The translations under genes and the position numbers were made by a program. From positions 34,238 through 98,237 of the forward strand of contig JBGCGH010000023.1 in NCBI GenBank assembly GCA_045110695.1: 64,000 nt of DNA. The letters run 5' to 3'. Below, piece by piece: positions 1-64,000 of the stretch. How positions within the stretch are numbered: the stretch's first letter is position 1; each line of letters begins with the position of its first letter. This DNA comes from Bdellovibrionales bacterium. Lineage in GTDB: Bacteria; Bdellovibrionota; Bdellovibrionia; Bdellovibrionales; UBA840. Under the pieces are notes generated by a model. The model made no database searches and was not told the DNA's origin. It was given only the letters and a program-made list of their open reading frames with translations.

Positions 1-963
1 AATAAAGTTGAGGCATCCGCCAATCCTAATTCTTTGGACTTTATTCTCTCCCTTACGGAAGTTACATCACCACTCCTTCTTTCAATCTTTCCGGACTCTT
101 CAGAAACTTTCCAGTCTATTGTAAAAAATGGAAAATCGTTAGGATCTTCGATATCTTGGCCGGGCAACCACGGATATGGTATTGTCGCATCTCCAATTAC
201 TGAGTCCGCATGAGCTAATTCATGAATCAATGTATTTAAAATATTGAATACACGCCCGTCCTTATCTTCTTCCATCATTTTCTTAATGATTTTTATATTT
301 GACCCATCATCTTTAAATAGACCCATTAGGTAATTTGATCTCTTAGATGTCGAAGAATCATCAAATCGCTTTGCATTTAATAAAATAAATACCTTATGCA
401 AGTCAGAATTTTTATTAAATTCAACTTTAGAACCTCTTTTAAAGACCACTTCGGCTTGACCCGAATTCCCAGTATCTTCCATTATCATAATTCCAGCTAT
501 TTTTGAGCTTACTCTTTCCGAAAAACTACTTGGCAATAAGTCTATTGCCTCAATAAGAAGTTTCTTAAACTCTATATTAGTACTAGTTTTAGCAGTTATC
601 GGCCTCCCATAAAGCGCTTGTTGCGCTCTTTTCCAACGAACAATCTCGATTGTGCCAAAAGCGACTTTATCTTTCAGTGGAAGCTCTGCATTTCTCCCCC
701 AATACTCCTCGCGATAAGATTCACTGGATATCATACAATCATACAAACAATCCTGATCTTTTACGGAACATCCACAAAGGTCACTTTTTTTACCCTCGGT
801 AAAATCAATATTTACCAGATCTTCAGAAAGACCTATAAGCAAATTTCTTTGGTAACTTTCTGAAATACTAATTAGGCTACTATAGTTAAAAGTTTCACAT
901 TCCTTTGCAAACAGGTTAACTGATAAAAATAGAATGAAAAATAAAACCAACTTTTTATTCACT
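1..963 (-). CDS. Secreted HExxH (zincin-like) protein, C-terminus cut by window edge; absent from supplied ORF track
   Basis: Minus-strand frame is open from GTG at 963 to base 1 (321 codons, no stop). AGGGGAG Shine-Dalgarno 5 nt upstream. Signal-like N-terminus VNKKLVLFFILFLSVNLFA. Motif LIHELAHAD (HExxH). The + ORF 618..863 is its antisense shadow. Confidence 0.6.
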
Positions 964-1431
964 GGAACTCCCCTTGGAATAGATCCCCAATAGCATTTTA
1001 CTCTAAAAAATAATTAACTAAACTACCGGCTACCATAGCAGATCGATTATTGTATTGAAAATTAATAATTAACTGAGAGAGATAGGTGCAAGGTGAGCAA
1101 GAAAAGACCTTGTGGGTCATAATATCTAAAATTAAAAACACTGAAATATTATTTCATATATTAAAATGTTTCCAAATTCACTGAAACCAATTACTTTTTA
1201 GCTTTTACCCATTGATAAATTACCACCAGGTTGAAACTCTTCTTGCATAGATCCCAAGGTATAACGGCGCCATTTTATAAGGCTGTTAAATTAGTGAGTG
1301 ATTTTTGTTGAACACCCCTTAGATACAGAGAAGTTCAAAAGAACCAAAACAGCCCGAGTCAGTCCTTCTTTTAAAGAAAATTTAAATTTAGCAAATCGTG
1401 GCCCCTACTATTACTGAAGGCCCACTCCATC

Positions 1432-1575
1432 TTATTTTTTAGAATTAACGATACCTTCAAGCACCTTAATTTTACCCTCCAATTCTATTATCCTTCCATT
1501 GTTGTGACGATACTTCTTTTCAAAAAGTACTACACCCAACACAAAAAATACTAACCAAGTCATTGAGCTATCCAT
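1432..1575 (-). CDS. Small hypothetical membrane protein (47 aa)
   Basis: ATG at 1575 preceded by AAGGAG 8 nt upstream. Translation is MDSSMTWLVFFVLGVVLFEKKYRHNNGRIIELEGKIKVLEGIVNSKK, with one hydrophobic helix. It is below the ORF-track size cut-off and I recognise no family. Confidence 0.3.
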   Translation of the reverse strand: MDSSMTWLVFFVLGVVLFEKKYRHNNGRIIELEGKIKVLEGIVNSKK

Positions 1576-1939
1576 ATTACTATCTCCTTTTTCTATTTAT
1601 TGAACTAAATAAATTATCTAAAATGTATCACTCAAAGGCAACTCAATATTAGCCGCTAGATTCTCGGTGATTTACGGTGTCCGTATTGAGGGACTACTTT
1701 TTCCAAACGGTTTAAAGGGAATCAAGGACTATAAAAAGCTAGAGAAACTTCGCGCGGCATTGCTTGATGCGGCTTAGAGATCTTATTATTAGATAAGAAG
1801 GTTTAAGAACCAAAGCCCCTTATTGTGCTCTTTCTACGGTAGAAGCTTTAGCTACAGTGGCCAAAAAAAAATCCAACTTTTCGACAGACAACACCTATGA
1901 ACTTCAAACTCCTAGCACGTTAGATAAATAGGAACTTAT

Positions 1940-2230
1940 TTACAAGCGCACGGCTTCCGGAAGGATATCCTGTAAGAAAGCTTCAGATTCAACCTGCTTT
2001 TTATTTTTAATCAAAAGATCCACTTTTTGATCGCCTATAGAATCTTTTATATCCACTAACATATCAATCTTGTGAGTAAAATCTAAACTCTCCGACAAAA
2101 CAAGTAGATCGATATCTCCTCCAGCTAGACTGTTATTAGTTCGGGAACCAAATAAGTAAATTTCTGCTTTGGGGTCAAGTTGGAGAACTGTCTCTTTTAT
2201 ACTTTCAATTTCAAACTCTGTTAGTCTCAT
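1940..2230 (-). CDS. Minimal nucleotidyltransferase (MNT/MntA-like antitoxin)
   Basis: 96 aa with the Pol-beta-type NTase signature FGSRTNNSLAGGDIDLLVL (GS...DxD). Its ATG shares one base with the stop of the upstream HEPN gene (TAATG). Confidence 0.8.
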   Translation of the reverse strand: MRLTEFEIESIKETVLQLDPKAEIYLFGSRTNNSLAGGDIDLLVLSESLDFTHKIDMLVDIKDSIGDQKVDLLIKNKKQVESEAFLQDILPEAVRL

Positions 2231-2631
2231 TAAATATTAACCGCTAGAAGAGTAGGCGCTAGAGAAACCAATTCTGAATAAAGCCTTCTGTAATCCGAAG
2301 AGGAATACTCGTGAGCAGCTACATTCCTGAGCTCTCGGATCCTGCGCCATGTAGTGGCCGATTCAATCCAAGAATTTTTCTCCGCAAGATTTAACAGATC
2401 AATAAGGCTACCCTTGAAGGCTGGATCCGCTTCTCTTGCCAGAAACCGGAAGTACTTAGCGATCAATATATCAGAGAATCTAGCAAAGCGGCTTGAGAAA
2501 CTCTCTAATGTCTCAAGCTCTTCTTCTGTAAAATCGTCCTCTAAATTAAATTTGATAACTTTGTTATAGCTATACTCAAAGTGCCCTCTAGATTTTATTA
2601 GATCTTGGCGAATACTGTCTTTTAAATCCAT
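2230..2631 (-). CDS. HEPN domain protein (DUF86/HepT-like toxin)
   Basis: C-terminal motif RELRNVAAHEY matches the HEPN Rx4-6H / RNxxxHxY signature. I prefer the start at ATG 2631 (MDLKDS..., GAGAGG SD 7 nt upstream). The track start at 2655 would run to within 2 nt of the tRNA. Confidence 0.75.
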   Translation of the reverse strand: MDLKDSIRQDLIKSRGHFEYSYNKVIKFNLEDDFTEEELETLESFSSRFARFSDILIAKYFRFLAREADPAFKGSLIDLLNLAEKNSWIESATTWRRIRELRNVAAHEYSSSDYRRLYSELVSLAPTLLAVNI

Positions 2632-2656
2632 TAAGTGGCCTCTCAGAATCAACAAA

Positions 2657-2747
2657 TGGCGGAGAGAGAGGGATTCGAACCCTCGTTAGGCTATTAACCT
2701 AAACACGCGTTCCAGGCGTGCGCATTCAACCACTCTGCCACCTCTCC
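2657..2747 (-). tRNA. tRNA-Ser (anticodon GGA), CCA encoded
   Basis: The reverse complement folds as a cloverleaf. Acceptor GGAGAGG/TCTCTCC. Anticodon stem CACGC/GCGTG with loop CTGGAAC. Long variable arm TTAGG-TTAATAG-CCTAA. T arm GAGGG-TTCGAAT-CCCTC. Discriminator G followed by CCA. Total 91 nt. Confidence 0.9.
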
Positions 2748-2932
2748 GCAATAAAGAGTCGTTTGTGAATTAGGTCAGGACCTAACCAGCGGTTGTAACG
2801 AAAGAAAAACTTAACTTAGGGGCTGAGTTTAGTCTATAAAATTGTAGAGGTTTTTCGGCTTTTGTTGATAGTTTTAAGTTTGCCAACAAAATAAACACAG
2901 TAATTTGCCTGTTATATTAACCAGTTAGAGAT

Positions 2933-3472
2933 TTACTCTAAACTTAGATCTTCAATGAGTGCTTTATGTTGGGGAAACATCTCTAGAAGCTGAGCTCTTC
3001 TACCCAGCTCAAAATCAGAGTAATCAAAGCCAGGAGCTACCGTGCAGCCCACTAAACTGTATTCTACTTCCTCGTTGGGAAAAGCTCCAAACCAGCAATT
3101 TGCAGGAACAACATACTGAAGTTGCTCCCCTTCCATGATGTCCTTTCCCATAACTACAGACTCGATTCTGCCATCATCAAACAATTGAACAATAGTACAA
3201 GGTCCTCCCAAATAGAAGTGCCAGGCCTCATCGGAACGTACTCGATGAAAATGGCTCTTATGAGCTTTTGGTAGTAAAAAGTAAATCGCAGTAGATGCAT
3301 TTCTATCGCCATCATAATCACCGGATAAATTTTCTTTTGGAATTACTAGGTCAGATCGATAGTTTTCAGAAAAATAGCCGCCCTCTGGGTGAGGACTAAG
3401 ATTCAAATAATTGACTATATTTCTTACTTCTTGGTTTAGCATACTAACATCTTGCATTTTAGCCTCTATCAC
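2933..3472 (-). CDS. Cupin superfamily protein (DUF985-type)
   Basis: N-terminal LNLSPHPEGGYFSENYRS is the hallmark of DUF985 cupins. 179 aa. Confidence 0.8.
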   Translation of the reverse strand: MIEAKMQDVSMLNQEVRNIVNYLNLSPHPEGGYFSENYRSDLVIPKENLSGDYDGDRNASTAIYFLLPKAHKSHFHRVRSDEAWHFYLGGPCTIVQLFDDGRIESVVMGKDIMEGEQLQYVVPANCWFGAFPNEEVEYSLVGCTVAPGFDYSDFELGRRAQLLEMFPQHKALIEDLSLE

Positions 3473-3588
3473 ATTTCTTTTTATCGGCTATAGTGCGACA
3501 CTTTTGCCAAAAGTGAAATCAATTTCTTGCCTGGGACCTGATAAATCCTTAAACTTTTGCTGTTAACATCAAAAAAAGGACTTTAAAA

Positions 3589-4122
3589 ATGAAATTTCTG
3601 CAGATTCTATTTACAATTGCGCTTCTTGGCGCTTGCTCGCACCATTCTCACAAACATCACTCGGAAATAGTAAAGATTCATAAAGACTGGGGAAACCTAA
3701 AAGAGGTTCGTAGTTATCATGACCATGTTTACATATCGGCTCAACCAAATGCTGAAGCAATCAAAAGCTTCAAAGATAGTGGCGGTGAAATTGTGATCAA
3801 TCTAAGAAACAAAAAAGAGAGAGGCTTCTTAAAGGACGAAAAGTCTATCGTAGAGTCTAATGGAATGAAATACTTTAACCTTCCGGTAAATGGCAAAGAT
3901 ATGTCTAAAACTCAGTTCAATAAAATAGAAGATATTATTGCTAGTAATCCCAAACAAAAAGTTCTACTCCATTGCTCCAGCGGAAACCGTGCAGCTTCTT
4001 GGTTTGCCTATCATGCTTGGAAAAAACATAAAGACAGCCCGGAAAAAGCCCTCGAAGTTGGAAGAAGTATGGGACTTACAAAAAAGAATCTCGAGCCCCA
4101 AATAATAAAAATGATGAAATAA
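3589..4122 (+). CDS. Lipoprotein with CX5R phosphatase-like domain (DUF442/PTP-like)
   Basis: Signal plus lipobox FTIALLGAC. Active-site-like HCSSGNRA (HCxxGxxR). AAGGA SD upstream. Confidence 0.65.
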   Translation: MKFLQILFTIALLGACSHHSHKHHSEIVKIHKDWGNLKEVRSYHDHVYISAQPNAEAIKSFKDSGGEIVINLRNKKERGFLKDEKSIVESNGMKYFNLPVNGKDMSKTQFNKIEDIIASNPKQKVLLHCSSGNRAASWFAYHAWKKHKDSPEKALEVGRSMGLTKKNLEPQIIKMMK

Positions 4123-4130
4123 GAATTTCT

Positions 4131-4161
4131 AAGGATATGCTTGAGTTTCAAGCTTATCCTT
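4131..4161. terminator. Hairpin between convergent genes (probable bidirectional terminator)
   Basis: AAGGATATGCTTGA-GTT-TCAAGCTTATCCTT: a 14-bp stem with one mismatch, followed by TTTAC on the + strand. It lies between the stops at 4122 (+) and 4181 (-). Confidence 0.5.
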
Positions 4162-4180
4162 TTACTTAACTTCAATATAC

Positions 4181-5692
4181 CTAAAGTCCCATGTGTTTCT
4201 TCAGGTTTTTACCCAATTCCACATGATCAGTGTATCCACCAAACTTTCTAAGGTCACCAGCACCCATGGAATAAACATGTACTGGAGTGGCCGTATGGCC
4301 TCCAGTTCCCCACACAGTGCCTTGGTATTTACTTAAGATTCTTCCTATCAAACCAACTTTTGCATCATTTCTACTAGCATAAAACTCATGGAAATCATGA
4401 ACCAAAGAGATCTCTTTCTTTTTACCAAAGAATTTTCTAGTTGTTGTTTTCAAAACAGACTCTGCATCTTTTAATGACACTGTAATCCCTATAGATTCTT
4501 TAATCAGAGATTGAATCGACTTTGCGTTTTGCTTACTTTTTGGAAGAGCCTCGAATTTTTTCATTAGCCTTGTGTTGGTAAATTTCTGTCTGCCGAGTAG
4601 ATCAAAAACATCGGGTAGTAGATAGTTGTTTGGAGCTTCGTAGCTTTCCCCTTTAAAATGAGAGCCCTTAAGTTTTATTCCAGGAGTTCTTTTTACTTTA
4701 TTGTAAGAGAAACCAAAAGAACCTGTCTCATGGTCAGCCGTTGCTACTAAAGTTACATCTTCTCTACTTTCAACAAAATCCACTAAGTAGTTTAAAACCC
4801 TATTTGCATTGATCATCTCATGAAGTAAAGCACCTGAATCATTTCTATGCCCGGCCCAATCAATTTGCCCAGCCTCTACCATTAGGAAGAAAGGCTTATT
4901 CGAGCTAGTAAGGTTCTGAATGGCAATCTCAGTCATCTCTAAAAGATTAGGTATATTCCGTTCTTTATTGTTTTCATTTCTTATTTGCCATAAGCTATCA
5001 GGCATAGATCCTCCACCAAAAAGAGCTAATACTTTTCCCGTCTTCCCTTGATGAAGAGTAGATTTGCTGCCTATTACTTTATAGCCTAAATCTCTAGCTT
5101 GCTTCAGAAGATCTTGATTATCTTTTCGTTTACCCGCTACAGAAATACCATCAACAATAGTGTTTACTCCCTTAGGCAAAAAATAGTCAGAACCAGAGGA
5201 CATCGCGATATCTGGTTGGGTTTTTAAAAAATCAGAGGCAATTTCATCATCCATTTTTCTGCTGGGTTGATTGGAAACAAAAGCGGCGGGAGTTGCGTGA
5301 GTAATTCTTGTATCTGAAATCACACCGGTCCTATAGCCCCTGGCTTTCAATTTTTGTAAAATTGTTTCTACAGAATCTCCTTTTGAGTTAACACCAATCA
5401 TTCCCGGCAAAGACGGATGCCCAGTAGACAACTGGGTAGCGGAGCAGGCAGAATCAACAACAATATATTCCGCAGGGGCAGTCGAGGAAGACCCGAACTC
5501 CCCTTTGTCTGCCATTCGCTTAAAGGCATTTGGAACTGGGTTTTGAACGTTCGCTTTCGAATATTTTAAATAATAATGAAGCATTGATATCTGTTGAGGG
5601 CCCATTCCATCGCCAATAAAAAGAATCATACTCTTTTGCTTAGCAATAGCTGGGAGAGATAAGAAAATACAAAACATGACAATAGACTTCAT
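4181..5692 (-). CDS. Alkaline phosphatase (PhoA family), secreted
   Basis: Motifs LFIGDGMG and DSACSATQLSTG (active-site Ser region of PhoA-type enzymes). Start moved to ATG 5692 (MKSIVMFCIFLSLPAIA signal peptide, AAGGA SD). The track start at 5854 adds 54 implausible residues. Confidence 0.85.
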   Translation of the reverse strand: MKSIVMFCIFLSLPAIAKQKSMILFIGDGMGPQQISMLHYYLKYSKANVQNPVPNAFKRMADKGEFGSSSTAPAEYIVVDSACSATQLSTGHPSLPGMIGVNSKGDSVETILQKLKARGYRTGVISDTRITHATPAAFVSNQPSRKMDDEIASDFLKTQPDIAMSSGSDYFLPKGVNTIVDGISVAGKRKDNQDLLKQARDLGYKVIGSKSTLHQGKTGKVLALFGGGSMPDSLWQIRNENNKERNIPNLLEMTEIAIQNLTSSNKPFFLMVEAGQIDWAGHRNDSGALLHEMINANRVLNYLVDFVESREDVTLVATADHETGSFGFSYNKVKRTPGIKLKGSHFKGESYEAPNNYLLPDVFDLLGRQKFTNTRLMKKFEALPKSKQNAKSIQSLIKESIGITVSLKDAESVLKTTTRKFFGKKKEISLVHDFHEFYASRNDAKVGLIGRILSKYQGTVWGTGGHTATPVHVYSMGAGDLRKFGGYTDHVELGKNLKKHMGL

Positions 5693-5866
5693 AAATGGAT
5701 CCTTAGGATTTGAATTCTCTAAGGTGATAGAACAGATTGTAAGAGATGCAAAGGAGCAAGCTTTAGGAGTGAAATACTGTAAGAGTTGCGACTCTCTATT
5801 TGAATATTCTTCATTTTTTTTCGGCCTTATGCTAAACCTAATCCATTGCCACATGAGGGGATTTTC

Positions 5867-6886
5867 ATGATATATTTGTTTTGTTTAACAATTCCATTAT
5901 CCGTAGCCTTTTCTTTACACCAAGAGAATGCTTTGAGCTTTTTTGGCTTAGCCTACAGCTTTGTCTTACTTCCTTTTGTTGAACTTCTTTTACCCAAGAA
6001 CTTTTCACCCAAATCAAGCCTTAGCCCGAAGGTTCATAACTTTCTTTTGTTTCTTTTAGGCGGTATACATCTACTCACAATCCCCTACTACTTGGTCATG
6101 ATTCCCGAAGTTAAGCTTTTCTCAATGGTTTGGTTTGGTCAAATGTCTGCTCTAGGTATGTCTTGCGCAGTATTGGGTATAAATATCGCGCATGAGCTTG
6201 GACATCGAAGGGATGCACTTTCTCAAAACTTTGCCAAAGCTCTACTAACCTCAAGTTTATATTCACACTTTTTTTGGGAGCACAACTACGGGCACCACAA
6301 AAATGTTGCTACACCTGAAGACCCCTCTACAGCAAAAATTGGTCAAAATGTTTATGGGTTCATAGTTAAGTCTGTCTATGCGACAATAAGTTCCGGAATA
6401 GAGATTGGCCGTAATTTTAAGGCAAAAAATTCCTTAAACATAAACCCCGTTTTACAATGGAAGGCTATTGAATTTTTATTTTTTGGTGGTAGCTTTTTAG
6501 TTTTTGGAATCAATAAGGGCCTATTCATTCTTTTAGCGGCTATTTTTGGCTTCACTCTTTTAGAAATTGTTAACTATGTAGAACATTACGGTCTCCTCAG
6601 AAAAAAACTAAAAACCGTCGACAGGTACGAGCCTGTCCAACCGATACACTCGTGGAATTCTAATCATTTTATGAGTCGAAGTTTACTTTTTGAACTATCT
6701 CGACATTCTGATCACCATGCCAACAGTTATAAAGAGTATTTCAAACTGGAGGATATAGATGGTGCCCCTCAATTGCCAACTGGCTACCCTGGTATGATGC
6801 TCCTGAGTCTAGTACCAAGTTTATGGTACAAAGTAATGGATCCGAGAGTACACAGCTTTAAACAAAAGATTGCCGAAACCAAATAG
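5867..6886 (+). CDS. alkB: AlkB-type integral-membrane diiron hydroxylase (alkane 1-monooxygenase family)
   Basis: All AlkB signature boxes are present: HELGHR, EHNYGHH, NYVEHYGL and LSRHSDHHA. Start at ATG 5867 is preceded by GAGGGGA. Confidence 0.8.
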   Translation: MIYLFCLTIPLSVAFSLHQENALSFFGLAYSFVLLPFVELLLPKNFSPKSSLSPKVHNFLLFLLGGIHLLTIPYYLVMIPEVKLFSMVWFGQMSALGMSCAVLGINIAHELGHRRDALSQNFAKALLTSSLYSHFFWEHNYGHHKNVATPEDPSTAKIGQNVYGFIVKSVYATISSGIEIGRNFKAKNSLNINPVLQWKAIEFLFFGGSFLVFGINKGLFILLAAIFGFTLLEIVNYVEHYGLLRKKLKTVDRYEPVQPIHSWNSNHFMSRSLLFELSRHSDHHANSYKEYFKLEDIDGAPQLPTGYPGMMLLSLVPSLWYKVMDPRVHSFKQKIAETK

Positions 6887-7006
6887 ATGTCTTAACAAGA
6901 TAGGCAGTTTTCTAATTGTTAAATCAACACAACTTTAGGCCCGAAACATGCACCTGAATTGGAACTTTGGACTCCTCAAGTCTGGAAAACCAATTATAAT
7001 AAATCT

Positions 7007-7282
7007 ATGCGAAATATATCTATTTTTAGCCTCACTCTCGGAATTATTTTTTCTAGCCCATTGGTATTTGCAAAAAAGGTAGAACTAGAGGATATAAAAA
7101 TTCAGGGTGAGCTGCACAATGATAATCGTTTGAGGTTCTACCAAAGAAATCGTGAAAAACTAAAAAGCCATGTGCGCTTAAGAAGTAATTTTAGAGATAA
7201 AATTCAACTCGGTTCAAAAAAACATTTACCCGTAGCAGAAATAGAAACTAAACCTACTCCGGTGGACGAACCGCAAAATTAA
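7007..7282 (+). CDS. Hypothetical secreted protein
   Basis: Internal ATG gives MRNISIFSLTLGIIFSSPLVFA, a signal-like N-terminus. No SD and no recognisable domain. Its 3' end overlaps the convergent ExbD gene by 29 nt. Confidence 0.35.
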   Translation: MRNISIFSLTLGIIFSSPLVFAKKVELEDIKIQGELHNDNRLRFYQRNREKLKSHVRLRSNFRDKIQLGSKKHLPVAEIETKPTPVDEPQN

Positions 7283-7811
7283 TTTGAGTCCAGCCCTCTT
7301 CAATTAAAGTATTCATCACTCTTTTGACATATATCACAGCTGTATTTTCATCAGCTTGTAAGTTAATCCTACCTTTAAACTCAGTGGCTCCATTTATTTG
7401 AATCTGAAGTTGTTTTAGACGACTTAGTTCCTGTCTTAGCTGGGGCATTTTGTAATCTGTTTCCTCAATTGAGAGCGGGTTTTCTCCAACTACTTGAGCG
7501 TCCAAACTAATTATTGTTTCACCTATACTGATTAATGGCAGCCCCTCTAGCAACTGGGCATTTTGGGCTTCTGGAAGAATCATGTTTTTATTTACAAAAA
7601 ACACTTCTCCAGTAGTAGAAAAGTTTAAAAGTAAAAAAATCACCAACATAGAGAACATGTCGATCATCGAAGTCAGAGGTAAAACTACATTAAGATCTTT
7701 CTTAGCGCCATCCTTCATCCGGTTTCTCAAAAGAGGTAAATCGTACTCAGGTCCTAGGTGATATCCAGGGGGGCTTAATACTCGCTTTGTGTTGCCTTTC
7801 AAGTCCGCCAT
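7254..7811 (-). CDS. ExbD/TolR-family proton-channel subunit (AglQ/AglS-like)
   Basis: 185 aa with the typical ExbD N-terminus (LTSMIDMFSMLVIFLLL) and periplasmic domain. TAATG coupling to the upstream ExbD paralogue. Confidence 0.85.
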   Translation of the reverse strand: MADLKGNTKRVLSPPGYHLGPEYDLPLLRNRMKDGAKKDLNVVLPLTSMIDMFSMLVIFLLLNFSTTGEVFFVNKNMILPEAQNAQLLEGLPLISIGETIISLDAQVVGENPLSIEETDYKMPQLRQELSRLKQLQIQINGATEFKGRINLQADENTAVIYVKRVMNTLIEEGWTQINFAVRPPE

Positions 7812-8245
7812 TAGTTTGTACTTACTCCAACGTCAGGAAAACCATTTCCAACCAAAACATCAAAAACTTGAATCAAATGCTTATAAGGGGATTGATTCTC
7901 GCTGTAAAGAATCATATCTGTTTTCTCAGGATAGGTACTCTTGAGAAGTTTTATATAGTCTCTAAATGCAGTTACATTTATATTACCTGCCTCCAGATAG
8001 AAATCTATAGGTTTAGTATTAACATTGATTTGAAGCCTGTCAGCCATGATGACAATATTCAAATCAATTTGAGGTTTATTTGGATCTGCTGGACTAACTG
8101 GAGCAGAAGAATTACTCGGTGTAGAGTTGGTACCTAACGATTGTACCTGGTTCCACACAGCGGTAAGAAGAAGCATTACTACAAGCATTGCAAATAAACC
8201 TATAAAAGGAGTCAAATTTAGCTCTTCATTGGTCTTCTTAGCCAT
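7811..8245 (-). CDS. ExbD/TolR-family proton-channel subunit (second paralogue)
   Basis: 144 aa. LTPFIGLFAMLVVMLLL TM helix followed by an ExbD-like periplasmic domain. Sits directly downstream of the ExbB-like gene. Confidence 0.8.
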   Translation of the reverse strand: MAKKTNEELNLTPFIGLFAMLVVMLLLTAVWNQVQSLGTNSTPSNSSAPVSPADPNKPQIDLNIVIMADRLQINVNTKPIDFYLEAGNINVTAFRDYIKLLKSTYPEKTDMILYSENQSPYKHLIQVFDVLVGNGFPDVGVSTN

Positions 8246-8251
8246 TATTTC

Positions 8252-8893
8252 CTAGCGATAAAATTTATCTTTATGAGAAAGAATAAAGTTTAATATAGAT
8301 ACACTGCTCTCATGAACATCGTCGATAATTTCCTGAGCCATTGAACTTAAATAACCGAAGGCCGCCAGTAATGGGATGGCAACAACCAAACCAAAAGCCG
8401 TGGTATTCATCGCAGCTGAAATAGACTTTGCTAAGAGCTCAGCTTTTTCAGAGGGAGAAACCCCCGCAACAGCAGCAAAGGCTCCTATTAATCCTTCAAC
8501 AGTCCCCAATAGGCCTAAAAGCGTGGCAACGTTCGAGAGTGTTGCAAGAAGTCCAATTTTTTTCTCTATCGCTGGGACCTCTCGTAAAGCCACTGCATCC
8601 ATAGCAGTTTGTACCTCTTCTGCTTTTCCATTATTTGAAACGGAAATTAGTCCAGCTCGGACAATATTTGTCAGGGGACTATCCTCTTGGGATACAACAG
8701 CAATTGCCCTCTGAATATCTCCTTTCATTATTGTCGACTTCATAGATTTCAGAAGCTGGTCTTTTTCTATCCGTCTTGCATTTTTTAAAAATAAATATCG
8801 TTCAACACCCAATGCTAGGCCAATGGCAGAACAAATGAGAATAGGCCACATGAATATGCCACCTTCAATAAACCTAGTTGCTAAATCATCCAT
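8252..8893 (-). CDS. MotA/TolQ/ExbB-family proton channel (AglR-like)
   Basis: 213 aa with three TM segments. The C-terminal half (LLGTVEGLIGAF...AMNTTAFGLVVAIP) is typical of ExbB/TolQ. Confidence 0.9.
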   Translation of the reverse strand: MDDLATRFIEGGIFMWPILICSAIGLALGVERYLFLKNARRIEKDQLLKSMKSTIMKGDIQRAIAVVSQEDSPLTNIVRAGLISVSNNGKAEEVQTAMDAVALREVPAIEKKIGLLATLSNVATLLGLLGTVEGLIGAFAAVAGVSPSEKAELLAKSISAAMNTTAFGLVVAIPLLAAFGYLSSMAQEIIDDVHESSVSILNFILSHKDKFYR

Positions 8894-8964
8894 ATTAGAG
8901 TTTCCTTATGTTTCTATTTTCACGCCTACCAAGTGCTGCGTCAATACTACTAAAGTCCAAGTCC

Positions 8965-11019
8965 TTATAGTTTTCCAAACGGAAAGCCAATGCTTGTAAA
9001 AGTCTTCCGTCCGTTTTTTGCTTTTGGAAACTTAATCTTCCTAATTACTCCGATTACACATGAATTTAAGGTCTTGCCATTGTTAATTTCAGTAGACTTC
9101 ACTTTTGCATTCGACACTCGTCCCGCTCCAGAGATTTCCCAATCGTATTCTACTCGACCACTTAAGTTACTATCATCGAGTAGTGCCTGCTCATAACATT
9201 GCTGAATTTTAGATTGATGCTTTTTTATTTCTGATTTTATCTGCTTTTCCGTCAATCCTGGATTACCGGAAAGCTCCAATGTAGAGGAGTCTACAATTTG
9301 CCCCTCGATAGCAGACCCGGTTGCTGTACCAGATACACCCTGGGTACCATAACCTTCATCACCGGAAGAGCCAGTTGTTTTGACTCGATTCACGGTGCCC
9401 TCTCTACCTGCACCTGTATTATTTAGTTTTAGCTCATCAGCTAAAATCCCGACAGATTCCTGTGGAATCATTTTTGTTGGGTCTACTTTTGCAATTTGAA
9501 TATTCTTTGTCCCAGTTGGAGCTGTTGGAAGGCCTGCTCCTAAAATAGATTGGAGTGCACCCATTTGCTTAATATTCTTTTCCTTGCTAGCAGCTTTCTG
9601 TGCTCTGGTTGCGCTAGGTCTTTTAACGGATCTAGACTCCATTTTGATTGGAGTTTTGCTAAATGATTTTTTTGTTTTCACCGCAACTTTTTTGGCCTTT
9701 CTCGGCTTACGAGCCGGCTTTAAAGGAAGTACTTTTTTGGGCTTAGGCTTTGGTTTCACCTTTACTTTAGGTTTAGGTTTAGGTTTAGGTTCTACTTTTT
9801 TCACTATTTTTTTAGGTTCTTCCTTTTTAGGCTCTATTTTTTTAGGCTCTATTTTTTTCGGCTCGAGTTTTGGCTTTGGTTTTTCAGATTCCGGTGGTTT
9901 GGGGTTTTCAATAATAGGTTTGGGAGGCTCTGGAGGCTTGGGTAATGGCTTAGTCAGAAGTTTTGCATATCTCTTCGGTACGTCTTTTAATTTCGGATAC
10001 TCTCTTTCCTCAGGGGCGAAAAACAGGGCAAACATTAGTATTAGTATGTGAAAAATCACACTACCAGTTATGATTTCTAAGTTCTGAGAGGGGGCCCCAT
10101 TTAAACTTCCATCTGATAGACTTTTAGTTACTGGAATCCTTCGTAGATAGAGAAAAGTATGATCGTCAAAACGTATGACAAACTGATCATTGTCTTCTAG
10201 GTAGATCATAGCTTTGTTAATTCCAGGATCGTACGGAATTTGACCCCATTCTTGCTCAGGAGAAAGTAGCTTACACTGGGTTCCCCTAGGGATATTAACT
10301 CTTAGCCCCTTCTTTTGTAATCTAGCGTATTGTCTATAGCGGTTTACCACGGGAACTTGTAAACTTGCCTCTTCGCCAGGGCCCACTATAAGATTCTCAC
10401 CCTCTCTTAGCTGGCGACTAGAAATTAACTTTCCATTCCAAAACAAATTAGCCTCTAGGCTTTTGCGGCGTTTTTTAAGGGAGTCATGAACAATATAATT
10501 ATTCAAAAATGGAGAATTTTTGTATTTTGCAATTCCATCCTCGGGTAAAATCTCTGCTAGATCACCGGCTACTGTATACTCCATTTGCTCTTTTATAATT
10601 TCCTGAGCCTGATCTTGAAAATTAATAAATGTAGCATCGTCAATATTGGTCCCTGGAGAGGTCTTTTCATCGTAAACACTACCTGTTAGCTCCACATTTG
10701 GACTACTATTGTCAGATAGAAAAAAGCCAACCTCACACTTGATATCTCCTGGGATTTCAAAAACTTCCGCATCCACAATAGTAAAGGAGCCCACTGAAAT
10801 TCCATTTACCTTGATAGAATTATGCTGGCTTGAGACATCAGTGATATTAAATACCTCTCCCTCTTTCTTTATTACTATATGTACCTTATCTAAAGAATCC
10901 TCTGGAACAGTACAATTACAAGCCTCATCTCTTCCGATAGAAAATGGTAAAGGAATAGCAGTTAGATCGACCACCAACTTATTTTTCCAATACATTTTAA
11001 GGTAGATACTTTCAGTCAC
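8965..11019 (-). CDS. FHA domain / Pro-Lys-rich spacer / TonB-like AgmX-PglI C-terminal domain protein (GltG/GltJ-like)
   Basis: N-terminus is FHA-like (FSIGRDEACNCTV...ITDVSSQHNSIKVNG). One TM segment. Long KP/EPKK repeat spacer. The C-terminus (IQQCYEQALLDDSNLSGRVEYDWEISGAGRV...) resembles the AgmX/PglI (TonB-C-like) domain. GTG start with GTGA overlap; ATG at 10995 is an alternative start. Confidence 0.7.
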   Translation of the reverse strand: MTESIYLKMYWKNKLVVDLTAIPLPFSIGRDEACNCTVPEDSLDKVHIVIKKEGEVFNITDVSSQHNSIKVNGISVGSFTIVDAEVFEIPGDIKCEVGFFLSDNSSPNVELTGSVYDEKTSPGTNIDDATFINFQDQAQEIIKEQMEYTVAGDLAEILPEDGIAKYKNSPFLNNYIVHDSLKKRRKSLEANLFWNGKLISSRQLREGENLIVGPGEEASLQVPVVNRYRQYARLQKKGLRVNIPRGTQCKLLSPEQEWGQIPYDPGINKAMIYLEDNDQFVIRFDDHTFLYLRRIPVTKSLSDGSLNGAPSQNLEIITGSVIFHILILMFALFFAPEEREYPKLKDVPKRYAKLLTKPLPKPPEPPKPIIENPKPPESEKPKPKLEPKKIEPKKIEPKKEEPKKIVKKVEPKPKPKPKVKVKPKPKPKKVLPLKPARKPRKAKKVAVKTKKSFSKTPIKMESRSVKRPSATRAQKAASKEKNIKQMGALQSILGAGLPTAPTGTKNIQIAKVDPTKMIPQESVGILADELKLNNTGAGREGTVNRVKTTGSSGDEGYGTQGVSGTATGSAIEGQIVDSSTLELSGNPGLTEKQIKSEIKKHQSKIQQCYEQALLDDSNLSGRVEYDWEISGAGRVSNAKVKSTEINNGKTLNSCVIGVIRKIKFPKAKNGRKTFTSIGFPFGKL
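9766..9862. repeat. In-frame tandem repeats encoding KPKPKP / EPKKIEPKKI
   Basis: (TTTAGG)x4 at 9766-9790. Two copies of a 15-mer, TTAGGCTCTATTTTT, at about 9826-9862. Both lie inside the Pro/Lys-rich spacer of the GltG-like CDS. Confidence 0.8.
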
Positions 11020-14000
11020 TTTAAATACCTCGGCAGTAGGCGGTAGTAGGTAAAACTAGTGTTTGCCCCGGTTGGATCGTATTTAAAAAACTTATCTAGG
11101 GCTCGTGAAATATTAATTAAATTTATATTTCTAGGATCCATAGAGCGAACTTTTTCGCTATACAGTAAGGCTCTCTCCATTGAATTAGAGTTTAAATCTG
11201 CAAGCAAGAGGAGATTGTAAGCCTCCGCCTCGTTCGGAGCTATTTCCAAAAGCCTACCAGCGGTAACAACAGCTTCTGCAATACGCTTGTCTTCCAATAG
11301 GCTAAAAACAAGCTGCTTGTATAGCTCAATATCTCTCGGTTTATCAAAGAGTCTTGCTCGGATCGACCTTATGCCATCTCCATAATTTTCTTTAAATTCT
11401 AGTTTTTTTGGTTTAAAGAATATTCTCTTTTTAGCCTGACAGCTCAAGATATAGTCATTGTAAATTCTATTTTTCTTCCCTAACTTAAAGCACTGATCAT
11501 AGTAAGAGCTGGCTGAATCCAGATAAGGCTTTGCTTGTTGAGATAGAATATCTCTATACTGTTTACTCTGTACTTTTGTTAGACCTTTTGGGATCGGTGC
11601 CTTTTGCACAAAGGACCCAAACTCATCGTTCAACTGTGCTAGGTTAAATAGACTAGCGACGGTCCATTTTGGATGACCTGACTGGATTATCTTATTTAAG
11701 TCTTCGGTAATCTTTTTCAAAATGGTGGCTTTTTTTGTTACTACTTTATCGATGTTTTTTGAAGAACGGAATCGTATCCTTTTAAAGTCCCTTACTTGAA
11801 TATCTGATCTTAAAAAATCAGCTTCAAGTTTTGTCTCGTTTTTACTTCCGGCTTTGGCCAGACTCTTACTGAGCCCTGCTAGACTTTTCTCGGCTGCTTT
11901 CCATTTTTTCTGTTTTATATACGCGTAGGACTCCCAAAGTCTAGCTTGTGAACCACCCACGACTTTAGCGCTTTTCTCTAAACTTTTCCAATCCTGAGAT
12001 TTAAAATCTATTTCAGCGATCTTCCTTTGATTGTTCAATTGCTCAAAAACTTCCCTAGCTTTCGGGAAGTCCCCTATACTTTCTAGGATTCTAGCAGCTT
12101 GTTTTCTAAAGCCTTTAGACTCTTTTGCTTTGGGATAGTTGTCCGAAAATACTAGCAGATATCTAGCCGCTCGAGAGAAGTCCGCCGTATTTAATGCAAT
12201 CTGAGCCATATCGCTGGCAACCTGCCTTACATACTTAGATTTTTTATATCTTTTTAGGAGCTCCTCTCCTGGCTCATACATCTTCTCTGATCTCTGGGAA
12301 CGATAAAGTAAAAAAGCCTCGAACAGTGCTTTATCGCCTAATTTTGACCCCTTATATCTATCTGCTAACTTCAAAAGATTTTTAGCATAGTCTCCAGATC
12401 TAAAATCTCCACTCTCTTTTTTGATTTTAAGAACTCTTGCTTGAGATAAAATACCTTTTACGGTTCGTCTTAAATCATTGTTTCTTACCTTGGATTTTTT
12501 GAGAAACCAAATAGAATCCTTTATCATTGAGTCGTAATCTTCCCGTTGATTATGTGTATCTAATAATTGGTTCACGGCTAGATTCACATAGGAATTCTTA
12601 GGATGAGCCACTATAAACTGCTTAAAACTCCTAATTGCACTATCAAAAAGTCTTTCATCATAATAAGTTTGAGCAATATTAAACTGTACGGTGGGAACAG
12701 TTTTAGATTTTTTATATCGAGATACAAAAGCCCGGCCTATTTGCCTGACTCCCCTTCTAGCCATATAGACCTCTACATCTTTTGTACCGCCGGGATTTTT
12801 CAATATTGCAATATAAGATTCTAAAGATGCTTTAATGGCGGAGAATCTCTTTCTTTTATTTTGAGTTCTTTTATAAAGCCGTTCAAAGGTTAAACCCGCT
12901 TCAAGATAGTCAGCGGTACGGAATAAATAGGCACCGTAGTTCCTCGTCATTGCCAAGCTAAACTTTTGCCCTTTAAACAAACGAAGATAAAGCTTATAGG
13001 CATTTTTAAGGTCAGACTGAATGTCTTTTCCTGCTCTATGACGCTTATCTAATTGAATGCAATAATATCTAAATATTCTTTCAATATTTTTTTTCAGCTT
13101 AGCCCGTTCTTTTTTCTCGTAAATCTCGGACTTTTCTACAAATTTGTGGGCCTCTAAAAGCGCTATCGGCAAGGATGGTATATCGATATTTTTTAATTCA
13201 GCCTTAGAAATATTAAATATATTTTCCACTGCATCGATCTTTTCCCTTGAGTTATTACTTAGCTGATGGAATTCGACCCAAGCATCTCTTGAGTCCTGAT
13301 ATCTTTTTTTAATACTCATTCTCTTTGCCAGGCGACGAAGTAGTTTAAGATAACTTGTATATCCAAAAGATAGTTTTCTAAAATGCTCTAAGGTTGATGT
13401 GGAAGGATCGTGAATCTTTGAGATATTTTTTAAGTCTATCTCTGAGTAGGGCCATACCATATCTAAAATGGAATTTTCTCTTATATCGATTTTCAATTCT
13501 ATCTGGTTATTTTTGACAATATCATTGGTGGACTCAATAGCTTTCTCAAATGAAAGATAGGAATCCAGAAACTTTCTCTCATTAATATATACCCAACCGA
13601 GCTTGTGATAGGCAACACCACTAAAGCTGTTTAGGCCACGATCCACAACGCCCTCAAAAGACTTACGGGCGGTATCTAGATCTTTTTTCACCTCTAAATA
13701 GAAATTTCCCATTGCAATACGACTTTCTTCCCAAAATTGCGAGCGGGGGAATTTTTGCGTTAGCTGGCGGTAAGTTTCTAGCATCTCTTCGCTTCTACCA
13801 AGCTCTCGCAGTTCGTGAGCTTTATAAAAAAGAGCTTTATCTCTATCAGGATGATTTCCAAATTTATCAAAGAAGCTTTCATATACAGCTATTGCCTCAT
13901 CCTTTGGCCTCTTCTCTAAGGTAAAATCCAAATCTTTCTGCGGAACTTCTGGATTTTCCAAAATTTTTATTTGATATAAATACCTGCTTTTCTCAGTTAA

Positions 14001-14201
14001 ATATTCTGCAAGGACAAAATATAGATCAGCAAGGAATGTTGCATCCTGCATAGATTTCATTTGCTCTTTGGTGTTCTCGATATTTTTATCTACTCTACTA
14101 AGTTCCCGCTCCAATTGAGGCAGCCCCTTAGATTGAAAATCCTGGCTCTGAATATTCACAGAGAAAAATGTAATAAGAAAAAGAGCAACTACCCTACTCA
14201 T
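11016..14201 (-). CDS. Large periplasmic TPR-repeat protein (GltD/AgmU-like size and context)
   Basis: 1061 aa. Signal peptide MSRVVALFLITFFSVNIQS. All-helical repeat composition with many A/Y/L TPR-like units. Overlaps both neighbours (coupled). Confidence 0.6.
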   Translation of the reverse strand: MSRVVALFLITFFSVNIQSQDFQSKGLPQLERELSRVDKNIENTKEQMKSMQDATFLADLYFVLAEYLTEKSRYLYQIKILENPEVPQKDLDFTLEKRPKDEAIAVYESFFDKFGNHPDRDKALFYKAHELRELGRSEEMLETYRQLTQKFPRSQFWEESRIAMGNFYLEVKKDLDTARKSFEGVVDRGLNSFSGVAYHKLGWVYINERKFLDSYLSFEKAIESTNDIVKNNQIELKIDIRENSILDMVWPYSEIDLKNISKIHDPSTSTLEHFRKLSFGYTSYLKLLRRLAKRMSIKKRYQDSRDAWVEFHQLSNNSREKIDAVENIFNISKAELKNIDIPSLPIALLEAHKFVEKSEIYEKKERAKLKKNIERIFRYYCIQLDKRHRAGKDIQSDLKNAYKLYLRLFKGQKFSLAMTRNYGAYLFRTADYLEAGLTFERLYKRTQNKRKRFSAIKASLESYIAILKNPGGTKDVEVYMARRGVRQIGRAFVSRYKKSKTVPTVQFNIAQTYYDERLFDSAIRSFKQFIVAHPKNSYVNLAVNQLLDTHNQREDYDSMIKDSIWFLKKSKVRNNDLRRTVKGILSQARVLKIKKESGDFRSGDYAKNLLKLADRYKGSKLGDKALFEAFLLYRSQRSEKMYEPGEELLKRYKKSKYVRQVASDMAQIALNTADFSRAARYLLVFSDNYPKAKESKGFRKQAARILESIGDFPKAREVFEQLNNQRKIAEIDFKSQDWKSLEKSAKVVGGSQARLWESYAYIKQKKWKAAEKSLAGLSKSLAKAGSKNETKLEADFLRSDIQVRDFKRIRFRSSKNIDKVVTKKATILKKITEDLNKIIQSGHPKWTVASLFNLAQLNDEFGSFVQKAPIPKGLTKVQSKQYRDILSQQAKPYLDSASSYYDQCFKLGKKNRIYNDYILSCQAKKRIFFKPKKLEFKENYGDGIRSIRARLFDKPRDIELYKQLVFSLLEDKRIAEAVVTAGRLLEIAPNEAEAYNLLLLADLNSNSMERALLYSEKVRSMDPRNINLINISRALDKFFKYDPTGANTSFTYYRLLPRYLK

Positions 14202-15669
14202 CGGCCGAGACCTCCGATTCCTCTTTATTGCACTTTGAGTTTACAAGTACTCGATAATCCTCAAATTCCTGTAACCAAAATTCACCGCCACTTTTCCAAA
14301 ATAATTTGTCAAACTTATATTTTTTAGGCTTTTCAGACTCATAGCCTTCTTTATTTACATTGAGCTGATTTCTTTCAATCTCAGAGGAATACTTTAAAAA
14401 ATTTATTTCTTGTCGAATTTTTAAAAGATTATCAGCTTCGGCCATGCTTCTGTCACGAGTCTCAAACTCAATATACTCTTTTTGTTCTTTTAGAATCTCA
14501 TCCAGTTTTTGTTTTATAACTTTGTTCAAAGAGGAATTTTTAAGAAATTTATTTTTAGAAATTTTATTAATATTTCTTATCATCTGAACTGTAGGCAAAA
14601 GATCTTCGGATCTAAAAACCAATTGTATAAGCTTTACTTCTTCTGCAAGACGCAATCTAGCATTTAATGCAAAAAAACTATCCTCAAAATAATTCAAGAA
14701 TTGGGTTTCCACTCTTTTAATTTCGTCATAATAGCATAAGTCTTTATAAATCAGAGCCTCTAAAACAAACTGCTCTGGATCTGCCGAACTCACATAGTAA
14801 GGTGCCTTTAAAAGATGAAGTAGTCCTAGACTATGACTGAAATCTTTAGCGTAATATTTAGACCATGCCATTTCGAGCAACACTGTGGATGAAAGTTTCT
14901 CATCAAAAACTTTCAATTCTTTATAAACCTCAAAAGCCTTTTGCATTTCCCCGATTTCAAATAGAAATCTGGCTGCAAACAGACGAAGCTTCTCCTGATT
15001 TCGCTCTGGGATTAAGCTTGTATCTAAAAAATTTTTTATTGAGTTATAGGCACCTACTCCAGTTGCTAATTTTAGCCCGTCAATCAGCTTGTCAAACTTG
15101 TAAATATTATGCCAAATTGAGTTTTCATTGATTCTTTTTTTTGACTGTCCAGCCCAATCCAGGAATCCCTTTTTAATGAAAAACTTCATTTGAATATAGG
15201 AAATGAATGACTGAGCCTCAGGGTGCATCCCTTCAATAGACTGACCTAAAAACCAAGATTCCAACATTTTACTGGGCACAAAAAGATTATACTTTGTTAT
15301 CAAATTAGATATCTCAATTGTCGCTCTCTCGAAATACTTAGTGCCTTTTGCTTTTTCTATAATGTAGGAATAAATAGCTAGTGCCGGCCAATAATTCTTT
15401 TCGCTCACAAGCTTTTCAGTTAGTAGTATCAGACTTTCAAAATTTGCAACTTCTAGTTCAGACTCCTCAAATTCTAAATCTAAGGCCTCATAAAATTCTT
15501 TGAGTTCTTCGTCTTTCTTTGCCTCTAAATAACGTTGTTTTAGGCTCGCATCATCATAGCTATAAGTATAGGCTTTCCAATCCCTTGTCAGACTCTCAGT
15601 CGTAAATTGCCCCTGTGACTTTTGAAAGACTAAAACAAATAAAACTATAGTTGCGGCTCGAAACCCCAT
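14194..15669 (-). CDS. Periplasmic helical-repeat (TPR-like) protein (GltE/AglT-like size and context)
   Basis: 491 aa. Signal peptide MGFRAATIVLFVLVFQKSQG. Helical-repeat composition. 8-nt overlap with the downstream TPR gene. Confidence 0.5.
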   Translation of the reverse strand: MGFRAATIVLFVLVFQKSQGQFTTESLTRDWKAYTYSYDDASLKQRYLEAKKDEELKEFYEALDLEFEESELEVANFESLILLTEKLVSEKNYWPALAIYSYIIEKAKGTKYFERATIEISNLITKYNLFVPSKMLESWFLGQSIEGMHPEAQSFISYIQMKFFIKKGFLDWAGQSKKRINENSIWHNIYKFDKLIDGLKLATGVGAYNSIKNFLDTSLIPERNQEKLRLFAARFLFEIGEMQKAFEVYKELKVFDEKLSSTVLLEMAWSKYYAKDFSHSLGLLHLLKAPYYVSSADPEQFVLEALIYKDLCYYDEIKRVETQFLNYFEDSFFALNARLRLAEEVKLIQLVFRSEDLLPTVQMIRNINKISKNKFLKNSSLNKVIKQKLDEILKEQKEYIEFETRDRSMAEADNLLKIRQEINFLKYSSEIERNQLNVNKEGYESEKPKKYKFDKLFWKSGGEFWLQEFEDYRVLVNSKCNKEESEVSADE

Positions 15670-16350
15670 CTATAGAGCCTTCTTTTTAAGATATTTCGGT
15701 GGATCTCCTAGTTGAAAACTATAGTCGGCACCAACATAAAGAAAACTCCTTACGCCATCGATTTCATCAAAATGAATATTTAAATCAAAAGCAAGTTTCC
15801 AAGACCGCCCAAGCTCAGTGTAATACCTAGTGTATGCCCCCAAACCTATTAAGGGCTGATAGCCTGTTTCTTTAAACTTCACCCCACCGAGCGACAATCT
15901 AAAGCTGGTTTCGTTATTAATAAGTTTTGAATTGAACATTAGGGTTTTAGAATAGTACGGCGTATAGATCCAACTAGTTGTTATAATGTGATCAATATAG
16001 TCTAACTTTCCTTTGAAATTATTAGAATTTAAATCGACACCCAAATCTATCAAATCCGTTTTTAGGGTCTGCTCTAAGTTAAAACTTTGTCGAAATTGAA
16101 TAATCTCCCAAGCGCTATAGTTCTCGTAAAAATAGGTGTACGAAACTCCTAGGGTCACCCCCTTGTTGAAGGCATCTGAAGGAAGTAATCCGAGGCCCAC
16201 ACTAAGATCATGATCGAGATAATTGGACTTATTTTGAATAGCTACAAGCTCTGGTGCTTTAAACACTTCTTCAGGTAACTCGGCGAAAAGTAACTGAGTC
16301 ACTAAAGTTATTGAAATAATTAGATATTTGTTCACAAGTATCCCCCTCAC
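15670..16350 (-). CDS. Putative outer-membrane beta-barrel protein (first gene of the gliding operon)
   Basis: 226 aa. Signal-like N-terminus. Alternating hydrophobic/aromatic beta-strand pattern (GVTLGVSYTYFY, LAFDLNIHF, LYVGADYSFQL). Its stop abuts the next ATG. Confidence 0.45.
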   Translation of the reverse strand: MRGILVNKYLIISITLVTQLLFAELPEEVFKAPELVAIQNKSNYLDHDLSVGLGLLPSDAFNKGVTLGVSYTYFYENYSAWEIIQFRQSFNLEQTLKTDLIDLGVDLNSNNFKGKLDYIDHIITTSWIYTPYYSKTLMFNSKLINNETSFRLSLGGVKFKETGYQPLIGLGAYTRYYTELGRSWKLAFDLNIHFDEIDGVRSFLYVGADYSFQLGDPPKYLKKKAL

Positions 16351-16512
16351 TTAGTCTAAATTTAGTAGATGACGCTGGGTATTTAAATCGTTGATTACAA
16401 CCTTTAGTAGTGCGATCAAAGTAGTAATAGTACAGACCTAGGTAATATATAGTTTTCCCCCATTAGAATTGATAAAATTGACTTTAGCTTGATTCAAGTT
16501 TGAAATGATAAA

Positions 16513-16920
16513 ATGGGAAAGATTCTAGTTGTTTTCGCAACCATTTTTGCAGTCATAGGTACAGGCGTATATCTTTACTACAATGAAAATCCAACCAACA
16601 AAGAAAGACGATTAAGAAGAATTAAAAATAATATCCATAGCTTAAAAACCACAAACAAGTGTCTCTCAATTCTAGATTGCAAAATGGTAATTCTCCCAAC
16701 ACAAGACTGTATTCCTATAGACTATATGATCAGCTATACAAAAAAAGATAAAAACACCCCTGAGATCATACAATTGATTTCGAAATACAAGAGCCTCTAT
16801 CGAGAGGTACACGGGCGCAAACAAAACTATGACTGTGCTCGCTATAACAAACCTAAATTACGTTGCCTAAAAGGGGAATGTAAAATTAATGCCAAATCCA
16901 CATATATAGAGGGTAACTAA
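16513..16920 (+). CDS. Hypothetical membrane-anchored Cys-rich protein
   Basis: 135 aa with an N-terminal TM helix (ILVVFATIFAVIGTGVYLYY) and 8 Cys. I recognise no family. Confidence 0.45.
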   Translation: MGKILVVFATIFAVIGTGVYLYYNENPTNKERRLRRIKNNIHSLKTTNKCLSILDCKMVILPTQDCIPIDYMISYTKKDKNTPEIIQLISKYKSLYREVHGRKQNYDCARYNKPKLRCLKGECKINAKSTYIEGN

Positions 16921-16921
16921 T

Positions 16922-17407
16922 ATGAGTCCAAGTATTGCCAAAGCGACTAGTGGTGCTGGTATCATTGTATTTCATCAGGAAAAAATCCTTCTTGTTCAAA
17001 TGAACTATGGACGTTTCAAGGGACATTGGATTATACCCGGCGGATCAGTAGACGAAGGAGAACATCCTGATGAGACCGCACTTAGAGAACTAAAAGAAGA
17101 GACGGGACTCGAAGGTAGAATCGATGGCCTACTGGCAGTTAGATACCGTCAGAAAAATCTAAAAAACAATACCTACTGGGTATTTTCTGGAAGCATACTG
17201 ACTAAGAATCCTGAGCAATCACTCCAGTGGCCAAAAGAAGAGCTAATAGAAGCAAGGTTTTGGACTTTAGATGATTGCATGAAAGATGATCTTGTTAGAC
17301 CACTAACCAAAGTATTCATTAACAAGTTTATCGATTCAAAAAACCTAGCGAAGAGCTATGAAATCCCAACAGACAAGGATCAAAACGACCGTATATACGG
17401 ATTATAG
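16922..17407 (+). CDS. NUDIX hydrolase
   Basis: Nudix box GGSVDEGEHPDETALRELKEETGL (Gx5Ex7REUxEExGU). Confidence 0.9.
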   Translation: MSPSIAKATSGAGIIVFHQEKILLVQMNYGRFKGHWIIPGGSVDEGEHPDETALRELKEETGLEGRIDGLLAVRYRQKNLKNNTYWVFSGSILTKNPEQSLQWPKEELIEARFWTLDDCMKDDLVRPLTKVFINKFIDSKNLAKSYEIPTDKDQNDRIYGL

Positions 17408-17477
17408 ACCTAATTCGGACTAAACCTTGCAGATTTTTCATTAATCAATTGATTATTTAATTAATTCAAACAAGTAT

Positions 17478-17506
17478 TTGATAAATCACCTTAGGCGACC
17501 TATAAA
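17478..17506 (+). promoter_or_regulatory. Sigma70-type promoter of the G-tract RNA
   Basis: TTGATA (17478-17483), exactly 17 nt spacer, TATAAA (17501-17506). Confidence 0.5.
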
Positions 17507-17512
17507 ACAAAT

Positions 17513-17619
17513 GTCTCGACGGGGGGATAAGAGCTGGGGGGCTCTTTAGCAGATTTCGGGGGGAATACTGCTAGTTTAAGGGGGGTATAGGGGCCAACGA
17601 GAGTTGGCCCTCTTTTTTT
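17513..17619 (+). ncRNA. Candidate small RNA with four G6 tracts (unrecognised family)
   Basis: Bounded by the promoter above and an intrinsic terminator. G6 tracts at 17521-26, 17536-41, 17558-63 and 17580-85. Hairpins at 17529-17546 (loop UGGGGG) and 17549-17571 (loop UCGGGGGG). The only ORF is a 12-codon one that would have to be leaderless. Confidence 0.45.
17591..17619 (+). terminator. Rho-independent terminator
   Basis: GGGCCAAC-GAGA-GTTGGCCC (8-bp stem, GNRA-type loop) followed by TCTTTTTTT. Confidence 0.7.
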
Positions 17620-17629
17620 GAACACTCAT

Positions 17630-17676
17630 TTGAGAAAGTTGAACTTTTGTGCTATTATTGTCCGAAACAGGAACAA
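17630..17676 (+). promoter_or_regulatory. Promoter and operator-like inverted repeat of the TetR-GNAT operon
   Basis: TTGAGA (17630-35), 17 nt spacer, TATTAT (17653-58). Imperfect inverted repeat TTGTCC-gaaaca-GGAACAA (17658-17676) overlaps the -10/+1 region. Confidence 0.45.
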
Positions 17677-17700
17677 TACCCCCGAATATCGGAGCCCCTT

Positions 17701-18336
17701 ATGGCCCGCAAGGCGCATAAAACAACAGATCAAACCCGAGCTCAATTGATTGAGGCTGGAAAAGCTCTTTTCTCAGAAAAAGGTTTCGATGGAACTACTG
17801 TAAAAGAAATCGCAAATGCTGCGGGAGTAAATATCAGCCTAATAAGCTACCATTTTGACGGTAAAGAAAAGTTATACAGAGAATGCGTTGGCGACCACGG
17901 TGGCAAACTCTTAGAAATGGCTAAACGAATCTTAACTCATTGTAAATCAGAAGAAGAATTTAAAATCAGATTAAGAATGTTTATTGATGAGTGCTTTATG
18001 GATTTTGTAGAAGACCCTGAGTTGTCTTTGATGGCTTTCAGAGAGGCTGAGCAGATGAACCAACAAAACGATCCTGTTCTTCATGCAAACTACATCCGGT
18101 TTTTTGAGAAGATCATTGAGTTCATAAAAGTGGGTCAAAGTAATGGAATCGCCCAAACTGAAATTGATCCTTACATCTCCGCCGGAGTATTATTTGGTGG
18201 CCTCAGTCATTTTATAAAAATGAATAAAATTAGAGAAACCTACTTCAAGAAATCTATAATGGAAGATGCTACTAGAAACCAGGCCGCTGAGCATATAACT
18301 AAAATTTTTCTAGAAGGCGTACTTATCAAGGCTTAA
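17701..18336 (+). CDS. TetR/AcrR family transcriptional regulator
   Basis: N-terminal HTH: RAQLIEAGKALFSEKGFDGTTVKEIANAAGVNISLISYHFDGKEKLY. Start at ATG 17701 (GGAG 7 nt upstream) rather than the track start at 17647. Confidence 0.9.
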   Translation: MARKAHKTTDQTRAQLIEAGKALFSEKGFDGTTVKEIANAAGVNISLISYHFDGKEKLYRECVGDHGGKLLEMAKRILTHCKSEEEFKIRLRMFIDECFMDFVEDPELSLMAFREAEQMNQQNDPVLHANYIRFFEKIIEFIKVGQSNGIAQTEIDPYISAGVLFGGLSHFIKMNKIRETYFKKSIMEDATRNQAAEHITKIFLEGVLIKA

Positions 18337-18337
18337 A

Positions 18338-18772
18338 ATGGATATAAAAGAAATTACAGCCCAAGAAACTCATGCACTAAGGCTCGAAGTACTAAGACCA
18401 GGCGGAAAAAAATCTGATGTTGAATACGCCGAAGATGAAACCTTAGGAAGTTTTCACCTAGGCGCCTACAATAAGTCTCAACTCATTGGTATTGCTTCTT
18501 TTTTTCCAGAAAACTATCATCTATTTCCAACGGAAAAATGCTTCAGATTAAGAGGTATGGCTAGCTCTCCCAGACTTAAAGTTCCCGGTACTGGCACAAA
18601 ATTAATCCTGACGGCAGTTGAATTAATTAGAGAAAAGAAGGGAGATCTACTTTGGTGTAATGCTAGAGAGGTAGCTTTTCCTTTTTATGAGAAGGTGGGA
18701 TTTTCCTACCTCGGGCCTATGTTTGATATCCCTAAAATTGGGCCACACAAAGTAATGTATCGAAAGCTTTGA
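18338..18772 (+). CDS. GNAT family N-acetyltransferase
   Basis: 144 aa. RLRGMASSPRLKVPGTGTKLI (Q/RxxGxG/A-type acetyl-CoA loop) and C-terminal FYEKVGF. Starts 1 nt after the TetR stop. Confidence 0.8.
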   Translation: MDIKEITAQETHALRLEVLRPGGKKSDVEYAEDETLGSFHLGAYNKSQLIGIASFFPENYHLFPTEKCFRLRGMASSPRLKVPGTGTKLILTAVELIREKKGDLLWCNAREVAFPFYEKVGFSYLGPMFDIPKIGPHKVMYRKL

Positions 18773-18783
18773 GGTATATTTTT

Positions 18784-19095
18784 CTAGGCCTGATTCAGCA
18801 AGAAAATAATTGCCATTAATATTAGAACTATAGGTACGATATAATACAGGTTAAACCTACTCTTAGTCTCCTCAACTTGTACATCTTTTGCCGCACTCAT
18901 CTGTCCGACTCTTCTTAACATATTGGTAAAAAGCCTCAATTCAGACTCATCCTTCTTTTCAACAAGTATCTTGAGTTCAGATAACACTGGTCCCCGTTGA
19001 TCCTCTGGAAAAGTAGTTTGAATAAAATCAAAGAGTCGATCTAAATCTTCTTTTTTCTCTGGCCAGATTGTTTCAAAACTTTCTCTCATTTGCAC
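18784..19095 (-). CDS. Hypothetical tail-anchored membrane protein
   Basis: 103 aa with a single C-terminal TM helix (LYYIVPIVLILMAIIFLL). Overlaps the upstream gene by 10 nt. Confidence 0.45.
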   Translation of the reverse strand: MQMRESFETIWPEKKEDLDRLFDFIQTTFPEDQRGPVLSELKILVEKKDESELRLFTNMLRRVGQMSAAKDVQVEETKSRFNLYYIVPIVLILMAIIFLLNQA

Positions 19096-20543
19096 TCCAC
19101 AGCGATTGGATCCGGATTGATTCCTTTAGAAATTAACGATCTCCGGAGATCAATAACATCTGAAAGATAAGACTGAAAGCTTTCTAGGTCTGACATATAA
19201 TCATTTACCTCAGCAAGCTTGGTACTCAGAAGATCAGAATCAATTTTCGCTTGTTCACTATTAGTAGAGGGGCTGGATAATTTTTTAAGCTGCTGAAAGT
19301 ATTCGTATTCTGCTATTTTTAAAAACTGGGCCGTATAAAAGGATCTAACAAAAGGCTCTGCATTATTGTCTTTTTTCTCAAAATACTGTTTATAGAATTT
19401 CAAATCTCTCAAATTATTTGTAAGGGTTTGGGAACAAAACACCTCACTTGATGTTTTTTGGTCGCGCTCACTCATCTTTTTATCTACTCTCTTGAGAAGC
19501 TCACAGGATTCATCCGCAAGAATTTCTATTTCAATACTGTCTGAGAGCTGAACTAAGTTATACTTTACTCCTGATATTTCAACTTCTGTAATTTTCAAGC
19601 TCTCATCCCCTACTAGTCCCGATACGGAAAGATCGGTATCAGATAGAACCATAGGGAAAAGAGAATCAAAAAACTGATCACGACAGTAGTTTTTCAAATA
19701 CTTAGATTCATTGAAAAACTCTAGCCTAAGACTCTTGTAGATACGTATTTTCAACAAACTGGCATTTTGATCGTAGGCTAAATCTAAACCTTGAGCTGTA
19801 TTGATCGCTGTTGAGCTTAACTTTTCCCAATCTACAGACTGGTGAGTACTGGATAATATTCTAGATCTTATTGATTTGTATAAGCTCATGTCCAAATTAG
19901 CAAATAGCTGCTGCATAGTTTGGATCCTAAGATTATCTTTCTTGTGAGATTTTGATTCCTTAGTAAGTGATACAAAATCTTTATAGCTAGACGAGATTGC
20001 ACTGAATTGATTTTTTACTCTTAAATCAATCACGAACTCCCCACCCTCAAAAGCATAAAATGTATCGTGATTTTCTTTCTTGAGAGCTTTGGATTTTTCC
20101 AAAGAGCGGACCAATTCCTGTTTGTAGTAGGAAAAATCTTTATCCGCTTTGGGAGTTAGTAAAGACACCTTTCCCAGGCTGCAAACTCCTGTACCAATCT
20201 CGGATTCAACAAAAAGAAAATCTAAGCGACTTAAACCCATGCTCTGTGAACAACTGAAACAGGCAAGCCCTAAACCAGAGCCGCCACGGGGTAAACAGTT
20301 CAACAGACCGACAGAACCTAAAGTTTCAATAAAGCTTGTACCTAATTTGGCGTCCATTAAGTCTTTAACTAATTGATCAAAACTACGGTCCACTACTGGC
20401 TCTGCCACGGCTACTACAGATAATGTCTCCACCACTGGTTGTGAGCTTACTTCAGGTACGGTGGGTTCCGAATCAATTATTTTCATCTGACCAACAGCTA
20501 TAAGAGGTACCCAAATACTCAGGTAAATTATCCAATTAAGCAT
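19086..20543 (-). CDS. Hypothetical secreted/periplasmic protein
   Basis: 485 aa with an N-terminal hydrophobic segment. No motif I can name. Overlaps the ferredoxin-like gene by 8 nt. Confidence 0.5.
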   Translation of the reverse strand: MLNWIIYLSIWVPLIAVGQMKIIDSEPTVPEVSSQPVVETLSVVAVAEPVVDRSFDQLVKDLMDAKLGTSFIETLGSVGLLNCLPRGGSGLGLACFSCSQSMGLSRLDFLFVESEIGTGVCSLGKVSLLTPKADKDFSYYKQELVRSLEKSKALKKENHDTFYAFEGGEFVIDLRVKNQFSAISSSYKDFVSLTKESKSHKKDNLRIQTMQQLFANLDMSLYKSIRSRILSSTHQSVDWEKLSSTAINTAQGLDLAYDQNASLLKIRIYKSLRLEFFNESKYLKNYCRDQFFDSLFPMVLSDTDLSVSGLVGDESLKITEVEISGVKYNLVQLSDSIEIEILADESCELLKRVDKKMSERDQKTSSEVFCSQTLTNNLRDLKFYKQYFEKKDNNAEPFVRSFYTAQFLKIAEYEYFQQLKKLSSPSTNSEQAKIDSDLLSTKLAEVNDYMSDLESFQSYLSDVIDLRRSLISKGINPDPIAVECK

Positions 20544-20820
20544 TCATCAACTCCTCAACTTTTGACTCTATAGAATCCAATGAATTCATATCAATCCTCT
20601 CAAACCAAATGCCTTGAGGGTAAATCACCGCAACACCGCCCTTTGAACATCTACCGAGGCAACCAGAATTATTCACACGAACTTTTTTTCCAAACTTCTC
20701 AAAAAGTCTTTCTTTTAATTGATTTCGAATGTTTTGACCTTCATTTAAAAAACAAGGATTAGCATAGCCTTCCTTTGTATTCGTGCAAACAAATAAATGT
20801 AGCTCTAAATCCGTGCTCAT
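20536..20820 (-). CDS. Thioredoxin-like [2Fe-2S] ferredoxin
   Basis: Start at ATG 20820 (MSTDLELHLFVCTN...), with ATGA overlap onto the upstream stop. Four-Cys pattern FVC...NPC...SGCLGRC and a GGVAVIYPQGIWF tail, typical of this family. Confidence 0.7.
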   Translation of the reverse strand: MSTDLELHLFVCTNTKEGYANPCFLNEGQNIRNQLKERLFEKFGKKVRVNNSGCLGRCSKGGVAVIYPQGIWFERIDMNSLDSIESKVEELMNA

Positions 20821-21497
20821 TGCAACTCCATAAAATCTATAATGTGCTTGGTTCTTTTCCCTAAGTCCCAAATCATTCGATCTAAAATTATATTATCTTT
20901 AACTAAAAAATTTGTATAGTGATCCACCAAAGATACTTCTTCGGCATCACTTGCCGCCATCACTTTCCTGATTATATCCCCATTGCTTGAAGTTACAGAG
21001 AATTCAGAGGGAAAAACCCCCTTAAACGAAGGAAAGCTGTAGAGATCATGGTAACTAAGAACCCTATATGCCTTGGATTTAGCCTCTCGTAAATTACTCT
21101 GAATGGCTGGGATTGTTTTTTTGGGATCATCAAAATACTGAAATTTCATTTGCCCCAAGCAATTACAAAAAAGAATTGTAGTTTCATCTCTTGAAGATTG
21201 AATTTGTGATGAATCAAATTTTGATGGAATCCATCTCACATTTTTTAAATTCAATCTCCAATAAAAAATTGATTTTCCCATGGAGTCTGGCTCAAAAACT
21301 GTTATGGATTTAAATTTCATCAGAAATTCTCGACTCAGTGAGTATCCTCCACTGGGACCAACTAAAATTAGGTGCTCGGATGGCTTCACAGGAATTTTGC
21401 TTAACAATTGCGACATCTTTGCCTGATAAGGCATCCACCTACGGCCAGAGTTACGCAGTGCTAAATAATGATAAAAAAATCCTCCGGTATGGTTCAT
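20817..21497 (-). CDS. Hypothetical protein (first gene of a four-gene operon)
   Basis: 226 aa. AGGAAAGG SD. The LILVGPSGGYSL segment is faintly Rossmann-like, but I cannot assign a family. Confidence 0.5.
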   Translation of the reverse strand: MNHTGGFFYHYLALRNSGRRWMPYQAKMSQLLSKIPVKPSEHLILVGPSGGYSLSREFLMKFKSITVFEPDSMGKSIFYWRLNLKNVRWIPSKFDSSQIQSSRDETTILFCNCLGQMKFQYFDDPKKTIPAIQSNLREAKSKAYRVLSYHDLYSFPSFKGVFPSEFSVTSSNGDIIRKVMAASDAEEVSLVDHYTNFLVKDNIILDRMIWDLGKRTKHIIDFMELQ

Positions 21498-21555
21498 TCG
21501 CCGCCTTTCCTATACAATCACTCTACAGAATAGATCGACCTCATTGGAGTATTTT

Positions 21556-23946
21556 ATGAAAAAAGCGCTGTTTTTCATCTTCTTATCAACTATTAGTCTC
21601 TGGGTGATTGCTCAGAAGCTCTTTTTAAACCCTGTCCCAAATAGAACAGATGAAATACAGATTCCTCTGCTCGAAAGCGGCGTAGAAGTAAAGTACGACA
21701 ATTTTGGAGTTCCGCATATTTCAGCAAAAACACAGAGAGATGCTCAGATTACTCTTGGCTTTATCGTTGCTCAAAATCGACTTTTCCAAATGGATATGCA
21801 GCGACGGGTCGCCAAGGGAGAACTTAGCGAAATCGTGGGACCGGTAGCCTTAGAAGTGGACAAAAAGAATAGGACCATGGCCTTTCGGTATTATGCTGAA
21901 AAACACCTTCAAAATGGAAATATCAGCCAAAAAGCCCTCGCTTCCAGCCAAGCTTTTTTTGAAGGGGTAAACTACTTTATAGCCACTCAGCCCCTACCGA
22001 TTGAGTTCACCTTGTTAGGCTATAAACCCTCTGATTTTTCCGTTTTGGATAGCATCGCCTTTGTTGGGTATATGTCTTTTAGTTTTCAACATGGTATTAA
22101 TGTCGATCCAGAGCTACACAACTTTTCATTCAATTTAGACAAGACAAAATTTCAAGAGCTTGTTAACTCTTATTCAAATGATGACGATGGGATTGATAAA
22201 ACTAAAGCAAGTTCCAAAAATGTAAATAATCAAAAAACTTCAGCTCAAAAGAAGATAACTAAAATTTTTGAAGATCTAGAAATAGAAAAATATTTTGATT
22301 TTAAATTAGAGGGCTCCAATTCATGGGTTTTATCTTCAGACCGAAGTAGTACTGGCTCTCCCATCCTGGCAAATGACCCTCATATAGGACATGCAAATCC
22401 AGGAGTATGGTTTGAAGCCTATATTGAAACTCCAGAATATAGCTCCTATGGGCACTACGCCTCGATGATACCCTTCCCACTACTTGCCCACACACCCAAT
22501 ATCGCTTGGGCTCTCACCATGAGCAATGTGGATGACTTTGACTTAGTAATGGCAAAAAATTCTGACGCCAATACCTACAGCCTAGACTATAAAGACTACG
22601 ATTATGAAATTATAAAAGATGAGATCCCTGTTAAAGATGGAACTGCCGTCCCTCACGAAGTAAAAATTTCTATTCTTGGACCAGCCCTAACAGACATAAT
22701 AGATATCGATGCAGATCACGATGCTATTGCCGATTGGACTTTCTACTCAAAAGACTATTCCGGATACCAAGCTCTTTACGAACTTCCCTTTGCAAATGAT
22801 CTAGAGCAATTTAAAGACTCACTAGCGAAACTCACAGCCCCTGGTCTAAATATTTCTTACGTAGACAAAGCAGAAAACATTGCCTGGTTTGCCGCTGGCT
22901 GGATTCCCAGAAGAAAGAGAGCAAGTAATGGCTTTGCCATGATACACGGAAACGAGTACAGCGATCACAAAGCAGGCTATCTCGATTTTAGCGAGCATCC
23001 TCAGTTAATCAATCCAGAGGATGGTATCATTGTGACGGCAAATCATATGGTCTCTCACTCGAGAAAAGACTTACTCCCAGGCTACTGGCAACCATCGGAC
23101 AGGGCCGAGCAAATCATTGATCGTTTAGCTGAGAAAGAAGTATGGAGCCCTGAGGAGATGAAAGACATCGCTCTTGATACAACGGACTGGGCTTGGCTGA
23201 AGGTCAAAGATCAATTTCTTTCCTATCTAAAAGAAATTCAAAAAACTCAAAAAATAGATAAGCTCTCAGAAACAATTAAAATACTTGAAACATGGAATTC
23301 AAAAGCGGACATAGATGAACGTGGAATACTGATATTTAGAACCTACTCTAACTATATAACTCAAGAAGCAATGCAGGATGAGATGGGTACTAGATCATTC
23401 AACAAGCTTTTTAAAAATGCACAGAGGTGGAACTTATATAAATCTATTTTGCAAAACCCTGACTCCACATGGTGGGACAATGAAAAAACGGAAGAAATTA
23501 AAGAAACCCATCTAGATACAATAGCCAAAGCTATTCCTAAGGCACACCAGCTTCTAGAAAAAAAATGCGGTACAAACGTTGGGAGCTGGCAATGGAAGTG
23601 CCTACACACCCTAGAGTTGGTACACCCACTAGGAAGAAAAGATCCATTGAATTTTGTTTTTAACATTGGACCCAAACCAGTATCTGGTGGGTACTCTATT
23701 GTTAATCATAATAACTCCAGAAGCATAGATGGCTTTAAGGTTACATCAGGACCCTCAACTAGAAGAATAATTTCTATGGACAAGCCTACTATCTCTTACG
23801 GAATCCTACCTTCTGGACAATCAGGACACTTGATGGACCAACACTATTCCGATCAATGGAAAATGTATCGAGAGGGGAAGTTTAGAAAGCAATTAATGAC
23901 TATGGACCATCCTGAATTAGGCCCCAGTCAAAGATTTAACCCTTAA
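21556..23946 (+). CDS. Penicillin acylase family Ntn-hydrolase (AHL-acylase-like), secreted
   Basis: Signal peptide MKKALFFIFLSTISLWVIA. Autoprocessing site LEGSNSWVLS (nucleophile Ser of the beta-subunit) followed by SPILANDPHIG. About 796 aa. TGGAG SD before ATG 21556. Confidence 0.9.
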   Translation: MKKALFFIFLSTISLWVIAQKLFLNPVPNRTDEIQIPLLESGVEVKYDNFGVPHISAKTQRDAQITLGFIVAQNRLFQMDMQRRVAKGELSEIVGPVALEVDKKNRTMAFRYYAEKHLQNGNISQKALASSQAFFEGVNYFIATQPLPIEFTLLGYKPSDFSVLDSIAFVGYMSFSFQHGINVDPELHNFSFNLDKTKFQELVNSYSNDDDGIDKTKASSKNVNNQKTSAQKKITKIFEDLEIEKYFDFKLEGSNSWVLSSDRSSTGSPILANDPHIGHANPGVWFEAYIETPEYSSYGHYASMIPFPLLAHTPNIAWALTMSNVDDFDLVMAKNSDANTYSLDYKDYDYEIIKDEIPVKDGTAVPHEVKISILGPALTDIIDIDADHDAIADWTFYSKDYSGYQALYELPFANDLEQFKDSLAKLTAPGLNISYVDKAENIAWFAAGWIPRRKRASNGFAMIHGNEYSDHKAGYLDFSEHPQLINPEDGIIVTANHMVSHSRKDLLPGYWQPSDRAEQIIDRLAEKEVWSPEEMKDIALDTTDWAWLKVKDQFLSYLKEIQKTQKIDKLSETIKILETWNSKADIDERGILIFRTYSNYITQEAMQDEMGTRSFNKLFKNAQRWNLYKSILQNPDSTWWDNEKTEEIKETHLDTIAKAIPKAHQLLEKKCGTNVGSWQWKCLHTLELVHPLGRKDPLNFVFNIGPKPVSGGYSIVNHNNSRSIDGFKVTSGPSTRRIISMDKPTISYGILPSGQSGHLMDQHYSDQWKMYREGKFRKQLMTMDHPELGPSQRFNP

Positions 23947-24040
23947 AGCTTAGCATTATTTATCAATCAAATAAATAAGTGAGGAACTCATCGAGACAAA
24001 AAAGGATTTTTCAAATATTATTTCCGAGTATGACTTCTTT

Positions 24041-24766
24041 ATGAAAAACTCTAACGAATCAAAAATGATACTCGATTTTTTAGGAAAGTTTTTTGAGAAA
24101 TCGTTTAAAAAGCATGAAGATATAGATGTATTAGATTTTGGCTGCGGATCAGGAGAATTCGCATCACAATATATTGTTTATTTAAAAGAGAAAATAAGTT
24201 CATTTTCAGCAGTAGAACCTGTCTTGGAGAATCACGCTTCAATAGATAAAAATATAGCAGCAGGTATGGAGCTGAAGCCCATCAAATCTTTCGGTGATAT
24301 TTGCGACATACCTGAAGAAACCTTATTTGATTTAATCGTATCAAACCACGTTCTTTACTATGTTCCAGATATCTCGAAAACCGTCGATAATCTTGTTTCC
24401 AAAATAAAAAACAATGGCTTCCTTTTAATAACAATGGCAAGTCCAGAGAACACACTGATAAAGTTTTGGCAGAAGAGTTTCAGTAAGATAGGCATATCTA
24501 TTCCGTTCAACCAAAATACCGATCTAATGAGTACCTTAGAAGAAAGAAGAATTAAATTTCAAACAAAAAAAATTGAAGCTGGATTAGATTTCTCGGACAC
24601 ATCTCAAAATAGAATAAAAATAGGTAAGTTTTTACTGGGAGATTATTTTTATAAAATTAATGAAAAAGAAATAAGCTATTTCTTCGAAGAATATTCCAAG
24701 AATGGTAGAGTTATTATGGAACTAGTTGATAACGTTTATATCATAAATGGAGAAATTACTAATTGA
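24041..24766 (+). CDS. Class I SAM-dependent methyltransferase
   Basis: Motif I VLDFGCGSGEF. Post-I/II region DLIVSNHVLYYV. The frame stays open upstream to 23975 with no canonical start (see findings). Confidence 0.8.
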   Translation: MKNSNESKMILDFLGKFFEKSFKKHEDIDVLDFGCGSGEFASQYIVYLKEKISSFSAVEPVLENHASIDKNIAAGMELKPIKSFGDICDIPEETLFDLIVSNHVLYYVPDISKTVDNLVSKIKNNGFLLITMASPENTLIKFWQKSFSKIGISIPFNQNTDLMSTLEERRIKFQTKKIEAGLDFSDTSQNRIKIGKFLLGDYFYKINEKEISYFFEEYSKNGRVIMELVDNVYIINGEITN

Positions 24767-25235
24767 ACTTCTTTAAAAACGATAGATTAAAACCACACAC
24801 CAACATGAGCATTTTTTTAAAAAATACTAAATACAATGTAGTAGAATCTTTTGAAGACTGCTTCGTATCTAAAAAAGAAAAAGAACTAGAGAAGAGTGGC
24901 TACAAAAATCTTCAGCATCATCTCGAAACCAAAGGACTTTGTCCTAGTTGTTCTTAAATTTGTGTTTTTTTCTCGCCAAATATTAGATCGCTTAAATATA
25001 TTCATAAGATGGAAAATAGAAAACATTAACTATCTATATTTTCTTCGACTCTAAGATTCTTAACTCCGGTATTTTTAGATAAAGAGTTTCATACTAGTCA
25101 CAACGGCGTCTCCGATCAGTGTAAAACAAAGAGGGCAAAAAAAATAAATTTAGAAGAAGCTAATGCCAAATAGGCACGGACCCAATTCCAGAGACTTTGT
25201 TTTTTATTTTATAAAAGTAAAGCCTCTTACCTTTT

Positions 25236-26204
25236 TTAAAAAATATTCTGAGGGCCTTGAGATATTGAATTATTAAAGGTCTTAATCATCCTGGCTACTG
25301 ATTTTTTAAAATGAATCGCCAATTTAGGATTAGTTCTTCTCCCATGAAGCCAAGCAAACAATACCAAATCTCTTGCTAAAATAAAGTAAGGCAGAATTTC
25401 TAGATCAAAATCTGATAAACTCATGCTCTTCGAATACCCATTTAATAAAGAATCGGTAATTCTCTTGGCCTCCGTCTTCCCAACATTTTTTAAAATATTT
25501 GAAGAGGCATTCAAAGTAACTGCTAAATCCATTAATTCAAAACCATAACCGCAATCGTCGAAATCAATAGGCGTAACTTTGTTCTGGCTCCACAATAGAT
25601 TCCCAAAGTGAAGGTCCCCGTGAACAACATTCATTTTCTCCGGATATTTTTTCTGATAATTCATCAACTTAGAAAAAACCATTTTCCTACAGTCACTCAA
25701 AATTTCATATTGTTTTTTCGAAATCGACGACTCAATAGACCTAAAAGACCCCATAGTTGATTCAAGACCAATCAGACCTTGAGTGTCCCAATAATTCCTA
25801 TGATTTAACTTAAAGCCTTTCGTAGACTTGTGAAGATTAGAGGTTAGCTCCCCAACCGATTCAAAATGCCCGGAAGATAAACTCTTATACTTCGACCGCC
25901 CATCTCTCCAGTGCAATATACTACAGAAACGAGAAGGCATCCGCTCACCTTCTCCTAGCTCTACATATTTTTTAAATTTTGATGATAAAGGCTTTTGAAC
26001 TTCAAGAACCGAGTTATTTGACAACCAATTTAATAACTCCAACTCTTCTAAAATAGCTTCTTTACTATGATAAGAATCTCTATGAAGCCTTAGCAAGAAG
26101 TTCGATTTAGCAGTAGATACTTTAAAAGTTGCATTTTCACCGTGTTGAATGAACTTCAATTGATAGTTTTTAATAGGGTATTTAAGAAGAACTCGTTCGG
26201 CCAT
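25236..26204 (-). CDS. Aminoglycoside/choline-kinase-type phosphotransferase (APH family)
   Basis: Catalytic loop VVHGDLHFGNLLW and Mg-binding IDFDDCGYG. Confidence 0.8.
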   Translation of the reverse strand: MAERVLLKYPIKNYQLKFIQHGENATFKVSTAKSNFLLRLHRDSYHSKEAILEELELLNWLSNNSVLEVQKPLSSKFKKYVELGEGERMPSRFCSILHWRDGRSKYKSLSSGHFESVGELTSNLHKSTKGFKLNHRNYWDTQGLIGLESTMGSFRSIESSISKKQYEILSDCRKMVFSKLMNYQKKYPEKMNVVHGDLHFGNLLWSQNKVTPIDFDDCGYGFELMDLAVTLNASSNILKNVGKTEAKRITDSLLNGYSKSMSLSDFDLEILPYFILARDLVLFAWLHGRRTNPKLAIHFKKSVARMIKTFNNSISQGPQNIF

Positions 26205-26268
26205 CCTACGAAGCTCCCTAACCTGAGATAAATAACTGAACTCATTTTTATTTCTAGAGTTTTTTTAT

Positions 26269-27147
26269 TCAAAGAACCTTCTTTTTACACTCGGCAATCA
26301 AATGCTTTTTAAACAACTGAAATCTTTTTGGCATAAGGGCGTTGTCTACATAGATTAAATACATTTTAGATTTGAGTTCCTTTTCACTAGCCACCCTAAG
26401 CTCTTTTCTTTTAATGGCCTTAGCAACACTAAAATATGGTAAGACGGCATAGTAGTTAGAATCTACCAAGGCCTCGATCATAGATTTATGAGAGTTTACT
26501 ACTATATGACGATTGATTTTAGAAATGGAAGATTTCTTAAAATACTTGTGTATGTAGTTAACAAGTAGGCCATCATCTAAAGAGTAGGCCACAAACTTTG
26601 CGTCACCTATATCAACGAGGGGCTTCTTGTTTGTTACGCTAGTCACTAAAACAGACTTCTCGGTTAGAATCTCATAGGATCTCAAGTTTTCTTGGTCCAC
26701 CAACTCATTAACAATTCCAAAATCTAAATTTCCTGTTTTTACTTTGTCGATAATATTATCGGGAGAGGTATATAACATTTTTAAATCAACATCTGGATAC
26801 AGCTTATTAAAGCCCAAAACTTTTTCCATAATTGAAAACTGACCTACTTCACCCAAACAGCCCATCCCCAGTTGGCCCTTTACTTCATCTGTACGGTCTT
26901 TTGTAATATGCATGGTGGTTTGTAGTTCTTTTATCAGGGGTGCCACTCGTCTCTTAAAAGCTACTCCCTCTTCCGTTAGGTGAACTTTATGCTTATCCCT
27001 AATAAATAACTTAGTGCCTAACTGCTCTTCTAGAAGTTTGATTTGCCTAGAGATACTAGGTTGGGATACAGAGAAATCTTTTGCCGTTTCTGTGAAACTC
27101 ATGGTCTCTGAAAGGCTTGTAAAACACTCAAGATAATTAAGATTCAT
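26269..27147 (-). CDS. LysR family transcriptional regulator
   Basis: N-terminal wHTH: MNLNYLECFTSLSETMSFTETAKDFSVSQPSISRQIKLLEEQLGTKLF. 292 aa. SD is a G6 tract (GGGGGGAACTT-ATG). Confidence 0.9.
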   Translation of the reverse strand: MNLNYLECFTSLSETMSFTETAKDFSVSQPSISRQIKLLEEQLGTKLFIRDKHKVHLTEEGVAFKRRVAPLIKELQTTMHITKDRTDEVKGQLGMGCLGEVGQFSIMEKVLGFNKLYPDVDLKMLYTSPDNIIDKVKTGNLDFGIVNELVDQENLRSYEILTEKSVLVTSVTNKKPLVDIGDAKFVAYSLDDGLLVNYIHKYFKKSSISKINRHIVVNSHKSMIEALVDSNYYAVLPYFSVAKAIKRKELRVASEKELKSKMYLIYVDNALMPKRFQLFKKHLIAECKKKVL

Positions 27148-27210
27148 AAGTTCCCCCCAATGGGATTATGCCGATTTGTTTAAACGCAGAGGATGTATAA
27201 AAACAAAATC

Positions 27211-28098
27211 CTATAGTGCAATCCTTGATATCCACAAAAATAAATATTGATCACCTACAGGAGCCAACAAAAAGGCCAACATACTAAAGTTAACCCAGAG
27301 AAAAAATGGCAACCAATTTCTCTCCCCTACGGATTGATAATATTTATAAAACTCTTTAGCTACCATAAAAACAAATGGAATTACCAAGAACCAATACAGA
27401 CCATAGGTCACAGGTACAAAAAGTGGAGACAAAAGTGCGAGGCTTAGATAGGAAATCGTATATAGAGTCATATGCATCAAGGCCGACTTGTTTCCAAGCT
27501 CAGAGGGCATAACAGGTATTCCACCTTCCTTGTAATCATCTTTGTATTTAATCGCCAAGGCCCAAAAGTGGGGCATTTGCCATAGGAACATTATAAGGAA
27601 AGCATAAATACACTCTGATCTAAAGATGTTTTGATCCACAGCAGAGAAACCAATCACTACAGGCATTGCCCCTGGAAGAGCTCCGGGGACGGCCCCAAAA
27701 ACCCACTTCGGTTTCCATATAAAAACATACAAAACATTATACATAATAACCGTGGAGAGGCCAAGAACCGCAGTAAAAGGGTGAATGCTATAGAGTAATC
27801 CGGTACCAAATACTAATCCTATCAAAGCAACAATACCGGCGGATTTAACTGTTAGATCACCGGTAACTAAGGGTCGTTGCTTGGTCCTAGGCATTTTACC
27901 ATCCAAATCCTGTTCTTGAATCTGATTTAAAGCAAAACTACCCATGGTTAAAAGCGTTAAACCAACTGCAAATAGTGCAAATCCAGAAAGAGAAAATTCC
28001 TCACCAGGTCCTGTTGCTAGCAAAAACCCCGCACCTCCACTTACTATTACAAAGTAAGCCAGGCGAGCCTTCGTTAAATCCATAATGTGCTTAATCAT
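27211..28098 (-). CDS. ctaB: Protoheme IX farnesyltransferase (heme O synthase)
   Basis: UbiA-family polytopic protein (NQIQEQDLDGKMPRTKQRPLVTG, WQMPHFWALAIKYKDDY). Last gene of the oxidase cluster. Confidence 0.9.
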   Translation of the reverse strand: MIKHIMDLTKARLAYFVIVSGGAGFLLATGPGEEFSLSGFALFAVGLTLLTMGSFALNQIQEQDLDGKMPRTKQRPLVTGDLTVKSAGIVALIGLVFGTGLLYSIHPFTAVLGLSTVIMYNVLYVFIWKPKWVFGAVPGALPGAMPVVIGFSAVDQNIFRSECIYAFLIMFLWQMPHFWALAIKYKDDYKEGGIPVMPSELGNKSALMHMTLYTISYLSLALLSPLFVPVTYGLYWFLVIPFVFMVAKEFYKYYQSVGERNWLPFFLWVNFSMLAFLLAPVGDQYLFLWISRIAL

Positions 28099-28110
28099 TT
28101 ACTACCTCTT

Positions 28111-28148
28111 AAAACAAAACGGGTTCTCAGTTACCCCTGATGAACCCG
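28111..28148 (-). terminator. Hairpin + T-run between coxIV and ctaB (partial terminator/attenuator)
   Basis: The minus strand reads CGGGTTC-(15 nt)-GAACCCG followed by TTTTGTTTT, then the AAGAGG SD of ctaB. Confidence 0.5.
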
Positions 28149-28195
28149 CTATGAAGAAATACTTTTGTGAAATATAAAATTAAAATCTAACTCGT

Positions 28196-28498
28196 CTATA
28201 TTCTAGGATCTATTCTCGTGAAAACATCTAGAAATAAAATCACGGCAAAAAGTGCCAAGAAGAAAAAACTAGAACCTAAAATTACTCTATTCATCATACT
28301 GTCGTACTTTAAATGCATAAAGTAACCCATAACTAAAACAGCTTTCCCCGTAGCAATGATCAATGCGATAGCTACGTTAAAAATACCAAAATCAAATCTA
28401 GTTACGTAAACAGTTAGAAAGGTTAGTACAAACAGTATGCCTATTACAACATAGTGAGTTTTTAAAGACATTAAATGATGTTCGTGATTATCGCTCAT
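28196..28498 (-). CDS. Cytochrome c oxidase subunit IV (prokaryotic type)
   Basis: 100 aa with three TM helices. The N-terminus HHLMSLKTHYVVIGILFVLTFLTV is typical of bacterial CoxIV. Position after CoxIII fits. Confidence 0.7.
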   Translation of the reverse strand: MSDNHEHHLMSLKTHYVVIGILFVLTFLTVYVTRFDFGIFNVAIALIIATGKAVLVMGYFMHLKYDSMMNRVILGSSFFFLALFAVILFLDVFTRIDPRI

Positions 28499-28507
28499 GT
28501 TGCTCTC

Positions 28508-29143
28508 CTAAATTAGATACAAGATCGGAAATAAATAAATCCAAACCAAATCCACTAAATGCCAAAAAATACCCACACCCTCAACACCGGTCCAGTGCTT
28601 ACTGCTGTAAGTTCCCTTAATAATACGAATCAAAATCCAAGTAATTAGACCCATACCAATGATTACGTGAAGTCCGTGAAGACCAGTTAACATATAGTAG
28701 AAAGACATATAAAGGTTCAATTTATCGTTCACCGCTTCGTAAGTAAACATGGTTCCAGGGTAAAGTCCCATTTCAAACTTAGCCTGATACTCAATAAACT
28801 TTACGATCATGAAACCAAAGCCACATAAAAGAGTAATTACCAAACTCCAAATTGCTTTTTTTCTGTCGTCGACCCGGATGTAGTAAATTGCCAAAGCCAT
28901 GGTCAGGGAACTAGATAAAAGAATCACAGTATTAAGTGCTCCTTTTTTCCAGTCCAAGGTAGCTGCACCCTCAAGCCATGCTTCTCCGTAGAGAGCCTGA
29001 TAAACGAAGAAGCCAACCAACAAAGCTCCAAACATTAGAACCTCGGTGGCCATAAAAAGCCAAACCCCTTGCTTACTAGAATCATATTCGTGATCCGCAT
29101 CACGAAAATGGTGAGCCACTTTGTGCTCTTTAACGGTACTCAT
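28508..29143 (-). CDS. ctaE: Cytochrome c oxidase subunit III
   Basis: 211 aa polytopic protein ([29 protein letters not shown]). Confidence 0.9.
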
Positions 29144-30710
29144 AAGGTCCCCCTGTCACTGTTGGAATTTCTTTGAAGTTTTCATGGATTGGAGGAGACT
29201 GAATTTGCCACTCAAGAGTCTTCGCTCCCCATGGGTTATTTGGGGCTTTCTCGCCTTTAAGCATTCCATGAATTAGAGCAACAGCACCGATGATAAAACC
29301 GATTCCGATTCCCCATGAACCGTATGTTGAGATCGCGTTTAGGGACTCATATTCTGGAATATAATCAAAGTATCTTCTCGGCATACCCATTGACCCTAAA
29401 ATAAACTGAGGGAAAAAAGTTACGTTGAAGCCAACAAAAACAAACACAAAAGAATATCTAGCAAGAGCATCACTATGCATTTTACCAAACATTTTTGGGA
29501 ACCAATGAAAGAAACCACCCATTAGCGCCATCAATGAACCACCCACCATTACGTAATGGAAGTGAGCCACGACGAAATAAGTATCATGAAAGTGAACATC
29601 CATACCAGCTGTAGCTAGCATGATACCTGTTACTCCACCGATGGTGAAAACAAAGATAAATCCTATTGCCCATAACATTGGTGCATCCATTCGGATACTA
29701 CCTTTGTACATAGTGGCAACCCAGTTAAAGGTCTTAATAGCCGTTGGAACACCTACTAACATAGTTAGTAATGAGAACACAATCCCTGCAACCTCAGACT
29801 GACCACTAACATACATATGGTGACCCCATACGAAGAACGAAACAGCAGCAATAGCAAGACTTGAGTACGCGATCGCCGTATAGCCAAAAATGGTTTTTCT
29901 AGAGTAAGTAGTAATGATCTCAGAGATAATACCCATCGCAGGCAAAATCATAATGTAAACAGCTGGGTGAGAGTAGAACCAGAAAAAATGCTGGAACAAT
30001 ACCGGATCTCCACCTAGAGCTGGATCAAAGATACCAACACCTAAGGTTCTTTCCGCTACTAACAATAGTAGGGTAATACCTAGAACTGGCGTAGCTAAAA
30101 CTTGAAGAATAGAAGTGGAGTACAATCCCCATACAAACAATGGCATTTTTGTCATTGTCATTCCAGGACATCTCAACTTATGAACGGTTACAATAAAGTT
30201 AAGACCCGTAAGAACTGAAGACATTCCCATTACAAAAGCTCCAACTACCATGGCGACAACACCAGTATCGGTCTCTATTGAATAGGGAGTATAAAAGGTC
30301 CACCCAGTATCCACTCCTCCAAAAAATAGAGAAAGCAAAGCAATACCAGCACCCAACATATAAACATACCAAGACAGTAAATTTATCTTTGGAAAGGCAA
30401 CATCCTGCGCACCAACATGAATTGGCAGGAAGAAGTTACCCAAGATGGCTGGGATACCTGGAACGATCACCATGAAAACCATTATGGCTCCGTGATAGGT
30501 AAGATATTTATTGTAAGTTCCCGCATCAAATAAAGTTGAACCCGAAGATATTAGCTCTGCTCTTAATAAAAGAGCGAAAATTCCACCAACGAGAAAGAAT
30601 AATAGAATCGAGATCATATACATTAGACCGATTCTTTTGTGATCTACCGTGGTCAACCAAGACCAGAGACCTTTTTCATGATTTATATAGTTGCTTCCTT
30701 CAGCTCCCAT
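29130..30710 (-). CDS. ctaD: Cytochrome c oxidase subunit I
   Basis: Heme-copper oxidase signatures WFFGHPEVY-like ([19 protein letters not shown]), HHMYV and HFHYVM. 526 aa. Confidence 0.95.
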
Positions 30711-30719
30711 TTACGTCTC

Positions 30720-31676
30720 CTATTTCTGAGCCTTGATAAACTCGATAAGTCCTTGAATTTCTTCATCAGTAATTATACCTGCATATGCTGGCATCTGTCC
30801 GTCTTGATATCCCTCAACCACTTTGGCTCCAGGGTTCAATATAGACTCTCTAATGTAGTTTTCGTCGGCGGCTGCTGAGCCTGCGTTATTAAAATTCCTA
30901 GTAGCTCCAAAAAGACCTTTAAAACTTGGTCCAACTAAAACGCTTCCATCAACAGAATGGCAACCGTTACAGTTACGAGTTTTATAGGCCTTTGCACCAA
31001 TCTGTACTGGGGTAAGCTTTTCAATTACCTTACCATCCATCCAGGCATCAAAGTTTTTCTGACTTACAACTTTAACTGTCGCAATCATTCCTGAGTGGTT
31101 TAGACCACAGTACTCGGTACAGAAGATTCGAAAGTTACCCTCGCGAGTAGCTTCAAACCAAGCCGTTGTATATCTTCCCGGAATTAGATCTTGTTTTATT
31201 CTAAAAGAAGGCACGTAGAAACTATGTAATACGTCTTGAGATCTCATTAGAAGCTTAATCGGTACACCAACAGGAACGACCAACTCACCCGGGCTTTGCA
31301 TACCATTTTTATACTCAAAGTCCCAACCCCATTTCTTGGCTTTTACGAAAACCTCGTAAGCACCATCAGGAGCCGTTCTTAGGTCATGGAATACTTTCCA
31401 GCCCCAAGCGAAACTAACAATGAAAAGAACCAATGGAATAAAACTCCATAAGAACTCAGCTAGATAGTTATGAGTTATATAGGCGGTTTTCTCAGATTCG
31501 CTCTTCCTTTTGTAACTATACAAAAACCAGAACATACCAACGATTACCAATAAACTGGCAATCACGCTGATTACGATCAAAAACCAATAGAGAGCATCTA
31601 CATCTCCCGCTAAAGTTGAGCCTTGGGGCGGCATGGATCTACTTCCCTCCGCATAGGCTGTCTTCATCCACAACAT
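30720..31676 (-). CDS. ctaC: Cytochrome c oxidase subunit II with C-terminal cytochrome c domain (caa3-type)
   Basis: CuA site VLHSFYVP...CTEYCGLNHSGM. C-terminal CNGCHS heme c motif. Confidence 0.9.
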   Translation of the reverse strand: MLWMKTAYAEGSRSMPPQGSTLAGDVDALYWFLIVISVIASLLVIVGMFWFLYSYKRKSESEKTAYITHNYLAEFLWSFIPLVLFIVSFAWGWKVFHDLRTAPDGAYEVFVKAKKWGWDFEYKNGMQSPGELVVPVGVPIKLLMRSQDVLHSFYVPSFRIKQDLIPGRYTTAWFEATREGNFRIFCTEYCGLNHSGMIATVKVVSQKNFDAWMDGKVIEKLTPVQIGAKAYKTRNCNGCHSVDGSVLVGPSFKGLFGATRNFNNAGSAAADENYIRESILNPGAKVVEGYQDGQMPAYAGIITDEEIQGLIEFIKAQK

Positions 31677-32516
31677 TTAAGCATTCTCCTTCTGTTTAAC
31701 TTTCCGTTGCCTAATCCAAAATGGGATTAAAAATGCTGCTAATATGATGACGGTAACACCGGCACCAGCTCGCATAATATTAAAAGCATAAAACGCATAA
31801 CCACGTCTACTCGGATCATATTTAAAACAATAGAGCAGTAGCTGATCAGCAATACTACCCACTTTACCTTCGGCAGCCTCAACAAGGGACAGTCTCAATG
31901 TTGCAGCGGTAAAGGCGATACCATAAAGGTACCTAGTAATCTTACCCCCAGGGGATAATATATAAGTGGCAGCAGCGTGAGCATACTCTTTTTGCTCTTC
32001 TACCCACTTATAGCCAAAACCAACTTGGCTGGCTATTTTTGTGATGTTTTCTTGAGAACCCGTTAAAAAATGAAAGCTATCTTTAGCTCCCTCTCTACCG
32101 TAGAGCTCTAAATAAGAATCTCTCTTTTTCTTTGCAAGTTCTGGAGTTTCTTTAGGCTCGAAAGAAATGAAAACCGCTTCATACTCTTTACCCGCAGACC
32201 ATTTCATCTCTTTCATAGTGTCTGTCACGCCATTAAGCTGAAAATTACACAAGCTCGGACAGTTATAATAAATCAAAGCAAGCATCACCGGCTTTCCCTT
32301 AAAATACTTTCCTAGCTGTACCGTTTCGCCATTGTGGTCTTTGAACTCAAGATTAAGATCAATATTCTGACCTAGGTGCTCGGTAACCCCAACGTCAGTC
32401 AGAACCTCTGGTTTTTTATTAGATGTTTCTTCAGGCTTTAAAAAACTATTTGCGCTCAGGGTGGAAACCGAAAACGTTAGACATAGAATCAATACCAGTT
32501 GAATGTTTTTTAGCAT
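31677..32516 (-). CDS. SCO/SenC family copper chaperone
   Basis: Thioredoxin-fold CxxxC motif (YYNCPSLCN). Signal peptide. C-terminal TM extension. Sits directly upstream of coxII. Confidence 0.85.
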   Translation of the reverse strand: MLKNIQLVLILCLTFSVSTLSANSFLKPEETSNKKPEVLTDVGVTEHLGQNIDLNLEFKDHNGETVQLGKYFKGKPVMLALIYYNCPSLCNFQLNGVTDTMKEMKWSAGKEYEAVFISFEPKETPELAKKKRDSYLELYGREGAKDSFHFLTGSQENITKIASQVGFGYKWVEEQKEYAHAAATYILSPGGKITRYLYGIAFTAATLRLSLVEAAEGKVGSIADQLLLYCFKYDPSRRGYAFYAFNIMRAGAGVTVIILAAFLIPFWIRQRKVKQKENA

Positions 32517-32526
32517 GCTTTAAACC

Positions 32527-32676
32527 TTATTGGGCTTGCTCTTTCTGAGCCTCAGGAACCGGGTCTAATACAACACCAGGATGTAAAAACGCGATATAAC
32601 CCATAAAAAGAATTGTAGCTACCATGGACCAAATTAGAGCTTGGTATCCAGCTCGGTTACTAGGATCGTTACTCAT
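32527..32676 (-). CDS. Small membrane protein (49 aa), first gene of the oxidase operon
   Basis: ATG 32676 with AAGGA 8 nt upstream. Translation MSNDPSNRAGYQALIWSMVATILFMGYIAFLHPGVVLDPVPEAQKEQAQ has one TM helix. Ends 10 nt before the SCO start. Below the ORF-track cut-off. Confidence 0.4.
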   Translation of the reverse strand: MSNDPSNRAGYQALIWSMVATILFMGYIAFLHPGVVLDPVPEAQKEQAQ

Positions 32677-33086
32677 TGCCTATTCCTTCGTTGATGCCGG
32701 AAGTACCCAAGTGAAAACCCAATGAGACTAGCCAGCGACATCTTTATTATTGCTTTACTTTATTTGTAATCCTAAGACCCTCTAGTGGCAAGGGAGTTCA
32801 GGTAGACTGTTGAACCTATACGCTTTGCATTAAGATACTGATAAGTTTGGATTTTTAGGATTCTTAGGTTTTCTAAACACCCAAGCATATAAATATTATC
32901 GGAAGACAATGGAGACCATTTTTTTTATTAAAACTGAGGTTGTGTTTGAGTTAAAAAATGCCACATTAAATTGCTCAATCACACATTGTGCTTACTTTAT
33001 GTGCTCTATATACAGATAAGCCATATAAACTAAAAAACTAGATTTTGATTTTCTTTTGGCATCGATTCCACCTGGCAGCTTGGCAC

Positions 33087-34037
33087 TTAAAGTGACCAGG
33101 ATATTTTTTCTAGGGCCTCGACCTCTTCTGCCCAATAACTGTAATCCATATAGTTTGGAAAAAGCCGCGGGAAGCTTGGGTCTGACCATCTTTTTCCTAT
33201 CCAAGCAGCATAGTGAATGATGCGGATACCTCTCAACGGCTCAAAAAGCTCCAATTGGCTCGAATCAAAGGTGCGTAATTTTTCGTAACCCTTCAGCAAA
33301 AACTCTAACTGTTGCTTTTGCTCATCAGCAGGGCCAGCACAAAGCATCCAGAAATCCTGAGCCACAGGGCCCATCACTGCATCATCAAAATCGACCATGA
33401 AGTAATCATTTTCATTGTTTAATAAGTTTCCCCTATGACAATCTCCATGAATTCTTTGAAACCCAAAAGCCTCTACCTTATCGATATAACTATTAATTAT
33501 TGTAACTGCAGCATCTTCATACCTAAGCCACAGACTAGGGTCTACAAAATCTCCCAAGACTTCCAAATCATCCCATCCATGATCTTGCCCATCCAAATGC
33601 TGTCTATATTTGAACTCACTACGCCCTGCCACATTATGTAGATGAGCCAAAGTTTTCCCTACAGATTCAAAATCTTTCTCCAGCAACTCTTGTGGCATTC
33701 GACCATATTGCTTTGGAAAAAAACTGAAAAAAAGATTCCCCCATACCCCAATAGTTTGATTTGTTTCTATTTCTATTGGAGACACTACGGGGACTCCCTC
33801 CAATTGGAGATCTCTTAAAAAGTCGTGCTCCTCTTGAATTTGAGCCTTCGTCCATCGACCGGGTCGATAGAATTTAGCAATTAAAGGCTTATCGTCTTCA
33901 AAATCAACTTGGTAAACTCTATTCTCATAGGAATTGAGCTGGATCAACCTACCGGTAGATCTTTTCCCAAAGCTATCAGCTGCTTTAAGGATGGTTTCTG
34001 GCTGTAACTCATAAAAGGAATCAGTATTCAAAGACAT
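33087..34037 (-). CDS. srkA: Stress-response Ser/Thr kinase SrkA/RdoA (YihE) family
   Basis: APH-fold kinase with RIHGDCHRGNLL and VDFDDAVMGPVAQD. 316 aa; overall layout matches YihE. Confidence 0.8.
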   Translation of the reverse strand: MSLNTDSFYELQPETILKAADSFGKRSTGRLIQLNSYENRVYQVDFEDDKPLIAKFYRPGRWTKAQIQEEHDFLRDLQLEGVPVVSPIEIETNQTIGVWGNLFFSFFPKQYGRMPQELLEKDFESVGKTLAHLHNVAGRSEFKYRQHLDGQDHGWDDLEVLGDFVDPSLWLRYEDAAVTIINSYIDKVEAFGFQRIHGDCHRGNLLNNENDYFMVDFDDAVMGPVAQDFWMLCAGPADEQKQQLEFLLKGYEKLRTFDSSQLELFEPLRGIRIIHYAAWIGKRWSDPSFPRLFPNYMDYSYWAEEVEALEKISWSL

Positions 34038-34298
34038 AGCCTGTTTGTAAGCTAAAACTCTAGGTCTTGCTAGACAAATCTATATAGCCAGCATCATTCG
34101 AACCAAATCAATGCAATCCAGATCTATTGATATTTCTTTAGTTCTTCCTTGGCGATGGATATCAGGCATCAACGCCATCAATCGTTTTAAATCTCTTTAT
34201 TTCTATCCTGCATATTTGATAAAATACATTTTGATTATTTTCCCACAAGTCTCTGCTTTTTCCTTGTAGATTTTAGCGTATAAAACGATGATCCCAGC

Positions 34299-35126
34299 AT
34301 GTTAGGAAAAGCAACAATTCATAGGATCACAGGGCTCAAAACGAATAGGCCGAGAATCATCGTTGATGAGGATTCTGGAATCATATCTTGGAAGACCTGG
34401 CACTTTAAATGGAAGAGAAAAGCGTTTTACAGAAATATTAATATTCAAATTCAAAAAGACGGCATGGCTCAAATTACTACTGGTAAAAATCCACCCCGCG
34501 CTTGGATCGAATCTTTTCTATTTGAAAAGGAAACTTGGATTGAGCAGCAATTTGAAAAAATAAATTTAAAGCTATCTGAATCTAAGGAAATACACCCACT
34601 TGGCGATAAAGAATGGATTCCCTATTTGGGAGAGTTTATTCAAATTCAACTTAAGCCCAAAAAATCGAGAAATCGTGAAAAGCTATTAGGAAACCAACTC
34701 CTACTTTTTATCGGATCTAGCCCAAGTAAAAGTGAGCTCCAGGAGTCTGTAATACGATTTTATAAAAAACAGGCTTTGGAGGTTTTTGAAAAACTCCAAG
34801 CTGAAATTAGCCTTGAGATGGGGCTTAAGCCTAAAAAAATTAGTATCAGAGCTCAAAAAAGTAGATGGGGTAGCTGTTCATCGCTAGGCAACATAAACTA
34901 CAACTTTAAACTACTCGCGGGAGAGCCCGATGAAATCAGATATGTTGTTATTCACGAAACAGCACACTTGAAACATATGAATCACTCGAAGAAATTCTGG
35001 AACTTAGTAGCTACTCTATGTCCAAACTTTAAAGAAGTTGAACTCGGTCTAGCAGAGGACCAGTTACGTTTTGAGTTTCTAACAGCGGACTCCAATATCT
35101 ATAATAAACGCTATAACCTAGGTTAA
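34299..35126 (+). CDS. YgjP-like (DUF45/SprT-like) metal-dependent hydrolase
   Basis: C-terminal IRYVVIHETAHLKHMNHSKKFW (HExxH...H) and RWGSCS, both typical of DUF45. Confidence 0.8.
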   Translation: MLGKATIHRITGLKTNRPRIIVDEDSGIISWKTWHFKWKRKAFYRNINIQIQKDGMAQITTGKNPPRAWIESFLFEKETWIEQQFEKINLKLSESKEIHPLGDKEWIPYLGEFIQIQLKPKKSRNREKLLGNQLLLFIGSSPSKSELQESVIRFYKKQALEVFEKLQAEISLEMGLKPKKISIRAQKSRWGSCSSLGNINYNFKLLAGEPDEIRYVVIHETAHLKHMNHSKKFWNLVATLCPNFKEVELGLAEDQLRFEFLTADSNIYNKRYNLG

Positions 35127-35412
35127 TAAAATACAGAATCAGAAATACATGATCCGACCTAGAGAGTTATTTTAACAAGCTAATCTACATAAGCATTTGT
35201 ATTCTGAGTTTTGCCTACCGAAAAACTAAAAACATCAACCCCGTAACTTGAGTAAAACTAATTACTTGAACACAGCACTTCCAGTAGAATTTATTAATCA
35301 CTAAATATAGGCCCGAGTTATAAAAATGAAGAAAAAAATTTCGGTCTCAAACTTGCAGTTTAAATTGTGTGATCGTACTCAAACTCAATTGAATACGAAG
35401 TTAGGAGACCCG

Positions 35413-36072
35413 ATGAAGATTCTTTTAATTCTAAGTGCCGTTTTTTGGCATATGAGTGCCCCAGCTCAGAACTACGATGCTGGATTCCAGGCTCAATTTA
35501 ATGCAAGTATGGGAATTTTAGGTGGAGATATCGACCAAGACAACCATGACTTTAGGTCTAAATTCGCTATATCCACTAACCATCTAGCTATGGCTATTGA
35601 GGCGAAAAACTCAAATGATCCTAAACGAAGGCTCGGAGATCAATTTATATTAGTAGACGTAAGATCTGCTCAGGAAACTAGTATATCGATGATACCGTCC
35701 GCAATTTCCTTAAGAGATTTTAAGAAATTTATCTTAGAAAATAAAACCAGTAAACTTTGGAAATCAGATGGAACAATAGATAGTGAAATCCCAGTAATCT
35801 TATATTGTACGACGGGATACAGAGCCTTTGAGCAAGCTTCAAGTCTGATAAACAAATATCAGGTCACAGCTCTAGCTTACGGTGGAGTTGGTCCCTGGGT
35901 CGTAGCAGGTAATAGCTTCGTTCGTGAAGGTCAGGAAACTAAGGCCGTTCACCTTTTCGACAAAAAATTTAAAGCCGCCATCGTAGATCAAATGGTGGAC
36001 GCTGGAATAGACCCAAAGGAATACACGATTTATCCCAAGAAAGATAAATTCGACTTTCCTACAATTCATTAG
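35413..36072 (+). CDS. Secreted rhodanese-domain protein
   Basis: Start at ATG 35413 (TTAGGAG SD; signal MKILLILSAVFWHMSAPA). Active-site loop YCTTGYRA (CxxGxR). Confidence 0.7.
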   Translation: MKILLILSAVFWHMSAPAQNYDAGFQAQFNASMGILGGDIDQDNHDFRSKFAISTNHLAMAIEAKNSNDPKRRLGDQFILVDVRSAQETSISMIPSAISLRDFKKFILENKTSKLWKSDGTIDSEIPVILYCTTGYRAFEQASSLINKYQVTALAYGGVGPWVVAGNSFVREGQETKAVHLFDKKFKAAIVDQMVDAGIDPKEYTIYPKKDKFDFPTIH

Positions 36073-36087
36073 ATTCAAAGCCTGGAA

Positions 36088-36112
36088 GGCAAGTTTAACT
36101 TGCCTATTTTTA
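36088..36112 (+). terminator. Rho-independent terminator
   Basis: GGCAAGT-TTA-ACTTGCC (7-bp stem) followed by TATTTTTA. Confidence 0.6.
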
Positions 36113-36122
36113 GTGGAGAAGT

Positions 36123-37094
36123 ATGCAGAGTAAGCTTAAGAACTGGCTGGTATTGGCCATCGCCATTATTCCTGAAATATTTCTTGGAGCTCCAAATAAA
36201 CAGGTTAAAATTAACTGTGGACCTGGCTATTCTAAGCACTCAATTCAGACAGAAATGAGAAACTCAAATGCTATTGGATGGTCTAACAAATTAATCATCG
36301 AGTGCCTCCAGGCCTTGGCGAAAAATCCTAAGATTGAGCTCAGGGCATCGAAAATGAATAAAAACAAAAATGGGGCGATCGCAGAGCAGATCATCTCAAA
36401 GATTGTAGGAAAGCCAGTTAGAACTTCAGCACTGTATAATGCTGCAAAAAAACAAGCTCATTTTGGATCCTGGCAAAGAGCCTTGGAGGAAAGTGGCATT
36501 GCCTACAATCCGGCCCAGGTAGCATGGAGCCGAGAAAGAATCTTACAAGGTATTGAAGCGCTCGACAAAGCTGGAATCCGCCTAAACAGTACTAATATGC
36601 AAAGCCCTGATAACATTCAAGGTCATGCCATTCTCACTAAGCTCTTCGGACAGAAACTTAGCACTATAGCGCTTTACCATGCGGCCTATGAAGGTAGGTA
36701 CTTTGAGAGCTGGTATGGTGCCTTGAAAGAATATGGAATCAATCCTATAGATGTAATGCTTCATATCCCTAGAGGATTAAATCTAGCCAATGAGCGCTAC
36801 TACGCTGAGAAATCCTTCGAATCGGATGGAAATAGAAACGATAAACTTTCCATTACTGGTAAGCCAAAGAGTCCAGAAGAAATAGTTGAGCTTCAAGAAT
36901 TATCGAAAAAACTATATTCTGCCTCGGAGCATTTGCCTTCAATAGAAAAAGCAATATTCTATAAGCTGATTGAAAAACTAAACGAGTCTCCCGACACCCC
37001 TATCGATACTGTCTTTTTGAACCTAAGGAAGGAAGGGATTTCCAGCGAAAGCCTAAAATTACTAATCAGTGACCTTAGGGATTTAATTTACTAA
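36123..37094 (+). CDS. Hypothetical protein with two ~75-aa internal repeats (homing-endonuclease-associated-repeat-like)
   Basis: The repeats WSNKLIIECLQAL...ALYNAAKKQAHFGSWQRALEESGI and WSRERILQGIEAL...ALYHAAYEGRYFESWYGALKEYGI align by eye. The C-terminal third is helical. Confidence 0.5.
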   Translation: MQSKLKNWLVLAIAIIPEIFLGAPNKQVKINCGPGYSKHSIQTEMRNSNAIGWSNKLIIECLQALAKNPKIELRASKMNKNKNGAIAEQIISKIVGKPVRTSALYNAAKKQAHFGSWQRALEESGIAYNPAQVAWSRERILQGIEALDKAGIRLNSTNMQSPDNIQGHAILTKLFGQKLSTIALYHAAYEGRYFESWYGALKEYGINPIDVMLHIPRGLNLANERYYAEKSFESDGNRNDKLSITGKPKSPEEIVELQELSKKLYSASEHLPSIEKAIFYKLIEKLNESPDTPIDTVFLNLRKEGISSESLKLLISDLRDLIY

Positions 37095-37114
37095 CTAAAA
37101 ATACGACATATCTC

Positions 37115-38419
37115 TCATTCTGACCAATGTTTTTCCAATCTTGAGAGAGAGAAAAAACGGGAACAAAGAGCTGGGTGTTTAAAAGATAGTCCACCGATAG
37201 GTGGTTCGACATTCTTTTTAATAAATTCATCTATACATATACTTGTTTGTGTTGGGCTCATTCCTAAAAGCTCCATTACTTCCTCGGCGTAAGAAAAAAC
37301 AGATACTTTTCGAGATAGCATTATTCTAAGGCCCACTTCGTCAGCTATGTTTTCTTCTGAGTAGTAACGTATTCTCGATACTTCCTCCGCACTAGGCTTA
37401 TCTATGTTTTCATATCTCTCATTATAAATTTTTACAGCCCCCAGGATAAACTCAATCATATGAGTTTTAGTTTCAGACCATTCCTTATTAAACCTGAGCT
37501 GCTCATCCAATAACAATAGAGATCGGAACTGATTCACCAATTTACTGTCATAAGACTTAGCTTCCACGAAATAGCTAAAGCTAAGTCTGCTATCGGTTTT
37601 CTCTATAGAAAGTAAACCCGTAAAAAAGCTATTCAACTTCCTCTCAAAAGCTAGTAACTCCTCTTTGGAAGAATCATAATCGCCAAGCATCTCACTATAA
37701 GTATCAGGGTAAGAAAATTTATTGCCGCTGGCGTAAACCTCCAGAGCCTCTTCATCAAACTCCATCAACTCAAGGACCCGTACAAACAACGATGCTAAAA
37801 TAGTATTATCGTATAGAAGAAAGAGACCTCGATCCAATGTCCTCGAGTAGCCAACCGTTTCAACTAAATCATAAAGAGAGTTATACCTATCGTTGCCATA
37901 CAGTTCTTCCGAGGTAAATCGAGGTAGCCGGTATCCATTGTTTTTATCTTGAAAATAGTATCTCTTCGCCATATTTTTAAAACCATGGCCAAACTCATGA
38001 GCAATAATAAATACTAAGGCCTCATCACTCGTTTCCGAAAGAGTTTTGTAATCCATATAAATCATAATTCCCGTAGGATTGCCGGGTAAGTTGAGCCTCA
38101 ACACACTGGCATTTGCATGAGTTGCATGGTCTTTAGCTTGAGGATCAGACTCCACGAACAAATATACTTCATCTAAATTTAGCTGACTGATGCTTTTGTA
38201 TTTATAAAGTTCTGTACGAACAGACTCTGCCAATTGACTGAGTCTTTGGAACTGCGGGTCTTTACTGGTTAAATACACTGGCTCCTCTCCACGAGCGTAG
38301 CCATAAATTTCTTCCGTCGGTGAATGGTATTTCACCTCGCCCAAAAGACTCGGAGCCCATAAGCTTAGGACCAACACAATATAGATTTTACATGAACTAA
38401 ACACTTTATGTCTGCGCAT
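37115..38419 (-). CDS. Secreted HExxH metalloprotease-like protein
   Basis: Signal-like N-terminus (IYIVLVLSLWAPSLLG). Motif FIIAHEFGHGF. GGAGGATGA SD. Confidence 0.55.
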   Translation of the reverse strand: MRRHKVFSSCKIYIVLVLSLWAPSLLGEVKYHSPTEEIYGYARGEEPVYLTSKDPQFQRLSQLAESVRTELYKYKSISQLNLDEVYLFVESDPQAKDHATHANASVLRLNLPGNPTGIMIYMDYKTLSETSDEALVFIIAHEFGHGFKNMAKRYYFQDKNNGYRLPRFTSEELYGNDRYNSLYDLVETVGYSRTLDRGLFLLYDNTILASLFVRVLELMEFDEEALEVYASGNKFSYPDTYSEMLGDYDSSKEELLAFERKLNSFFTGLLSIEKTDSRLSFSYFVEAKSYDSKLVNQFRSLLLLDEQLRFNKEWSETKTHMIEFILGAVKIYNERYENIDKPSAEEVSRIRYYSEENIADEVGLRIMLSRKVSVFSYAEEVMELLGMSPTQTSICIDEFIKKNVEPPIGGLSFKHPALCSRFFSLSRLEKHWSE

Positions 38420-38629
38420 CTTAAGTCATCCTCCGTCAGCAAAAAGCTTGCTGTTTTGAGCCCGAAAAAGCATAACTCTCAGAGCCTCGAACTAGTAAAC
38501 TGCAAATCGTAATCCAAGCCAGTTTCATCTTAATCATATTGATTTTATTTGTAGTTTAGGGCCCAAATGACCCTTGGTTCCCAGCTCAAAACTCAAGCCC
38601 AATAGCGCTTCGCATTATCCGCCTCCAAT

Positions 38630-38658
38630 TTGCCATTCGGACTAAAACCCGTTAGATT
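38630..38658 (+). promoter_or_regulatory. Promoter of the SRP RNA gene
   Basis: TTGCCA (38630-35), 17 nt spacer, TAGATT (38653-58). The predicted start at about 38666 coincides with the 5' arm of the SRP helix. Confidence 0.5.
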
Positions 38659-38663
38659 CCCCC

Positions 38664-38768
38664 AAGTCAGGTCCCATACAATATTTGGCTCGCGGACTCC
38701 GTCAGATCTGGAAGGAAGCAGCGGCAGTGAGTTCAGTATGTGCTGTGGGGTGCCTGGCACTTTTTTTT
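38664..38768 (+). ncRNA. ffs: Signal recognition particle RNA (small 4.5S type)
   Basis: Contains the universally conserved domain IV core GTCAGATCTGGAAGGAAGCAGCGGCAG (compare E. coli GUCAGGUCCGGAAGGAAGCAGCC). GGACTC/GAGTTC and flanking segments pair. Ends in a T8 run. Sits immediately upstream of dnaX as in many bacteria. Ends are approximate. Confidence 0.8.
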
Positions 38769-38781
38769 CGGGGCGAATTTT

Positions 38782-40554
38782 ATGTCATATGAGGTAATTG
38801 CAAGAAAATGGAGATCACAGTCCTTCGACGAACTCGTTGGTCAATCTCACATTTCGCAAACCCTTCTCAATGCCCTTAAAAAAGATCGCCTTCCTCATGC
38901 TATGCTTTTTACCGGCACTAGAGGAGTAGGTAAAACATCCAGTGCCAGGATTTTAGCTAAGGCTCTGCGTTGTCCAAACCAAGTAGATTTTAAACCATGC
39001 AACACTTGTAATGAGTGTGTTGATATCAGCAAATCTAGCAATGTAAATGTAATTGAAATTGATGGAGCATCTAATAATGGAGTAGATGCAATTAGAGAGC
39101 TAAGAGACTCTGTGGGATATATGCCCGCCTCTGGAAAGCATAAAGTATACATCATTGATGAAGTACATATGCTCTCCACCAGCGCTTTCAACGCCCTACT
39201 AAAAACTTTAGAAGAGCCTCCAAGTCATGTTATTTTTATTTTAGCTACAACAGAACCTCAAAAAATCCCTATCACTGTTCACTCTAGGTGTCAGAGATTT
39301 GATTTTAGACGTATTTCTACTAAAGAGATTCAGGCTCATCTTAAACACATCTGTGAAAAAGAAGAGATTACTTTTGATGCTGAAGCTCTATGGACCGTCG
39401 CTAGACAAGCGGATGGTTCAATGAGAGATAGCATGAGCTTACTAGATCAGGTGATTAGTTTTTCTAACGGTGAGCTGGTTGCAGACAAGGTATTTAACGT
39501 ACTCGGTCTCACCGACAGACAAATTTTGGTGGATACATTAGATGCTTTGGTAAATCGAAACGATGACAAAATCATTGAGGTTATTGAGAAACTTCACTCT
39601 AGTGGAACCGACCCTAAACAATTTGCTGAAGATCTAATAGAGGAAATACGAAACCTACTTTTTGTAAAACTAGAAACTCCTAAGTTAGAAGACATCGTTG
39701 ATGTACCAGAATCAGAAGTGGAGCTTCTTAGAACTCATGCCTCACTCTTGAGTAATGAAGATATTCATATGTTGTTTGATATGGCCCTAAAAGGGGGAAA
39801 TGACATACCCAAATCAGAGAATCCCGGCATTGTCCTTGAGATGATGCTACTGCGGATGACCGCTGCACCAAAGATTGCTCAAATTGTTGGATCACCAACG
39901 GTTCAAAAAAAAAATCTAAACTCTGAGAGCCAAAGAAATGAGACCACTAAGCAGCAAGCAACTGCGAGCGCAAGTAGTAATAATACCGAAAATAAAACTG
40001 CGCAAAAAGAAACTATTAATACAGAAACAAGAAAAATAATCCCATCTACCGAACGGGACAGTAAACCCAATATAAGACCAGACAGTAGTAATATTAAGGT
40101 AAATAATAAGCTAGAGCCAAAGGCTCCCTATCTGGAGGATCTATCTCTTCAAGAGAACTGGAATAGAGCGGTTCAATATGGAAAAAGTAAACAGCCGATG
40201 TTAATGGCTAAGCTTGAGCATTGTATTCCTTTAAATAAATCTATGGACTCCATGGAGTTTGGATTTGTAAAAACTAAGGTGTTCCTAAAAGAAACCTTGG
40301 GCGAGCGATCCTTGATGGATAAAATCCTGCATTGGTTAAACGAAACTTGGGGCACCGAATTAAGTAAAATGAGCTTTAACGGAATAGATACTCCTCCAGA
40401 GAATAGAAATTTATCCCCAAAAGAGTACGAAGCGCAGCAAGAAAACTTGGAACAAGAGAGAATTGAGCGTAGCATTGAAGCCAATCCCTTAGTTCGAGCA
40501 AGTATAGAAATTTTTAACGCTAAAATTAAAGACATTCAGGAGATGAAGAAATGA
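38782..40554 (+). CDS. dnaX: DNA polymerase III subunit tau (and probable gamma)
   Basis: MSYEVIARKWRSQSFDELVGQ..., Walker A GTRGVGKTS, IIDEVHML, SRCQRF. Start at ATG 38782; the track start at 38740 would overlap the SRP RNA 3' end. A10 run at 39905-39914 (see findings). Confidence 0.95.
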   Translation: MSYEVIARKWRSQSFDELVGQSHISQTLLNALKKDRLPHAMLFTGTRGVGKTSSARILAKALRCPNQVDFKPCNTCNECVDISKSSNVNVIEIDGASNNGVDAIRELRDSVGYMPASGKHKVYIIDEVHMLSTSAFNALLKTLEEPPSHVIFILATTEPQKIPITVHSRCQRFDFRRISTKEIQAHLKHICEKEEITFDAEALWTVARQADGSMRDSMSLLDQVISFSNGELVADKVFNVLGLTDRQILVDTLDALVNRNDDKIIEVIEKLHSSGTDPKQFAEDLIEEIRNLLFVKLETPKLEDIVDVPESEVELLRTHASLLSNEDIHMLFDMALKGGNDIPKSENPGIVLEMMLLRMTAAPKIAQIVGSPTVQKKNLNSESQRNETTKQQATASASSNNTENKTAQKETINTETRKIIPSTERDSKPNIRPDSSNIKVNNKLEPKAPYLEDLSLQENWNRAVQYGKSKQPMLMAKLEHCIPLNKSMDSMEFGFVKTKVFLKETLGERSLMDKILHWLNETWGTELSKMSFNGIDTPPENRNLSPKEYEAQQENLEQERIERSIEANPLVRASIEIFNAKIKDIQEMKK

Positions 40555-40868
40555 AAGGTTTTCCCGGTGGCGGTATGCAGGGCATGATGCGCCAAATGAA
40601 TCAGATGAAGAAGAAAATGGAAAAGCTACAAGAGGAGCTAGCCGAGCGTGAGTATATCGGCACAGCCGGTGGTGAAGCCGTAAAAGTTACAGTTAAAGGA
40701 GAGAGTAATATCTCTGCCATTGAAATTAATGATGATGTGATGGAAGACAAAGAGATGCTAACGGATATGTTAGTCATCGCCGCCAATGACGCATTAAAAT
40801 CAGCCAAAGAAGAATCAGAAAGAGAAATGAGTAAAGTTACCGGTCCTCTTGGCATGATGGGAATGTAA
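40551..40868 (+). CDS. ybaB: YbaB/EbfC nucleoid-associated protein
   Basis: 105 aa. MQGMMRQMNQMKKKMEKLQEEL followed by GTAGGEAVKVTVKG. ATGA overlap with dnaX. Conserved dnaX-ybaB-recR order. Confidence 0.9.
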   Translation: MKGFPGGGMQGMMRQMNQMKKKMEKLQEELAEREYIGTAGGEAVKVTVKGESNISAIEINDDVMEDKEMLTDMLVIAANDALKSAKEESEREMSKVTGPLGMMGM

Positions 40869-40871
40869 ATT

Positions 40872-41468
40872 TTGAAACAGATTGAGAGCCTTGTAAATTT
40901 GATTGAAGAACTCTCTAAGCTCCCTGGAGTTGGAGAGAGAAGCGCTACACGCCTGGCGCATTACATTCTTCGTAATCGTCAGCATTTTGCTGGAAGCTTG
41001 GCTCAGGCTCTAACTGATGTAAAAGACAAAATTCATCTATGCGAGAATTGTTTTTCCTATGCGGAAGAACAATTTTGCTACATCTGTGAAGATCTAAAAA
41101 GAAGCGAACCAACCATCTGCGTAGTAGAAGAAGCTTCTGATATTATGAAACTAGAAAAGTCCGGCCGCTTTCGCGGAAGGTATCATGTACTTCATGGAGC
41201 CATTGCACCGATGAAAGGAATTGGTCCATCGGATTTAAAAATCAACGAACTGATTCGAAGAATACAAGATAGCCCGGTAAATGAAGTGATTCTTGCTTTA
41301 GATGCTGATTTAGAAGGCGATACCACGGCTTTATATATTGCAAAAATGCTAGAAGGACATAAAATAAAGGTTACACGCTTAGCCCATGGAATTCCAATTG
41401 GTGGTGACCTTGAGTACATCGACCAACGCACCATAGGCCGAGCCTTTGAGAACCGCGTGGAGCTTTAA
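40872..41468 (+). CDS. recR: Recombination protein RecR
   Basis: HhH LPGVGERSATRLA. Zn-finger CENCFSY...CYIC. Toprim ICVVEEASD and DLEGDTTALYI. TTG start. Confidence 0.95.
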   Translation: MKQIESLVNLIEELSKLPGVGERSATRLAHYILRNRQHFAGSLAQALTDVKDKIHLCENCFSYAEEQFCYICEDLKRSEPTICVVEEASDIMKLEKSGRFRGRYHVLHGAIAPMKGIGPSDLKINELIRRIQDSPVNEVILALDADLEGDTTALYIAKMLEGHKIKVTRLAHGIPIGGDLEYIDQRTIGRAFENRVEL

Positions 41469-42059
41469 ATGTCCTTAGTGAACCCAGAGAATAAAGAGAT
41501 CATCTGTAAAGTTGTATACTACGGACCATCTCTCGGGGGAAAAACCACCAATGTTCAACATATCTTTAGCGAGACTTCACCTGGCGAAAAAGGCAAGCTG
41601 GAAGCCTTTGATGCAGAAACAGAGAGAACTCTCTTCTACGACTTCCTACCATTAGACATCGGTGAAATTCGCGGCTACCAAGTTCGGTTTCACGTGTACT
41701 CGGTTCCCGGCCAAGTTGTTTATGATGCTTCAAGAAAACTTGTAATGAAACTAGTAGACGGTATTGTCTTTGTTGCTGACTCACAAAAAGAAAGGATGGA
41801 AGAAAATATAAGCTCTCTTCGCAATCTTGAGGTTAACCTACAACAACAAGGGATAGAGATATCCGATATTCCTTTAGTCATTCAATACAACAAAAGAGAT
41901 CTTCCAAATGCAATGTCTGTGGAAGAAATGAGACTAGAGCTAAATAAATATAACGCTCCTGATTTTGAAGCTGTTGCTCAGGATGGAGTTGGAGTTTTTG
42001 AAAGCTTAAAATCAGTTTCTAAATCTATAGTTACAATTTTAAAGGGCGGGAAAATTTAG
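41469..42059 (+). CDS. mglA: MglA-type Ras-like GTPase (polarity/gliding regulator)
   Basis: Collinear with M. xanthus MglA: KEIICKVVYYGPSLGGKTTN, TLFYDFLPLDIGEIRG, YSVPGQVVYDASRKL, VIQYNKRDLPNA. ATG follows the recR stop directly (TAAATG). Confidence 0.9.
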   Translation: MSLVNPENKEIICKVVYYGPSLGGKTTNVQHIFSETSPGEKGKLEAFDAETERTLFYDFLPLDIGEIRGYQVRFHVYSVPGQVVYDASRKLVMKLVDGIVFVADSQKERMEENISSLRNLEVNLQQQGIEISDIPLVIQYNKRDLPNAMSVEEMRLELNKYNAPDFEAVAQDGVGVFESLKSVSKSIVTILKGGKI

Positions 42060-42439
42060 TTTTTAACAAAACACTTTGTTTCCATACCATAAAACTTCCT
42101 TCTATCTATCATATGAAATATAACAGCCCCATCACCCATTAGAGGCTCCGAAGCTTTATGGTGAACCACCCTAGCTCCTTCTTTACCTGGGAAATAAACA
42201 TTCAGCACTATGTGTGCGAGCGTATTACCATCTTTGTTTTTAGTTGTGGCGATGGCGGGGTGGTAGGCCATATTTACTATTTTAGCTTTTTTCCTAACAT
42301 CCCAACGACTATCAATTTTTTCAAAATACTCCGTTACAGTGTACTGCCTAATCCCATTTCCATCCAGCTCTGTAAACTCACACTCTATGCCAGCGCTAGC
42401 TAAGGAACTGAAAAAAACTATGGCTAAAAAATATTTCAT
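42056..42439 (-). CDS. Small secreted two-Cys protein (tandem pair, member 1)
   Basis: Start at ATG 42439 (GAGGAAAAT-ATG). Signal MKYFLAIVFFSSLASAG. Mature protein starts IECEFT and ends KCFVKN. Confidence 0.5.
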   Translation of the reverse strand: MKYFLAIVFFSSLASAGIECEFTELDGNGIRQYTVTEYFEKIDSRWDVRKKAKIVNMAYHPAIATTKNKDGNTLAHIVLNVYFPGKEGARVVHHKASEPLMGDGAVIFHMIDRRKFYGMETKCFVKN

Positions 42440-42446
42440 ATTTTCC

Positions 42447-42815
42447 TCATAGATTACCAGCACAGAAGACTTTTCCACCGTCCGTTGAGCTTTGCTCGTG
42501 TATATCAATTAAAATCTCATAATTCTTAGATATAGGCGCACTCAAACTAAAAGCCTCTGTGAAGTCCAGCTCCTCTGAACTCAAGGTACCTGAGAATACA
42601 AACTGATTTCCACCCATGATTTTTAAAACAGAATTTAACTCAAACTCTCCAAAGTTTTCGGAGTAGGAAATCTCTCGATACAATTTTGTCTGAAACTCTA
42701 CTTTTGAGCTCGCTTTCACTTCTCCCTCTGAGCCAAACAAGGTTATCTCACACACAACACCGGCATGAAGAATACTTGTAAAGAATAAAAATATTGAGAA
42801 AATGATTTGCTTCAT
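42447..42815 (-). CDS. Small secreted two-Cys protein (tandem pair, member 2)
   Basis: Signal MKQIIFSIFLFFTSILHAG. Mature protein starts VVCEIT and ends VFCAGNL. G6 SD (GGGGGGCCCT-ATG). Confidence 0.5.
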   Translation of the reverse strand: MKQIIFSIFLFFTSILHAGVVCEITLFGSEGEVKASSKVEFQTKLYREISYSENFGEFELNSVLKIMGGNQFVFSGTLSSEELDFTEAFSLSAPISKNYEILIDIHEQSSTDGGKVFCAGNL

Positions 42816-43124
42816 AGGGCCCCCCGACGGTTATTGAAGATAGGGGGACTCTATCTAAATATGAATACCTCTTCGACCAAAAAATCTAGAGGAGATAAAT
42901 TTATAGTATTTTCACAATGAATACCGGCATATATTTACTATTTTATGCAATCCCATAACTAGTATTTATTTTAACACAAAGAAAAGCTCCCTATCTGCCC
43001 CTAATTATCGATCTATTGGGAAAAGATAAATCAGAAGTTTTGGGTGTCTGTAGTCTCGGAAATTGCGTATAATCTACAGTTGCCCAACGTGACATCAGAT
43101 TAAAACTGTTTTAGTCTCCCCTCC

Positions 43125-44069
43125 ATGAAAAGTATTGAAGAAAGAATAGAAGATCTAAAGCGCGAAAAAAATGCCGTAATTCTAGCTCACTACTATGAAG
43201 ACGGGGAAATTCAAGATATCGCTGATGAGGTGGGAGACAGCCTATTCTTGGCTCAAAAAGGGGCTGATAGCACTGCAGACGTTATACTACTAGCTGGCGT
43301 CGTATTTATGGGCGAAAGCGTAAAACTGCTTAGTCCTGAGAAAACAGTACTAGTTCCTGACCTTAAAGCTGGTTGCTCCCTTGTAGATAGTAGTCCTGCA
43401 AAAGAATATGCGGCCTGGAAAGCCAACAAGCCCGATTCAGTTCTAATTAGCTATATCAACTGTAGCGCTGAGGCAAAGGCCGTAAGCGATCTAATTTGCA
43501 CATCAAGTAATGCGGAAAAAATTGTTAATGCTGTCCCTGAATCTAAAAAAATACTCTTTGGGCCTGACAGAAACCTAGGTAATTTTCTAGCTAAAAAACT
43601 CAATCGCGAAATGGAAATGTGGCCAGGAAGCTGCGAAGTACATATGTTATTCCACGCCAAGGAACTCTTCAAATTAACACAGCAACACCAAGATGCCGTA
43701 GTTATTGCCCACCCTGAATGTGAACCTGAAGTATTGCAGTATGCCGATGTAGTGGGATCGACCTCTAGACTATTAAAAGAAGTAAGAGAAAACCCTGCAA
43801 AGAAGTTTATTGTCGCAACTGAGGATGGAATCTTTCACCAAATGAAAAAAGATAGACCAGATGCAGAGCTCATCCAAGCGCCCAATGCCGATGGTAATTG
43901 CGGATGTAATCAGTGTCCTTATATGAAATTAAATACTTTGGAAAAAATAGAGCAAGCATTGATTCATTTAAGTCCGACTGTAAAAATCGATGAGGCGATT
44001 ATGGATCGAGCTAGACTACCATTGGATAGAATGATGAAATTGAGCCGCGGCGAGACCATCGAACTGTAA
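43125..44069 (+). CDS. nadA: Quinolinate synthase
   Basis: NAVILAHYYEDGEIQDIADEVGDS, SYINCSAE, IAHPEC, CGCNQCPYMK. 314 aa. Confidence 0.95.
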   Translation: MKSIEERIEDLKREKNAVILAHYYEDGEIQDIADEVGDSLFLAQKGADSTADVILLAGVVFMGESVKLLSPEKTVLVPDLKAGCSLVDSSPAKEYAAWKANKPDSVLISYINCSAEAKAVSDLICTSSNAEKIVNAVPESKKILFGPDRNLGNFLAKKLNREMEMWPGSCEVHMLFHAKELFKLTQQHQDAVVIAHPECEPEVLQYADVVGSTSRLLKEVRENPAKKFIVATEDGIFHQMKKDRPDAELIQAPNADGNCGCNQCPYMKLNTLEKIEQALIHLSPTVKIDEAIMDRARLPLDRMMKLSRGETIEL

Positions 44070-44070
44070 T

Positions 44071-44586
44071 ATGGAAATAGTTGAGGTTACTTTAGATAAT
44101 TTTGGGTTGTATCATGAGCACTTCAATAGACTTGTAAAAGAGAATGGTCCTGAATTAAAAAACATCTACTCTCCTCTTATGGAAGATTCCGACTATGAAA
44201 GCCATCTCAAAAAGTTTAAAACCTTCTATCGAGGTAAGGGTCGACAAGGGCAAATTTTTGCTATCTTCAAATCTAATCATATGTATGGTTCTGTATCCTA
44301 CAAACAGAAGTATCCTTTAGAGGCTTACAAACACAGAGCCTCTCTAGCCATAGGAATAGAGAGAGATTATCAATCCAAGGGTTTTGGACTACAGCTTACC
44401 AAACTAGCCCTAGAGGCCTCTAAAAATTTTGGTTACGAGTATATGGACCTCGAGGTTTTTGATAGCAACCCTAAAGCTAAATCACTATATGAAAAACTAG
44501 GTTTTTTAGAGTATGGATTTATGTCAGATCATGCAAGAATTTATGGACACTCTGTAGGTAACTATTATATGTACCTGAAACTCTAA
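44071..44586 (+). CDS. GNAT family N-acetyltransferase
   Basis: IERDYQSKGFGLQLTKLALE (acetyl-CoA loop) and LYEKLGF. Starts 1 nt after the nadA stop. Confidence 0.8.
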   Translation: MEIVEVTLDNFGLYHEHFNRLVKENGPELKNIYSPLMEDSDYESHLKKFKTFYRGKGRQGQIFAIFKSNHMYGSVSYKQKYPLEAYKHRASLAIGIERDYQSKGFGLQLTKLALEASKNFGYEYMDLEVFDSNPKAKSLYEKLGFLEYGFMSDHARIYGHSVGNYYMYLKL

Positions 44587-45227
44587 AGCTTATGAAACCC
44601 ACTCATCGCAGATTCTGATAATATGGCAACAGCGTAATGTTGTGGTAGAAACCAAGCAATGGCCTCAGCGACCCCTGCCAACTCATGACTTGGCGGATTT
44701 CCCAAAGACTCCTGAGAAAACACAAGATCCCAAACTTCCTGGTCTTCACTTAGCATCATTAGCTTTGGTGCGAGCACGCCTTGCTGTTGAAAAAACTCTT
44801 TTAATATGTCTCTGACGTACAAAGGTAGATATTGTTCATTTGGGTTACCAGTATAATACTGCTTACCTTCTTCGATTCGCAACTCTGTGGGGCGATAATT
44901 AAGATTATCGCTTAAAAACCCACCCGTCTCTTTAAAGAACCATAACATCCCAAACGGAAAAACATAATCTGGTAAGTCTTTCATCGGATTAATTACAAGC
45001 CCAATACCTCTCTCCACACTCCAAGAAAGAATGTTCAAAAAGCTTTCTTTGCCATCAGGCTTTACTTCTAAAAGCATATACGGCCAAGTATCTGGACCCG
45101 GCTTTGGATCCGGATAAACTAGATCGACTTGAGCTGAAACTATCCATTTGAAAAACTCTATTTCCCACTCAGGAGTACGCTCGTCCTCTGGTAAATCCAA
45201 TAACTGAAAAAGTCGATCATCTGCCAT
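44583..45227 (-). CDS. Hypothetical cytoplasmic protein
   Basis: 214-aa ORF with coding-like composition. No motif I can name. Confidence 0.5.
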   Translation of the reverse strand: MADDRLFQLLDLPEDERTPEWEIEFFKWIVSAQVDLVYPDPKPGPDTWPYMLLEVKPDGKESFLNILSWSVERGIGLVINPMKDLPDYVFPFGMLWFFKETGGFLSDNLNYRPTELRIEEGKQYYTGNPNEQYLPLYVRDILKEFFQQQGVLAPKLMMLSEDQEVWDLVFSQESLGNPPSHELAGVAEAIAWFLPQHYAVAILSESAMSGFHKL

Positions 45228-45273
45228 GATCGACTTTTAGCATGAATCATCTGTAATGCAAGGGATACTGATT

Positions 45274-45693
45274 CTAGAGGAATTCGTCACCATCTAAATG
45301 ATGATGAAACTCTCCAGGAATGAGATCAAACAAACACTCCCTCCAGTATTCAGGAACTCCCTCAGAGTAATCTAAAGCTAGCTCAAAGGTGTTCTTATCG
45401 ATTCTTTTAGTTCGAACGATTAGAGCATCCATCTCTAACTCCATGGGATCAATATTAAGGGTAATAAAGCGCCCCTCTAAATCATCCAAATTAAAGTTAT
45501 TCTTCAGAGTTTTACTTAGATTGTCTCGTGTAACATGTATCAGCATACCGTTGACCGATAAATCGACTAACTCTGCCCGCTGGGCAAAATTTGGATATTT
45601 AGCAAATACAGAAAGTGAGCTTAAACCGATATGGCCGATGTGCTTTCTAATATTCTCTCTTCTACTTGGTTCTGTTTTCTTTTTAGCTTGCAT
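45274..45693 (-). CDS. PilZ domain protein (c-di-GMP receptor-like)
   Basis: RRENIR (RxxxR) and DLSVNG (D/NxSxxG) motifs at the canonical spacing. Confidence 0.7.
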   Translation of the reverse strand: MQAKKKTEPSRRENIRKHIGHIGLSSLSVFAKYPNFAQRAELVDLSVNGMLIHVTRDNLSKTLKNNFNLDDLEGRFITLNIDPMELEMDALIVRTKRIDKNTFELALDYSEGVPEYWRECLFDLIPGEFHHHLDGDEFL

Positions 45694-45787
45694 ATAGTAC
45701 TATCGGCTAGTCTAGCTTAAAAATTTAGGCAAATGGAAAATCATTTAAATTTTAAAGCGACCCATAATAGTGTGTGATAACATATAC

Positions 45788-47242
45788 TTAGGATGCTTCT
45801 GCGGATAGCTCTAAAGCCGCAGCCTCCGGGGGCTGCCTTTTTGGCAAACGAATCACAAATCGAGTATTAACAAACTTAGTATCTACTTCAATATCGCCAT
45901 TGTGAGCATCGATTATTTTTTTACTAATACTTAGACCAATTCCCGTACCCTTTTCTCGAGACTTTGTTGTGTAGTAGGGATCAAATAATTGATCAACAAT
46001 ATCTTGGGGAATCCCACAGCCGGAGTCTGTAACGCTGATTTCAACTAAGCCCTCACCCTCGACTTCGATTCCTCGAATTTGCACCCAAGGCTTCTCGCTA
46101 CCTGTTATTTCGTCAATTGCGTTATTCACCAAATTAATTAGAACCTGACTCAATTCGATGGGGGAACATTCTAAAGATACATCACTACCTACAAAAGTTT
46201 TTAAGGCAACTCCATGAGTTTTAAGTTTGGCCTGAACTATTTCAATCGACTCTTCCACTACATTTTTTAACCTAACTAGCTCCATTGGGTCCTCAACGCT
46301 ATTTCTAGAATACTTTCTGTAGCTTGAGGTGATCTTCTCCAGTTTTTTAACCGCTTTCTGAATTTTTTCAGAGGATTTCTCAATAACTTCGGGCCTAGGT
46401 TCCTCCTTAGATATCTCTCGTTGTAATCGATCGCTCCACCCATTAACAACGGCTAAATGGTTGTTAAGTTCATGACCAAGGCTACCGGCTACTTCACCAA
46501 TAGAAGAAAACTTTGAAGCCTTGTCTAGCATCTTTTGAGTTCTTAAAAGTTCATTCTTGGCTTTCTCTAGGATTGCTCCGTGACCTTTCTCTTTTTCAAG
46601 AAGGTCCTCTAGCATGTCCTCTCTTGCATAAGATTTTTGAACCAGCCGTATGGTAAAAAATAAAACTATGAAAACCCCTGACAAGGACAGCCCCACAATA
46701 ATGGATGAATGCAGTAGAGCTGCCTGGTGTTTATCAGTAATTCCTGAAATTTTATCCTTTAAATTATTATTTACAATTTGTGAATCAACATAAATTCTAT
46801 CTTGTAAAAAGAGCAATTCTGAAAATTTAGCATCTATTTTTCTATCTAAGACTTTTCTATCTCTAGAATTTCTTGTTGCTGAAATACTTGCTTCTAGTTT
46901 TTCAAAATCAGTGAGTGTAGATAAGAACTTTTTAATTGAATGATCTAGGTTTGTATCATTGGCGAGGTTTTTATTATCAAGCTCATCTTTTATAGCTGAA
47001 AGGCCCTGATTTATAAAGCCCTCTCCTCTTACTTCAAAATCTAATTTTTTAAGTAATACCCCAACTTCTACGAAGCTCATACTCAAACTAATTCTATCAA
47101 ATTCTAAGCGCTGCTTCACCGTATCCTGGGCTTCAGTAAAAAAGCTTTTAAAATGATGTACCTGCCATAGCACACCACTTACCGTCAGTGAAATCAGAAG
47201 AGTTAAGACTGTTACAACATATTTGGGCTTAGATCTTTTCAA
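45788..47242 (-). CDS. Sensor histidine kinase
   Basis: Two TM segments flanking a periplasmic region. H-box VAGSLGHELNNHL. N box LINLVNNAIDE. G boxes DSGCGI and GTGIGLSISKKII. Confidence 0.9.
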   Translation of the reverse strand: MKRSKPKYVVTVLTLLISLTVSGVLWQVHHFKSFFTEAQDTVKQRLEFDRISLSMSFVEVGVLLKKLDFEVRGEGFINQGLSAIKDELDNKNLANDTNLDHSIKKFLSTLTDFEKLEASISATRNSRDRKVLDRKIDAKFSELLFLQDRIYVDSQIVNNNLKDKISGITDKHQAALLHSSIIVGLSLSGVFIVLFFTIRLVQKSYAREDMLEDLLEKEKGHGAILEKAKNELLRTQKMLDKASKFSSIGEVAGSLGHELNNHLAVVNGWSDRLQREISKEEPRPEVIEKSSEKIQKAVKKLEKITSSYRKYSRNSVEDPMELVRLKNVVEESIEIVQAKLKTHGVALKTFVGSDVSLECSPIELSQVLINLVNNAIDEITGSEKPWVQIRGIEVEGEGLVEISVTDSGCGIPQDIVDQLFDPYYTTKSREKGTGIGLSISKKIIDAHNGDIEVDTKFVNTRFVIRLPKRQPPEAAALELSAEAS

Positions 47243-48099
47243 TTCAGTGCCCCCACAGGTATTAGGTTTTTATCTTTGATTACTTTCTGTCCATCTTCAC
47301 TGAGCAAAAATTGTATTATTTTACTCTCCGCTTTTTGTAGTGGAATTTTTAATACAAAGTATAGTTGTCTTGTAAAATCATAGGTCCGATCAGCAGAGTT
47401 TTTTGAATTACAATTCGAAGCAAACTCTTTTTTGTTACCATAATTTAGAACAGTGATATTTCTTTCTAGATCGGGTTTAGTCCTAAGGTCCGCAAGGGAT
47501 ACAAAGCCAAGGGAGTTTTGCTGTTTACCCACTGCCTCCAAAACCATTTTAGAAGTTTTAACAGTTTTAACTGTCGGTGAAAACTCATCATTTTTTTTAC
47601 CTAAATGATTTTTAAAAAATGCAACAGTGCCACTTTCTTTAGGTCCACTAAAAATAGTTAAAGCCCCTGTATGGTGGGAACTCAATAGGTTTTTAACCTT
47701 CCCTTCCTTCGAAAAATATAAACTTACAAGCTCTTGCTTGTCTATTTTAGAAGAACTCTTAGGTATCGATTTTTTATTGGCAATAATACAGATACTATCT
47801 AGCCCGATTTGAAATGGCTTTAAAAGAATATCTTTATTCTTTGCAGATCTCAACTCCTCAGAATAAAGTGGCCTAGACATGCGAGCTATGCTCGCTTTGC
47901 CACTTAATAAGTCCTCGTATCCCTCAGTAGAACCGCTGCCTGTGAGGACAATCTGCTTCCCAGAAACCTTTTCAAAAGTGGGTTTCAATTCCCTTGATAA
48001 ATCTAATAAGGTAGATGATCCAGAGATAACTAGCTTTTGATCAGCTAAGCTAGGAATTGATAATAGACATAAAATCATCAAATTAAATAAGACATTCAT
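47239..48099 (-). CDS. Periplasmic PstS-like (PBP-like) substrate-binding protein
   Basis: Signal peptide. ISGSSTLLDL...LTGSGSTEGYEDLLSGKASIARMSRPL, typical of phosphate-binding-protein-like domains. 4-nt overlap with the kinase gene. Confidence 0.7.
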   Translation of the reverse strand: MNVLFNLMILCLLSIPSLADQKLVISGSSTLLDLSRELKPTFEKVSGKQIVLTGSGSTEGYEDLLSGKASIARMSRPLYSEELRSAKNKDILLKPFQIGLDSICIIANKKSIPKSSSKIDKQELVSLYFSKEGKVKNLLSSHHTGALTIFSGPKESGTVAFFKNHLGKKNDEFSPTVKTVKTSKMVLEAVGKQQNSLGFVSLADLRTKPDLERNITVLNYGNKKEFASNCNSKNSADRTYDFTRQLYFVLKIPLQKAESKIIQFLLSEDGQKVIKDKNLIPVGALN

Positions 48100-48241
48100 T
48101 ATACTAGTATCGGATTTATTTAATTTAGATGAATAAGAAGTTTAAAATTTTAGATGATCTAAACTATTTAGTTATTAACGTTTCAAATAGAGACTCAATA
48201 TCCTCTAAGTAATTAATTAGCTTAGATGCCATATGAAAACC

Positions 48242-48691
48242 TTAGTGGCACTGCTTTATATTTATATAGTGGGAAACAGATAAAGTTATTCCCCCAAGCA
48301 CAGTGAGACTAAGCTCAATTCTTTCGCCCAGCTCAGAATGGTGCAACAGTTCTGGAATGATTACGCCAAGAAAAAGTAACCCAACACCTGCAAATCCAGC
48401 AAAAAGTAATTTTGAGTTGTTGTGAACTTTGTATGAACCATAGAAAGCCTTAATTGCTACCGGCACTACCAAAACCAGCATAATTTGATGAAACAAGCCA
48501 TGGTTAGTAACTTGAAACAAAGTAGGAACAATCAACATAAGAAGAGGCGTCGCTAAACAGTGTATCATACAGACAATTGAGAGGGCGATACCCACTCTAT
48601 CGGATGCTAGGTGAACCTTCTCATGTTTGTGAGAGCAGTCCTGGATTTTTGTTGTTTTTTCGATACTTTGCATACTAGCGGAAGCTATCAC
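48242..48691 (-). CDS. MerC-like membrane protein
   Basis: Four TM helices. IVCMIHCLATPLL motif resembles the MerC family. Confidence 0.55.
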   Translation of the reverse strand: MIASASMQSIEKTTKIQDCSHKHEKVHLASDRVGIALSIVCMIHCLATPLLMLIVPTLFQVTNHGLFHQIMLVLVVPVAIKAFYGSYKVHNNSKLLFAGFAGVGLLFLGVIIPELLHHSELGERIELSLTVLGGITLSVSHYINIKQCH

Positions 48692-48827
48692 GTTTTCCGA
48701 CGAAAGAAAATAATGAATGCCTGTTTTGAGCTTTATTTAAAACTCACTAAGCATCTGTTTTTACTATGTTTTATTAGACTCCAGACAACAAGCTTGATTC
48801 TTCCTGCTATCAAGTGGAATATAAAGT

Positions 48828-49373
48828 ATGGAAGAGTATAAAAATATATTAGATTTTTGGTTTGAAGAACTTAGTCCAATGGAGAAATTTCAAAAGAATT
48901 CTGACTTGGATAACAAAATAAAAACAAGATTTCTCCACCTAGTAGAAAAGGCTGAGAAATCTGAATGTTGGAGATGGAGGGAGACTCCCCAGGGAAGCCT
49001 TGCGGAAATCATCTTGCTGGACCAATTTAAACGGAATATTTTTCGAGACCAAGCTCGCGCATTTTCTTCAGATAGCTTCGCACTTTCCCTTACTCAAAAT
49101 GCTATTTCTAAGGGATTTGACCAAGATCTGAATCTGGAGTACCGGTCGTTTCTGTATATGCCATTTCAACACTCCGAGTCCCTCGCTATTCACGAAGAAG
49201 GATTGCGTCTAATGCAACTTACAGGGCTAGACGATGGGTTTATTGAGTATGAAATAAAACATAAGGTAATCATTGAGAGATTTGGCCGTTACCCTCACCG
49301 AAATGAAATTCTTGGCCGAGAGAGCACAGATGAGGAGATCAGTTTCCTTCAAGAGCCTAACTCCTCATTTTAA
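48828..49373 (+). CDS. DUF924 family protein
   Basis: ILDFWFE, ILLDQFKRNIFR, YMPFQHSE and FGRYPHRNEILGRESTDEE are the conserved DUF924 blocks. Confidence 0.8.
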   Translation: MEEYKNILDFWFEELSPMEKFQKNSDLDNKIKTRFLHLVEKAEKSECWRWRETPQGSLAEIILLDQFKRNIFRDQARAFSSDSFALSLTQNAISKGFDQDLNLEYRSFLYMPFQHSESLAIHEEGLRLMQLTGLDDGFIEYEIKHKVIIERFGRYPHRNEILGRESTDEEISFLQEPNSSF

Positions 49374-49423
49374 AGCCAATTGACTGACTTGCAGAATCAC
49401 TAGGAAGGTCCTATAAGGATATT

Positions 49424-50485
49424 ATGAGTAGTTGTTGTCCACCGAGCCCTGAAGAATCTAATAGTTGTCATAGTAGCAAAAAAACGGACTATGTTTTTTG
49501 GGCTGGACTCTTTACGATTGCTTTTTTCTATTTGAGCTACCTTTTATCGGATAGCATTGAAATTTTTTATGGTTATAAACATATTTCCCATCACTTTTAC
49601 GATCTGATGAATAAGATGTGGTGGGGAATTGGGATCGGAGCCCTAGCAGTAGGTCTTCTAGAGCTTGTCCCTCAACATGCCGTTCATAGGATAATGCGGG
49701 GAAAAACTCGATTGGGCGGAATTTTCAAAGCCACTTTCGCAGGCCTTCTTTTGGATCTTTGCTCCCACGGTATTTTGATGGTCGGGGTAAAACTTCATAA
49801 AAAGGGACTGAGCACTGGTCAGCTTATGGCTTTTCTTATTGCTAGTCCGTGGAACTCACTCTCCCTAACAATTATTCTAATCAATATGATTGGATGGTTT
49901 TGGACACTGTCTTTTATTCTATTATCTGGAATTCTGGCTATTACTACCGGCCTGCTATTTGATTTTTTTGAAGACAAGGGTGTCCTTGAAAAAACACATC
50001 CTGAATCAAGTCCCGAGGATATGGCCGCAAACTTTAGTTTTAGTGATTTTCTAGTCGCGGTTCCAAAAAAACCCAGCATCTTTTTAAGCCAGATCCTTGG
50101 CAAAGGCCTCAAAGATTCCCAATCCATAATCAAATGGTTGTTCGTAGGAATTATTATTGCCAGCCTACTCAGAATTTTCGCCACCCCTGAACAGTATGCA
50201 AACATTTTTGGTCCAGACCTTATAGGTCTGCTATCAACTTTAGGCCTTGCGACGGTAGTGGAAGTTTGCTCTGAGGGAAGTGCGCCTATCGCTGCGGATA
50301 TCTTAAATAGAGCTAGTGCACCAGGTAATGCTTTTGCCTTTTTAATGGCTGGAATTGCTACAGATTATACCGAAATAATGGTGCTAAAGGATGCATTTAA
50401 ATCGTGGAAGAAAGCGCTCTTCCTCCCACTTCTATGTCTGCCTCAGGTGTTCTTAATATCCTGGTTAATCAATACCTTCGCGTGA
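49424..50485 (+). CDS. Permease (ArsP/DUF318-type) with Cys-rich N-terminus; putative metal transporter
   Basis: MSSCCPPSPEESNSCH N-terminus, about 8 TM helices, VEVCSEGSAPIAADIL motif. Confidence 0.65.
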   Translation: MSSCCPPSPEESNSCHSSKKTDYVFWAGLFTIAFFYLSYLLSDSIEIFYGYKHISHHFYDLMNKMWWGIGIGALAVGLLELVPQHAVHRIMRGKTRLGGIFKATFAGLLLDLCSHGILMVGVKLHKKGLSTGQLMAFLIASPWNSLSLTIILINMIGWFWTLSFILLSGILAITTGLLFDFFEDKGVLEKTHPESSPEDMAANFSFSDFLVAVPKKPSIFLSQILGKGLKDSQSIIKWLFVGIIIASLLRIFATPEQYANIFGPDLIGLLSTLGLATVVEVCSEGSAPIAADILNRASAPGNAFAFLMAGIATDYTEIMVLKDAFKSWKKALFLPLLCLPQVFLISWLINTFA

Positions 50486-50983
50486 ACGAGCAGAATAAAG
50501 CCATCCCGAAACCTTGGGTCTAAAAAGTAGAAGAGCAGAAAACAAGAGCCAAAAAATAGCATAGGATACATAAAAGGCTTCCATCTTATTTATTGCTAAG
50601 GCTTCCATTTTAAAAGCAATGTAGTAACTAAATGGACCAAAAAAGCCAAACAGAACTAGCATTACATATCTAAGCTTTTTAAAGGTCGCATAGTTATAAA
50701 TAAACAAACTTGAAAAACTTAGCCAACAGGCACAAATAGCCATGGTTGCATAGCGATCTAGGTCTATGACACCTAATTGGTGCATAACCACATCAAACAT
50801 AAACCCCATCGCCGTGAGAAGTAGAACTTTCCTCCAGAAGGAACCTTGTGGCTTGTAAGTTTTTTGCACTATAAACAGAAAAAGAATCAAAGCTGCTGGT
50901 ATTAAGAAGTACCACCTCATAGAGGCTGAATAAACATAAGCAAACCAGAAGAAATTAAAAAGTATGGCGGGAATAGCGGTCAT
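50465..50983 (-). CDS. Polytopic membrane protein (DUF2878-like)
   Basis: 172 aa with about 5 TM helices. Family name is a tentative recollection. Confidence 0.45.
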   Translation of the reverse strand: MTAIPAILFNFFWFAYVYSASMRWYFLIPAALILFLFIVQKTYKPQGSFWRKVLLLTAMGFMFDVVMHQLGVIDLDRYATMAICACWLSFSSLFIYNYATFKKLRYVMLVLFGFFGPFSYYIAFKMEALAINKMEAFYVSYAIFWLLFSALLLFRPKVSGWLYSARSREGID

Positions 50984-51285
50984 ATATTAGTTTCCTTTTT
51001 GTTCCAATGAACTAGCATTGCACAGTAAGGAACACTAACTAGCGCCCCACCGGCAAAAGACAAAGCACATACAATTATTGCTCGTTTTGGTTTTGGGTCA
51101 AAGTAAAAACCAAGAATGCCTATAAGAACTAAATTAATATACAAATCGATCGTAATTGTAATAAACCAACGACTCGATTTTAAACTTTCAAAAGACACAA
51201 AAAAGTTTTCAGCAGAATAGGCCCACAGACATGATCCGATCATCAATAAAAAAAAAAAAAAAAATATAAAGTTTCTAATCGACAT
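50980..51285 (-). CDS. Small membrane (lipo)protein containing a T16 homopolymer
   Basis: ATG 51285 with AAGGA 7 nt upstream. MSIRNFIFFFFFLLMIGSC..., where the F-run is encoded by a T16 run (A16 on the + strand, 51248-51263). 3 TM segments. Confidence 0.5.
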   Translation of the reverse strand: MSIRNFIFFFFFLLMIGSCLWAYSAENFFVSFESLKSSRWFITITIDLYINLVLIGILGFYFDPKPKRAIIVCALSFAGGALVSVPYCAMLVHWNKKETNI

Positions 51286-52105
51286 CCCAAATCCTTTTTT
51301 TGGTCAACACCATTGAATAGCCGTAGTTGTAGTAGGCCGCTTCATTTATAAAGATTGGAAACACTTCTTCCTCTCCCATATATAATTCCACTTCCCCATC
51401 GAAGCCAAGCATAAGAGGCTCTCCCTTCTGAAGGGGCTTAAAGTCTTTTCCTTGCCTATCAGGGTGAACCATATTTAAAAATAAATCATCCTCTTTTTGA
51501 TAAGTAACTTTTTGATCCCAGGCATACACTTCCAGCTGCCCAGATATCTTAGAATACTTGCCATCGTTTATAGCCTCCATCAAGATACTTAAAAGCTCCT
51601 TAGTTTTTAAATAAACATTCGGATCTATTAGGTTATTGGCTACTGGACCTACTTCTACTACAATTCCATTTTTACATTTAGATGTTAAATACGCATCTCC
51701 AGCCTCACCGTAGTAAATAATCTTAAGAGATTTAACTTGCCTTTGAACGTATAGAAGTAATTTTTCTAGTACAGTATTTCTTTCCGGTAAGATACAGGTA
51801 AGCCCCATATTTGTAGTAGTACTGTGAAGATCAATTACAAAATCAAACTGGTCCAACTTGAATTCACCTAGAATACGAGCGGCCAATTTCGACTCGTGCA
51901 TCTCTGGTGTATTCTCTGATTGTAAATCGAAACTGCGATTAAGGTCTTTATCGACAAATCTCTTTCTCTCTTCAAAGGCTCTCTGATTGGCGAGCAATGT
52001 CTTGAAAGAATACTTTTTAGTTAAATCTAAAATGTCTGGATCTTGTAACAAATAAACCCCTGTCCATTCATTACCATGAGTTCCCCCAACTAAAAGATGA
52101 TTCAC
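51275..52105 (-). CDS. Succinylglutamate desuccinylase/aspartoacylase family zinc hydrolase
   Basis: N-terminal LVGGTHGNEWTG and DLHSTT motifs. Confidence 0.8.
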   Translation of the reverse strand: MNHLLVGGTHGNEWTGVYLLQDPDILDLTKKYSFKTLLANQRAFEERKRFVDKDLNRSFDLQSENTPEMHESKLAARILGEFKLDQFDFVIDLHSTTTNMGLTCILPERNTVLEKLLLYVQRQVKSLKIIYYGEAGDAYLTSKCKNGIVVEVGPVANNLIDPNVYLKTKELLSILMEAINDGKYSKISGQLEVYAWDQKVTYQKEDDLFLNMVHPDRQGKDFKPLQKGEPLMLGFDGEVELYMGEEEVFPIFINEAAYYNYGYSMVLTKKRIWDVD

Positions 52106-52123
52106 CTTTCTCTCCTAAACCGA

Positions 52124-53878
52124 TCATTGTAAGGGGGATAGATTACCTCGGCCAAAAAGCCTTAAACCTCGATGGACTAAGTCATAAACGGAGCTGTCTT
52201 CCTCTGCGAGATTCTTCAGTTCTGACTCGAGTCGGTCAGACAAGGAGTCCAATGCTAAAATTTCAGATAACTCTAAAATTTCCCATCTCGCTAACCAATT
52301 TTTTGGATCTACAGATAGAGAGTCTTGGTGAAGCTCTACAAGCTGAGATTCAGTTATATCATTTGATTCTCGTAAATTTCGAAGCCTACCTAAAAGATCC
52401 GAAAAGGCTTTATTATCTTCAGTTAGGTTAGTTTTATGCGGTTTAGCTTTTAGCGTCATTTCCTCGACCTGACTGAGGTATGAAGCGCGATCTGGAGCTC
52501 CACCAAAAACCTCCGCCGCCTCCGTTGAACAAGCCATATCAAAAGTTCCCCAACTAGGATCAAAAAGAACTTCGCTTCCTAAGCTCACCGTACAATCTTC
52601 AAAGCTAAAAATTTGATTTAGCCCAGAAAACCTCGTGATCTTAATTAAACGTCCCTCAATTAAAACTCCAGATTGGTACTTTATCTTGACAGAATTCCCC
52701 TCCAGGAGTCCCTCTTTCTCCAGCTCATCAAAACTAAAATGATCCAAGCCTTTGTCATAAGATTCTATTTTTCCTAGCGGAGTTCCAAATCCCTCTTTGT
52801 GGTATAGTGGGCCCTGACCAGGGATTTCTTTATTGTTTTCAGCTAACTGCGTAGGCCCTGTAAAATGTAAATAACTAACCAAACCTTCGTGGACCCGATA
52901 TTTTACCAACTGACCGCCAACCTGTAAACCGCTGGAAAGTTCAGTAGTGGTCACTGTTTCAGCTCTTATGGCTTTATCTAAGGACTCAGTGCTTGGGTTT
53001 GTATAGGCCATTGTAGCGGCCAAATCATCGATTACAGACTCCATCTCTTTAAAACTCTCAGCATAAAACAATTGAGGTTGTGGTTTTGTAATATCATAGT
53101 CTTGCTTGATACAGTCTATTGTCAGCGGAATCTTCTTAACTTCATCTCCGAGACAAGTATAACTTTCACCAATCGAACTCAACAAACCCGCGCCATAGAT
53201 TTTAAATTCTCCACCTTCTTTAATTAGGCCGTACTCTAAAGACCACCAACCTAAACGCGCCGCCTGTTGAGCCTCACTAACATAGCCAACAGTTTTGTAA
53301 GCCTCATCCAAATTCTCTTGCGCTTTTTTAATATCTTCTTCTGAGCTTTCTGGGTCCTCTTTTGTTTCAGATAAATTCAAGATAGCCTCATATACCACAC
53401 AGTCTTCTTTAGCGAAAATTACTTTCCTAGCTAAGCTTCCAAAACGTCTGAGGAAGCTCGCATAGGATGGATCGGCTATTATGGGAGCATGCCCTGCAGC
53501 TTCATGCACTATATCTGGAGAGGGGGTATATTCAATATTCTCCAGTTTTCTCATATCACAAGCTATAGGTAGAATTCCCAAACTTAACATTTCTAGAAAA
53601 ATAGCTGGGGGTACGAATCCAGTAATGGGAACAGCTCTCCATCCAAACTTTTGTAAACGCTCATCCATCTCAGAGATTTTGGGAATGCGCTCGGTACTTA
53701 TTCCTGTTTCATTCAGACCATCTAAGTATTTTGAGTGGGCCTTATGTTGAAAATAGTATTGGGAAATCTTCATGATATATCGCCAAACACTATGATCCGT
53801 ATGTGTATATAAATCGTAATCTTGAGTGGCGATATACTGGCAAAGGTGGACTGGGATTGTTTTAATTACGGTTTCCAT
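52124..53878 (-). CDS. Aromatic amino acid hydroxylase-like protein (long form)
   Basis: Iron-binding PDIVHEAAGHAPI (PDxxHExxGHxP) in the N-terminal half. About 300-aa C-terminal extension of unknown function. Confidence 0.75.
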   Translation of the reverse strand: METVIKTIPVHLCQYIATQDYDLYTHTDHSVWRYIMKISQYYFQHKAHSKYLDGLNETGISTERIPKISEMDERLQKFGWRAVPITGFVPPAIFLEMLSLGILPIACDMRKLENIEYTPSPDIVHEAAGHAPIIADPSYASFLRRFGSLARKVIFAKEDCVVYEAILNLSETKEDPESSEEDIKKAQENLDEAYKTVGYVSEAQQAARLGWWSLEYGLIKEGGEFKIYGAGLLSSIGESYTCLGDEVKKIPLTIDCIKQDYDITKPQPQLFYAESFKEMESVIDDLAATMAYTNPSTESLDKAIRAETVTTTELSSGLQVGGQLVKYRVHEGLVSYLHFTGPTQLAENNKEIPGQGPLYHKEGFGTPLGKIESYDKGLDHFSFDELEKEGLLEGNSVKIKYQSGVLIEGRLIKITRFSGLNQIFSFEDCTVSLGSEVLFDPSWGTFDMACSTEAAEVFGGAPDRASYLSQVEEMTLKAKPHKTNLTEDNKAFSDLLGRLRNLRESNDITESQLVELHQDSLSVDPKNWLARWEILELSEILALDSLSDRLESELKNLAEEDSSVYDLVHRGLRLFGRGNLSPLQ

Positions 53879-54301
53879 GCTCGAAAGCTTATCATAGAAA
53901 CACAGAAGCCTAAAACCTTTTGAAAACCCAGCAATATCAGGGTCTTAGGCTTAGGTTGAAAGCAAAAAGCATAGGCATTCGTCAAACTTTGAAGCACATT
54001 TGCGCACTCCAAATGGATGTAAACAACTCAATAAGTCTCGAGTTTTTGGCATTGATTGATTGGTGTTCTTTACGGGCTTTGATTTAGTTCTAGTTTATCA
54101 AGAAAAATTGAAAAACTTTGACGAACTGAACAATAAATTTAAAACATCAATATTGCCAAACAAATTTTCCCCCAAGGTATTCCTAAATGCAGACTCCAAT
54201 TTATTAAATAAATTTGCAAGACCTTCGGTGAAAACTAATTTACTATGATAATTTGAAAATCTTTAATTAGCTTTCTAAATTACTTTCAAAAAGGATGCGT
54301 A

Positions 54302-55084
54302 TTGGCTGCTACAACAACTAAGAACGTTAAATTCAAAAATCGAAATGGTCACCTACTGTCGGGACGAATTGATATACCTAACGAAGTCAATATTTGTGCT
54401 TATGGGGTTTTTGCCCATTGCTTCACATGTGGTAAGAACTTTACCGCTGCGAATAAAATAAGTAAGGCTCTTGCAAAAGAAGGTGTCGCGATGCTTCGCT
54501 TTGATTTTACTGGAATTGGTGAATCTGAAGGAGAGTTCTCTGAGACAAATTTTACAACAAGAGTCGAGGATATTATCTCAGCCGGTGATTTTTTAAGTGA
54601 AGAATTCGAAGCTCCAAAATTACTTGTTGGCCATAGCTTTGGAGGTGCCGCAGCCTTAGCCGCCTGCAAGGATATGGATTATATCAATACTGTGGCAACG
54701 ATTGCCGCCCCTGCAAATCCTGAGCATGTACTACATATTCTAGATCCCATTCGATCTGACTTAGATAAAGATATAGATTCTGAGATAAGCTTACCATCAG
54801 GGAAGTTTGTTTTTAAGAAGCAGTTTATCGATGATGCTTTAAAGATTGATTTTTTGACAGACCTAAAGAGAGTTCGAAAAAGCTTTTTAGTAATGCATTC
54901 ACCTTTTGACGATACGGTTGAAATTTCAAATGCTAGTGAAATTTTCATGGCACAGAAACATCCAAAGTCATTTTTGACTTTAGATTACGCCGAACACCTA
55001 TTAACAAAACCTAAAGACTCTGAATATTGTGGCCAGATGATATATCATTGGGCCAAGAGATATTTTAAAACCTACAACGGATAG
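54302..55084 (+). CDS. Alpha/beta hydrolase
   Basis: Nucleophile elbow VGHSFGG. 260 aa. TTG start with AAGGA 6 nt upstream. Confidence 0.8.
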   Translation: MAATTTKNVKFKNRNGHLLSGRIDIPNEVNICAYGVFAHCFTCGKNFTAANKISKALAKEGVAMLRFDFTGIGESEGEFSETNFTTRVEDIISAGDFLSEEFEAPKLLVGHSFGGAAALAACKDMDYINTVATIAAPANPEHVLHILDPIRSDLDKDIDSEISLPSGKFVFKKQFIDDALKIDFLTDLKRVRKSFLVMHSPFDDTVEISNASEIFMAQKHPKSFLTLDYAEHLLTKPKDSEYCGQMIYHWAKRYFKTYNG

Positions 55085-55155
55085 ATGAAAAATCAATTTT
55101 TTCAAAAAACTATTTAACTGAAATAATCGATGAGCCTTCATACTACGAAAAGAAA

Positions 55156-55461
55156 ATGTTTGGAGGTCTTGCAATATATTTTCATGGAAAAATGGTTCTT
55201 GTTTTGGCAGAAAAAGAAGGCGATCTAAGTTACCGTGGGAAAAAATTTAAGCAGCCAATTTTTTATGGATGCTTGATACCTACGTTTTATGCTTTTCAAG
55301 ATATGGTAGATAGAAATATTCCTGGTACAATACAACATCCCGTTCTAAAAAAATGGATGTATCTTCCTCTTCAATATGAAGATTATGATACATCCATAGG
55401 TCTTTTGGTCGGTTTTATTAAAGCTCAGGTAGAATGGATTGGTATTCCGCCTAAGGCTTAG
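55156..55461 (+). CDS. TfoX N-terminal-domain-like protein, apparently 5'-frameshifted
   Basis: MFGGLAIYFHGKMVLVLAEKEGD resembles TfoX_N. The frame is open upstream to 55069 without a start, while ATG 55085 (abutting the hydrolase stop) is in another frame (see findings). Confidence 0.5.
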   Translation: MFGGLAIYFHGKMVLVLAEKEGDLSYRGKKFKQPIFYGCLIPTFYAFQDMVDRNIPGTIQHPVLKKWMYLPLQYEDYDTSIGLLVGFIKAQVEWIGIPPKA

Positions 55462-57206
55462 TTGTTTTTGGCTCCAGAATCGAGCCATCTTTTAAAGTCT
55501 CTAATCCCAGCAGGAGAAAGTCCACCAACCGAGAAAGGCATTTTATAGTTTCTCTCTTGGCCAGTTGGATCGGAGTCGGAAATAAGCCTGTCATAAAGCT
55601 CAGAACCTTCGGCATTTCCAGGTACAATTACCCCTTTTCCAACCATTAATCTGTAGTCAGATATATCATAACCGCCTTCAGCTCTAAAACTATTATGGCA
55701 TCTAATACAACCATTAGTATCAGCATCACCTGCTCCTTCTTCTATGGCAATCCGGTTTTCCATAAGCCAAGCGAAAGATTGAGAAGGTAATCCTACATGT
55801 TTGATATCATCATCCAATAGTCTTATCTCGTACCGATTGACCTTAGAACCAGTTCTACTATCAATAGCTTCTGCATTTGAAATTGAATCTTCAGCAAATG
55901 CTATCCGAATGCTCTCAAAGTTCTTTGTTACCGTGCCTGAATCGTTTTCTTCGTTTTCATATAGATCATCATCATTTATCATTACAATAATTTCTTTTCT
56001 CGTTTCTCCGGCGGCAATTTCAAATAGACTACCATTCACCTCATAATCCCAATTTACCGTTTTTCTTAAGGCGTTATCGTTATCCATCTCTGGAATTAAC
56101 ACAAGACTTCTCCTAGATGCGGTACCGGAAAAACTCAACCTGAATTGTACAGGTAAATTTATAGATTCCGGTTTCCTATCCAACTCAACTATAATTTTTT
56201 GAATAGGATAAGTTGTGTTCTGAACTGCACTTATATCAACATTTCCATCGTTTAATTTAGGAATCGATCCCTCAAAATATTCCTCAATTTCCCAACCGTT
56301 AGTAGCCGCTGGAATAGATTTTTTAGAATTCGGAATATTTTCTAGTTTAAAAGAGATTGTCGGAAAGGAAGCTGTTTCAGGACATACTGTCTCTTCTACT
56401 TCTAGAAGAGCTATACTGAAAAACTCACCACCTTGAACTATATAATCTGTGATTACAGAGGTGGTTCCACCAAGTGATTTTGATTCACCTGGCTTCAGAC
56501 ATACACTCGATTTATACAATGTATTTTTACCTAGCGAATTACCATTCATATAGTAATCAACACCCGTGATAAGTAAATCAGAATCTGCAGATGGATCTAA
56601 ACGAAGTTCCGGTGATGACACTGCAACACCCCAAACTTGACCTAACTCTACCATGTCCTCAATCCTGGAACTGGCAGACAATCCTTGAACCCCATTAATA
56701 TCTGAATACTCAGGATTATAATCTTCAAATGACCAATTTAGATTCCTACTATCTGGGTTTTGAGGATTGGTTATAATATCAAATTCAATATCACTAACAG
56801 AAATACTTCCTTGAGCAGTTAATAAAATTTGTTCCCACTCGGCCTTAAGACGATCAATAATCTCTTGGTTATGTGGACCTCCGGTACCATGACTACTTAC
56901 CGCTCTTAGAGACACATACTCATAGCCAACTGCATAAAAATCTCGGAAGGCCCGATCAATATCACTCGATCCAAAGTGACCGGAGCCACCCCCACCTGAA
57001 ACATGACAACTACTACAGTTGGTCACTAGAAAGCCAGAGTATCCATCTGGTTTCAAAAACTCATCTCGCATTACATTTTGCACAGCGACCTCAGAAAGAC
57101 CCACGCTGGAGCCTAGTTCTGTATGAGTAGAATTACAATTGTTAAAGCTAACCAGAATGATACTAAGGGTACCAAAAGCCGTCAGCAGTCTCCAACTATC
57201 CTTCAC
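55458..57206 (-). CDS. Lipoprotein with two CxxCH motifs, Calx-beta-like module and C-terminal PSCyt1-type (planctomycete cytochrome c) domain
   Basis: Signal/lipobox LSIILVSFNNC. First motif CSSCH. Calx-beta-like module FEIAAGETRKEIIVMINDDDLYENEE. C-terminal CIRCHNS...VIVPGNAEGSELYDRLIS...MPFSVGGLSPAGIRDFKRWLDSGA. Confidence 0.6.
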   Translation of the reverse strand: MKDSWRLLTAFGTLSIILVSFNNCNSTHTELGSSVGLSEVAVQNVMRDEFLKPDGYSGFLVTNCSSCHVSGGGGSGHFGSSDIDRAFRDFYAVGYEYVSLRAVSSHGTGGPHNQEIIDRLKAEWEQILLTAQGSISVSDIEFDIITNPQNPDSRNLNWSFEDYNPEYSDINGVQGLSASSRIEDMVELGQVWGVAVSSPELRLDPSADSDLLITGVDYYMNGNSLGKNTLYKSSVCLKPGESKSLGGTTSVITDYIVQGGEFFSIALLEVEETVCPETASFPTISFKLENIPNSKKSIPAATNGWEIEEYFEGSIPKLNDGNVDISAVQNTTYPIQKIIVELDRKPESINLPVQFRLSFSGTASRRSLVLIPEMDNDNALRKTVNWDYEVNGSLFEIAAGETRKEIIVMINDDDLYENEENDSGTVTKNFESIRIAFAEDSISNAEAIDSRTGSKVNRYEIRLLDDDIKHVGLPSQSFAWLMENRIAIEEGAGDADTNGCIRCHNSFRAEGGYDISDYRLMVGKGVIVPGNAEGSELYDRLISDSDPTGQERNYKMPFSVGGLSPAGIRDFKRWLDSGAKNN

Positions 57207-58706
57207 TTATCCCCCAAACTTATTGATTTTATCATAATCAGATTCACTGATTATACCCCTACCAACAACTTCATTAAACTTTTCGATTTGCCCAGCAAAT
57301 CCTAGATAATTTAAAAATACACCAGCGGCAGCTATTTCAGCGATTCCACCTATGACTTCAGACTCATCTACACCTTGACCTTCTTTAAAACTTCCCAACT
57401 GGCTACCTTTTACAGTAGATTGGTCCTTTAGATTAGGTCGACCGTTGGGACTGAAAGCAAACATATACCACATTCCCCTTGTTCCACCATCAGATGTCCA
57501 AACAGCTTCACCGGGAATTTCCGAATCAGGCGAAGTTACACAACCATCGGTAGTTACTGTGCAAAAAACTTCTTTATTCATTTGTGCAGCAGAAGCTAGG
57601 ATTCTTCCTACCATCTGACCAGCGACTCTATCTTTTTCATCGCCATTCGTTCTGGTATTGTCATGATAATCATAACCACCCATCATTAAGTTAGCAAGTG
57701 GAGCATTTCCCTTAATCGCATTAAAGGCAGCGGAACCAAAAACATAGTTTCTACTATTTGAGCCAGTGTCTGCATCCACTCCCCACACTCCTGCATAATC
57801 GGTTACATCACCGCCAACAATCATTGGGTCAGTACCGAGCTCGTCTCTAGAAATCAAATCAGAGTTTTTGATCCCAGCACATTTAACAAGATTCTGAAGT
57901 TTTGAGCCATAGGTCATTGAAGCAATATCTCTGAGTTGTCTATCATTCATGCTAGAAACTAGTTTTATTAGTTTTTCTTGGTTAGCTTTTCCACCCAATT
58001 GTTGTTGCCAATCTCCTGTAAGAAGAATACTTCTTTCGAGATCATCTACATTATTAATATTTACTGGGGCTTTTGGAGCTACCATGGCCGCACGATTTCT
58101 GTTTCCAAAGATACCTGGTAACATTTCACCAGAGCGAACCTTATCAACCATACCTGATATATCAATTTTATTCTCCGCAGTATCATCTCTGGATTCCACA
58201 CAAACACTAACAAAAGAAGTGTTATTAATTGCGTTTCCTGCTGTTTCTTTTAATCCTTCCAGAAAAGTGGAATTTGCGTACCAAACACTATTTCCAAATT
58301 CAATACTAGTTTGATTAGAAAGCTGAGCTCTAGTACCCAAACCAATTTTGGAATAGCTAGAGATCATCTGCCCACCTTTATCCAAAGGAATTGCATGGGA
58401 GCTTAAACCTGATCCACCACCTAAATTCACATTTATAAAACCTGGCATTTGACTAGCACTTCCTCCAGCACTACATCTACTTGCACCCTGGGCATGAGCA
58501 TTGTTTATCCCAATTACTTGCAATAAACTTGGAGTTACAATACTTGCCGCGAAGGGAATTAAGCCCGTCGCTAAGAAATCTCGTCTAGTCACCGGCTTTT
58601 TATTATGAAGACCTTCAAATGTAACTTCCGTTTGATAGTTCTCGTTCGTTATATCTTGATTTACTTTTTTCTTTATATTTTTCTTTTTGTTTTTCATGGT
58701 CCCCAC
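57207..58706 (-). CDS. Tat-exported DUF1501 family protein (sulfatase/alkaline-phosphatase superfamily)
   Basis: Twin-arginine signal TRRDFLATGLIPFAA. GGYDYHDN corresponds to the GGWDTH motif of DUF1501. 499 aa. Confidence 0.7.
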   Translation of the reverse strand: MGTMKNKKKNIKKKVNQDITNENYQTEVTFEGLHNKKPVTRRDFLATGLIPFAASIVTPSLLQVIGINNAHAQGASRCSAGGSASQMPGFINVNLGGGSGLSSHAIPLDKGGQMISSYSKIGLGTRAQLSNQTSIEFGNSVWYANSTFLEGLKETAGNAINNTSFVSVCVESRDDTAENKIDISGMVDKVRSGEMLPGIFGNRNRAAMVAPKAPVNINNVDDLERSILLTGDWQQQLGGKANQEKLIKLVSSMNDRQLRDIASMTYGSKLQNLVKCAGIKNSDLISRDELGTDPMIVGGDVTDYAGVWGVDADTGSNSRNYVFGSAAFNAIKGNAPLANLMMGGYDYHDNTRTNGDEKDRVAGQMVGRILASAAQMNKEVFCTVTTDGCVTSPDSEIPGEAVWTSDGGTRGMWYMFAFSPNGRPNLKDQSTVKGSQLGSFKEGQGVDESEVIGGIAEIAAAGVFLNYLGFAGQIEKFNEVVGRGIISESDYDKINKFGG

Positions 58707-58719
58707 CCTTAATAATCCT

Positions 58720-59352
58720 TTAATTTACAAATGCATCTGCTGAAGCTAAAATAGCCGTACACATAAACAGACTTGCCGTTCTTGGATCTGGACTATTTCC
58801 ATAAGTATTTACAATCTCGTTCAAAATTCTATCTCTCTCTTCCGGATCTTCATTTCTTCTCCAACAAGATCGGCTAAGGCGTCTCATTGAGTTTACCATT
58901 GCCTCTTCCTGCCACTGGTCTCTATCAAAGTCTATTTCTTTGAAAAATCCCCTATTACTTGAATCCAATATTTCTTCTGTTCTAATTACGTTATCACAAA
59001 GAGCTCCTGAAAGACTTGTAAGAGCCATCATCATTGGTCCGTTTACCTCTCCAGCTTCACCCTTGATAGCTAAACTTGCTTTAGTATTATTAAAAGTACT
59101 AACCACATCATTAGACAACTCATCATCGCGTATTTGTAAACACTCCGTGTAGTTATCTAAAACCTGTCTTGCAGAAACAACACTTACGGTTTTCTCACCG
59201 TAAAAAATAATATCTTCAGCCGCAAAAACATCTAAGTTACCAGAACCATCAGCGTGGTACTGACTACAGGCATGTCCAAAACCAAGCATCATTGCACCAG
59301 AAAACATTAGTAGTGATACAATTTTTATATTCCTACGTTTCATATTAAACAT
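58720..59352 (-). CDS. Hypothetical lipoprotein
   Basis: Signal plus lipobox MMLGFGHAC. 210 aa, helical. 8-nt overlap with the upstream gene. Confidence 0.45.
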   Translation of the reverse strand: MFNMKRRNIKIVSLLMFSGAMMLGFGHACSQYHADGSGNLDVFAAEDIIFYGEKTVSVVSARQVLDNYTECLQIRDDELSNDVVSTFNNTKASLAIKGEAGEVNGPMMMALTSLSGALCDNVIRTEEILDSSNRGFFKEIDFDRDQWQEEAMVNSMRRLSRSCWRRNEDPEERDRILNEIVNTYGNSPDPRTASLFMCTAILASADAFVN

Positions 59353-61414
59353 CCCCTATACATTCTTTCGACGTAACTACTCTTTGAAAAAGCTTTTTAA
59401 GATTAAAGTCAGTTTTGAATTCTACTGCTTTTTGATCAATAAAATTATCTTCAATTGGCGTTGCCTCTCTTTTACAAACAGATGCGAATACTCTTTTAGC
59501 CATACAACGAGGAAAAGCCTCTGTACCGGCAACTTGCCTTGCAAATGCAGGGAGACCCTTTCCATCGCTAGTATCACTCCAGCCTATAAGGTTCGCATTT
59601 TTACCTAGATTGGCGTAGTTCTTAAAACTATTGTCAACAGTGACGTGAGCCGCTGGTGCAACATCATTATTATTTGCAAACTTATAGGATACCCACTGCG
59701 GCACACCATTAACATCCACAGTCCTCACAAACATGTTACTATCAAAATTTGCTTTACCTTTATCAAATCCTATTACGGGTCCGTAATTCACATAGCCACC
59801 ATCAAAGTCATACCTTGAAAAGGCATCTCTGAAACCGTCCATAGGAACATGACAGGATTTACAGTTAATTTCAAATTTCTGATGCTCTCCGCTCGGCAAA
59901 CGCGTAATGTCTCTACCGATTCGGTTGTCTGGACCTCTGGTACTCGCAATTTCGTCGATACCAAGGCATAAAAAGTTTCTAAAAGTATACTCTACAGGTC
60001 TTCTCCCTGTCCCTAAAATATGGTGGGCACCCATAAAAGACCTTGATGTTAACAGACCAGCCGGTGCTTCATGGACAAGCGGATCATCTCTACCATTTGT
60101 TAACATTTGAGGGACTTTTTCTAAATAGGCTGAAATATCTACGCCCTGCTCGTTAGCTAATTTTTCTAGAGCACTATAGTGATTATTAGACATTAGTATG
60201 TCGTTGTTCATATTTTGAGGAGCGCCACTAGCAGGTGAGGCCTTGTAAATATAGTTTCCCGTTAACATTTCTTGCGCAGACCTATCGTCTCTTACTAAAC
60301 CCATAATAGTGGCAGTGAAATCGTTTAGTACTGTATCAACCGTTTCTTCTCTGGTTGACATTCTTGCACCAAAGTCCTTAACCGTTCTATTAATAAAACC
60401 TGGGTCACTAGTTGCAATTGCCGCTGCACCTTCTAAATCTCCTGAATCAATTTTTTGAGCCATGGCCAATATTGAAGGGTGATCTACCGATAAGCGCTTA
60501 CCAGTTATTCTGGTAAATATTACTGAGGCAGTTTTTTGTGACCCACTTACTTCGTCAAACATATTACTATCCGTGATCTGAACATTTGTTGGATCAGGTA
60601 AGCCGTTAATTTGGGTCAAACTCAAAGAGCTACAACCTAACTTCACAGATTTTACTTTTCCTTTCCAATGACTTGCATCCGTACCGGAATCTACGCTTGG
60701 GTCATTACCAATATAAAGATGAACATCATTTTTCATCAAATCATCTAATTTAGAAAATGGTGCCTCACCACGAGATTGCTGTACCATGTAACCATCACGA
60801 TCGCTTAAATACAACTTAGCTTCACCCAAACGGTTCACTGTGTATACCAATCTTTGGAAACTATCTATTGGCTGAGCGTTAACCCCTGAATCAGCATTCT
60901 TATAAAGTGCATTCTCTTTAGTTTGTATACCCTCATCGGCCACTAAAAATGGACCTGCGTTATAAATTTGTCTTAGGCTGAATAAACTGTTGAAGTCGCC
61001 ATCGTTATTCACTCGACCAATAGATAACATTCTGTCGTCATCCGTAGTGCTTTCCAGAAAACTCTCGGCGTTGAAAAGTAGCTCTAAGTTAAACTCTTTG
61101 GAGTCGGGGGAACAAGAACTGAGGACTGAACCTAAGCTGGCTTCCAATCGAATAAAGTTTGCAGACATATCAATGTGTCTGAAGCCAGATGTATCTAGCC
61201 TTACATCATCAGCATCATAGGCTGGATCTCCGATGCTATCACTTGGTATACCTCCAACTACAAACTTTTGTCCGCCATTGGAAATCTTGTAGATCCTACC
61301 GTTACTTCTCTCCACTCCAACAGAGTTGAAATCAAAATTCAACTCTTGAGCATTTAAAGAAATGCAACTCAAACCAAATGCTGTAAAATACAGTACATTT
61401 TTAAATACTACCAT
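59345..61414 (-). CDS. Secreted protein with single CxxCH motif (DUF1588/PSD-like C-terminal half)
   Basis: Signal MVVFKNVLYFTAFGLSCISLNA. AGLLTSRSFMGAHH...RRPVEYTFRNFLC and CKSCHVPMDGFRD resemble the planctomycete PSD/DUF158x family partners of DUF1501. Confidence 0.55.
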   Translation of the reverse strand: MVVFKNVLYFTAFGLSCISLNAQELNFDFNSVGVERSNGRIYKISNGGQKFVVGGIPSDSIGDPAYDADDVRLDTSGFRHIDMSANFIRLEASLGSVLSSCSPDSKEFNLELLFNAESFLESTTDDDRMLSIGRVNNDGDFNSLFSLRQIYNAGPFLVADEGIQTKENALYKNADSGVNAQPIDSFQRLVYTVNRLGEAKLYLSDRDGYMVQQSRGEAPFSKLDDLMKNDVHLYIGNDPSVDSGTDASHWKGKVKSVKLGCSSLSLTQINGLPDPTNVQITDSNMFDEVSGSQKTASVIFTRITGKRLSVDHPSILAMAQKIDSGDLEGAAAIATSDPGFINRTVKDFGARMSTREETVDTVLNDFTATIMGLVRDDRSAQEMLTGNYIYKASPASGAPQNMNNDILMSNNHYSALEKLANEQGVDISAYLEKVPQMLTNGRDDPLVHEAPAGLLTSRSFMGAHHILGTGRRPVEYTFRNFLCLGIDEIASTRGPDNRIGRDITRLPSGEHQKFEINCKSCHVPMDGFRDAFSRYDFDGGYVNYGPVIGFDKGKANFDSNMFVRTVDVNGVPQWVSYKFANNNDVAPAAHVTVDNSFKNYANLGKNANLIGWSDTSDGKGLPAFARQVAGTEAFPRCMAKRVFASVCKREATPIEDNFIDQKAVEFKTDFNLKKLFQRVVTSKECIGDV

Positions 61415-63435
61415 TGCCCCGGCCCCTCAAATTGTACATAGTCAAAAACTGATACTTTTCCTCTATTCTGTTTACTGACATCGATATTAAATTTCGGTGA
61501 ACCAACTACTACATTAGAGCCGCTTGCATCTAAAGAATAACCAAATTGGCTACCAGATTTTCTTATTCCCTCGTTGATGTGGATTACTCTATTTTTCTTT
61601 AAAACAAACTGATTCTTTCCAGCAGATTCATTCATAATTGGATCTTTAAAACGGTACCAATCTACTTTTCCACCAACTTCAGCCATGAACGGGCTAGAGA
61701 TAAAAAGATTGGAGTTTTCGTCCATAGATAGTGAATAACCAAATCCACTAGTACCATTTAATACTGCTCTGTATATAGAATCAGTAATATCGAAAACTAT
61801 GACCCTACCCGAAACATCCGCAGCTTTATAATTAGGTGCTCCGATAGCCAATTTTCCATCATTGGATAGATCAACACTAAAGCCAAATTCATCATTTGGC
61901 TTTACATAATCACCTTCAAAGGTTTTAACTTTTGTAGCACCATTCATAGTACTGTTTAATTTAAAAAGGTGCACTTTGCCTTTCTGATTCGAAGTTCGAT
62001 TAAAAGGTCTTCCAGCCGCAACATATAGGTCAGCTCCAATTTTACTCATTGAAACAGAGTATCCAAATTTAGCTTGATAGATCCCAGACTCAGGATCACT
62101 AATTTTGAACAATGGGCTTAGAGACTCGTTTAAAATTGTAAGACTACCAAAACCATCGTTATCTTCATCAATACCGGATACAACGTAGCCAGAAGCATAA
62201 TCAATACTTGCTCCAACTTTATAAGTGTTGTTACCCAGAAATTGAGTTGGATTTGCAGACTTAAAAGTTCCATCTGCGTTTAACTCATATCTCCACAAAG
62301 CGCCGTTATAATCGTTGGCGATAGCTGATCCTGCGTAAACAAATATTTTATTTTGACTATTTCTCACAAGCTTCAGTGAAGTAGGAAAAGTTCCACCCCT
62401 GAAGCTACTTAAATCTACTCGCTGTGATTGGTCCCAGGTATCATCTGAGTTTGAAGCTAAATTCGCTCCCTTATTTAATCTATAAATTTGAATGTAGCCA
62501 TTGTTAGAACTAGGACCCACGTTTGCCTTACCCGCAAGGGCAGCCATTAGGTCGCCATCTATACTTACCGCTTCACCAAGCTCGTCATAATTTAGAGGAT
62601 CTTTACCGTCTAAATCTTTTGATTTCAGGCATGAATTAATAACCTGAACTTGAAATCTACGTTCATTACTTTTTATGTTAGCACAGGCGCCCAGTTCGCT
62701 TCTAACAACAACCTCAAACTCTCCAGACCTACACTCAGAATCGTTTCCATTGGCTATTGTGATCATTCCGTTATTGTTACAATTCAAATTTACGCCACCA
62801 GTTCCCATGGCCTGGCAGTCTTCAGCAGGATTACTCGTTTGCAGCTCTATAGCCTGGGTTTCACCATTTCGACGAATCACCCTTCCAGCCGAAGCCATGA
62901 ACCGAATTCTGTCTGCAGATTCACCAGTTATGTGATCAATTTTTTGGTTTAGGACAGGCAGAAGGGACATATGAGTTCCAGCTGTGTCGCTTGCGTCACC
63001 CATTCCTGAATAAAAATATACTTTGTTATTAAAATTGCTCCCTGTCTTGCTATCTATGTCGACAGTCACTTTAGGGTTACTGGAATTAGACTCATATCTT
63101 ACCCAGTTTAAAACAGGAGCTTCAGGTACTAAATTTAAACCGTCCTCGGTATATGGCACACATGCATCTACAGGAGGTAAAGGTGCTGGTTGGTCATCAA
63201 TGATGATTCCACCGCCGTCGTCGTTTCCACCACCATCTTCTGGTGGGTTTGTGTTTTCGTCATCGATACCACTACCAGCTACGTTAATGCTAGCAATAGG
63301 CTCTAGTCTTCCACAGTTTTGATAGGATACTAGAATGATTAAACCAAACAGGAGTACTGAAAGTTGAACAGAATTTCTTTTAATTCTACCTTTTCCCAAT
63401 TCGCCCCCTACAACGAAATTAAATATACGTCTCAC
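61408..63435 (-). CDS. FG-GAP (integrin-alpha-like) beta-propeller lipoprotein
   Basis: Lipobox-like LIILVSYQNC. G/D-rich linker. At least four FG-GAP units (FGYSVSMSKIGADLYVAAGRPF, FGFSVDLSNDGKLAIGAPNY, FGYSLSMDENSNLFISSPF, FGYSLDASGSNVVVGSPKF). The likely true start is TTG 63399 (GGGGG SD) rather than GTG 63435. Confidence 0.65.
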   Translation of the reverse strand: MRRIFNFVVGGELGKGRIKRNSVQLSVLLFGLIILVSYQNCGRLEPIASINVAGSGIDDENTNPPEDGGGNDDGGGIIIDDQPAPLPPVDACVPYTEDGLNLVPEAPVLNWVRYESNSSNPKVTVDIDSKTGSNFNNKVYFYSGMGDASDTAGTHMSLLPVLNQKIDHITGESADRIRFMASAGRVIRRNGETQAIELQTSNPAEDCQAMGTGGVNLNCNNNGMITIANGNDSECRSGEFEVVVRSELGACANIKSNERRFQVQVINSCLKSKDLDGKDPLNYDELGEAVSIDGDLMAALAGKANVGPSSNNGYIQIYRLNKGANLASNSDDTWDQSQRVDLSSFRGGTFPTSLKLVRNSQNKIFVYAGSAIANDYNGALWRYELNADGTFKSANPTQFLGNNTYKVGASIDYASGYVVSGIDEDNDGFGSLTILNESLSPLFKISDPESGIYQAKFGYSVSMSKIGADLYVAAGRPFNRTSNQKGKVHLFKLNSTMNGATKVKTFEGDYVKPNDEFGFSVDLSNDGKLAIGAPNYKAADVSGRVIVFDITDSIYRAVLNGTSGFGYSLSMDENSNLFISSPFMAEVGGKVDWYRFKDPIMNESAGKNQFVLKKNRVIHINEGIRKSGSQFGYSLDASGSNVVVGSPKFNIDVSKQNRGKVSVFDYVQFEGPGQW

Positions 63436-63541
63436 TTATTAATCTATCGGCTCAAGATAGGATTAGACTAAAGTCTTTTTGTAATTTTTTGTGGCTTTTT
63501 TGAGAAAAATCTAAGAATCGTCAAAAGTCTGTACAGGGGTG

Positions 63542-63594
63542 TTGTATATTAGGCGAACACTTCTTATAATTTGCTGTCTAACTTTTGGTTAGAC
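63542..63594 (+). promoter_or_regulatory. Promoter plus perfect palindrome upstream of the ABC-F gene
   Basis: TTGTAT (63542-47), 17 nt spacer, TATAAT (63565-70). GTCTAAC-TTTTG-GTTAGAC palindrome at 63576-63594, just downstream of the -10. Confidence 0.4.
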
Positions 63595-63655
63595 ATTAAT
63601 TCTTAAAACACTTTGTTAATTATGTAGTTAATTTAGACACCCCAGGAAGTGAATC

Positions 63656-64000
63656 TTGAGCCTAATAAGCCTTCAAAATATTGGAAAAATCTTTGGAAAT
63701 AAGACCCTATTTCAGAGCCTGAATCTCAGCATTGAGGACAAACAGAAAATTGCCGTTATAGGTAAAAATGGAACCGGAAAGTCGACTCTAATGAAAATTA
63801 TGGCTGGAATCGAAGACTATAACTCGGGTGATATTACCAAAAAAAAAGGCCTCCAAGTTGAGTATGTGGCCCAGGACAGTGTGTTTCCGGAAAATAAAAG
63901 CATTTTTGAGATCATTTTTGAACACCTAGAATCAAAAGGGGTTAGCGATGAAGATATTTATATCGATGTTGGGTCCTCGATTAGTATTGGTGGATTTGAA
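63656..64000 (+). CDS. ABC-F type ATPase (Uup/EttA-like), 3'-truncated by window edge; absent from ORF track
   Basis: TTG start with AGGAAG 6 nt upstream. (M)SLISLQNIGKIFGNKTLFQSLNLSI...GKNGTGKSTLMKIMAG (Walker A). The frame is open to base 64000. Confidence 0.85.
   Translation, partial: MSLISLQNIGKIFGNKTLFQSLNLSIEDKQKIAVIGKNGTGKSTLMKIMAGIEDYNSGDITKKKGLQVEYVAQDSVFPENKSIFEIIFEHLESKGVSDEDIYIDVGSSISIGGFE

Follow-up and report, generated by a model that had tools for sequence, protein, structure and literature searches.

The window, a 64-kb stretch of DNA from an uncultured, Bdellovibrio-like member of the Bdellovibrionales, contains three plus-strand genes that frame the intergenic region described here. 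Upstream lies a NUDIX hydrolase gene (16922–17407; Pfam NUDIX, 2e-19), and downstream lies tetR (17701–18336), which encodes a TetR/AcrR family repressor (Pfam TetR_N, 8e-16) and forms an operon with a GNAT acetyltransferase gene of the glyphosate N-acetyltransferase (GAT) family (18338–18772). The TetR protein shares 100% identity with a protein from a Bdellovibrionales MAG, and its nearest solved structure is that of HlyIIR. The acetyltransferase matches PDB entry 2bsw over its full length (E = 8.9e-31), as well as Pfam Acetyltransf_1. The NUDIX gene is the syntenic upstream neighbour in all loci, which does not imply membership of the same transcription unit. Between NUDIX and tetR, a non-coding RNA of ~105–109 nt is predicted on the plus strand (17511–17619). 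Its 5' end is estimated to within a few nucleotides and its 3' end corresponds to the U-run of a terminator.

The most conspicuous feature of this RNA is a set of four GGGGGG tracts within 65 nt (17521–17585), located on the plus strand at 17521–26, 17536–41, 17558–63 and 17580–85, with a promoter-like site ahead of them and a strong intrinsic terminator behind. Both strands of the 64-kb window together contain seven GGGGGG tracts, fewer than the 13.7 expected from shuffles; hence four of them inside 65 nt represent a strong local cluster. It is the sole site in the window with at least three runs of four or more G per 120 nt. Scans for G-run clusters and for the motif found no second copy of the element in 730 kb comprising the window and the other loci.

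The predicted fold of the RNA is unusually stable (z = −4.64), and none of 200 shuffled sequences was as stable. Tract 1 (17521–17526) may form a weak 5' hairpin with an upstream GUCUC, with a probability of being unpaired of 0.49. Tract 2 is held in the loop of a central hairpin, AAGAGC-UGGGGG-GCUCUU (17529–17546), and tract 3 in a second hairpin (17548–17572) that is confined to the lineage of the window. Tract 4 (17580–17585) occupies the linker directly 5' of the terminal hairpin, a position that carries a run of six or seven G family-wide; in the minimum free energy fold it pairs with the U-run (probability unpaired 0.19). Across all seven sequence variants described below, the central G run is unpaired with a probability of 0.59–0.68 and the linker runs with 0.06–0.63. 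The folding energies also discriminate between the strands. The plus-strand fold is better than the minus-strand fold by 12 kcal/mol in the window and by 6–22 kcal/mol across all variants, with 2–12 G·U pairs per variant on the plus strand versus 0–1 on the minus strand.

No conserved open reading frame was found on either strand among the variants, and the possibility of a small conserved ORF was rejected because neither a start nor a frame is conserved. Rfam searches with the window region and one relative (L003) returned no family match at the gathering score, and with permissive filters no CsrB, RsmY or RsmZ match even at E < 10. An earlier interpretation of this DNA, referred to below as the sequence-only reading, had proposed a structured, non-coding plus-strand RNA outside known families, and the fold, the lack of a conserved ORF and the absence of an Rfam match bear this out. 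The G6 tracts, hairpins, terminator, promoter and complementary and C4 stretches that it described are all present where it placed them. Both G-loop hairpins fold as it claimed, the second extending over 17548–72 rather than 17549–71. As judged from sequence comparison, the conserved ~105-nt non-coding RNA ahead of the tetR-acetyltransferase operon is real and is a new, uncatalogued RNA family.

The putative promoter of the RNA, P1 (17478–17506, plus strand), consists of a −35 box TTGATA (17478–83), a 17-nt spacer and a −10 box TATAAA (17501–06), and transcription of the RNA presumably starts near it. The promoter scanner did not call P1 because its −10 hexamer lacks the final T, a base that none of the seven variants has. 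All of them keep the −35/operator block. Overlapping the −35 box is the palindrome TCAAACAAGTATTTGA (17466–17481), a putative operator of the TetR family with the consensus TCAAA-N6-TTTGA, which was defined with 79 distant TetR loci from a metagenome search. This element occurs once in the 64-kb window, 235 nt upstream of tetR. Of 89 TetR loci, 36 have it no more than 300 nt ahead of tetR, and just two copies occur elsewhere in 651 kb. Its distance from tetR is 13–73 nt in 29 distant loci without the RNA versus 221–253 nt in six RNA-bearing loci. The palindrome is a probable binding site for TetR itself, and the RNA would share its promoter with the downstream operon. With the operator placed on that promoter, the RNA is no orphan, and this part of the sequence-only reading, which had set the RNA apart from the TetR leader, is not supported. 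The orthologous locus L097 points the same way, as it is devoid of tetR, operator and RNA, all three together.

Termination is predicted at the terminal hairpin with its U7 run (17590–17619, plus strand), where the terminator scanner matched a hairpin at 17590–17611. The stem comprises nine pairs, six of them G-C, closed by a GAGA loop, with a calculated energy of −16.9 kcal/mol. A U-run after the terminal hairpin is kept in the window, L013 and L095. It is absent from L003, L007, L004 and L093, where the 10 nt after the hairpin contain two or three T; in these four variants the RNA would therefore be co-transcribed with tetR. U-run terminators were found on the plus strand only. Downstream of the terminator in the window, a putative second promoter for tetR-GNAT, P2 (17630–17658, plus strand), has the form TTGAGA-17-TATTAT preceded by TG and was called by the scanner with 10 of 12 matches. 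The scanner called no equivalent in L003, L007, L004 or L013 and a marginal one (9/12) in L093. Inspection of the conserved spacer of the relatives for a second promoter or an alternative sigma site revealed no consistent spacing, and the scanner found no confident site there. Four of the seven variants thus have neither a U-run nor a confident second promoter, which again argues against an orphan gene. The sequence-only reading had also assigned tetR its own promoter and operator at 17630–76; the putative promoter stands (17630–58) but the operator does not, since the only copy of the family palindrome is that at 17466–81.

Seven sequence variants occupy the same position between NUDIX and tetR-GNAT, namely the window and six related metagenomic Bdellovibrionota loci (L003, L007, L004, L093, L013 and L095). 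A TetR search of genome contigs gave two distant matches and no relatives, and a search of metagenome contigs with a TetR alignment yielded one further close locus, L013 (from the same organism as L009). The variants share the G runs and the terminal hairpin, and the remaining sequence has diverged. The relatives contain three to five G runs of 4–7 nt in arrangements that differ from that of the window, and the four-tract layout is specific to the window. The loop C-UGGGGG-G of the central hairpin is invariant, and four of the six pairs in its stem show compensatory changes. In this hairpin 90% of cells are paired, as compared with 27–53% when the partner is slid. The nucleotides that flank the runs are conserved as well, with C-U before and W-A after. 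Between L013 and L095 the intergenic DNA is ~95% identical versus 84.5% for tetR, and so exceeds coding conservation. Orthologous intergenic regions thus retain both the G tracts and the hairpin with its G loop, the outcome that the sequence-only reading had proposed to look for. These comparisons establish that the RNA exists, is conserved and structured, reads on the plus strand and lies behind the operator.

Other elements align less consistently. Since one MAFFT alignment places the second hairpin as an insertion and another aligns it onto the central hairpin, its homology is ambiguous, and the variable terminal hairpin and the window-specific hairpin are likewise placed inconsistently by MAFFT. 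No conserved multi-helix core was seen among the variants. A spacer block, GCAnCTTAG..., is highly conserved between the RNA and tetR, a feature for which the leader model favoured below does not account. RNAalifold pairs the G loop with this block, with energies no better than those of shuffles.

Several sequences in the window could in principle pair with the G runs or resemble them. Within the translation-initiation region of tetR (17679–17698, plus strand), a C5 anti-SD (17679–83) can pair with the GGAG Shine-Dalgarno (SD) sequence (17691–94), which is followed by a C4 stretch (17695–98) just before the ATG. For four relatives, the leader is predicted to form a similar hairpin between a pyrimidine-rich anti-SD and the SD, and one can be read directly in the L093 sequence. 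A role in cis (an 'anti-anti-SD') was also considered, whereby the G runs and the tetR SD would be rivals for pairing with the pyrimidine anti-SD. The idea is coherent, but as the complementarity does not exceed the shuffled level in most variants, it has no specific support, and the anti-SD is retained only as one possible partner. Elsewhere, two minus-strand genes have G6 ahead of their ATG (27147 and 42815), which supports the earlier suggestion that this hexamer serves as a Shine-Dalgarno sequence in the genome. The C-rich stretch noted next to the nadA start codon is also present, with CTCCCCTCC (43116–24) abutting the ATG.

The explanation that we favour, tentatively and with a probability that falls slightly short of even, is that the RNA is a TetR-operated 5' leader, or a prematurely terminated RNA, that exposes SD-like G runs as a pyrimidine-binding decoy. 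P1, carrying TetR's own operator, would drive the plus-strand RNA, so that departure of TetR from the operator would switch the leader module on. Being transcribed from a promoter that bears this operator, the RNA would constitute the 5' leader module of tetR-GNAT. An intrinsic terminator would end the leader in the window, L013 and L095, and for this reason most transcripts are expected to stop there as a ~105-nt RNA; in the window tetR-GNAT would additionally be served by the second promoter. In the four lineages that lack a U-run, the module would form the front of a ~200-nt tetR 5' UTR. In the window, the strong terminator together with the strong P2 is equally compatible with a leader and with a free-standing sRNA.

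The functional parts of such a leader would be the G runs, of which the C-UGGGGG-G hairpin loop always presents one and the linkers hold the rest. These runs look like strong Shine-Dalgarno sequences, as which G6 serves in this genome. We infer that the exposed runs would most likely base-pair with pyrimidine-rich, anti-SD-like sequences, as G can pair with U as well as with C. Their partner might reside in the same mRNA or act in trans, the candidates being C/U-rich sRNAs, mRNA leaders and the 3' end of 16S rRNA. Through such pairing, translation or stability would come to depend on the signal sensed by TetR. A bolder form of this proposal, which we regard as improbable, is that the RNA is a multi-SD decoy freed when TetR senses its ligand and titrating anti-SD-like pyrimidine tracts, or else a hairpin/G-quadruplex switch that gates termination. 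Among the targets of such a decoy might be the 3' end of 16S rRNA or C-rich leaders that lack an SD, for example that of nadA.

Several other explanations were weighed against a TetR-operated leader. The RNA could be a sponge sRNA in the manner of RosA or RsaI, free-standing and acting in trans, whose G runs sequester C-rich sRNAs or the C/U-rich leaders of mRNAs from elsewhere in the genome, with TetR as a merely adjacent transcription factor. This is a plausible but unlikely alternative, to which the strong terminator, the separate P2 and the location of the G runs in a loop and linkers would be well suited. It has a precedent in the G-rich regions of RsaI (10.1101/278127) and RosA (PMC8216469) that bind C-rich sRNAs, and potential targets in C-rich translation starts of the window, such as that of nadA and a C5 upstream of the gene at 42815. 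However, in the four variants that lack both a U-run and a confident second promoter the RNA would be part of the tetR mRNA unless processed. In addition, the 64-kb window contains no C-rich sRNA candidate, its sole cluster of C4 or longer runs being inside an ORF, and the best window-wide predicted target sites lie mostly inside ORFs rather than at translation starts. The sequence-only reading had proposed, among other modes of action, an orphan sRNA that controls TetR-GNAT translation specifically through one loop, UUCGGGGG (17555–62), which is an exact 8-nt complement of CCCCCGAA (17679–86) just 5' of the tetR SD. We consider this very doubtful. The duplex energy of −16.7 to −19.5 kcal/mol falls within about the top 1% of 30-nt windows, and the tetR SD can be sequestered by C5, but specificity of the pairing is not supported. 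Duplexes were evaluated tract by tract against dinucleotide shuffles, in place of a whole-RNA RNAduplex calculation that was dominated by long interior loops. In the window the pairing of a G tract with the tetR ribosome binding site reached p = 0.02–0.035 before correction for five tracts, which is marginal, and among the relatives p was 0.11–0.9 in five of six, one L095 tract giving 0.03. Moreover, the tetR site is not among the best 25 predicted target sites in the window, the hairpin that bears UUCGGGGG is found in the window only, and the operator lies on the promoter of the RNA.

A protein sponge of the CsrB/RsmZ type, in which the G runs, several of them ending in GGA, titrate a G-specific RNA-binding protein, CsrA-like or of another type, is equally hard to credit. 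Inspection of the sequences shows that six of the seven variants have GGGGGGAA or GGGGGGAU as their linker run and that in five the first run closes with GGA, and repeated motifs in a loop and linkers are RsmZ-like. Against this, GGA never occurs in the sole hairpin loop common to all variants, C-UGGGGG-G with U or C after it, each RNA has only about two GGA motifs, and the Rfam searches found no relative of CsrB, RsmY or RsmZ even at the permissive threshold. The CsrB/RsmZ-like layout of the sequence-only reading is accordingly not supported, and its four-tract arrangement is peculiar to the window. In single contigs, a sample too small to be informative, tblastn with CsrA against the window and its seven closest related loci (L003, L004, L007, L013, L093, L095 and L097) gave no match, and a search for Hfq likewise gave none. 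A structural switch or sensor is also rather improbable; here an RNA G-quadruplex, or alternative pairing with a 5' pyrimidine element, would compete with the hairpins, and termination, read-through or translation would be set by K+, temperature or a ligand. All seven variants possess at least four runs of three or more G, their best 60-nt G4Hunter scores are 1.0–1.5, the terminator directly follows a G run in three of them, and a 5' CUCCC element pairs alternatively with G runs in minimum free energy folds. The spacers between runs are nevertheless long (9–30 nt), the nucleotides flanking the runs are conserved although a quadruplex has no need of them, and no conserved antiterminator can be defined across the variants. 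Display in a loop is favoured over a quadruplex because the stem of the hairpin that contains the central run covaries. Least credible of all, and very remote, is the absence of any RNA of its own, such that the region is the 3' UTR of NUDIX, a C-rich sRNA encoded on the minus strand, or a feature that arose by chance or acts at the DNA level. No obvious terminator separates the NUDIX stop (17407) from the RNA, the minus strand would bear C6 loops resembling known C-rich sRNAs, and a terminator-like call was made on that strand at the 5' hairpin of L003 and L007. Yet the element is missing from NUDIX loci without tetR, and the energies, the G·U pairs and the U-run terminators all assign the RNA to the plus strand. 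Chance is excluded by the covariation together with conservation above the coding level.

Comparison with established systems helps to delineate the RNA. STAB-SD 5' mRNA stabilisers, as in B. thuringiensis cryIIIA, are reportedly SD-like 5' UTR sequences distant from the start codon that are thought to bind the 16S 3' end; they consist of one GAAAGGAGG element and belong to Gram-positive bacteria with RNase J. The CsrB/RsmY/RsmZ RNAs are defined by the motif GGA (ANGGA) in most loops. Like them, the G-run RNA displays a repeated short purine motif in loops and inter-hairpin linkers and has a terminator at its end, but they are activated by GacA/UvrY and the G-run RNA is associated with a TetR operator. 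In S. aureus, the G-tracks of RsaI pair with C-rich regions of other RNAs (10.1101/278127), and in B. subtilis the G-rich regions (GRRs) of RosA bind C-rich sRNAs (PMC8216469). The resemblance lies in a short non-coding RNA with two or three exposed G-rich stretches, hairpin-borne or single-stranded, and in control by a single transcription factor. RosA and RsaI, however, are CcpA-controlled, free-standing genes of Firmicutes with G stretches of ~4 nt, as opposed to runs of six or seven G in the leader of a regulator's own operon, and the G-run RNA has no sequence or Rfam relationship to RosA or RsaI/RsaOG. In E. coli 3'-end mapping (PMC7815308), premature termination was shown experimentally to yield 5' UTR-derived RNAs, which have a promoter in common with the downstream gene and an intrinsic terminator before the ORF, and whose short stable products may act as sponges or regulators. 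For the G-run RNA, by contrast, termination is predicted from sequence, and in only three of seven variants. The tlpB leader of H. pylori also contains a homopolymeric G run that is read by pairing with a pyrimidine-rich RNA, in that instance the C/U-rich loop of RepG (PMC8295292). The tlpB leader carries a single, length-variable G repeat with no conserved hairpin display, in contrast to the three to five runs of conserved length in the G-run RNA.

If the favoured interpretation is correct, an uncatalogued RNA family would join the sparse list of regulatory RNAs from predatory Bdellovibrio-like bacteria. In an unusual arrangement, a one-component small-molecule sensor, TetR, would have as its first transcribed product an RNA with strong SD-like G runs rather than a protein, and a drug- or metabolite-sensing repressor would thereby be coupled to post-transcriptional control. 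Should the RNA act as a multi-SD decoy or a termination-gating switch, this would be a principle of regulation as yet undescribed in bacterial leaders. The family-wide operator TCAAA-N6-TTTGA offers a ready handle for in vitro work, and the natural variants with and without the terminator would make up an evolutionary series that connects a 5' UTR with a stand-alone sRNA.

The four GGGGGG tracts reported by the sequence-only reading at 17521-26, 17536-41, 17558-63 and 17580-85 (+) are present in the NUDIX-tetR gap and account for four of the window's seven such tracts, counted on both strands. At 38% G+C, this total is lower than the 13.7 expected from shuffles, and the four-tract site is the sole cluster in the window with at least three runs of G4 or longer in 120 nt. 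The proposed hairpins were reproduced, with a fold z-score of -4.64 for 17510-17622 against dinucleotide shuffles, and a terminator was called by the scanner at 17590-17611 with a run of U7. The promoter preceding the RNA (P1, TTGATA-17-TATAAA, 17478-17506) is readable in the sequence and uncalled by the promoter scanner, because a -10 box without the final T fails the scanner's rule. The second promoter, P2, located before tetR at 17630-58, was called (TTGAGA-17-TATTAT, with TG).

The TetR of the window is 100% identical to a protein of a Bdellovibrionales metagenome-assembled genome (MAG), the next closest sequences being only 50-60% identical. Contigs encoding TetR and NUDIX relatives, together with one metagenome locus, provided six further distinct intergenic versions, designated L003, L007, L004 (= L005, L006), L093, L013 (= L009) and L095, all with the gene order NUDIX, gap, tetR, GNAT. 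The G runs and the G-loop hairpin are kept in these orthologous gaps. On the + strand, every gap carries a 5' pyrimidine-rich hairpin, a first run of G4-6, a central hairpin with the loop invariably C-UGGGGG-G (17529-46 in the window, containing the second tract) and a linker run of G6-7; the GC-rich terminal hairpins have unrelated sequences and GNRA, UUCG or other loops. In the 18-column alignment of the central hairpin, four of the six pairs show compensatory changes, and 90% of the cells are paired; sliding the 3' partner lowers this to 27-53%. In each of the seven variants the + strand is the more stable fold, by 6-22 kcal/mol relative to its complement, and it contains 2-12 predicted G.U pairs per variant versus 0-1 on the - strand; read from the opposite strand, these pairs would become A.C mismatches. 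In close pairs the intergenic DNA is better conserved than the genes: L013 and L095 share ~95% of the intergenic sequence and 84.5% of tetR, and L003 and L007 are 100% identical over a 31-nt spacer block, compared with 81.9% for tetR and 67.5% for NUDIX. The variants share no conserved reading frame or start codon on either strand, and no second copy of the RNA was found in 730 kb comprising the window and the loci. Thus, the gap holds a + strand element that is conserved, structured and non-coding and whose G runs are invariant, a conservation that argues for function.

The window has a single copy of the palindrome TCAAA-N6-TTTGA, at 17466-17481, which overlaps the -35 box of P1. Of 89 TetR loci, 36 carry the palindrome within the 300 nt that precede the predicted tetR start, among them homologues of only 30-45% identity (for example, distant metagenomic loci L010 127-142, L094 about 203-218 and L025 1967-1982), and only two copies were found away from tetR in 651 kb. 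This recurrence upstream of tetR and rarity elsewhere point to the palindrome as the predicted operator of this TetR family. In 29 loci lacking the G-run RNA, the palindrome lies on the promoter -35 box and only 13-73 nt separate it from the start codon, implying autoregulated tetR genes with a short leader or none. The distance is 221-253 nt in the six RNA-bearing relatives and 235 nt in the window; thus the RNA fills the gap between the tetR operator-promoter and tetR. L004 has a second operator palindrome (3592-3607) right after the NUDIX stop, ~190 nt upstream of the promoter-proximal copy, and L003 has two adjacent ones (3741-56 and 3763-78). In the orthologous locus L097 (3001-4024), with the same downstream genes, NUDIX directly abuts GNAT, and tetR, operator and RNA are all missing, which shows that tetR and the RNA were gained or lost as one block. 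The RNA is also absent beside a NUDIX homologue in another context. The description of the RNA as an orphan is therefore not borne out: the predicted family operator overlaps its -35 box and tetR always accompanies it. Likewise, an operator had been placed at 17630-76, where an imperfect palindrome exists, but the predicted family operator is 17466-17481. That imperfect palindrome, TTGTCCGAAACAGGAACAA (17659-17677), lies just 3' of P2 and differs from the family operator; its possible roles are a 5' hairpin in the P2 transcript and a site for another regulator.

A U-run, which makes an intrinsic terminator of the terminal hairpin, follows it in the window, L013 and L095, and is absent in L003, L007, L004 and L093, which have 2-3 T in the 10 nt after the hairpin. 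A convincing second promoter is seen only in the window; the L093 match is marginal, the scanner found none in L003, L007, L004 and L013, and the TATAAT of L013 is not retained in L095. The missing U-runs and the restriction of a convincing P2 to the window suggest, at the level of sequence, that the family overall behaves as a 5' leader of tetR. In three lineages this leader would mostly end early as a short RNA, as presumably happens by termination in the window, whose lineage comes closest to a separate transcription unit. Where the terminator is lacking, processing in the A/U-rich stretch past the terminal hairpin could free a short RNA.

The RNA matches no Rfam family, an outcome that the sequence-only reading had named as support for novelty. 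At gathering thresholds, the whole window yielded only a bacterial small SRP RNA (65.7 bits, 38665-38762, +) and a tRNA with a long variable arm (2660-2747, -). A permissive scan of 17350-17750 gave nothing below E = 3.8, the best being a terminator-only match to FopS, and scans of the six relatives gave no match at the locus. We rate the RNA as a new family. The suggested likeness to CsrB/RsmZ finds no support in the invariant loop, which is without GGA; runs ending in GGA number about two per RNA. With respect to a G-quadruplex, every variant offers four or more runs of at least three G, and G4Hunter maxima are 1.0-1.5. Against this fold stand connecting loops of 9-30 nt, the placement of the central run in a hairpin that covaries, and the conservation of the nucleotides on either side of the runs. 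In function, the closest analogues are the G-rich sponge RNAs RosA and RsaI, the 5' UTR-derived terminated RNAs (PMC7815308) and the G-repeat leader read by RepG (PMC8295292). The G-run RNA belongs to none of these families.

Pairing with the tetR ribosome binding site was proposed as a mode of action. The complement exists: loop UUCGGGGG (17555-62) is exactly complementary to CCCCCGAA (17679-86). Specific pairing was not supported when the best duplex of each G run ± 4 nt with the region from the terminal hairpin to the tetR ATG was compared with 200 dinucleotide shuffles of that region, as two window tracts gave p = 0.02 and 0.035 (uncorrected) and the six relatives 0.03-0.9, mostly >0.1. 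The tetR site duplex (-18.4 to -19.5 kcal/mol) falls between the 1% (-17.7) and 0.1% (-22.0) quantiles for both window strands, and the site is outside the best 25 targets of the two-strand scan, most of which are inside ORFs. Because G can pair with U as well as with C, any anti-Shine-Dalgarno (SD) tract looks complementary, and the match gives no evidence for a specific target. In the folded tetR leaders of L003, L004, L007 and L013, a pyrimidine-rich anti-SD pairs with the SD to form a small hairpin, and this pairing is also readable in the window and L093. Given these hairpins and pairing no better than shuffles, competition of the G runs in cis for the anti-SD is possible but unsupported. 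RNAalifold of the four terminator-less leaders pairs the central G loop with the conserved spacer block UACUUCCAAG, showing only C/U exchanges opposite G and energies no better than shuffles. This spacer block, fully identical in L003 and L007 (TGCAACTTAGACTCTACTTCCAAGAAGCCCT, core GCAnCTTAG; 3950-3980 in both), also lies between terminal hairpin and tetR in L004, L093, L013 and L095, and no consistent promoter is readable in it.

Elsewhere in the window, GGGGGG indeed serves as an SD before the ATG of a LysR-type gene (start 27147, -; site 27147-27160) and of a 122-aa ORF (start 42815, -; site 42815-42850). The latter also has CCCCC 28 nt upstream (42843-47), and a hairpin formed with this tract could sequester the SD. 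The tract CTCCCCTCC abuts the ATG of nadA (43125-44069; Pfam NadA, 1e-110), as noted previously, and no purine-rich SD is present (43116-43127). Such a pyrimidine tract is odd in an SD-using genome and is conceivably a partner of G-run RNAs.

The GNAT is related over its full length to glyphosate N-acetyltransferase (2bsw, E = 8.9e-31), the nearest solved relative of the TetR is HlyIIR, and more distant TetR homologues lie upstream of RND efflux genes. Judged from these kinships, the unit looks like a small-molecule-sensing detoxification module. The G-run element lies directly behind the TetR operator-promoter, always with tetR; it would be transcribed from this promoter under TetR control, and its exposed SD-like G runs would act by pairing with pyrimidine-rich RNA.

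Follow-up and report, generated by a model that had tools for sequence, protein, structure and literature searches.

The 64,000-nt stretch of Bdellovibrionales DNA analysed here (the window; 38% GC) carries on its forward strand a dnaX gene that encodes the tau form of the clamp-loader subunit in a single open frame. The coordinates of the gene and of the features discussed below are collected in Table 1. Direct reading gives an ATG at 38782 and a stop codon at 40552-40554, which the ATG of the next gene, ybaB, overlaps as ATGA (40551-40554); ybaB is followed by recR and by the gene of an MglA-like GTPase. The same DnaX protein (100% identity) is listed in a Bdellovibrionales MAG as DNA polymerase III subunit gamma/tau. 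Clamp-loader domains I-III are all present, with Pfam matches to DNA_pol3_delta2 at residues 21-178 (PF13177, 1e-43), to the lid at 182-230 (PF22608, 3e-20) and to gamma/tau domain III at 234-364 (PF12169, 4e-27). Furthermore, NCBIfam PRK14965 covers residues 1-589 (E 4e-171), TIGR02397 (dnaX_nterm) scores 469 bits for a cutoff of 250, and a full-length match to PRK05563 (522 bits, cutoff 400) reveals the presence of the tau-specific C-terminal extension.

Table 1. Position of dnaX, of the A10 run and of the associated features in the window.
Feature	Position	Strand	Remarks
dnaX CDS (tau, 590 aa, zero frame, one ORF)	38782..40554	+	ORF list, Pfam, NCBIfam
Clamp-loader domains I-III region (aa 1-364)	38782..39873	+	common to tau and predicted gamma; Pfam limits
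Hairpin just 5' of the run, with a stem of 9 bp (AAUUGUUGG/CCAACGGUU) and loop AUCA	39882..39903	+	possible slippage stimulator, uncertain
A10 slippery run (codons CAA AAA AAA AAT)	39905..39914	+	template strand T10
Tau-only part: low-complexity linker and conserved C-terminal domain (~aa 445-590)	39915..40551	+	missing from the predicted short product
TAA stop, +1 frame (ATC TAA, 1 codon)	39917..39919	+	would end A9/A12 transcript products
TGA stop, -1 frame (AAA TCT AAA CTC TGA, 4 codons)	39924..39926	+	would end A11 or ribosomal -1 product

At 64% of the dnaX ORF, directly after domain III, the gene contains a run of ten A's. It is read in the zero frame as GTT CAA AAA AAA AAT CTA, that is, V374 Q375 K376 K377 N378 L379, and contains an in-phase A_AAA_AAA heptamer (39906-39912) with the TGA of the -1 frame 4 codons on. 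The LRMTAAP motif at the end of domain III occupies residues 357-363 and the run begins at Q375, hence 12 residues past the motif. An earlier note on this DNA had located the run at this point of the 590-aa frame, with a stop 4 codons on in the -1 frame and 1 codon on in the +1 frame, and direct reading of the sequence confirms all of this; its placement of the run past domain III was also right, at a distance that it gave as about 15 residues. Besides it, the 64-kb window has just one run of at least ten, an A17 at 51248-51264. When the window is shuffled with its dinucleotides preserved, A10/T10 matches number 4.3 on average, and a lone A10 is unremarkable here by composition. What stands above chance is the place of the run in dnaX and its conservation in orthologues. 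A search of the + strand found no intrinsic terminator at the run.

Conservation was assessed in a set of 14 sequences, made up of the window and 13 orthologous loci of a Bdellovibrionota clade with 49-56% amino-acid identity. The DNA of 12 orthologues was obtained by exact protein look-up, and that of one (L093) from a scan of metagenome contigs with the C-terminal alignment. All clade loci share the gene order dnaX-ybaB-recR-GTPase. At the homologous position, 12 of the 14 sequences have an A10, one has an A11 (L085) and one an A8 (L089), and in every member the run is placed 2-14 codons past the end of domain III, counted from the equivalent of residue 372. The flanking DNA has diverged around this conserved run: over an alignment of 130 nt, no column is invariant except those of the run and of the GC in the Ala codon of the domain III motif. 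In each clade locus (3.4-4.8 kb) this run is the sole A10, and 14 independent assemblies (from NCBI, ENA/TARA, Logan and JGI) retain it together with an open tau frame. The earlier note had interpreted the run as a tau/gamma recoding site. This interpretation is supported by the comparison with orthologues, in which 13 of the 14 sequences show an A10 or A11 and nearby stops are found in both shifted frames.

The part of tau that a short product would lack is itself maintained in these genes. The C-terminal domain is kept across the clade with a mean column identity of 59%, and it yields weak matches to PF12362 in seven of nine members (best E 5e-4) and to PF20964 (DnaX_C) in two of nine (8e-6), with no match to any solved structure. 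Among the nearest DnaX proteins, the peptide (E/Q/V)KK(K/N) is found a few residues past domain III, within a linker whose remaining residues do not align. A neighbour-joining tree built from the best 120 matches places the window in a ten-sequence clade with this motif in every member, and the other carriers are scattered among non-carriers; Bdellovibrio proper and many other Bdellovibrionota lack it. Gains or losses of the A-run device have occurred several times in the phylum. Given that L089 has only an A8 and that many Bdellovibrionota are devoid of the motif, such a device would be dispensable or replaceable. Our search of the literature found no paper on dnaX recoding in Bdellovibrionota.

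Both shifted frames close early in every clade member. We compared the distances to the stops with a null made of all codon boundaries in the same genes. The stop of the -1 frame lies 3-15 codons away (mean 6.9, null mean 9.8), which alone is not significantly short (p 0.13). On the other hand, the stop of the +1 frame, at 0-28 codons (mean 6.0), is significantly closer than the null mean of 13.5 (p 0.004); if whichever stop comes later is taken for each gene, the mean is 9.3 codons, again closer than chance (p 0.0004). The +1 frame is the one that is kept short, which would be needless for a -1 ribosomal shift.

We consider that the A10 run is very probably a functional site for the production of tau and a gamma-like form and that, if it is, the RNA polymerase is likely to be the main source of the slip. 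As for the complete mechanism, we lean towards programmed transcriptional slippage of the Thermus type, yielding tau and gamma-like products. During transcription, the 9-10 bp RNA:DNA hybrid would come to lie wholly inside the A10/T10 tract, so that the nascent RNA could realign without mismatches. Slippage would then generate a pool of mRNAs with A9, A10, A11, A12 and so on. The A10 transcripts would be translated into full-length tau (590 aa) and A13 transcripts into tau with one extra Lys, while A11, A12 and A9 transcripts would give proteins ending in QKKKSKL (381 aa), QKKKI (379 aa) and QKKI (378 aa), respectively. These sizes agree with the gamma-like product of ~377-381 aa predicted in the earlier note. 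The short products would be gamma-like in that they keep domains I-III but end ahead of the tau linker and the C-terminal domain. Unstimulated ribosomal -1 slippage on A_AAA_AAA may add to the 381-aa product. What the sequences show directly is the layout of the site, its nucleotide conservation and the lack of stimulators of the E. coli type; from these we infer slippage, its efficiency and a gamma function of the short product.

The length of the run is informative in this respect. Ten A's exceed the seven that a ribosomal heptamer needs, and runs of at least 9 A or T are efficient sites of slippage for bacterial RNA polymerase (PMC5009743, PMC1088944). A length of ten matches both this threshold and the 9-10 bp hybrid, and hence counts in favour of slippage by the polymerase. 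Against this, long A/T runs are tolerated in certain AT-rich bacteria, whose polymerases may be resistant to slippage (PMC1088944); a 64-kb window is not long enough to judge whether this genome avoids long A/T runs in its genes. Seven predicted short products (from the window, L083 and L086) were looked up by exact match, and none is in the protein collection. One 393-aa cluster member (P0124) was considered as a gamma product and rejected, since it is a fragment that lacks its N-terminus and continues across the run.

The dnaX gene of Thermus thermophilus is the closest known system. As described in the reviews through which we cite it, its run is an A9, each of the shifted frames has a stop, mRNAs with one or more extra A's are found and tau and gamma are made at a ratio of ~1:1 (Larsen et al. 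2000, via PMC5009743 and PMC1088944). According to these accounts, both genes have a single zero-frame ORF for tau and an A run in the sense strand, and no downstream RNA stimulator is needed. In both, furthermore, the stops lie so near in the two shifted frames that every out-of-frame transcript would give a gamma-like product. Compared with the Thermus gene as summarized there, the run in the window is an A10 instead of an A9, is located at 64% of the ORF just past domain III, and belongs to an AT-rich mesophilic genome in which slippage is predicted.

In E. coli, dnaX recoding occurs through a -1 ribosomal frameshift on A_AAA_AAG, with an SD-like stimulator upstream and a stem-loop downstream. 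A functional site in the window could work on the ribosome in a similar manner but without stimulators: a -1 frameshift, or sliding, on A_AAA_AAA would end at the TGA and release a 381-aa product. We regard this possibility as rather unlikely, despite clear similarities. Indeed, the gene is the same, the site lies at about two-thirds of it, gamma would lack the tau C-terminus in both cases and the -1 stop comes soon, 3-15 codons on in all clade members. The A-rich heptamer is in phase in the window, and in seven relatives it is A_AAA_AAG, identical to that of E. coli dnaX. The bare E. coli dnaX heptamer supports ~14-16% frameshifting in vitro (bioRxiv 10.1101/2025.10.02.679949). Moreover, any run of ten A's holds an in-phase A_AAA_AAA, and the two kinds of slippage are therefore inseparable by sequence alone. 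Yet seven bases would be enough for the ribosome and ten are conserved, and the stops that are significantly close are those of the +1 frame, not of the -1 frame. Besides, A_AAA_AAA is reported to shift far less readily in E. coli than A_AAA_AAG does (PMC5009743), and the codon that follows in the window is AAT, not AAG.

The stimulators of the ribosomal pathway were searched for directly. In the clade, the 40 nt downstream of the run show no extra structure relative to other windows of the same genes (p 0.82), and in our window they fold at only -0.7 kcal/mol (89th percentile of the gene); the 131-nt context of the run has a fold z of -1.4. None of the motifs GGAG, GAGG or AGGA is found in the 30 nt upstream of the run in the window, and an SD-like motif is present upstream in only two of the 14 clade members, at other distances. 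A cmscan of positions 39600-40200 against Rfam at E<=10 returned only two chance-level matches (E>1) to unrelated families. With no SD-like motif, no downstream stem-loop and no Rfam match, a cassette of the E. coli type is hence absent. A search for tRNA-Lys, performed with the shiftiness of the heptamer in mind, found one tRNA in the window, a tRNA-Ser. The earlier note had proposed that the site mirrors both the Thermus and the E. coli systems; the first parallel fits better, and the second differs in the want of the stimulators, in the length of the run and in the +1 frame that also closes fast. Recoding of dnaX on a poly-A run or by frameshift is known already from these two organisms, and what we describe here appears to be of the Thermus type at an E. 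coli-like position.

The hairpin that precedes the run needs separate consideration. The earlier note had described a stem of 5 bp; it is real and extends to 9 bp, including two G-U pairs, with a free energy of -8.4 kcal/mol and a z of -2.49 against dinucleotide shuffles, and its 3' end lies 1 nt ahead of the A10 run. Over the 14 clade sequences, the 30 nt upstream of the run show more structure than windows elsewhere in these genes (p 0.0005), largely because the local composition is GC-richer: against dinucleotide shuffles the combined Z for the clade is only -1.96. The signal is absent at 15 independent A-run dnaX sites of other phyla (Z -0.4). On these two values we rejected the hairpin as a shared stimulator; it is not a general feature. 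A precedent exists in the IS630 element of Roseiflexus, where, as reported in a review, a nascent-RNA hairpin stimulates slippage and a T5C5 motif does not slip without it (Penno et al. 2015, via PMC5009743). The position directly 5' of the slippage motif is the same in the two cases as far as that account goes. In contrast to the motif it describes, an A10 should slip unaided, and the hairpin of the window is weak and not a conserved feature. We conclude that it may help slippage in this organism without being a defining part of the site.

A different explanation is that no recoding takes place and that a basic patch, x-K-K-K/N, matters at the start of the tau linker, the run being made by A-rich codon usage. 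Indeed, none of the 14 sequences lacks K-K, these AT-rich genes favour AAA for Lys (0.77) and the rest of the linker is of low complexity. We nevertheless find this explanation improbable on account of how the run is encoded. The peptide varies while the length of the run holds at ten: the A10 and A11 runs encode QKKN, EKKK, VKKK and EKKN, and SKKN is also found. The codon phase varies as well, being xAA AAA AAA AAy in ten clade sequences and GTA AAA AAA AAA in three, with the A8 of L089 in the third phase. At 49-56% amino-acid identity, synonymous sites should be saturated. The Lys codons inside the run are all AAA (against 0.77 elsewhere in the same genes), the Glu and Gln codons before it all end in A (elsewhere, GAA 0.69 and CAA 0.76), and Val at the run is GTA in 3/3 cases (elsewhere 0.30). 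The naive joint probability of these A-ending choices is ~5e-7, a figure that overstates their independence, since the clade members are related. In addition, a long A-run in a gene is a liability, both mutational and transcriptional, and selection normally acts against such runs (PMC1088944); the same A9-A11 device is found in unrelated phyla with unrelated linkers. Selection thus appears to act on the length of the A-tract, at the level of nucleotides, and not on the amino acids.

It is very improbable that the run arose by chance as low-complexity sequence in an AT-rich genome, or as a homopolymer artefact of assembly, as the number of A10/T10 matches in shuffles and the MAG origin of the sequence might suggest. 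This reading is effectively refuted by the conservation of the run with an open tau frame in 14 independent assemblies, its being the sole A10 of each clade locus and the invariance of its positions in the alignment.

We used as background 80 dnaX loci from unrelated GTDB species among the matches listed in a profile scan of genome contigs with the clade alignment. The scan picked up generic DnaX motifs and the result is a broad bacterial sample, not a set of close relatives. In these 80 loci among the matches listed, 11 A/T runs of at least 9 fall in the 400-nt zone past domain III and 8 in the remaining 285 kb, a 12.6-fold enrichment of the zone (p 3e-7). At least ten of the 80 background loci among the matches listed have an A9-A11 within ~100 codons past domain III. 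The carriers among the matches listed belong to Ignavibacteriota (two), Fibrobacteria, Leptospira (with two runs), Bacteroidota, Gemmata, Kapaibacterium, Burkholderiales, Methylophilaceae and a Clostridia MAG; the Gemmata genome has a GC content of 64%. In all ten background carriers, each frame that does not go on with the protein is closed by a stop no more than 10 codons away. Outside the zone, five of the eight runs among the matches listed again lie in dnaX, ~34-44 codons ahead of its end; these far-downstream runs come from four Geobacter-like genomes and one Thermodesulfovibrio MAG.

Altogether, among the matches listed in the 80-species sample, an A9-A11 past domain III or close to the C-terminus, with a stop in each shifted frame, is seen in at least 15 dnaX genes, which represent some ten groups of phylum level. 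Long A-runs past the clamp-loader core of dnaX thus form a recurrent, convergent device. We tentatively raise the idea, which we hold to be doubtful, that poly-A slippage and not the ribosomal frameshift of the E. coli type may be the commonest bacterial route to gamma. Within the Bdellovibrionota clade, the fixation of the length at exactly ten could reflect a tuned tau:gamma ratio, and in some members the nascent-RNA hairpin adjacent on the 5' side may serve as a further means of tuning.

The reason why bacteria have two forms of DnaX is still debated, and each independent lineage that evolves a route to gamma strengthens the case that the short form is selected. The clade studied here provides a clean natural experiment, with ten A's held amid divergence and a close relative, Bdellovibrio proper, that has no run. 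Single-ORF A-run sites can be recognized by comparison; earlier surveys passed over them because no new coding sequence arises. For annotation, the consequence would be that the dnaX entries of these MAGs should list a second product of ~380 aa.

Other routes to two DnaX forms have been described. In Caulobacter crescentus, DnaX is shortened by ClpXP proteolysis without a slippery sequence (bioRxiv 10.1101/2022.11.10.516041). The outcome, tau plus a shorter gamma that lacks the C-terminus, resembles the one predicted for the window; the mechanism is different, since it is post-translational, and nothing in the window points to proteolysis. A second case is that of dnaX genes split into two ORFs, with an A10 aligned to the Thermus site, for which transcriptional slippage was proposed on comparative grounds (Antonov et al. 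2013, PMC3711429). The run of ten A's in dnaX is common to these genes and to the window, but the logic is reversed: there the zero frame stops past the run and tau needs the slip, whereas here it is gamma that would need it. This reversed two-ORF type is also represented in our background sample, by the Clostridia MAG (L072).

In the background sample of 80 unrelated bacteria, runs of A within dnaX were also found downstream of domain III, the last clamp-loader domain of the protein (see table). Leptospira biflexa carries two such runs, separated by 32 codons, and at each of them both shifted frames are closed nearby. In the Gemmata genome the run lies 35 codons past domain III, with stops in the shifted frames at 10 and 7 codons; at this GC content, it is very unlikely that an A9 would arise by composition alone.

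A-runs of the window and of dnaX genes in the background sample
Feature	Source	Positions	Remark
A9	window	1863-1871	outside ORFs of at least 60 aa
A17	window	51248-51264	T17 on minus strand
A9	window	63839-63847	outside ORFs of at least 60 aa; within 45-aa minus-strand ORF
A10 in dnaX	L002, Geobacter-like (Desulfuromonadota)	1820-1829	
A10 in dnaX	L003, Geobacter-like (Desulfuromonadota)	3071-3080	
A10 in dnaX	L004, Geobacter-like (Desulfuromonadota)	3071-3080	
A10 in dnaX	L007, Geobacter-like (Desulfuromonadota)	3042-3051	
A9 in dnaX	L012, Thermodesulfovibrio MAG	2998-3006	44 codons upstream of stop
Two A9 in dnaX	L027, Leptospira biflexa	2673-2681; 2768-2776	
A-run in dnaX	L033	2764-2772	
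A9 in dnaX	L045, Gemmata genome	2724-2732	64% GC
A-run in dnaX	L055	2669-2678	
A9 in dnaX	L072, Clostridia MAG	2601-2609	

A second, C-terminal class of dnaX A-run sites may be represented by the Geobacter-like loci and the Thermodesulfovibrio MAG. The A10 of the four Geobacter-like genes falls at codon ~514-524, about 34-38 codons upstream of the dnaX stop, and is followed by stops 2-3 codons on in the -1 frame and 6-14 in the +1 frame. At the Thermodesulfovibrio A9 the +1 frame closes after 1 codon and the -1 frame not before 32 codons. If this class is real, the short product would lose just the last part of tau, the full-length protein.

The Clostridia MAG has a zero-frame stop one codon past its A9 and a -1 frame that stays open for 115 codons. 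This matches the reversed two-ORF dnaX of Antonov et al. 2013 (PMC3711429), in which a slip is required for tau. In this gene (z -2.5), as in those of L055 (z -4.6) and L033 (z -3.0), the 40 nt 3′ of the run are unusually well folded, and some lineages may combine an A-run with a downstream stimulator of ribosomal frameshifting. The dnaX of the Bdellovibrionota clade differs in lacking this proposed combination.

In the window, the dnaX stop overlaps the ybaB start in an ATGA (40551-40554), which suggests that both genes are translationally coupled. Ribosomes ending early at the stops of gamma, the predicted short product, would not contribute to this coupling, and ybaB output could therefore vary with the tau:gamma ratio.

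A17 aside, the dnaX run is the sole A/T run of at least 9 within a long, supported gene of the window. The A17 tract, which could be intergenic sequence, part of a phase-variable start region or a weak point of the assembly, lies shortly beyond the stop codon of a 276-aa minus-strand ORF (51275-52105). It also falls within the opening codons of an ORF of 101 aa (50980-51285), whose translation from its ATG would give the peptide IFFFFFFI across the tract.

Follow-up and report, generated by a model that had tools for sequence, protein, structure and literature searches.

A Bdellovibrionota gene module pairing haem-motif proteins with a Tat-exported protein of probable alkaline-phosphatase-superfamily fold

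Five consecutive minus-strand genes (g1-g5) in a 64,000-nucleotide stretch of Bdellovibrionales DNA (hereafter, the window) represent the long form of a gene module conserved across the Bdellovibrionota. We regard the identity and architecture of this module with high confidence. That the genes constitute one operon, whose products would assemble in the periplasm as a membrane-tethered complex of haem proteins and a metal-dependent g4, is the reading we favor and consider reasonably likely. The attachment of haem, the binding of metal and the assembly of a complex are all predicted from sequence; a physical complex is slightly favored over its absence, and any particular chemistry, be it ester hydrolysis or oxidation coupled to the haems, is doubtful at best.

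Organization of the operon

The open reading frame list and translations gave products of 675 aa (g1, 61408-63435), 689 aa (g2, 59345-61414), 210 aa (g3, 58720-59352), 499 aa (g4, 57207-58706) and 582 aa (g5, 55458-57206); these genes and all motifs and domains located below lie on the minus strand. Coordinates and translations reproduced the lengths and junctions described in the original prediction. When the longest frames are used, g1 and g2 overlap by 7 nt (61408-61414), g2 and g3 overlap by 8 nt (59345-59352), g3 and g4 are separated by 13 nt (58707-58719), and g4 directly abuts g5 (57206/57207). Shine-Dalgarno-like G-rich runs were seen on reading the junctions, each within the upstream gene. 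The true start of g4 is probably ATG 58697, which would leave a 22-nt gap to g3 and yield 496 aa (the length of NCBI product P0001), g3 probably begins at ATG 59343 (207 aa) and g1 possibly at a TTG near 63399; as judged from these candidate start codons, gene packing is tight under every choice.

On the g5 side the operon is bordered by a convergent ORF, and on the g1 side by a divergent, plus-strand ABC-F-like ATPase gene across an intergenic region of ~215 nt (63436-63651, from reading of the sequence), where the operon promoter is presumably located. A sigma-70 pattern scan of this region gave chance-level results and Rfam returned no match. The region also contains a perfect palindrome, TGTCTAAC-N5-GTTAGACA (63575-63595), which occurs once within the window and was not found in 89 related loci. 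Genes neighboring the module loci gave no consistent functional hint.

Conservation and two forms of the module

Synteny was analyzed in 82 distinct related loci, nearly all from Bdellovibrionota, of which 52 were fully flanked. Co-conservation of the five-gene set, a check put forward with the original prediction, was seen in 16 of these 52, whereas the four-gene core g2-g3-g4-g5 recurs in fixed order wherever the flank allows. Where flanking sequence suffices, g4 is accompanied by g2 in 68/68, by g3 in 76/76 and by g5 in 72/72 distinct loci, and synteny holds in relatives at only 28-29% identity. The five-gene arrangement, recurring in dozens of other genomes, is far beyond chance. The best 80 of 294 genome matches were almost all from Bdellovibrionota, and six of the genomes belong to cultured Bdellovibrio sp. 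HCB strains; no orthologue of the module was found in Bdellovibrio bacteriovorus. Attribution of the loci to predators derives solely from the names given to the metagenome-assembled genomes by their sources.

Among the fully flanked loci, 27 carry a short form without any of the binding-type modules and 16 carry the long form with g1. The window has the long form, which is distinguished by a concanavalin-A-like lectin domain on g2, a longer g5 and the added FG-GAP lipoprotein g1; the latter is restricted to this form, always alongside long g2 and long g5. An additional g5-type cytochrome gene lies downstream in 18 of the 52 loci, and two such ~235-aa proteins that were scanned each contained PSCyt1 and Cytochrome_CBB3 domains. 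Several loci also have a small monohaem cytochrome c gene nearby.

Export signals and membrane anchoring

As judged from the sequences and the conservation of signal residues, all five products carry export signals, as originally predicted. In g1 (SYQNC, Cys41), g3 (C29) and g5 (SFNNC, Cys24) an N-terminal hydrophobic stretch precedes a [FY/G][QNH][NAG]C lipobox; the g3 lipobox Cys is kept in 80/80 homologues, and the lipobox of g1 and g5 homologues reads FQNC or NNC. Asp is absent from position +2 in all three lipoproteins, which would place them in the outer membrane under the E. coli sorting rule. The g2 signal is Sec-type, without a conserved Cys. For g4, the twin-arginine motif TRRDFL (58572-58589) was verified by translation, and P38, R41, R42 and L45 of the Tat region are invariant in 36 homologues. 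The n-region preceding TRRDFL is unusually long (~40 residues), with its RR-proximal part conserved.

Domain composition of the five proteins

Pfam searches, also proposed with the original prediction, supported FG-GAP_2, PSCyt1 and, in homologues, PSD2, but not DUF1501 or Calx-beta. In g1, a G/D-rich linker leads to C-terminal beta-propeller-type repeats that matched FG-GAP_2 in three stretches (52.5 bits, cut-off 23; 5.5e-14), bearing out the predicted FG-GAP blades, of which a loose, purpose-written pattern detected four (residues 407-646). Approximately 25 full-length homologues occupy the same position (E 1e-76 to 1e-166, mostly with an FQNC lipobox), and the five that were scanned all contained FG-GAP_2, at up to 101.8 bits.

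The AF2 model of g2 (pLDDT 78.2, pTM 0.62) has an N-terminal concanavalin-A-like/LamG beta-sandwich (residues 25-260; 60635-61342). All 50 Foldseek pdb matches listed for this domain are lectin-type jelly rolls (E 2e-6, prob 1.0), including botulinum toxin Hc-N, a trans-sialidase lectin domain and legume lectins, and Pfam Laminin_G_3 gave sub-threshold matches in 6/27 g2 homologues. Short-form g2 proteins (~410-450 aa) are without it. The remainder (residues 291-689; 59348-60544) is a conserved, mostly helical domain with a PSCyt3-like CxxCH region and a PSD2/DUF1585-type tail, for which no solved structure was matched. Its CKSCH (59849-59863, verified by translation) is a candidate haem-c attachment site (C518, C521, H522), and this CxxCH is invariant in alignments of 27 and 40 sequences, the homologues forming 40 clusters. 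Exactly one CxxCH is present in 76 of 84 g2 matches from related loci, the eight without being mostly ORF fragments, and C483, C637, C647 and C685 are further invariant residues in two alignments. The predicted PSD-like character was recovered in homologues, 25/27 of which matched PSD2/DUF1585 at E<=1 (26.1-30.6 bits in those above the cut-off of 25.8), but PSCyt3/DUF1588 was weak (13-17.5 bits, cut-off 27) and the window's own g2 had no Pfam match. PSCyt2, PSD1 and PSD3-5 were not found by Pfam in the 27 homologues, save one PSD1 match at E 0.2. A DUF1800 Pfam match in homologues overlaps the PSD2 region, and hhalign aligned g2 with DUF1800 at 64% (E 6.5e-5), but over only 64 columns.

The lipoprotein g3 has invariant C119 and C198 in its homologue alignment; no Pfam, PDB or hhalign match and no relatives beyond the module were detected.

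For g4 (AF2 pLDDT 79.7, pTM 0.78), all 50 Foldseek pdb matches listed are structures of the alkaline-phosphatase superfamily (sulfatases, alkaline phosphatases, phosphonoacetate hydrolase, EptC/MCR-1 and ENPP), and, weak as they are (best E 5.8e-3, TM ~0.2), the protein probably has this fold. The superfamily placement and the conserved twin-arginine signal of the original prediction were thus retained, whereas its DUF1501 assignment was not, as Pfam DUF1501 at E<=1 matched neither g4 nor 36+10 family members, with a single sub-threshold signal of 15.4 bits. Relatives of g4 span 1252 representative clusters at E <= 1e-3. The protein founds a family for which Pfam has no model, and its relationship to DUF1501 is probably a remote one. 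When g4 was compared with verified DUF1501 proteins, hhalign returned E 2e-9 with signal peptides and 1.2e-4 and 2.4e-3 without them (probability 56%, then 12%), against E 0.3-0.4 for unrelated control pairs, and the alignment register was identical in three runs. In this register, g4 GGYDYHDN (57657-57680, verified by translation) aligns with DUF1501 GGWDTHxNQ. D346 and H348 of this motif, invariant in 36 homologues, are candidate metal ligands; g4 has a single invariant His and no conserved Cys or His cluster. The DUF1501-invariant D50, S120/H121, R319 and H331 are replaced, with S-H aligning to D-D, so the active site of g4, if any, would differ.

The lipoprotein g5 carries a CxxCH near each end, flanking a beta-rich middle that is ~170 residues longer in the long form than in the short form. 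The first candidate haem-c site, CSSCH (57003-57017), lies in an N-terminal cytochrome-c-like part, and the second, CIRCH (55695-55709), opens a PSCyt1/class-I cytochrome c domain (residues 500-545; 55572-55709) and is followed ~50 residues downstream by a conserved MP motif. PSCyt1 scored 29.8 bits (cut-off 22) and Cytochrom_C fell just under its cut-off (20.3, cut-off 21.3). Both CxxCH motifs, verified by translation, and PSCyt1 had been predicted for g5; the Calx-beta module predicted alongside them reached 17.1 bits, under the Pfam cut-off of 27. Two CxxCH are present in 102/123 g5-type matches, and short-form g5 scored 37.7 bits on Cytochrome_CBB3.

Relationship to known gene pairs

On the motif and domain evidence, the module is a distant, low-copy Bdellovibrionota counterpart of the PSCyt/PSD + DUF1501 pairs known from Planctomycetes and Verrucomicrobia, as well as of the DUF1800 + DUF1501 pairs in many other bacteria. 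With the planctomycete pairs it has in common a Tat signal, a GGxDxH motif, CxxCH proteins, PSCyt1 and a LamG-type domain. In PVC modules, PSCyt cytochromes accompany a Tat-DUF1501 protein; Laminin_G_3 domains are present in some of these modules, and one includes a propeller (WD40) protein carrying PSCyt1 (PMC3542564; PMC5615132). Their function is stated to be unknown (Kamneva 2012; He 2017; a 2016 chitin-synthase study; PMC3542564, PMC5615132), consistent with the original prediction, and a keyword search of the literature to 2026 found no later characterization of PSCyt/PSD or DUF1501 modules. The module also includes g3, which has a counterpart in no library, and unlike g2, the DUF1800 partners of DUF1501 are without CxxCH. 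Gene order and predicted lipoprotein anchoring appear specific to Bdellovibrionota.

Proposed function and alternative explanations

Under the favored reading, g4 would fold in the cytoplasm, probably binding metal through invariant D175, D346, H348, D387 and D406, and would then be exported across the inner membrane by Tat, while g2 and g5 would cross unfolded via Sec and acquire their haem c once in the periplasm. Lipoproteins g1, g3 and g5 would tether the assembly to the membrane (the outer one by the E. coli rule). A substrate would react at the metal center of g4, with the lectin and propeller parts keeping it in place where the long form is present, and three haems would carry electrons between this reaction and the respiratory chain. 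The original prediction proposed an extracellular or prey-envelope polymer as the target. To our knowledge the alkaline-phosphatase fold has no redox chemistry or redox cofactor site, which gives the haems no obvious role.

The same point weighs against a purely respiratory module, in which g4 would be the non-hydrolytic catalytic subunit of a periplasmic oxidoreductase acting on a small inorganic or organic compound, wired to the cytochrome c pool and terminal oxidases by the haems of g2 and g5 and, in many loci, the extra dihaem protein. Such a role would fit the three conserved haem-c motifs per module, the recurrent extra g5-type and monohaem cytochrome genes, and Tat export, the usual route for periplasmic redox enzymes that bear cofactors; the short form, being without binding domains, further implies that the core needs no polymer substrate. 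However, g4 offers only one invariant His and no Cys/His cluster, and neither a molybdopterin, Fe-S or flavin motif nor a chaperone gene is present in the cluster; we consider this role unlikely. Surface binding or prey recognition, close to the original prediction, would have the lectin, propeller and beta-sandwich bind a glycan or protein of prey or environment, with g4 and the CxxCH domains structural or sensory. The long form does gain its three binding-type modules together, its lipoproteins may reach the outer membrane, and the host phylum is, from source names, largely predatory. Yet the commoner short form dispenses with these modules, neither a surface-export signal nor an adhesin repeat was detected, and g4 keeps invariant the acidic and His residues that match metal positions of the alkaline-phosphatase type, which favors a functional site. 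We regard this explanation as quite improbable.

Ordinary membership, with g4 a plain DUF1501 protein and g2/g5 plain PSCyt/PSD partners as in Planctomycetes, would account for the shared part types, but is very hard to reconcile with the failure of Pfam DUF1501 on g4 and 46 family members, the replaced DUF1501-invariant residues, the near absence of PSCyt2, PSD1 and PSD3-5, the orphan g3 and the phylum-specific order and anchoring. Sulfatases, which belong to the same superfamily as alkaline phosphatase, require oxidative modification of a residue, and g2 (and g5) might similarly act after export as a dedicated maturase that oxidizes a g4 residue or loads its metal, in the manner of formylglycine generation. 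In this module, as in the PVC and DUF1800/DUF1501 pairs (PMC3542564), one haem protein is strictly matched with one alkaline-phosphatase-fold protein, which speaks for such maturation, but the DUF1800 partners are without CxxCH, so not every such pair involves haem, and the D-D at the DUF1501 S-H position of g4 is not oxidizable; we give this proposal very little credence. Five unrelated exported proteins that merely adjoin, as the lack of any common Pfam family might suggest, can be rejected with near certainty, being refuted by a fixed gene order, with reading frames that overlap or abut, which 68-76 independent loci share even where identity falls to 28%.

Organization of the g1–g5 operon

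ORF calling of the window recovered five minus-strand genes, named g1 to g5 in order of transcription, at the positions and lengths of the original prediction: g1 (61408-63435, 675 aa), g2 (59345-61414, 689 aa), g3 (58720-59352, 210 aa), g4 (57207-58706, 499 aa) and g5 (55458-57206, 582 aa), all as longest ORFs. The successive junctions from g1/g2 to g4/g5 were likewise those predicted, namely overlaps of 7 and 8 nt, then a gap of 13 nt and lastly a direct abutment. G-rich ribosome-binding sequences were read within each upstream gene at the junctions, and the sequence suggests that the true starts lie somewhat later for g3 (ATG at 59343) and g4 (ATG at 58697, which agrees with the 496-aa NCBI product P0001); the tight packing is unaffected by the choice of start codons. 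Upstream of g1, a 215-nt intergenic region is followed by a divergent ABC-F-like gene, and the g5 stop codon is overlapped by a convergent ORF (101 aa), so that g1–g5 are delimited as one unit. The G+C content of the five genes is similar to that of the remainder of the window, in which the g2 and g4 families are each present as a single copy.

Rfam searches of the region preceding the operon, here and in seven related loci, detected neither a riboswitch nor a leader. A promoter pattern scan of the operon performed no better than on shuffled sequence, and a terminator pattern scan produced no convincing terminator internal to the operon. A perfect 8+8 palindrome, TGTCTAAC-TTTTG-GTTAGACA, located at 63575-63595 between g1 and the ABC-F-like gene, occurs once in the window, was absent from the related loci searched, and may act as an operator or form a stem-loop.

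Conservation of a four-gene core in short and long forms

When the genomes of GTDB species representatives were scanned using the g4 alignment, 294 relatives were identified; the best-scoring 80 were almost all Bdellovibrionota, among them six cultured Bdellovibrio sp. HCB strains. ORF calling in 87 loci, followed by profile searches for each of the five proteins, gave 82 g4 loci after duplicate removal. Wherever enough flanking sequence was available, g2 and g3 were found upstream of g4 (68/68 and 76/76 loci, respectively) and a g5-type protein downstream (72/72 loci), and this four-gene order was kept by the most distant relatives examined (28-29% identity). Among 52 fully flanked loci, 27 carried a short form with a g2 of ~410-450 aa lacking the lectin domain, a g5 of ~390-410 aa and no g1; 16 carried a long form composed of g1, a long g2 and a long g5; and nine were intermediate, with a long g2 and no g1. 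In these loci, g1 was always accompanied by both long partners, and an extra g5-type cytochrome gene was present downstream in 12 of the 16 long-form loci with g1. The closest relatives of the window operon, marine contigs L004, L006, L008 and L009, all contain the five genes. Lack of co-conservation elsewhere had been named beforehand as the result that would speak against the operon; since the g2–g5 order is recurrent and all five genes recur together in those 16 loci, this objection fails and the gene set is real.

Up to two copies were seen per genome, a figure that does not represent a systematic count, with one module per locus. A contig of an uncultured Bdellovibrio sp. MAG (L014, 697-10597) bears two modules placed back to back, a long-form one on one strand and a short-form one on the other, and two separate copies occur in each of the MAGs ACE_BDE2 (L031, L064) and DT_12 (L019, L084); long and short forms therefore coexist as paralogues. 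Bdellovibrionota-type modules were also found on contigs labelled as "Bacillota bacterium" (L075) and "Streptomyces griseus" (L083) MAGs, labels that probably stem from erroneous binning or labelling of the public entries. A search for a B. bacteriovorus orthologue, which would have given access to published attack-phase and growth-phase transcriptomes, produced 483 matches; the 120 listed were all annotated as "hypothetical", and none of these bore the name B. bacteriovorus.

No recurrent functional partner was found among neighboring genes, either in the window or in related loci. Genes for ProRS, a SpoU-type methylase and an NtrY/NtrX-like sigma-54 two-component pair lie near the module in some marine and distant loci (L004, 1721-17966; L006, 8072-9784; L088, 12353-17377) and are absent from the window. 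This neighborhood looks like ancestral synteny, not a functional link.

Relationship of g4 to the DUF1501 family

A profile search against 1.84 billion representatives (50% identity) placed 1252 clusters in the g4 family at E ≤ 1e-3, and no name or Pfam domain was attached to any member seen. In the family alignment of 36 sequences (A1), P38, R41, R42 and L45 of the TRRDFL motif are invariant, which bears out the predicted twin-arginine signal; the RR pair is invariant in the DUF1501 alignment as well. Also invariant in g4 are D175, D346, H348 and D406, with D387 nearly so. The Tat signal (residues 1-40) has an unusually long n-region whose RR-adjacent part is conserved (family consensus ...WAxTGHxKPVTRRDFL) and might act as a chaperone-binding or proofreading determinant.

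The original assignment of g4 to DUF1501 was not supported by the Pfam model (PF07394), which gave no match at E ≤ 1 for g4, the 36 A1 members or nine of ten further members, and the best score in the family was 15.4 bits (E 0.011, P0281) against a gathering cut-off of 27 bits. DUF1501 reference genes were taken from metagenomes by a DNA pattern for GG[WFLC]DTHxNQ, and all ten proteins tested as a positive control were recognized as DUF1501 (68-156 bits). When the two families were compared using hhalign, a probability of 96.2% (E 2e-9, 370 columns) was obtained with signal peptides included, 55.6% (E 1.2e-4, 327 columns) after trimming them, and 12% (E 2.4e-3, 136 columns) with larger trimmed alignments; unrelated profile pairs, used as controls, gave 0.1-0.2% (E 0.3-0.4). 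The highest of these values was not accepted at face value, being inflated by the aligned Tat signal peptides. The register was identical in all three runs, pairing GGYDYH, SDG and SD(R/G)G of g4 with GGWDTH, SEFGR and GTDHG of DUF1501.

The invariant residues of DUF1501 (alignment A5) comprise GG-x-x-D50, S120-H121, GG-x-D272-T-H274-x-N-Q, S-E-F317-G-R319 and G-x-D330-H331-G. Retained in g4 are the GG after strand 1, D346/H348 (corresponding to D272/H274), the acidic D387 (E316) and D406 (D330), while at several other positions g4 differs, having A/S in place of D50, D174-D175 in place of S120-H121, V in place of R319 and R/G in place of H331. By these sequence measures g4 falls outside the DUF1501 family as defined and is probably a very distant relative of it. 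Pfam scans of g4 and its relatives gave no match to DUF1552/HXXSHH (PF07586) at E ≤ 1, and the HXXSHH motif is absent from the 36-sequence alignment.

Cytochrome-like partners and predicted lipoproteins

No Pfam, NCBIfam or PDB sequence match was obtained for g2, g3 or g4 of the window, and PDB chain searches with g2, g4 and the family profiles returned noise only. The g2 homologues form 40 clusters; what is conserved among them is a C-terminal stretch of ~400 residues with an invariant CxxCH and four further invariant cysteines. The AlphaFold model of g2 (pLDDT 78) consists of an N-terminal beta-sandwich and a well-predicted, helical C-terminal domain. Foldseek matched the N-terminal domain to the ConA-like lectin fold (E 2e-6, probability 1.0), to which each of the 50 matches listed belonged, and Laminin_G_3 was found below the Pfam cut-off in 6 of 27 g2 homologues (best E 0.002).

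The C-terminal half of g2 had been predicted to contain DUF1588/PSD-like blocks, and this was upheld in part. PSD2/DUF1585 (PF07624) gave no match at E ≤ 1 in g2 of the window; at the same threshold it was matched by 25 of the 27 homologues over their last ~70 residues, exceeding the cut-off of 25.8 bits in P0129, P0144 and P0133 (30.6, 28.3 and 26.1 bits). As g2 shares 33-41% identity with these homologues over the domain, g2 is a probable PSD2 member by homology. PSCyt3/DUF1588 (PF07627), on the other hand, stayed below its cut-off of 27 bits, with a best score of 17.5 bits among g2 homologues and matches in seven of the 27 (E 0.06-0.17) that cover the invariant CxxCH. PSD3, PSD4 and PSD5 (DUF1587, DUF1592 and DUF1595) and PSCyt2 (DUF1549) were not detected at E ≤ 1 in g2, g5 or the relatives scanned, and PSD1 (DUF1553) gave a single match (E 0.2) in one of the 27 g2 homologues. 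The tail matched by PSD2 was also hit by DUF1800 (PF08811) in the g2 homologue P0125 (28.8 bits, model positions 211-289), and hhalign of a g2 alignment (A3) against 31 verified DUF1800 proteins gave 64% (E 6.5e-5) over 64 columns. Similarity over the whole of the ~420-residue DUF1800 model was not found for g2, and at the sequence level its likeness to DUF1800 is confined to this 64-residue, PSD2-like segment.

Both the PSCyt1 domain and the two CxxCH motifs predicted for g5 were recovered. Pfam PSCyt1 (PF07635) scored 29.8 bits against a cut-off of 22 over residues 500-545, together with a CIRCH motif, and a downstream Met-Pro lies within ...YKMPF.... Short-form g5 homologues matched Cytochrome_CBB3 (37.7 bits). 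The CxxCH domains of g5 are, as judged from sequence, homologous to class I cytochromes c, with putative haem sites. The Calx-beta-like module also proposed for g5 was not upheld, as Calx-beta (PF03160) scored 17.1 bits (E 0.0059, residues 361-427) against a cut-off of 27; the score was 14.7 bits in the orthologue of L004. In many long-form loci, a gene of ~200-260 aa follows g5, ~3.0-3.4 kb downstream of the g4 start (L013, L015-L017, L019, L020, L022, L026, L036, L039, L046, L047, L061, L065, L071 and others), and both of the two encoded proteins scanned contain PSCyt1 and Cytochrome_CBB3 domains. This gene is absent from the window, where the convergent 101-aa ORF is found instead.

The FG-GAP call for g1 was confirmed by FG-GAP_2 matches in three stretches (52.5 bits against a cut-off of 23); a loose pattern located four repeats, and five g1 homologues scored 23.7-101.8 bits. 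The N-terminal signal of g1 ends in SYQNC and is followed by a G/D-rich linker, and most full-length homologues share an FQNC lipobox. The corresponding motif is NNC in g5 homologues (SFNNC in g5 of the window), and in g3 the lipobox Cys29 is conserved in 80 of 80 sequences. Although the shared pattern ([FY/G][QNH][NAG]C) is atypical, g1, g3 and g5 fit bacterial lipoproteins processed by signal peptidase II and are predicted to be lipidated. Cross-matches between g1 and g5 in jackhmmer were traced to shared signal peptides and low-complexity linkers, with no common domain. Two further cysteines are invariant in g3, for which no relative was detected in Pfam, PDB or the partner families; the idea that it is a detached piece of g2, DUF1800 or DUF1501 was rejected (hhalign probability 0.2% each).

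Comparison with known gene pairs

Sources for modules that combine PSCyt/PSD proteins with DUF1501 reportedly include Studholme 2004. Such modules, of unknown function, occur in Planctomycetes, Verrucomicrobia and Lentisphaerae (PVC; PMC3542564, PMC5615132), where a four-gene cluster comprises DUF1501, a secreted protein, a PSCyt1-Big_2-PSCyt2-PSD1 protein and a PSCyt1-WD40 protein (Kamneva 2012, PMC3542564; He 2017, PMC5615132), and some partner proteins carry Laminin_G_3 domains (PMC3542564, PMC5615132). Similarly, in the operon described here a Tat-signal protein probably related to DUF1501 (g4) adjoins CxxCH-containing "planctomycete cytochrome" proteins, the partner at times has a Laminin_G_3-type domain, a beta-propeller protein and an extra secreted protein lie alongside, and a PSCyt1 domain and a probable PSD2 domain are present. 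In contrast to the PVC modules, g4 is not recognized by the DUF1501 model and lacks several DUF1501-invariant residues; PSCyt2, PSD1, Big_2 and WD40 are absent; the propeller of g1 is of the FG-GAP type without a haem motif, instead of WD40 with PSCyt1; and three of the five proteins are lipoproteins, including the orphan family g3. The operon also belongs to another phylum in which its gene order is fixed, and whereas PVC genomes hold many modules, one was found here per locus and at most two per genome, the latter not being a systematic count.

PSCyt3/PSD proteins of the DUF1585-DUF1588-DUF1592 type have a second unknown family as their partner (He 2017, Fig. S7b; PMC5615132). Like these, g2 shares one operon with a Tat-exported partner and has, arranged in the same way, a PSCyt3-like CxxCH region and behind it a probable PSD2/DUF1585 tail; unlike them, it shows no detectable PSD3, PSD4 or PSD5, and its PSCyt3 region is below the Pfam cut-off. 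The second family of that pairing is presumably DUF1552, which has HXXSHH, whereas g4 resembles DUF1501 (GGxDxH).

DUF1800 and DUF1501 genes also form pairs, for example beside bacterial chitin synthases (PMC5122149). Metagenome loci L090-L209 contained 78 ORFs with GG[WFLC]DTHxNQ, 32 of which had an upstream same-strand neighbor ending within 200 nt; all ten neighbors tested were DUF1800, and CxxCH was found in none of the 32. The DUF1501 protein of L118 has a C-terminal type IX secretion sorting domain. In an order resembling that of g2 and g4, the Tat-signal DUF1501-type gene of such pairs, including these 32 loci, lies directly downstream of a gene for a helical partner, to which the g2 tail is locally similar; however, DUF1800 lacks CxxCH, the similarity spans only ~64 residues, and no g3-like or g5-like gene is reported for the DUF1800 pairs (PMC5122149). 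Overall, the module shares the logic of the closest described systems, namely a Tat-exported protein of probable phosphatase fold, CxxCH partner proteins and optional binding domains.

No functional characterization of DUF1501, DUF1800, DUF1549, DUF1552, DUF1553, DUF1588, DUF1592 or PSCyt was found in the searchable literature. Genes for Tat-exported DUF1501 proteins are widely found next to a "planctomycete cytochrome", PSD or DUF1800 gene, and such pairs have been noted repeatedly without a function. The many paralogous copies in Planctomycetes and Verrucomicrobia would hamper genetic analysis of these pairs. Here, what appears to be a strongly diverged counterpart of these pairs forms a four-gene core that is fixed throughout a phylum, is present in cultured Bdellovibrio isolates with complete genomes (sp. 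HCB strains, CP178618-CP178624), and exists both in a minimal form and in a form elaborated with added binding domains. With its low copy number, cultured hosts, fixed core and two forms, the module offers a compact system for working out the shared biochemistry, and possibly a genetically tractable entry point to an old question. Two protein families outside Pfam are also defined, that of g4 (at least 1252 representative clusters at 50% identity) and the orphan lipoprotein g3.

Possible activities of the module

The g4 model (pLDDT 79.7) was compared with PDB structures using Foldseek, and all 50 matches listed belonged to the alkaline-phosphatase superfamily, with weak scores (best E 5.8e-3). 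An alkaline-phosphatase-type alpha/beta fold for g4 is therefore probable but weakly supported. When set against sulfatases, alkaline phosphatase, phosphonoacetate hydrolase, phosphoethanolamine transferases and ENPP, g4 shares the predicted alpha/beta core and places acidic and histidine residues (D175, D346/H348, D387, D406) at the C-terminal ends of the core strands. It differs in having no sequence-level match to any solved member, no Ser/Thr/Cys nucleophile motif that could be found, a single invariant His, a helical insertion of ~90 residues, and a constant pairing with putative haem proteins. In the working scheme, g2 and g5 would leave the cytoplasm unfolded and acquire haem once in the periplasm, g4 would fold and probably bind metal before Tat export, and the lipoproteins would anchor the assembly to a membrane. 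The haems would serve the g4 reaction, through electron transfer or otherwise, and in the long form a macromolecular substrate may be held by the lectin, propeller and beta-rich parts.

Four readings of this chemistry were ranked, each of them doubtful when taken singly. First came a hydrolytic or transfer reaction of g4 with an anionic ester-type group as its target, in keeping with the other members of the superfamily. Haem-coupled oxidation by the module was ranked next. A pure binding role, in third place, would fit the lectin and propeller domains of the long form, parts that the short form lacks; a role of the haem partner as a maturase came last. Neither riboswitch, regulator nor recurrent neighbor gene in the window and related loci gave a hint to the chemistry. 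We regard it as quite improbable that the g2 and g5 haem domains are in electronic contact with a metal centre of g4 that is a remodelled form of the alkaline-phosphatase-fold site, so as to make the module a new type of periplasmic redox enzyme. Its substrate might, for example, be a reduced compound of phosphorus or sulfur, or an envelope or prey polymer that is cleaved or modified by oxidation. Such coupling would amount to a new kind of enzyme chemistry, and solving the module would then explain the very large PSCyt/PSD-DUF1501-DUF1800 superfamily, unexplained since 2004; if the haems are uncoupled from the metal site, the module would still be a conserved envelope component of predatory bacteria.

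Other features of the window

A 584-aa protein encoded at 52124-53878 (minus strand) contains a biopterin-dependent aromatic amino acid hydroxylase domain (112 bits), and no domain was assigned to its C-terminal half. Bacterial aromatic amino acid hydroxylases are expected to be about half this length. A second tightly packed run of four genes lies at 8965-16350 (minus strand), encoding proteins of 226, 491, 1061 and 684 aa with an abutment at the first junction and overlaps of 8 and 4 nt at the next two. The 226-aa and 491-aa proteins have no Pfam match, the 1061-aa protein contains TPR repeats, and the 684-aa protein carries an FHA domain.
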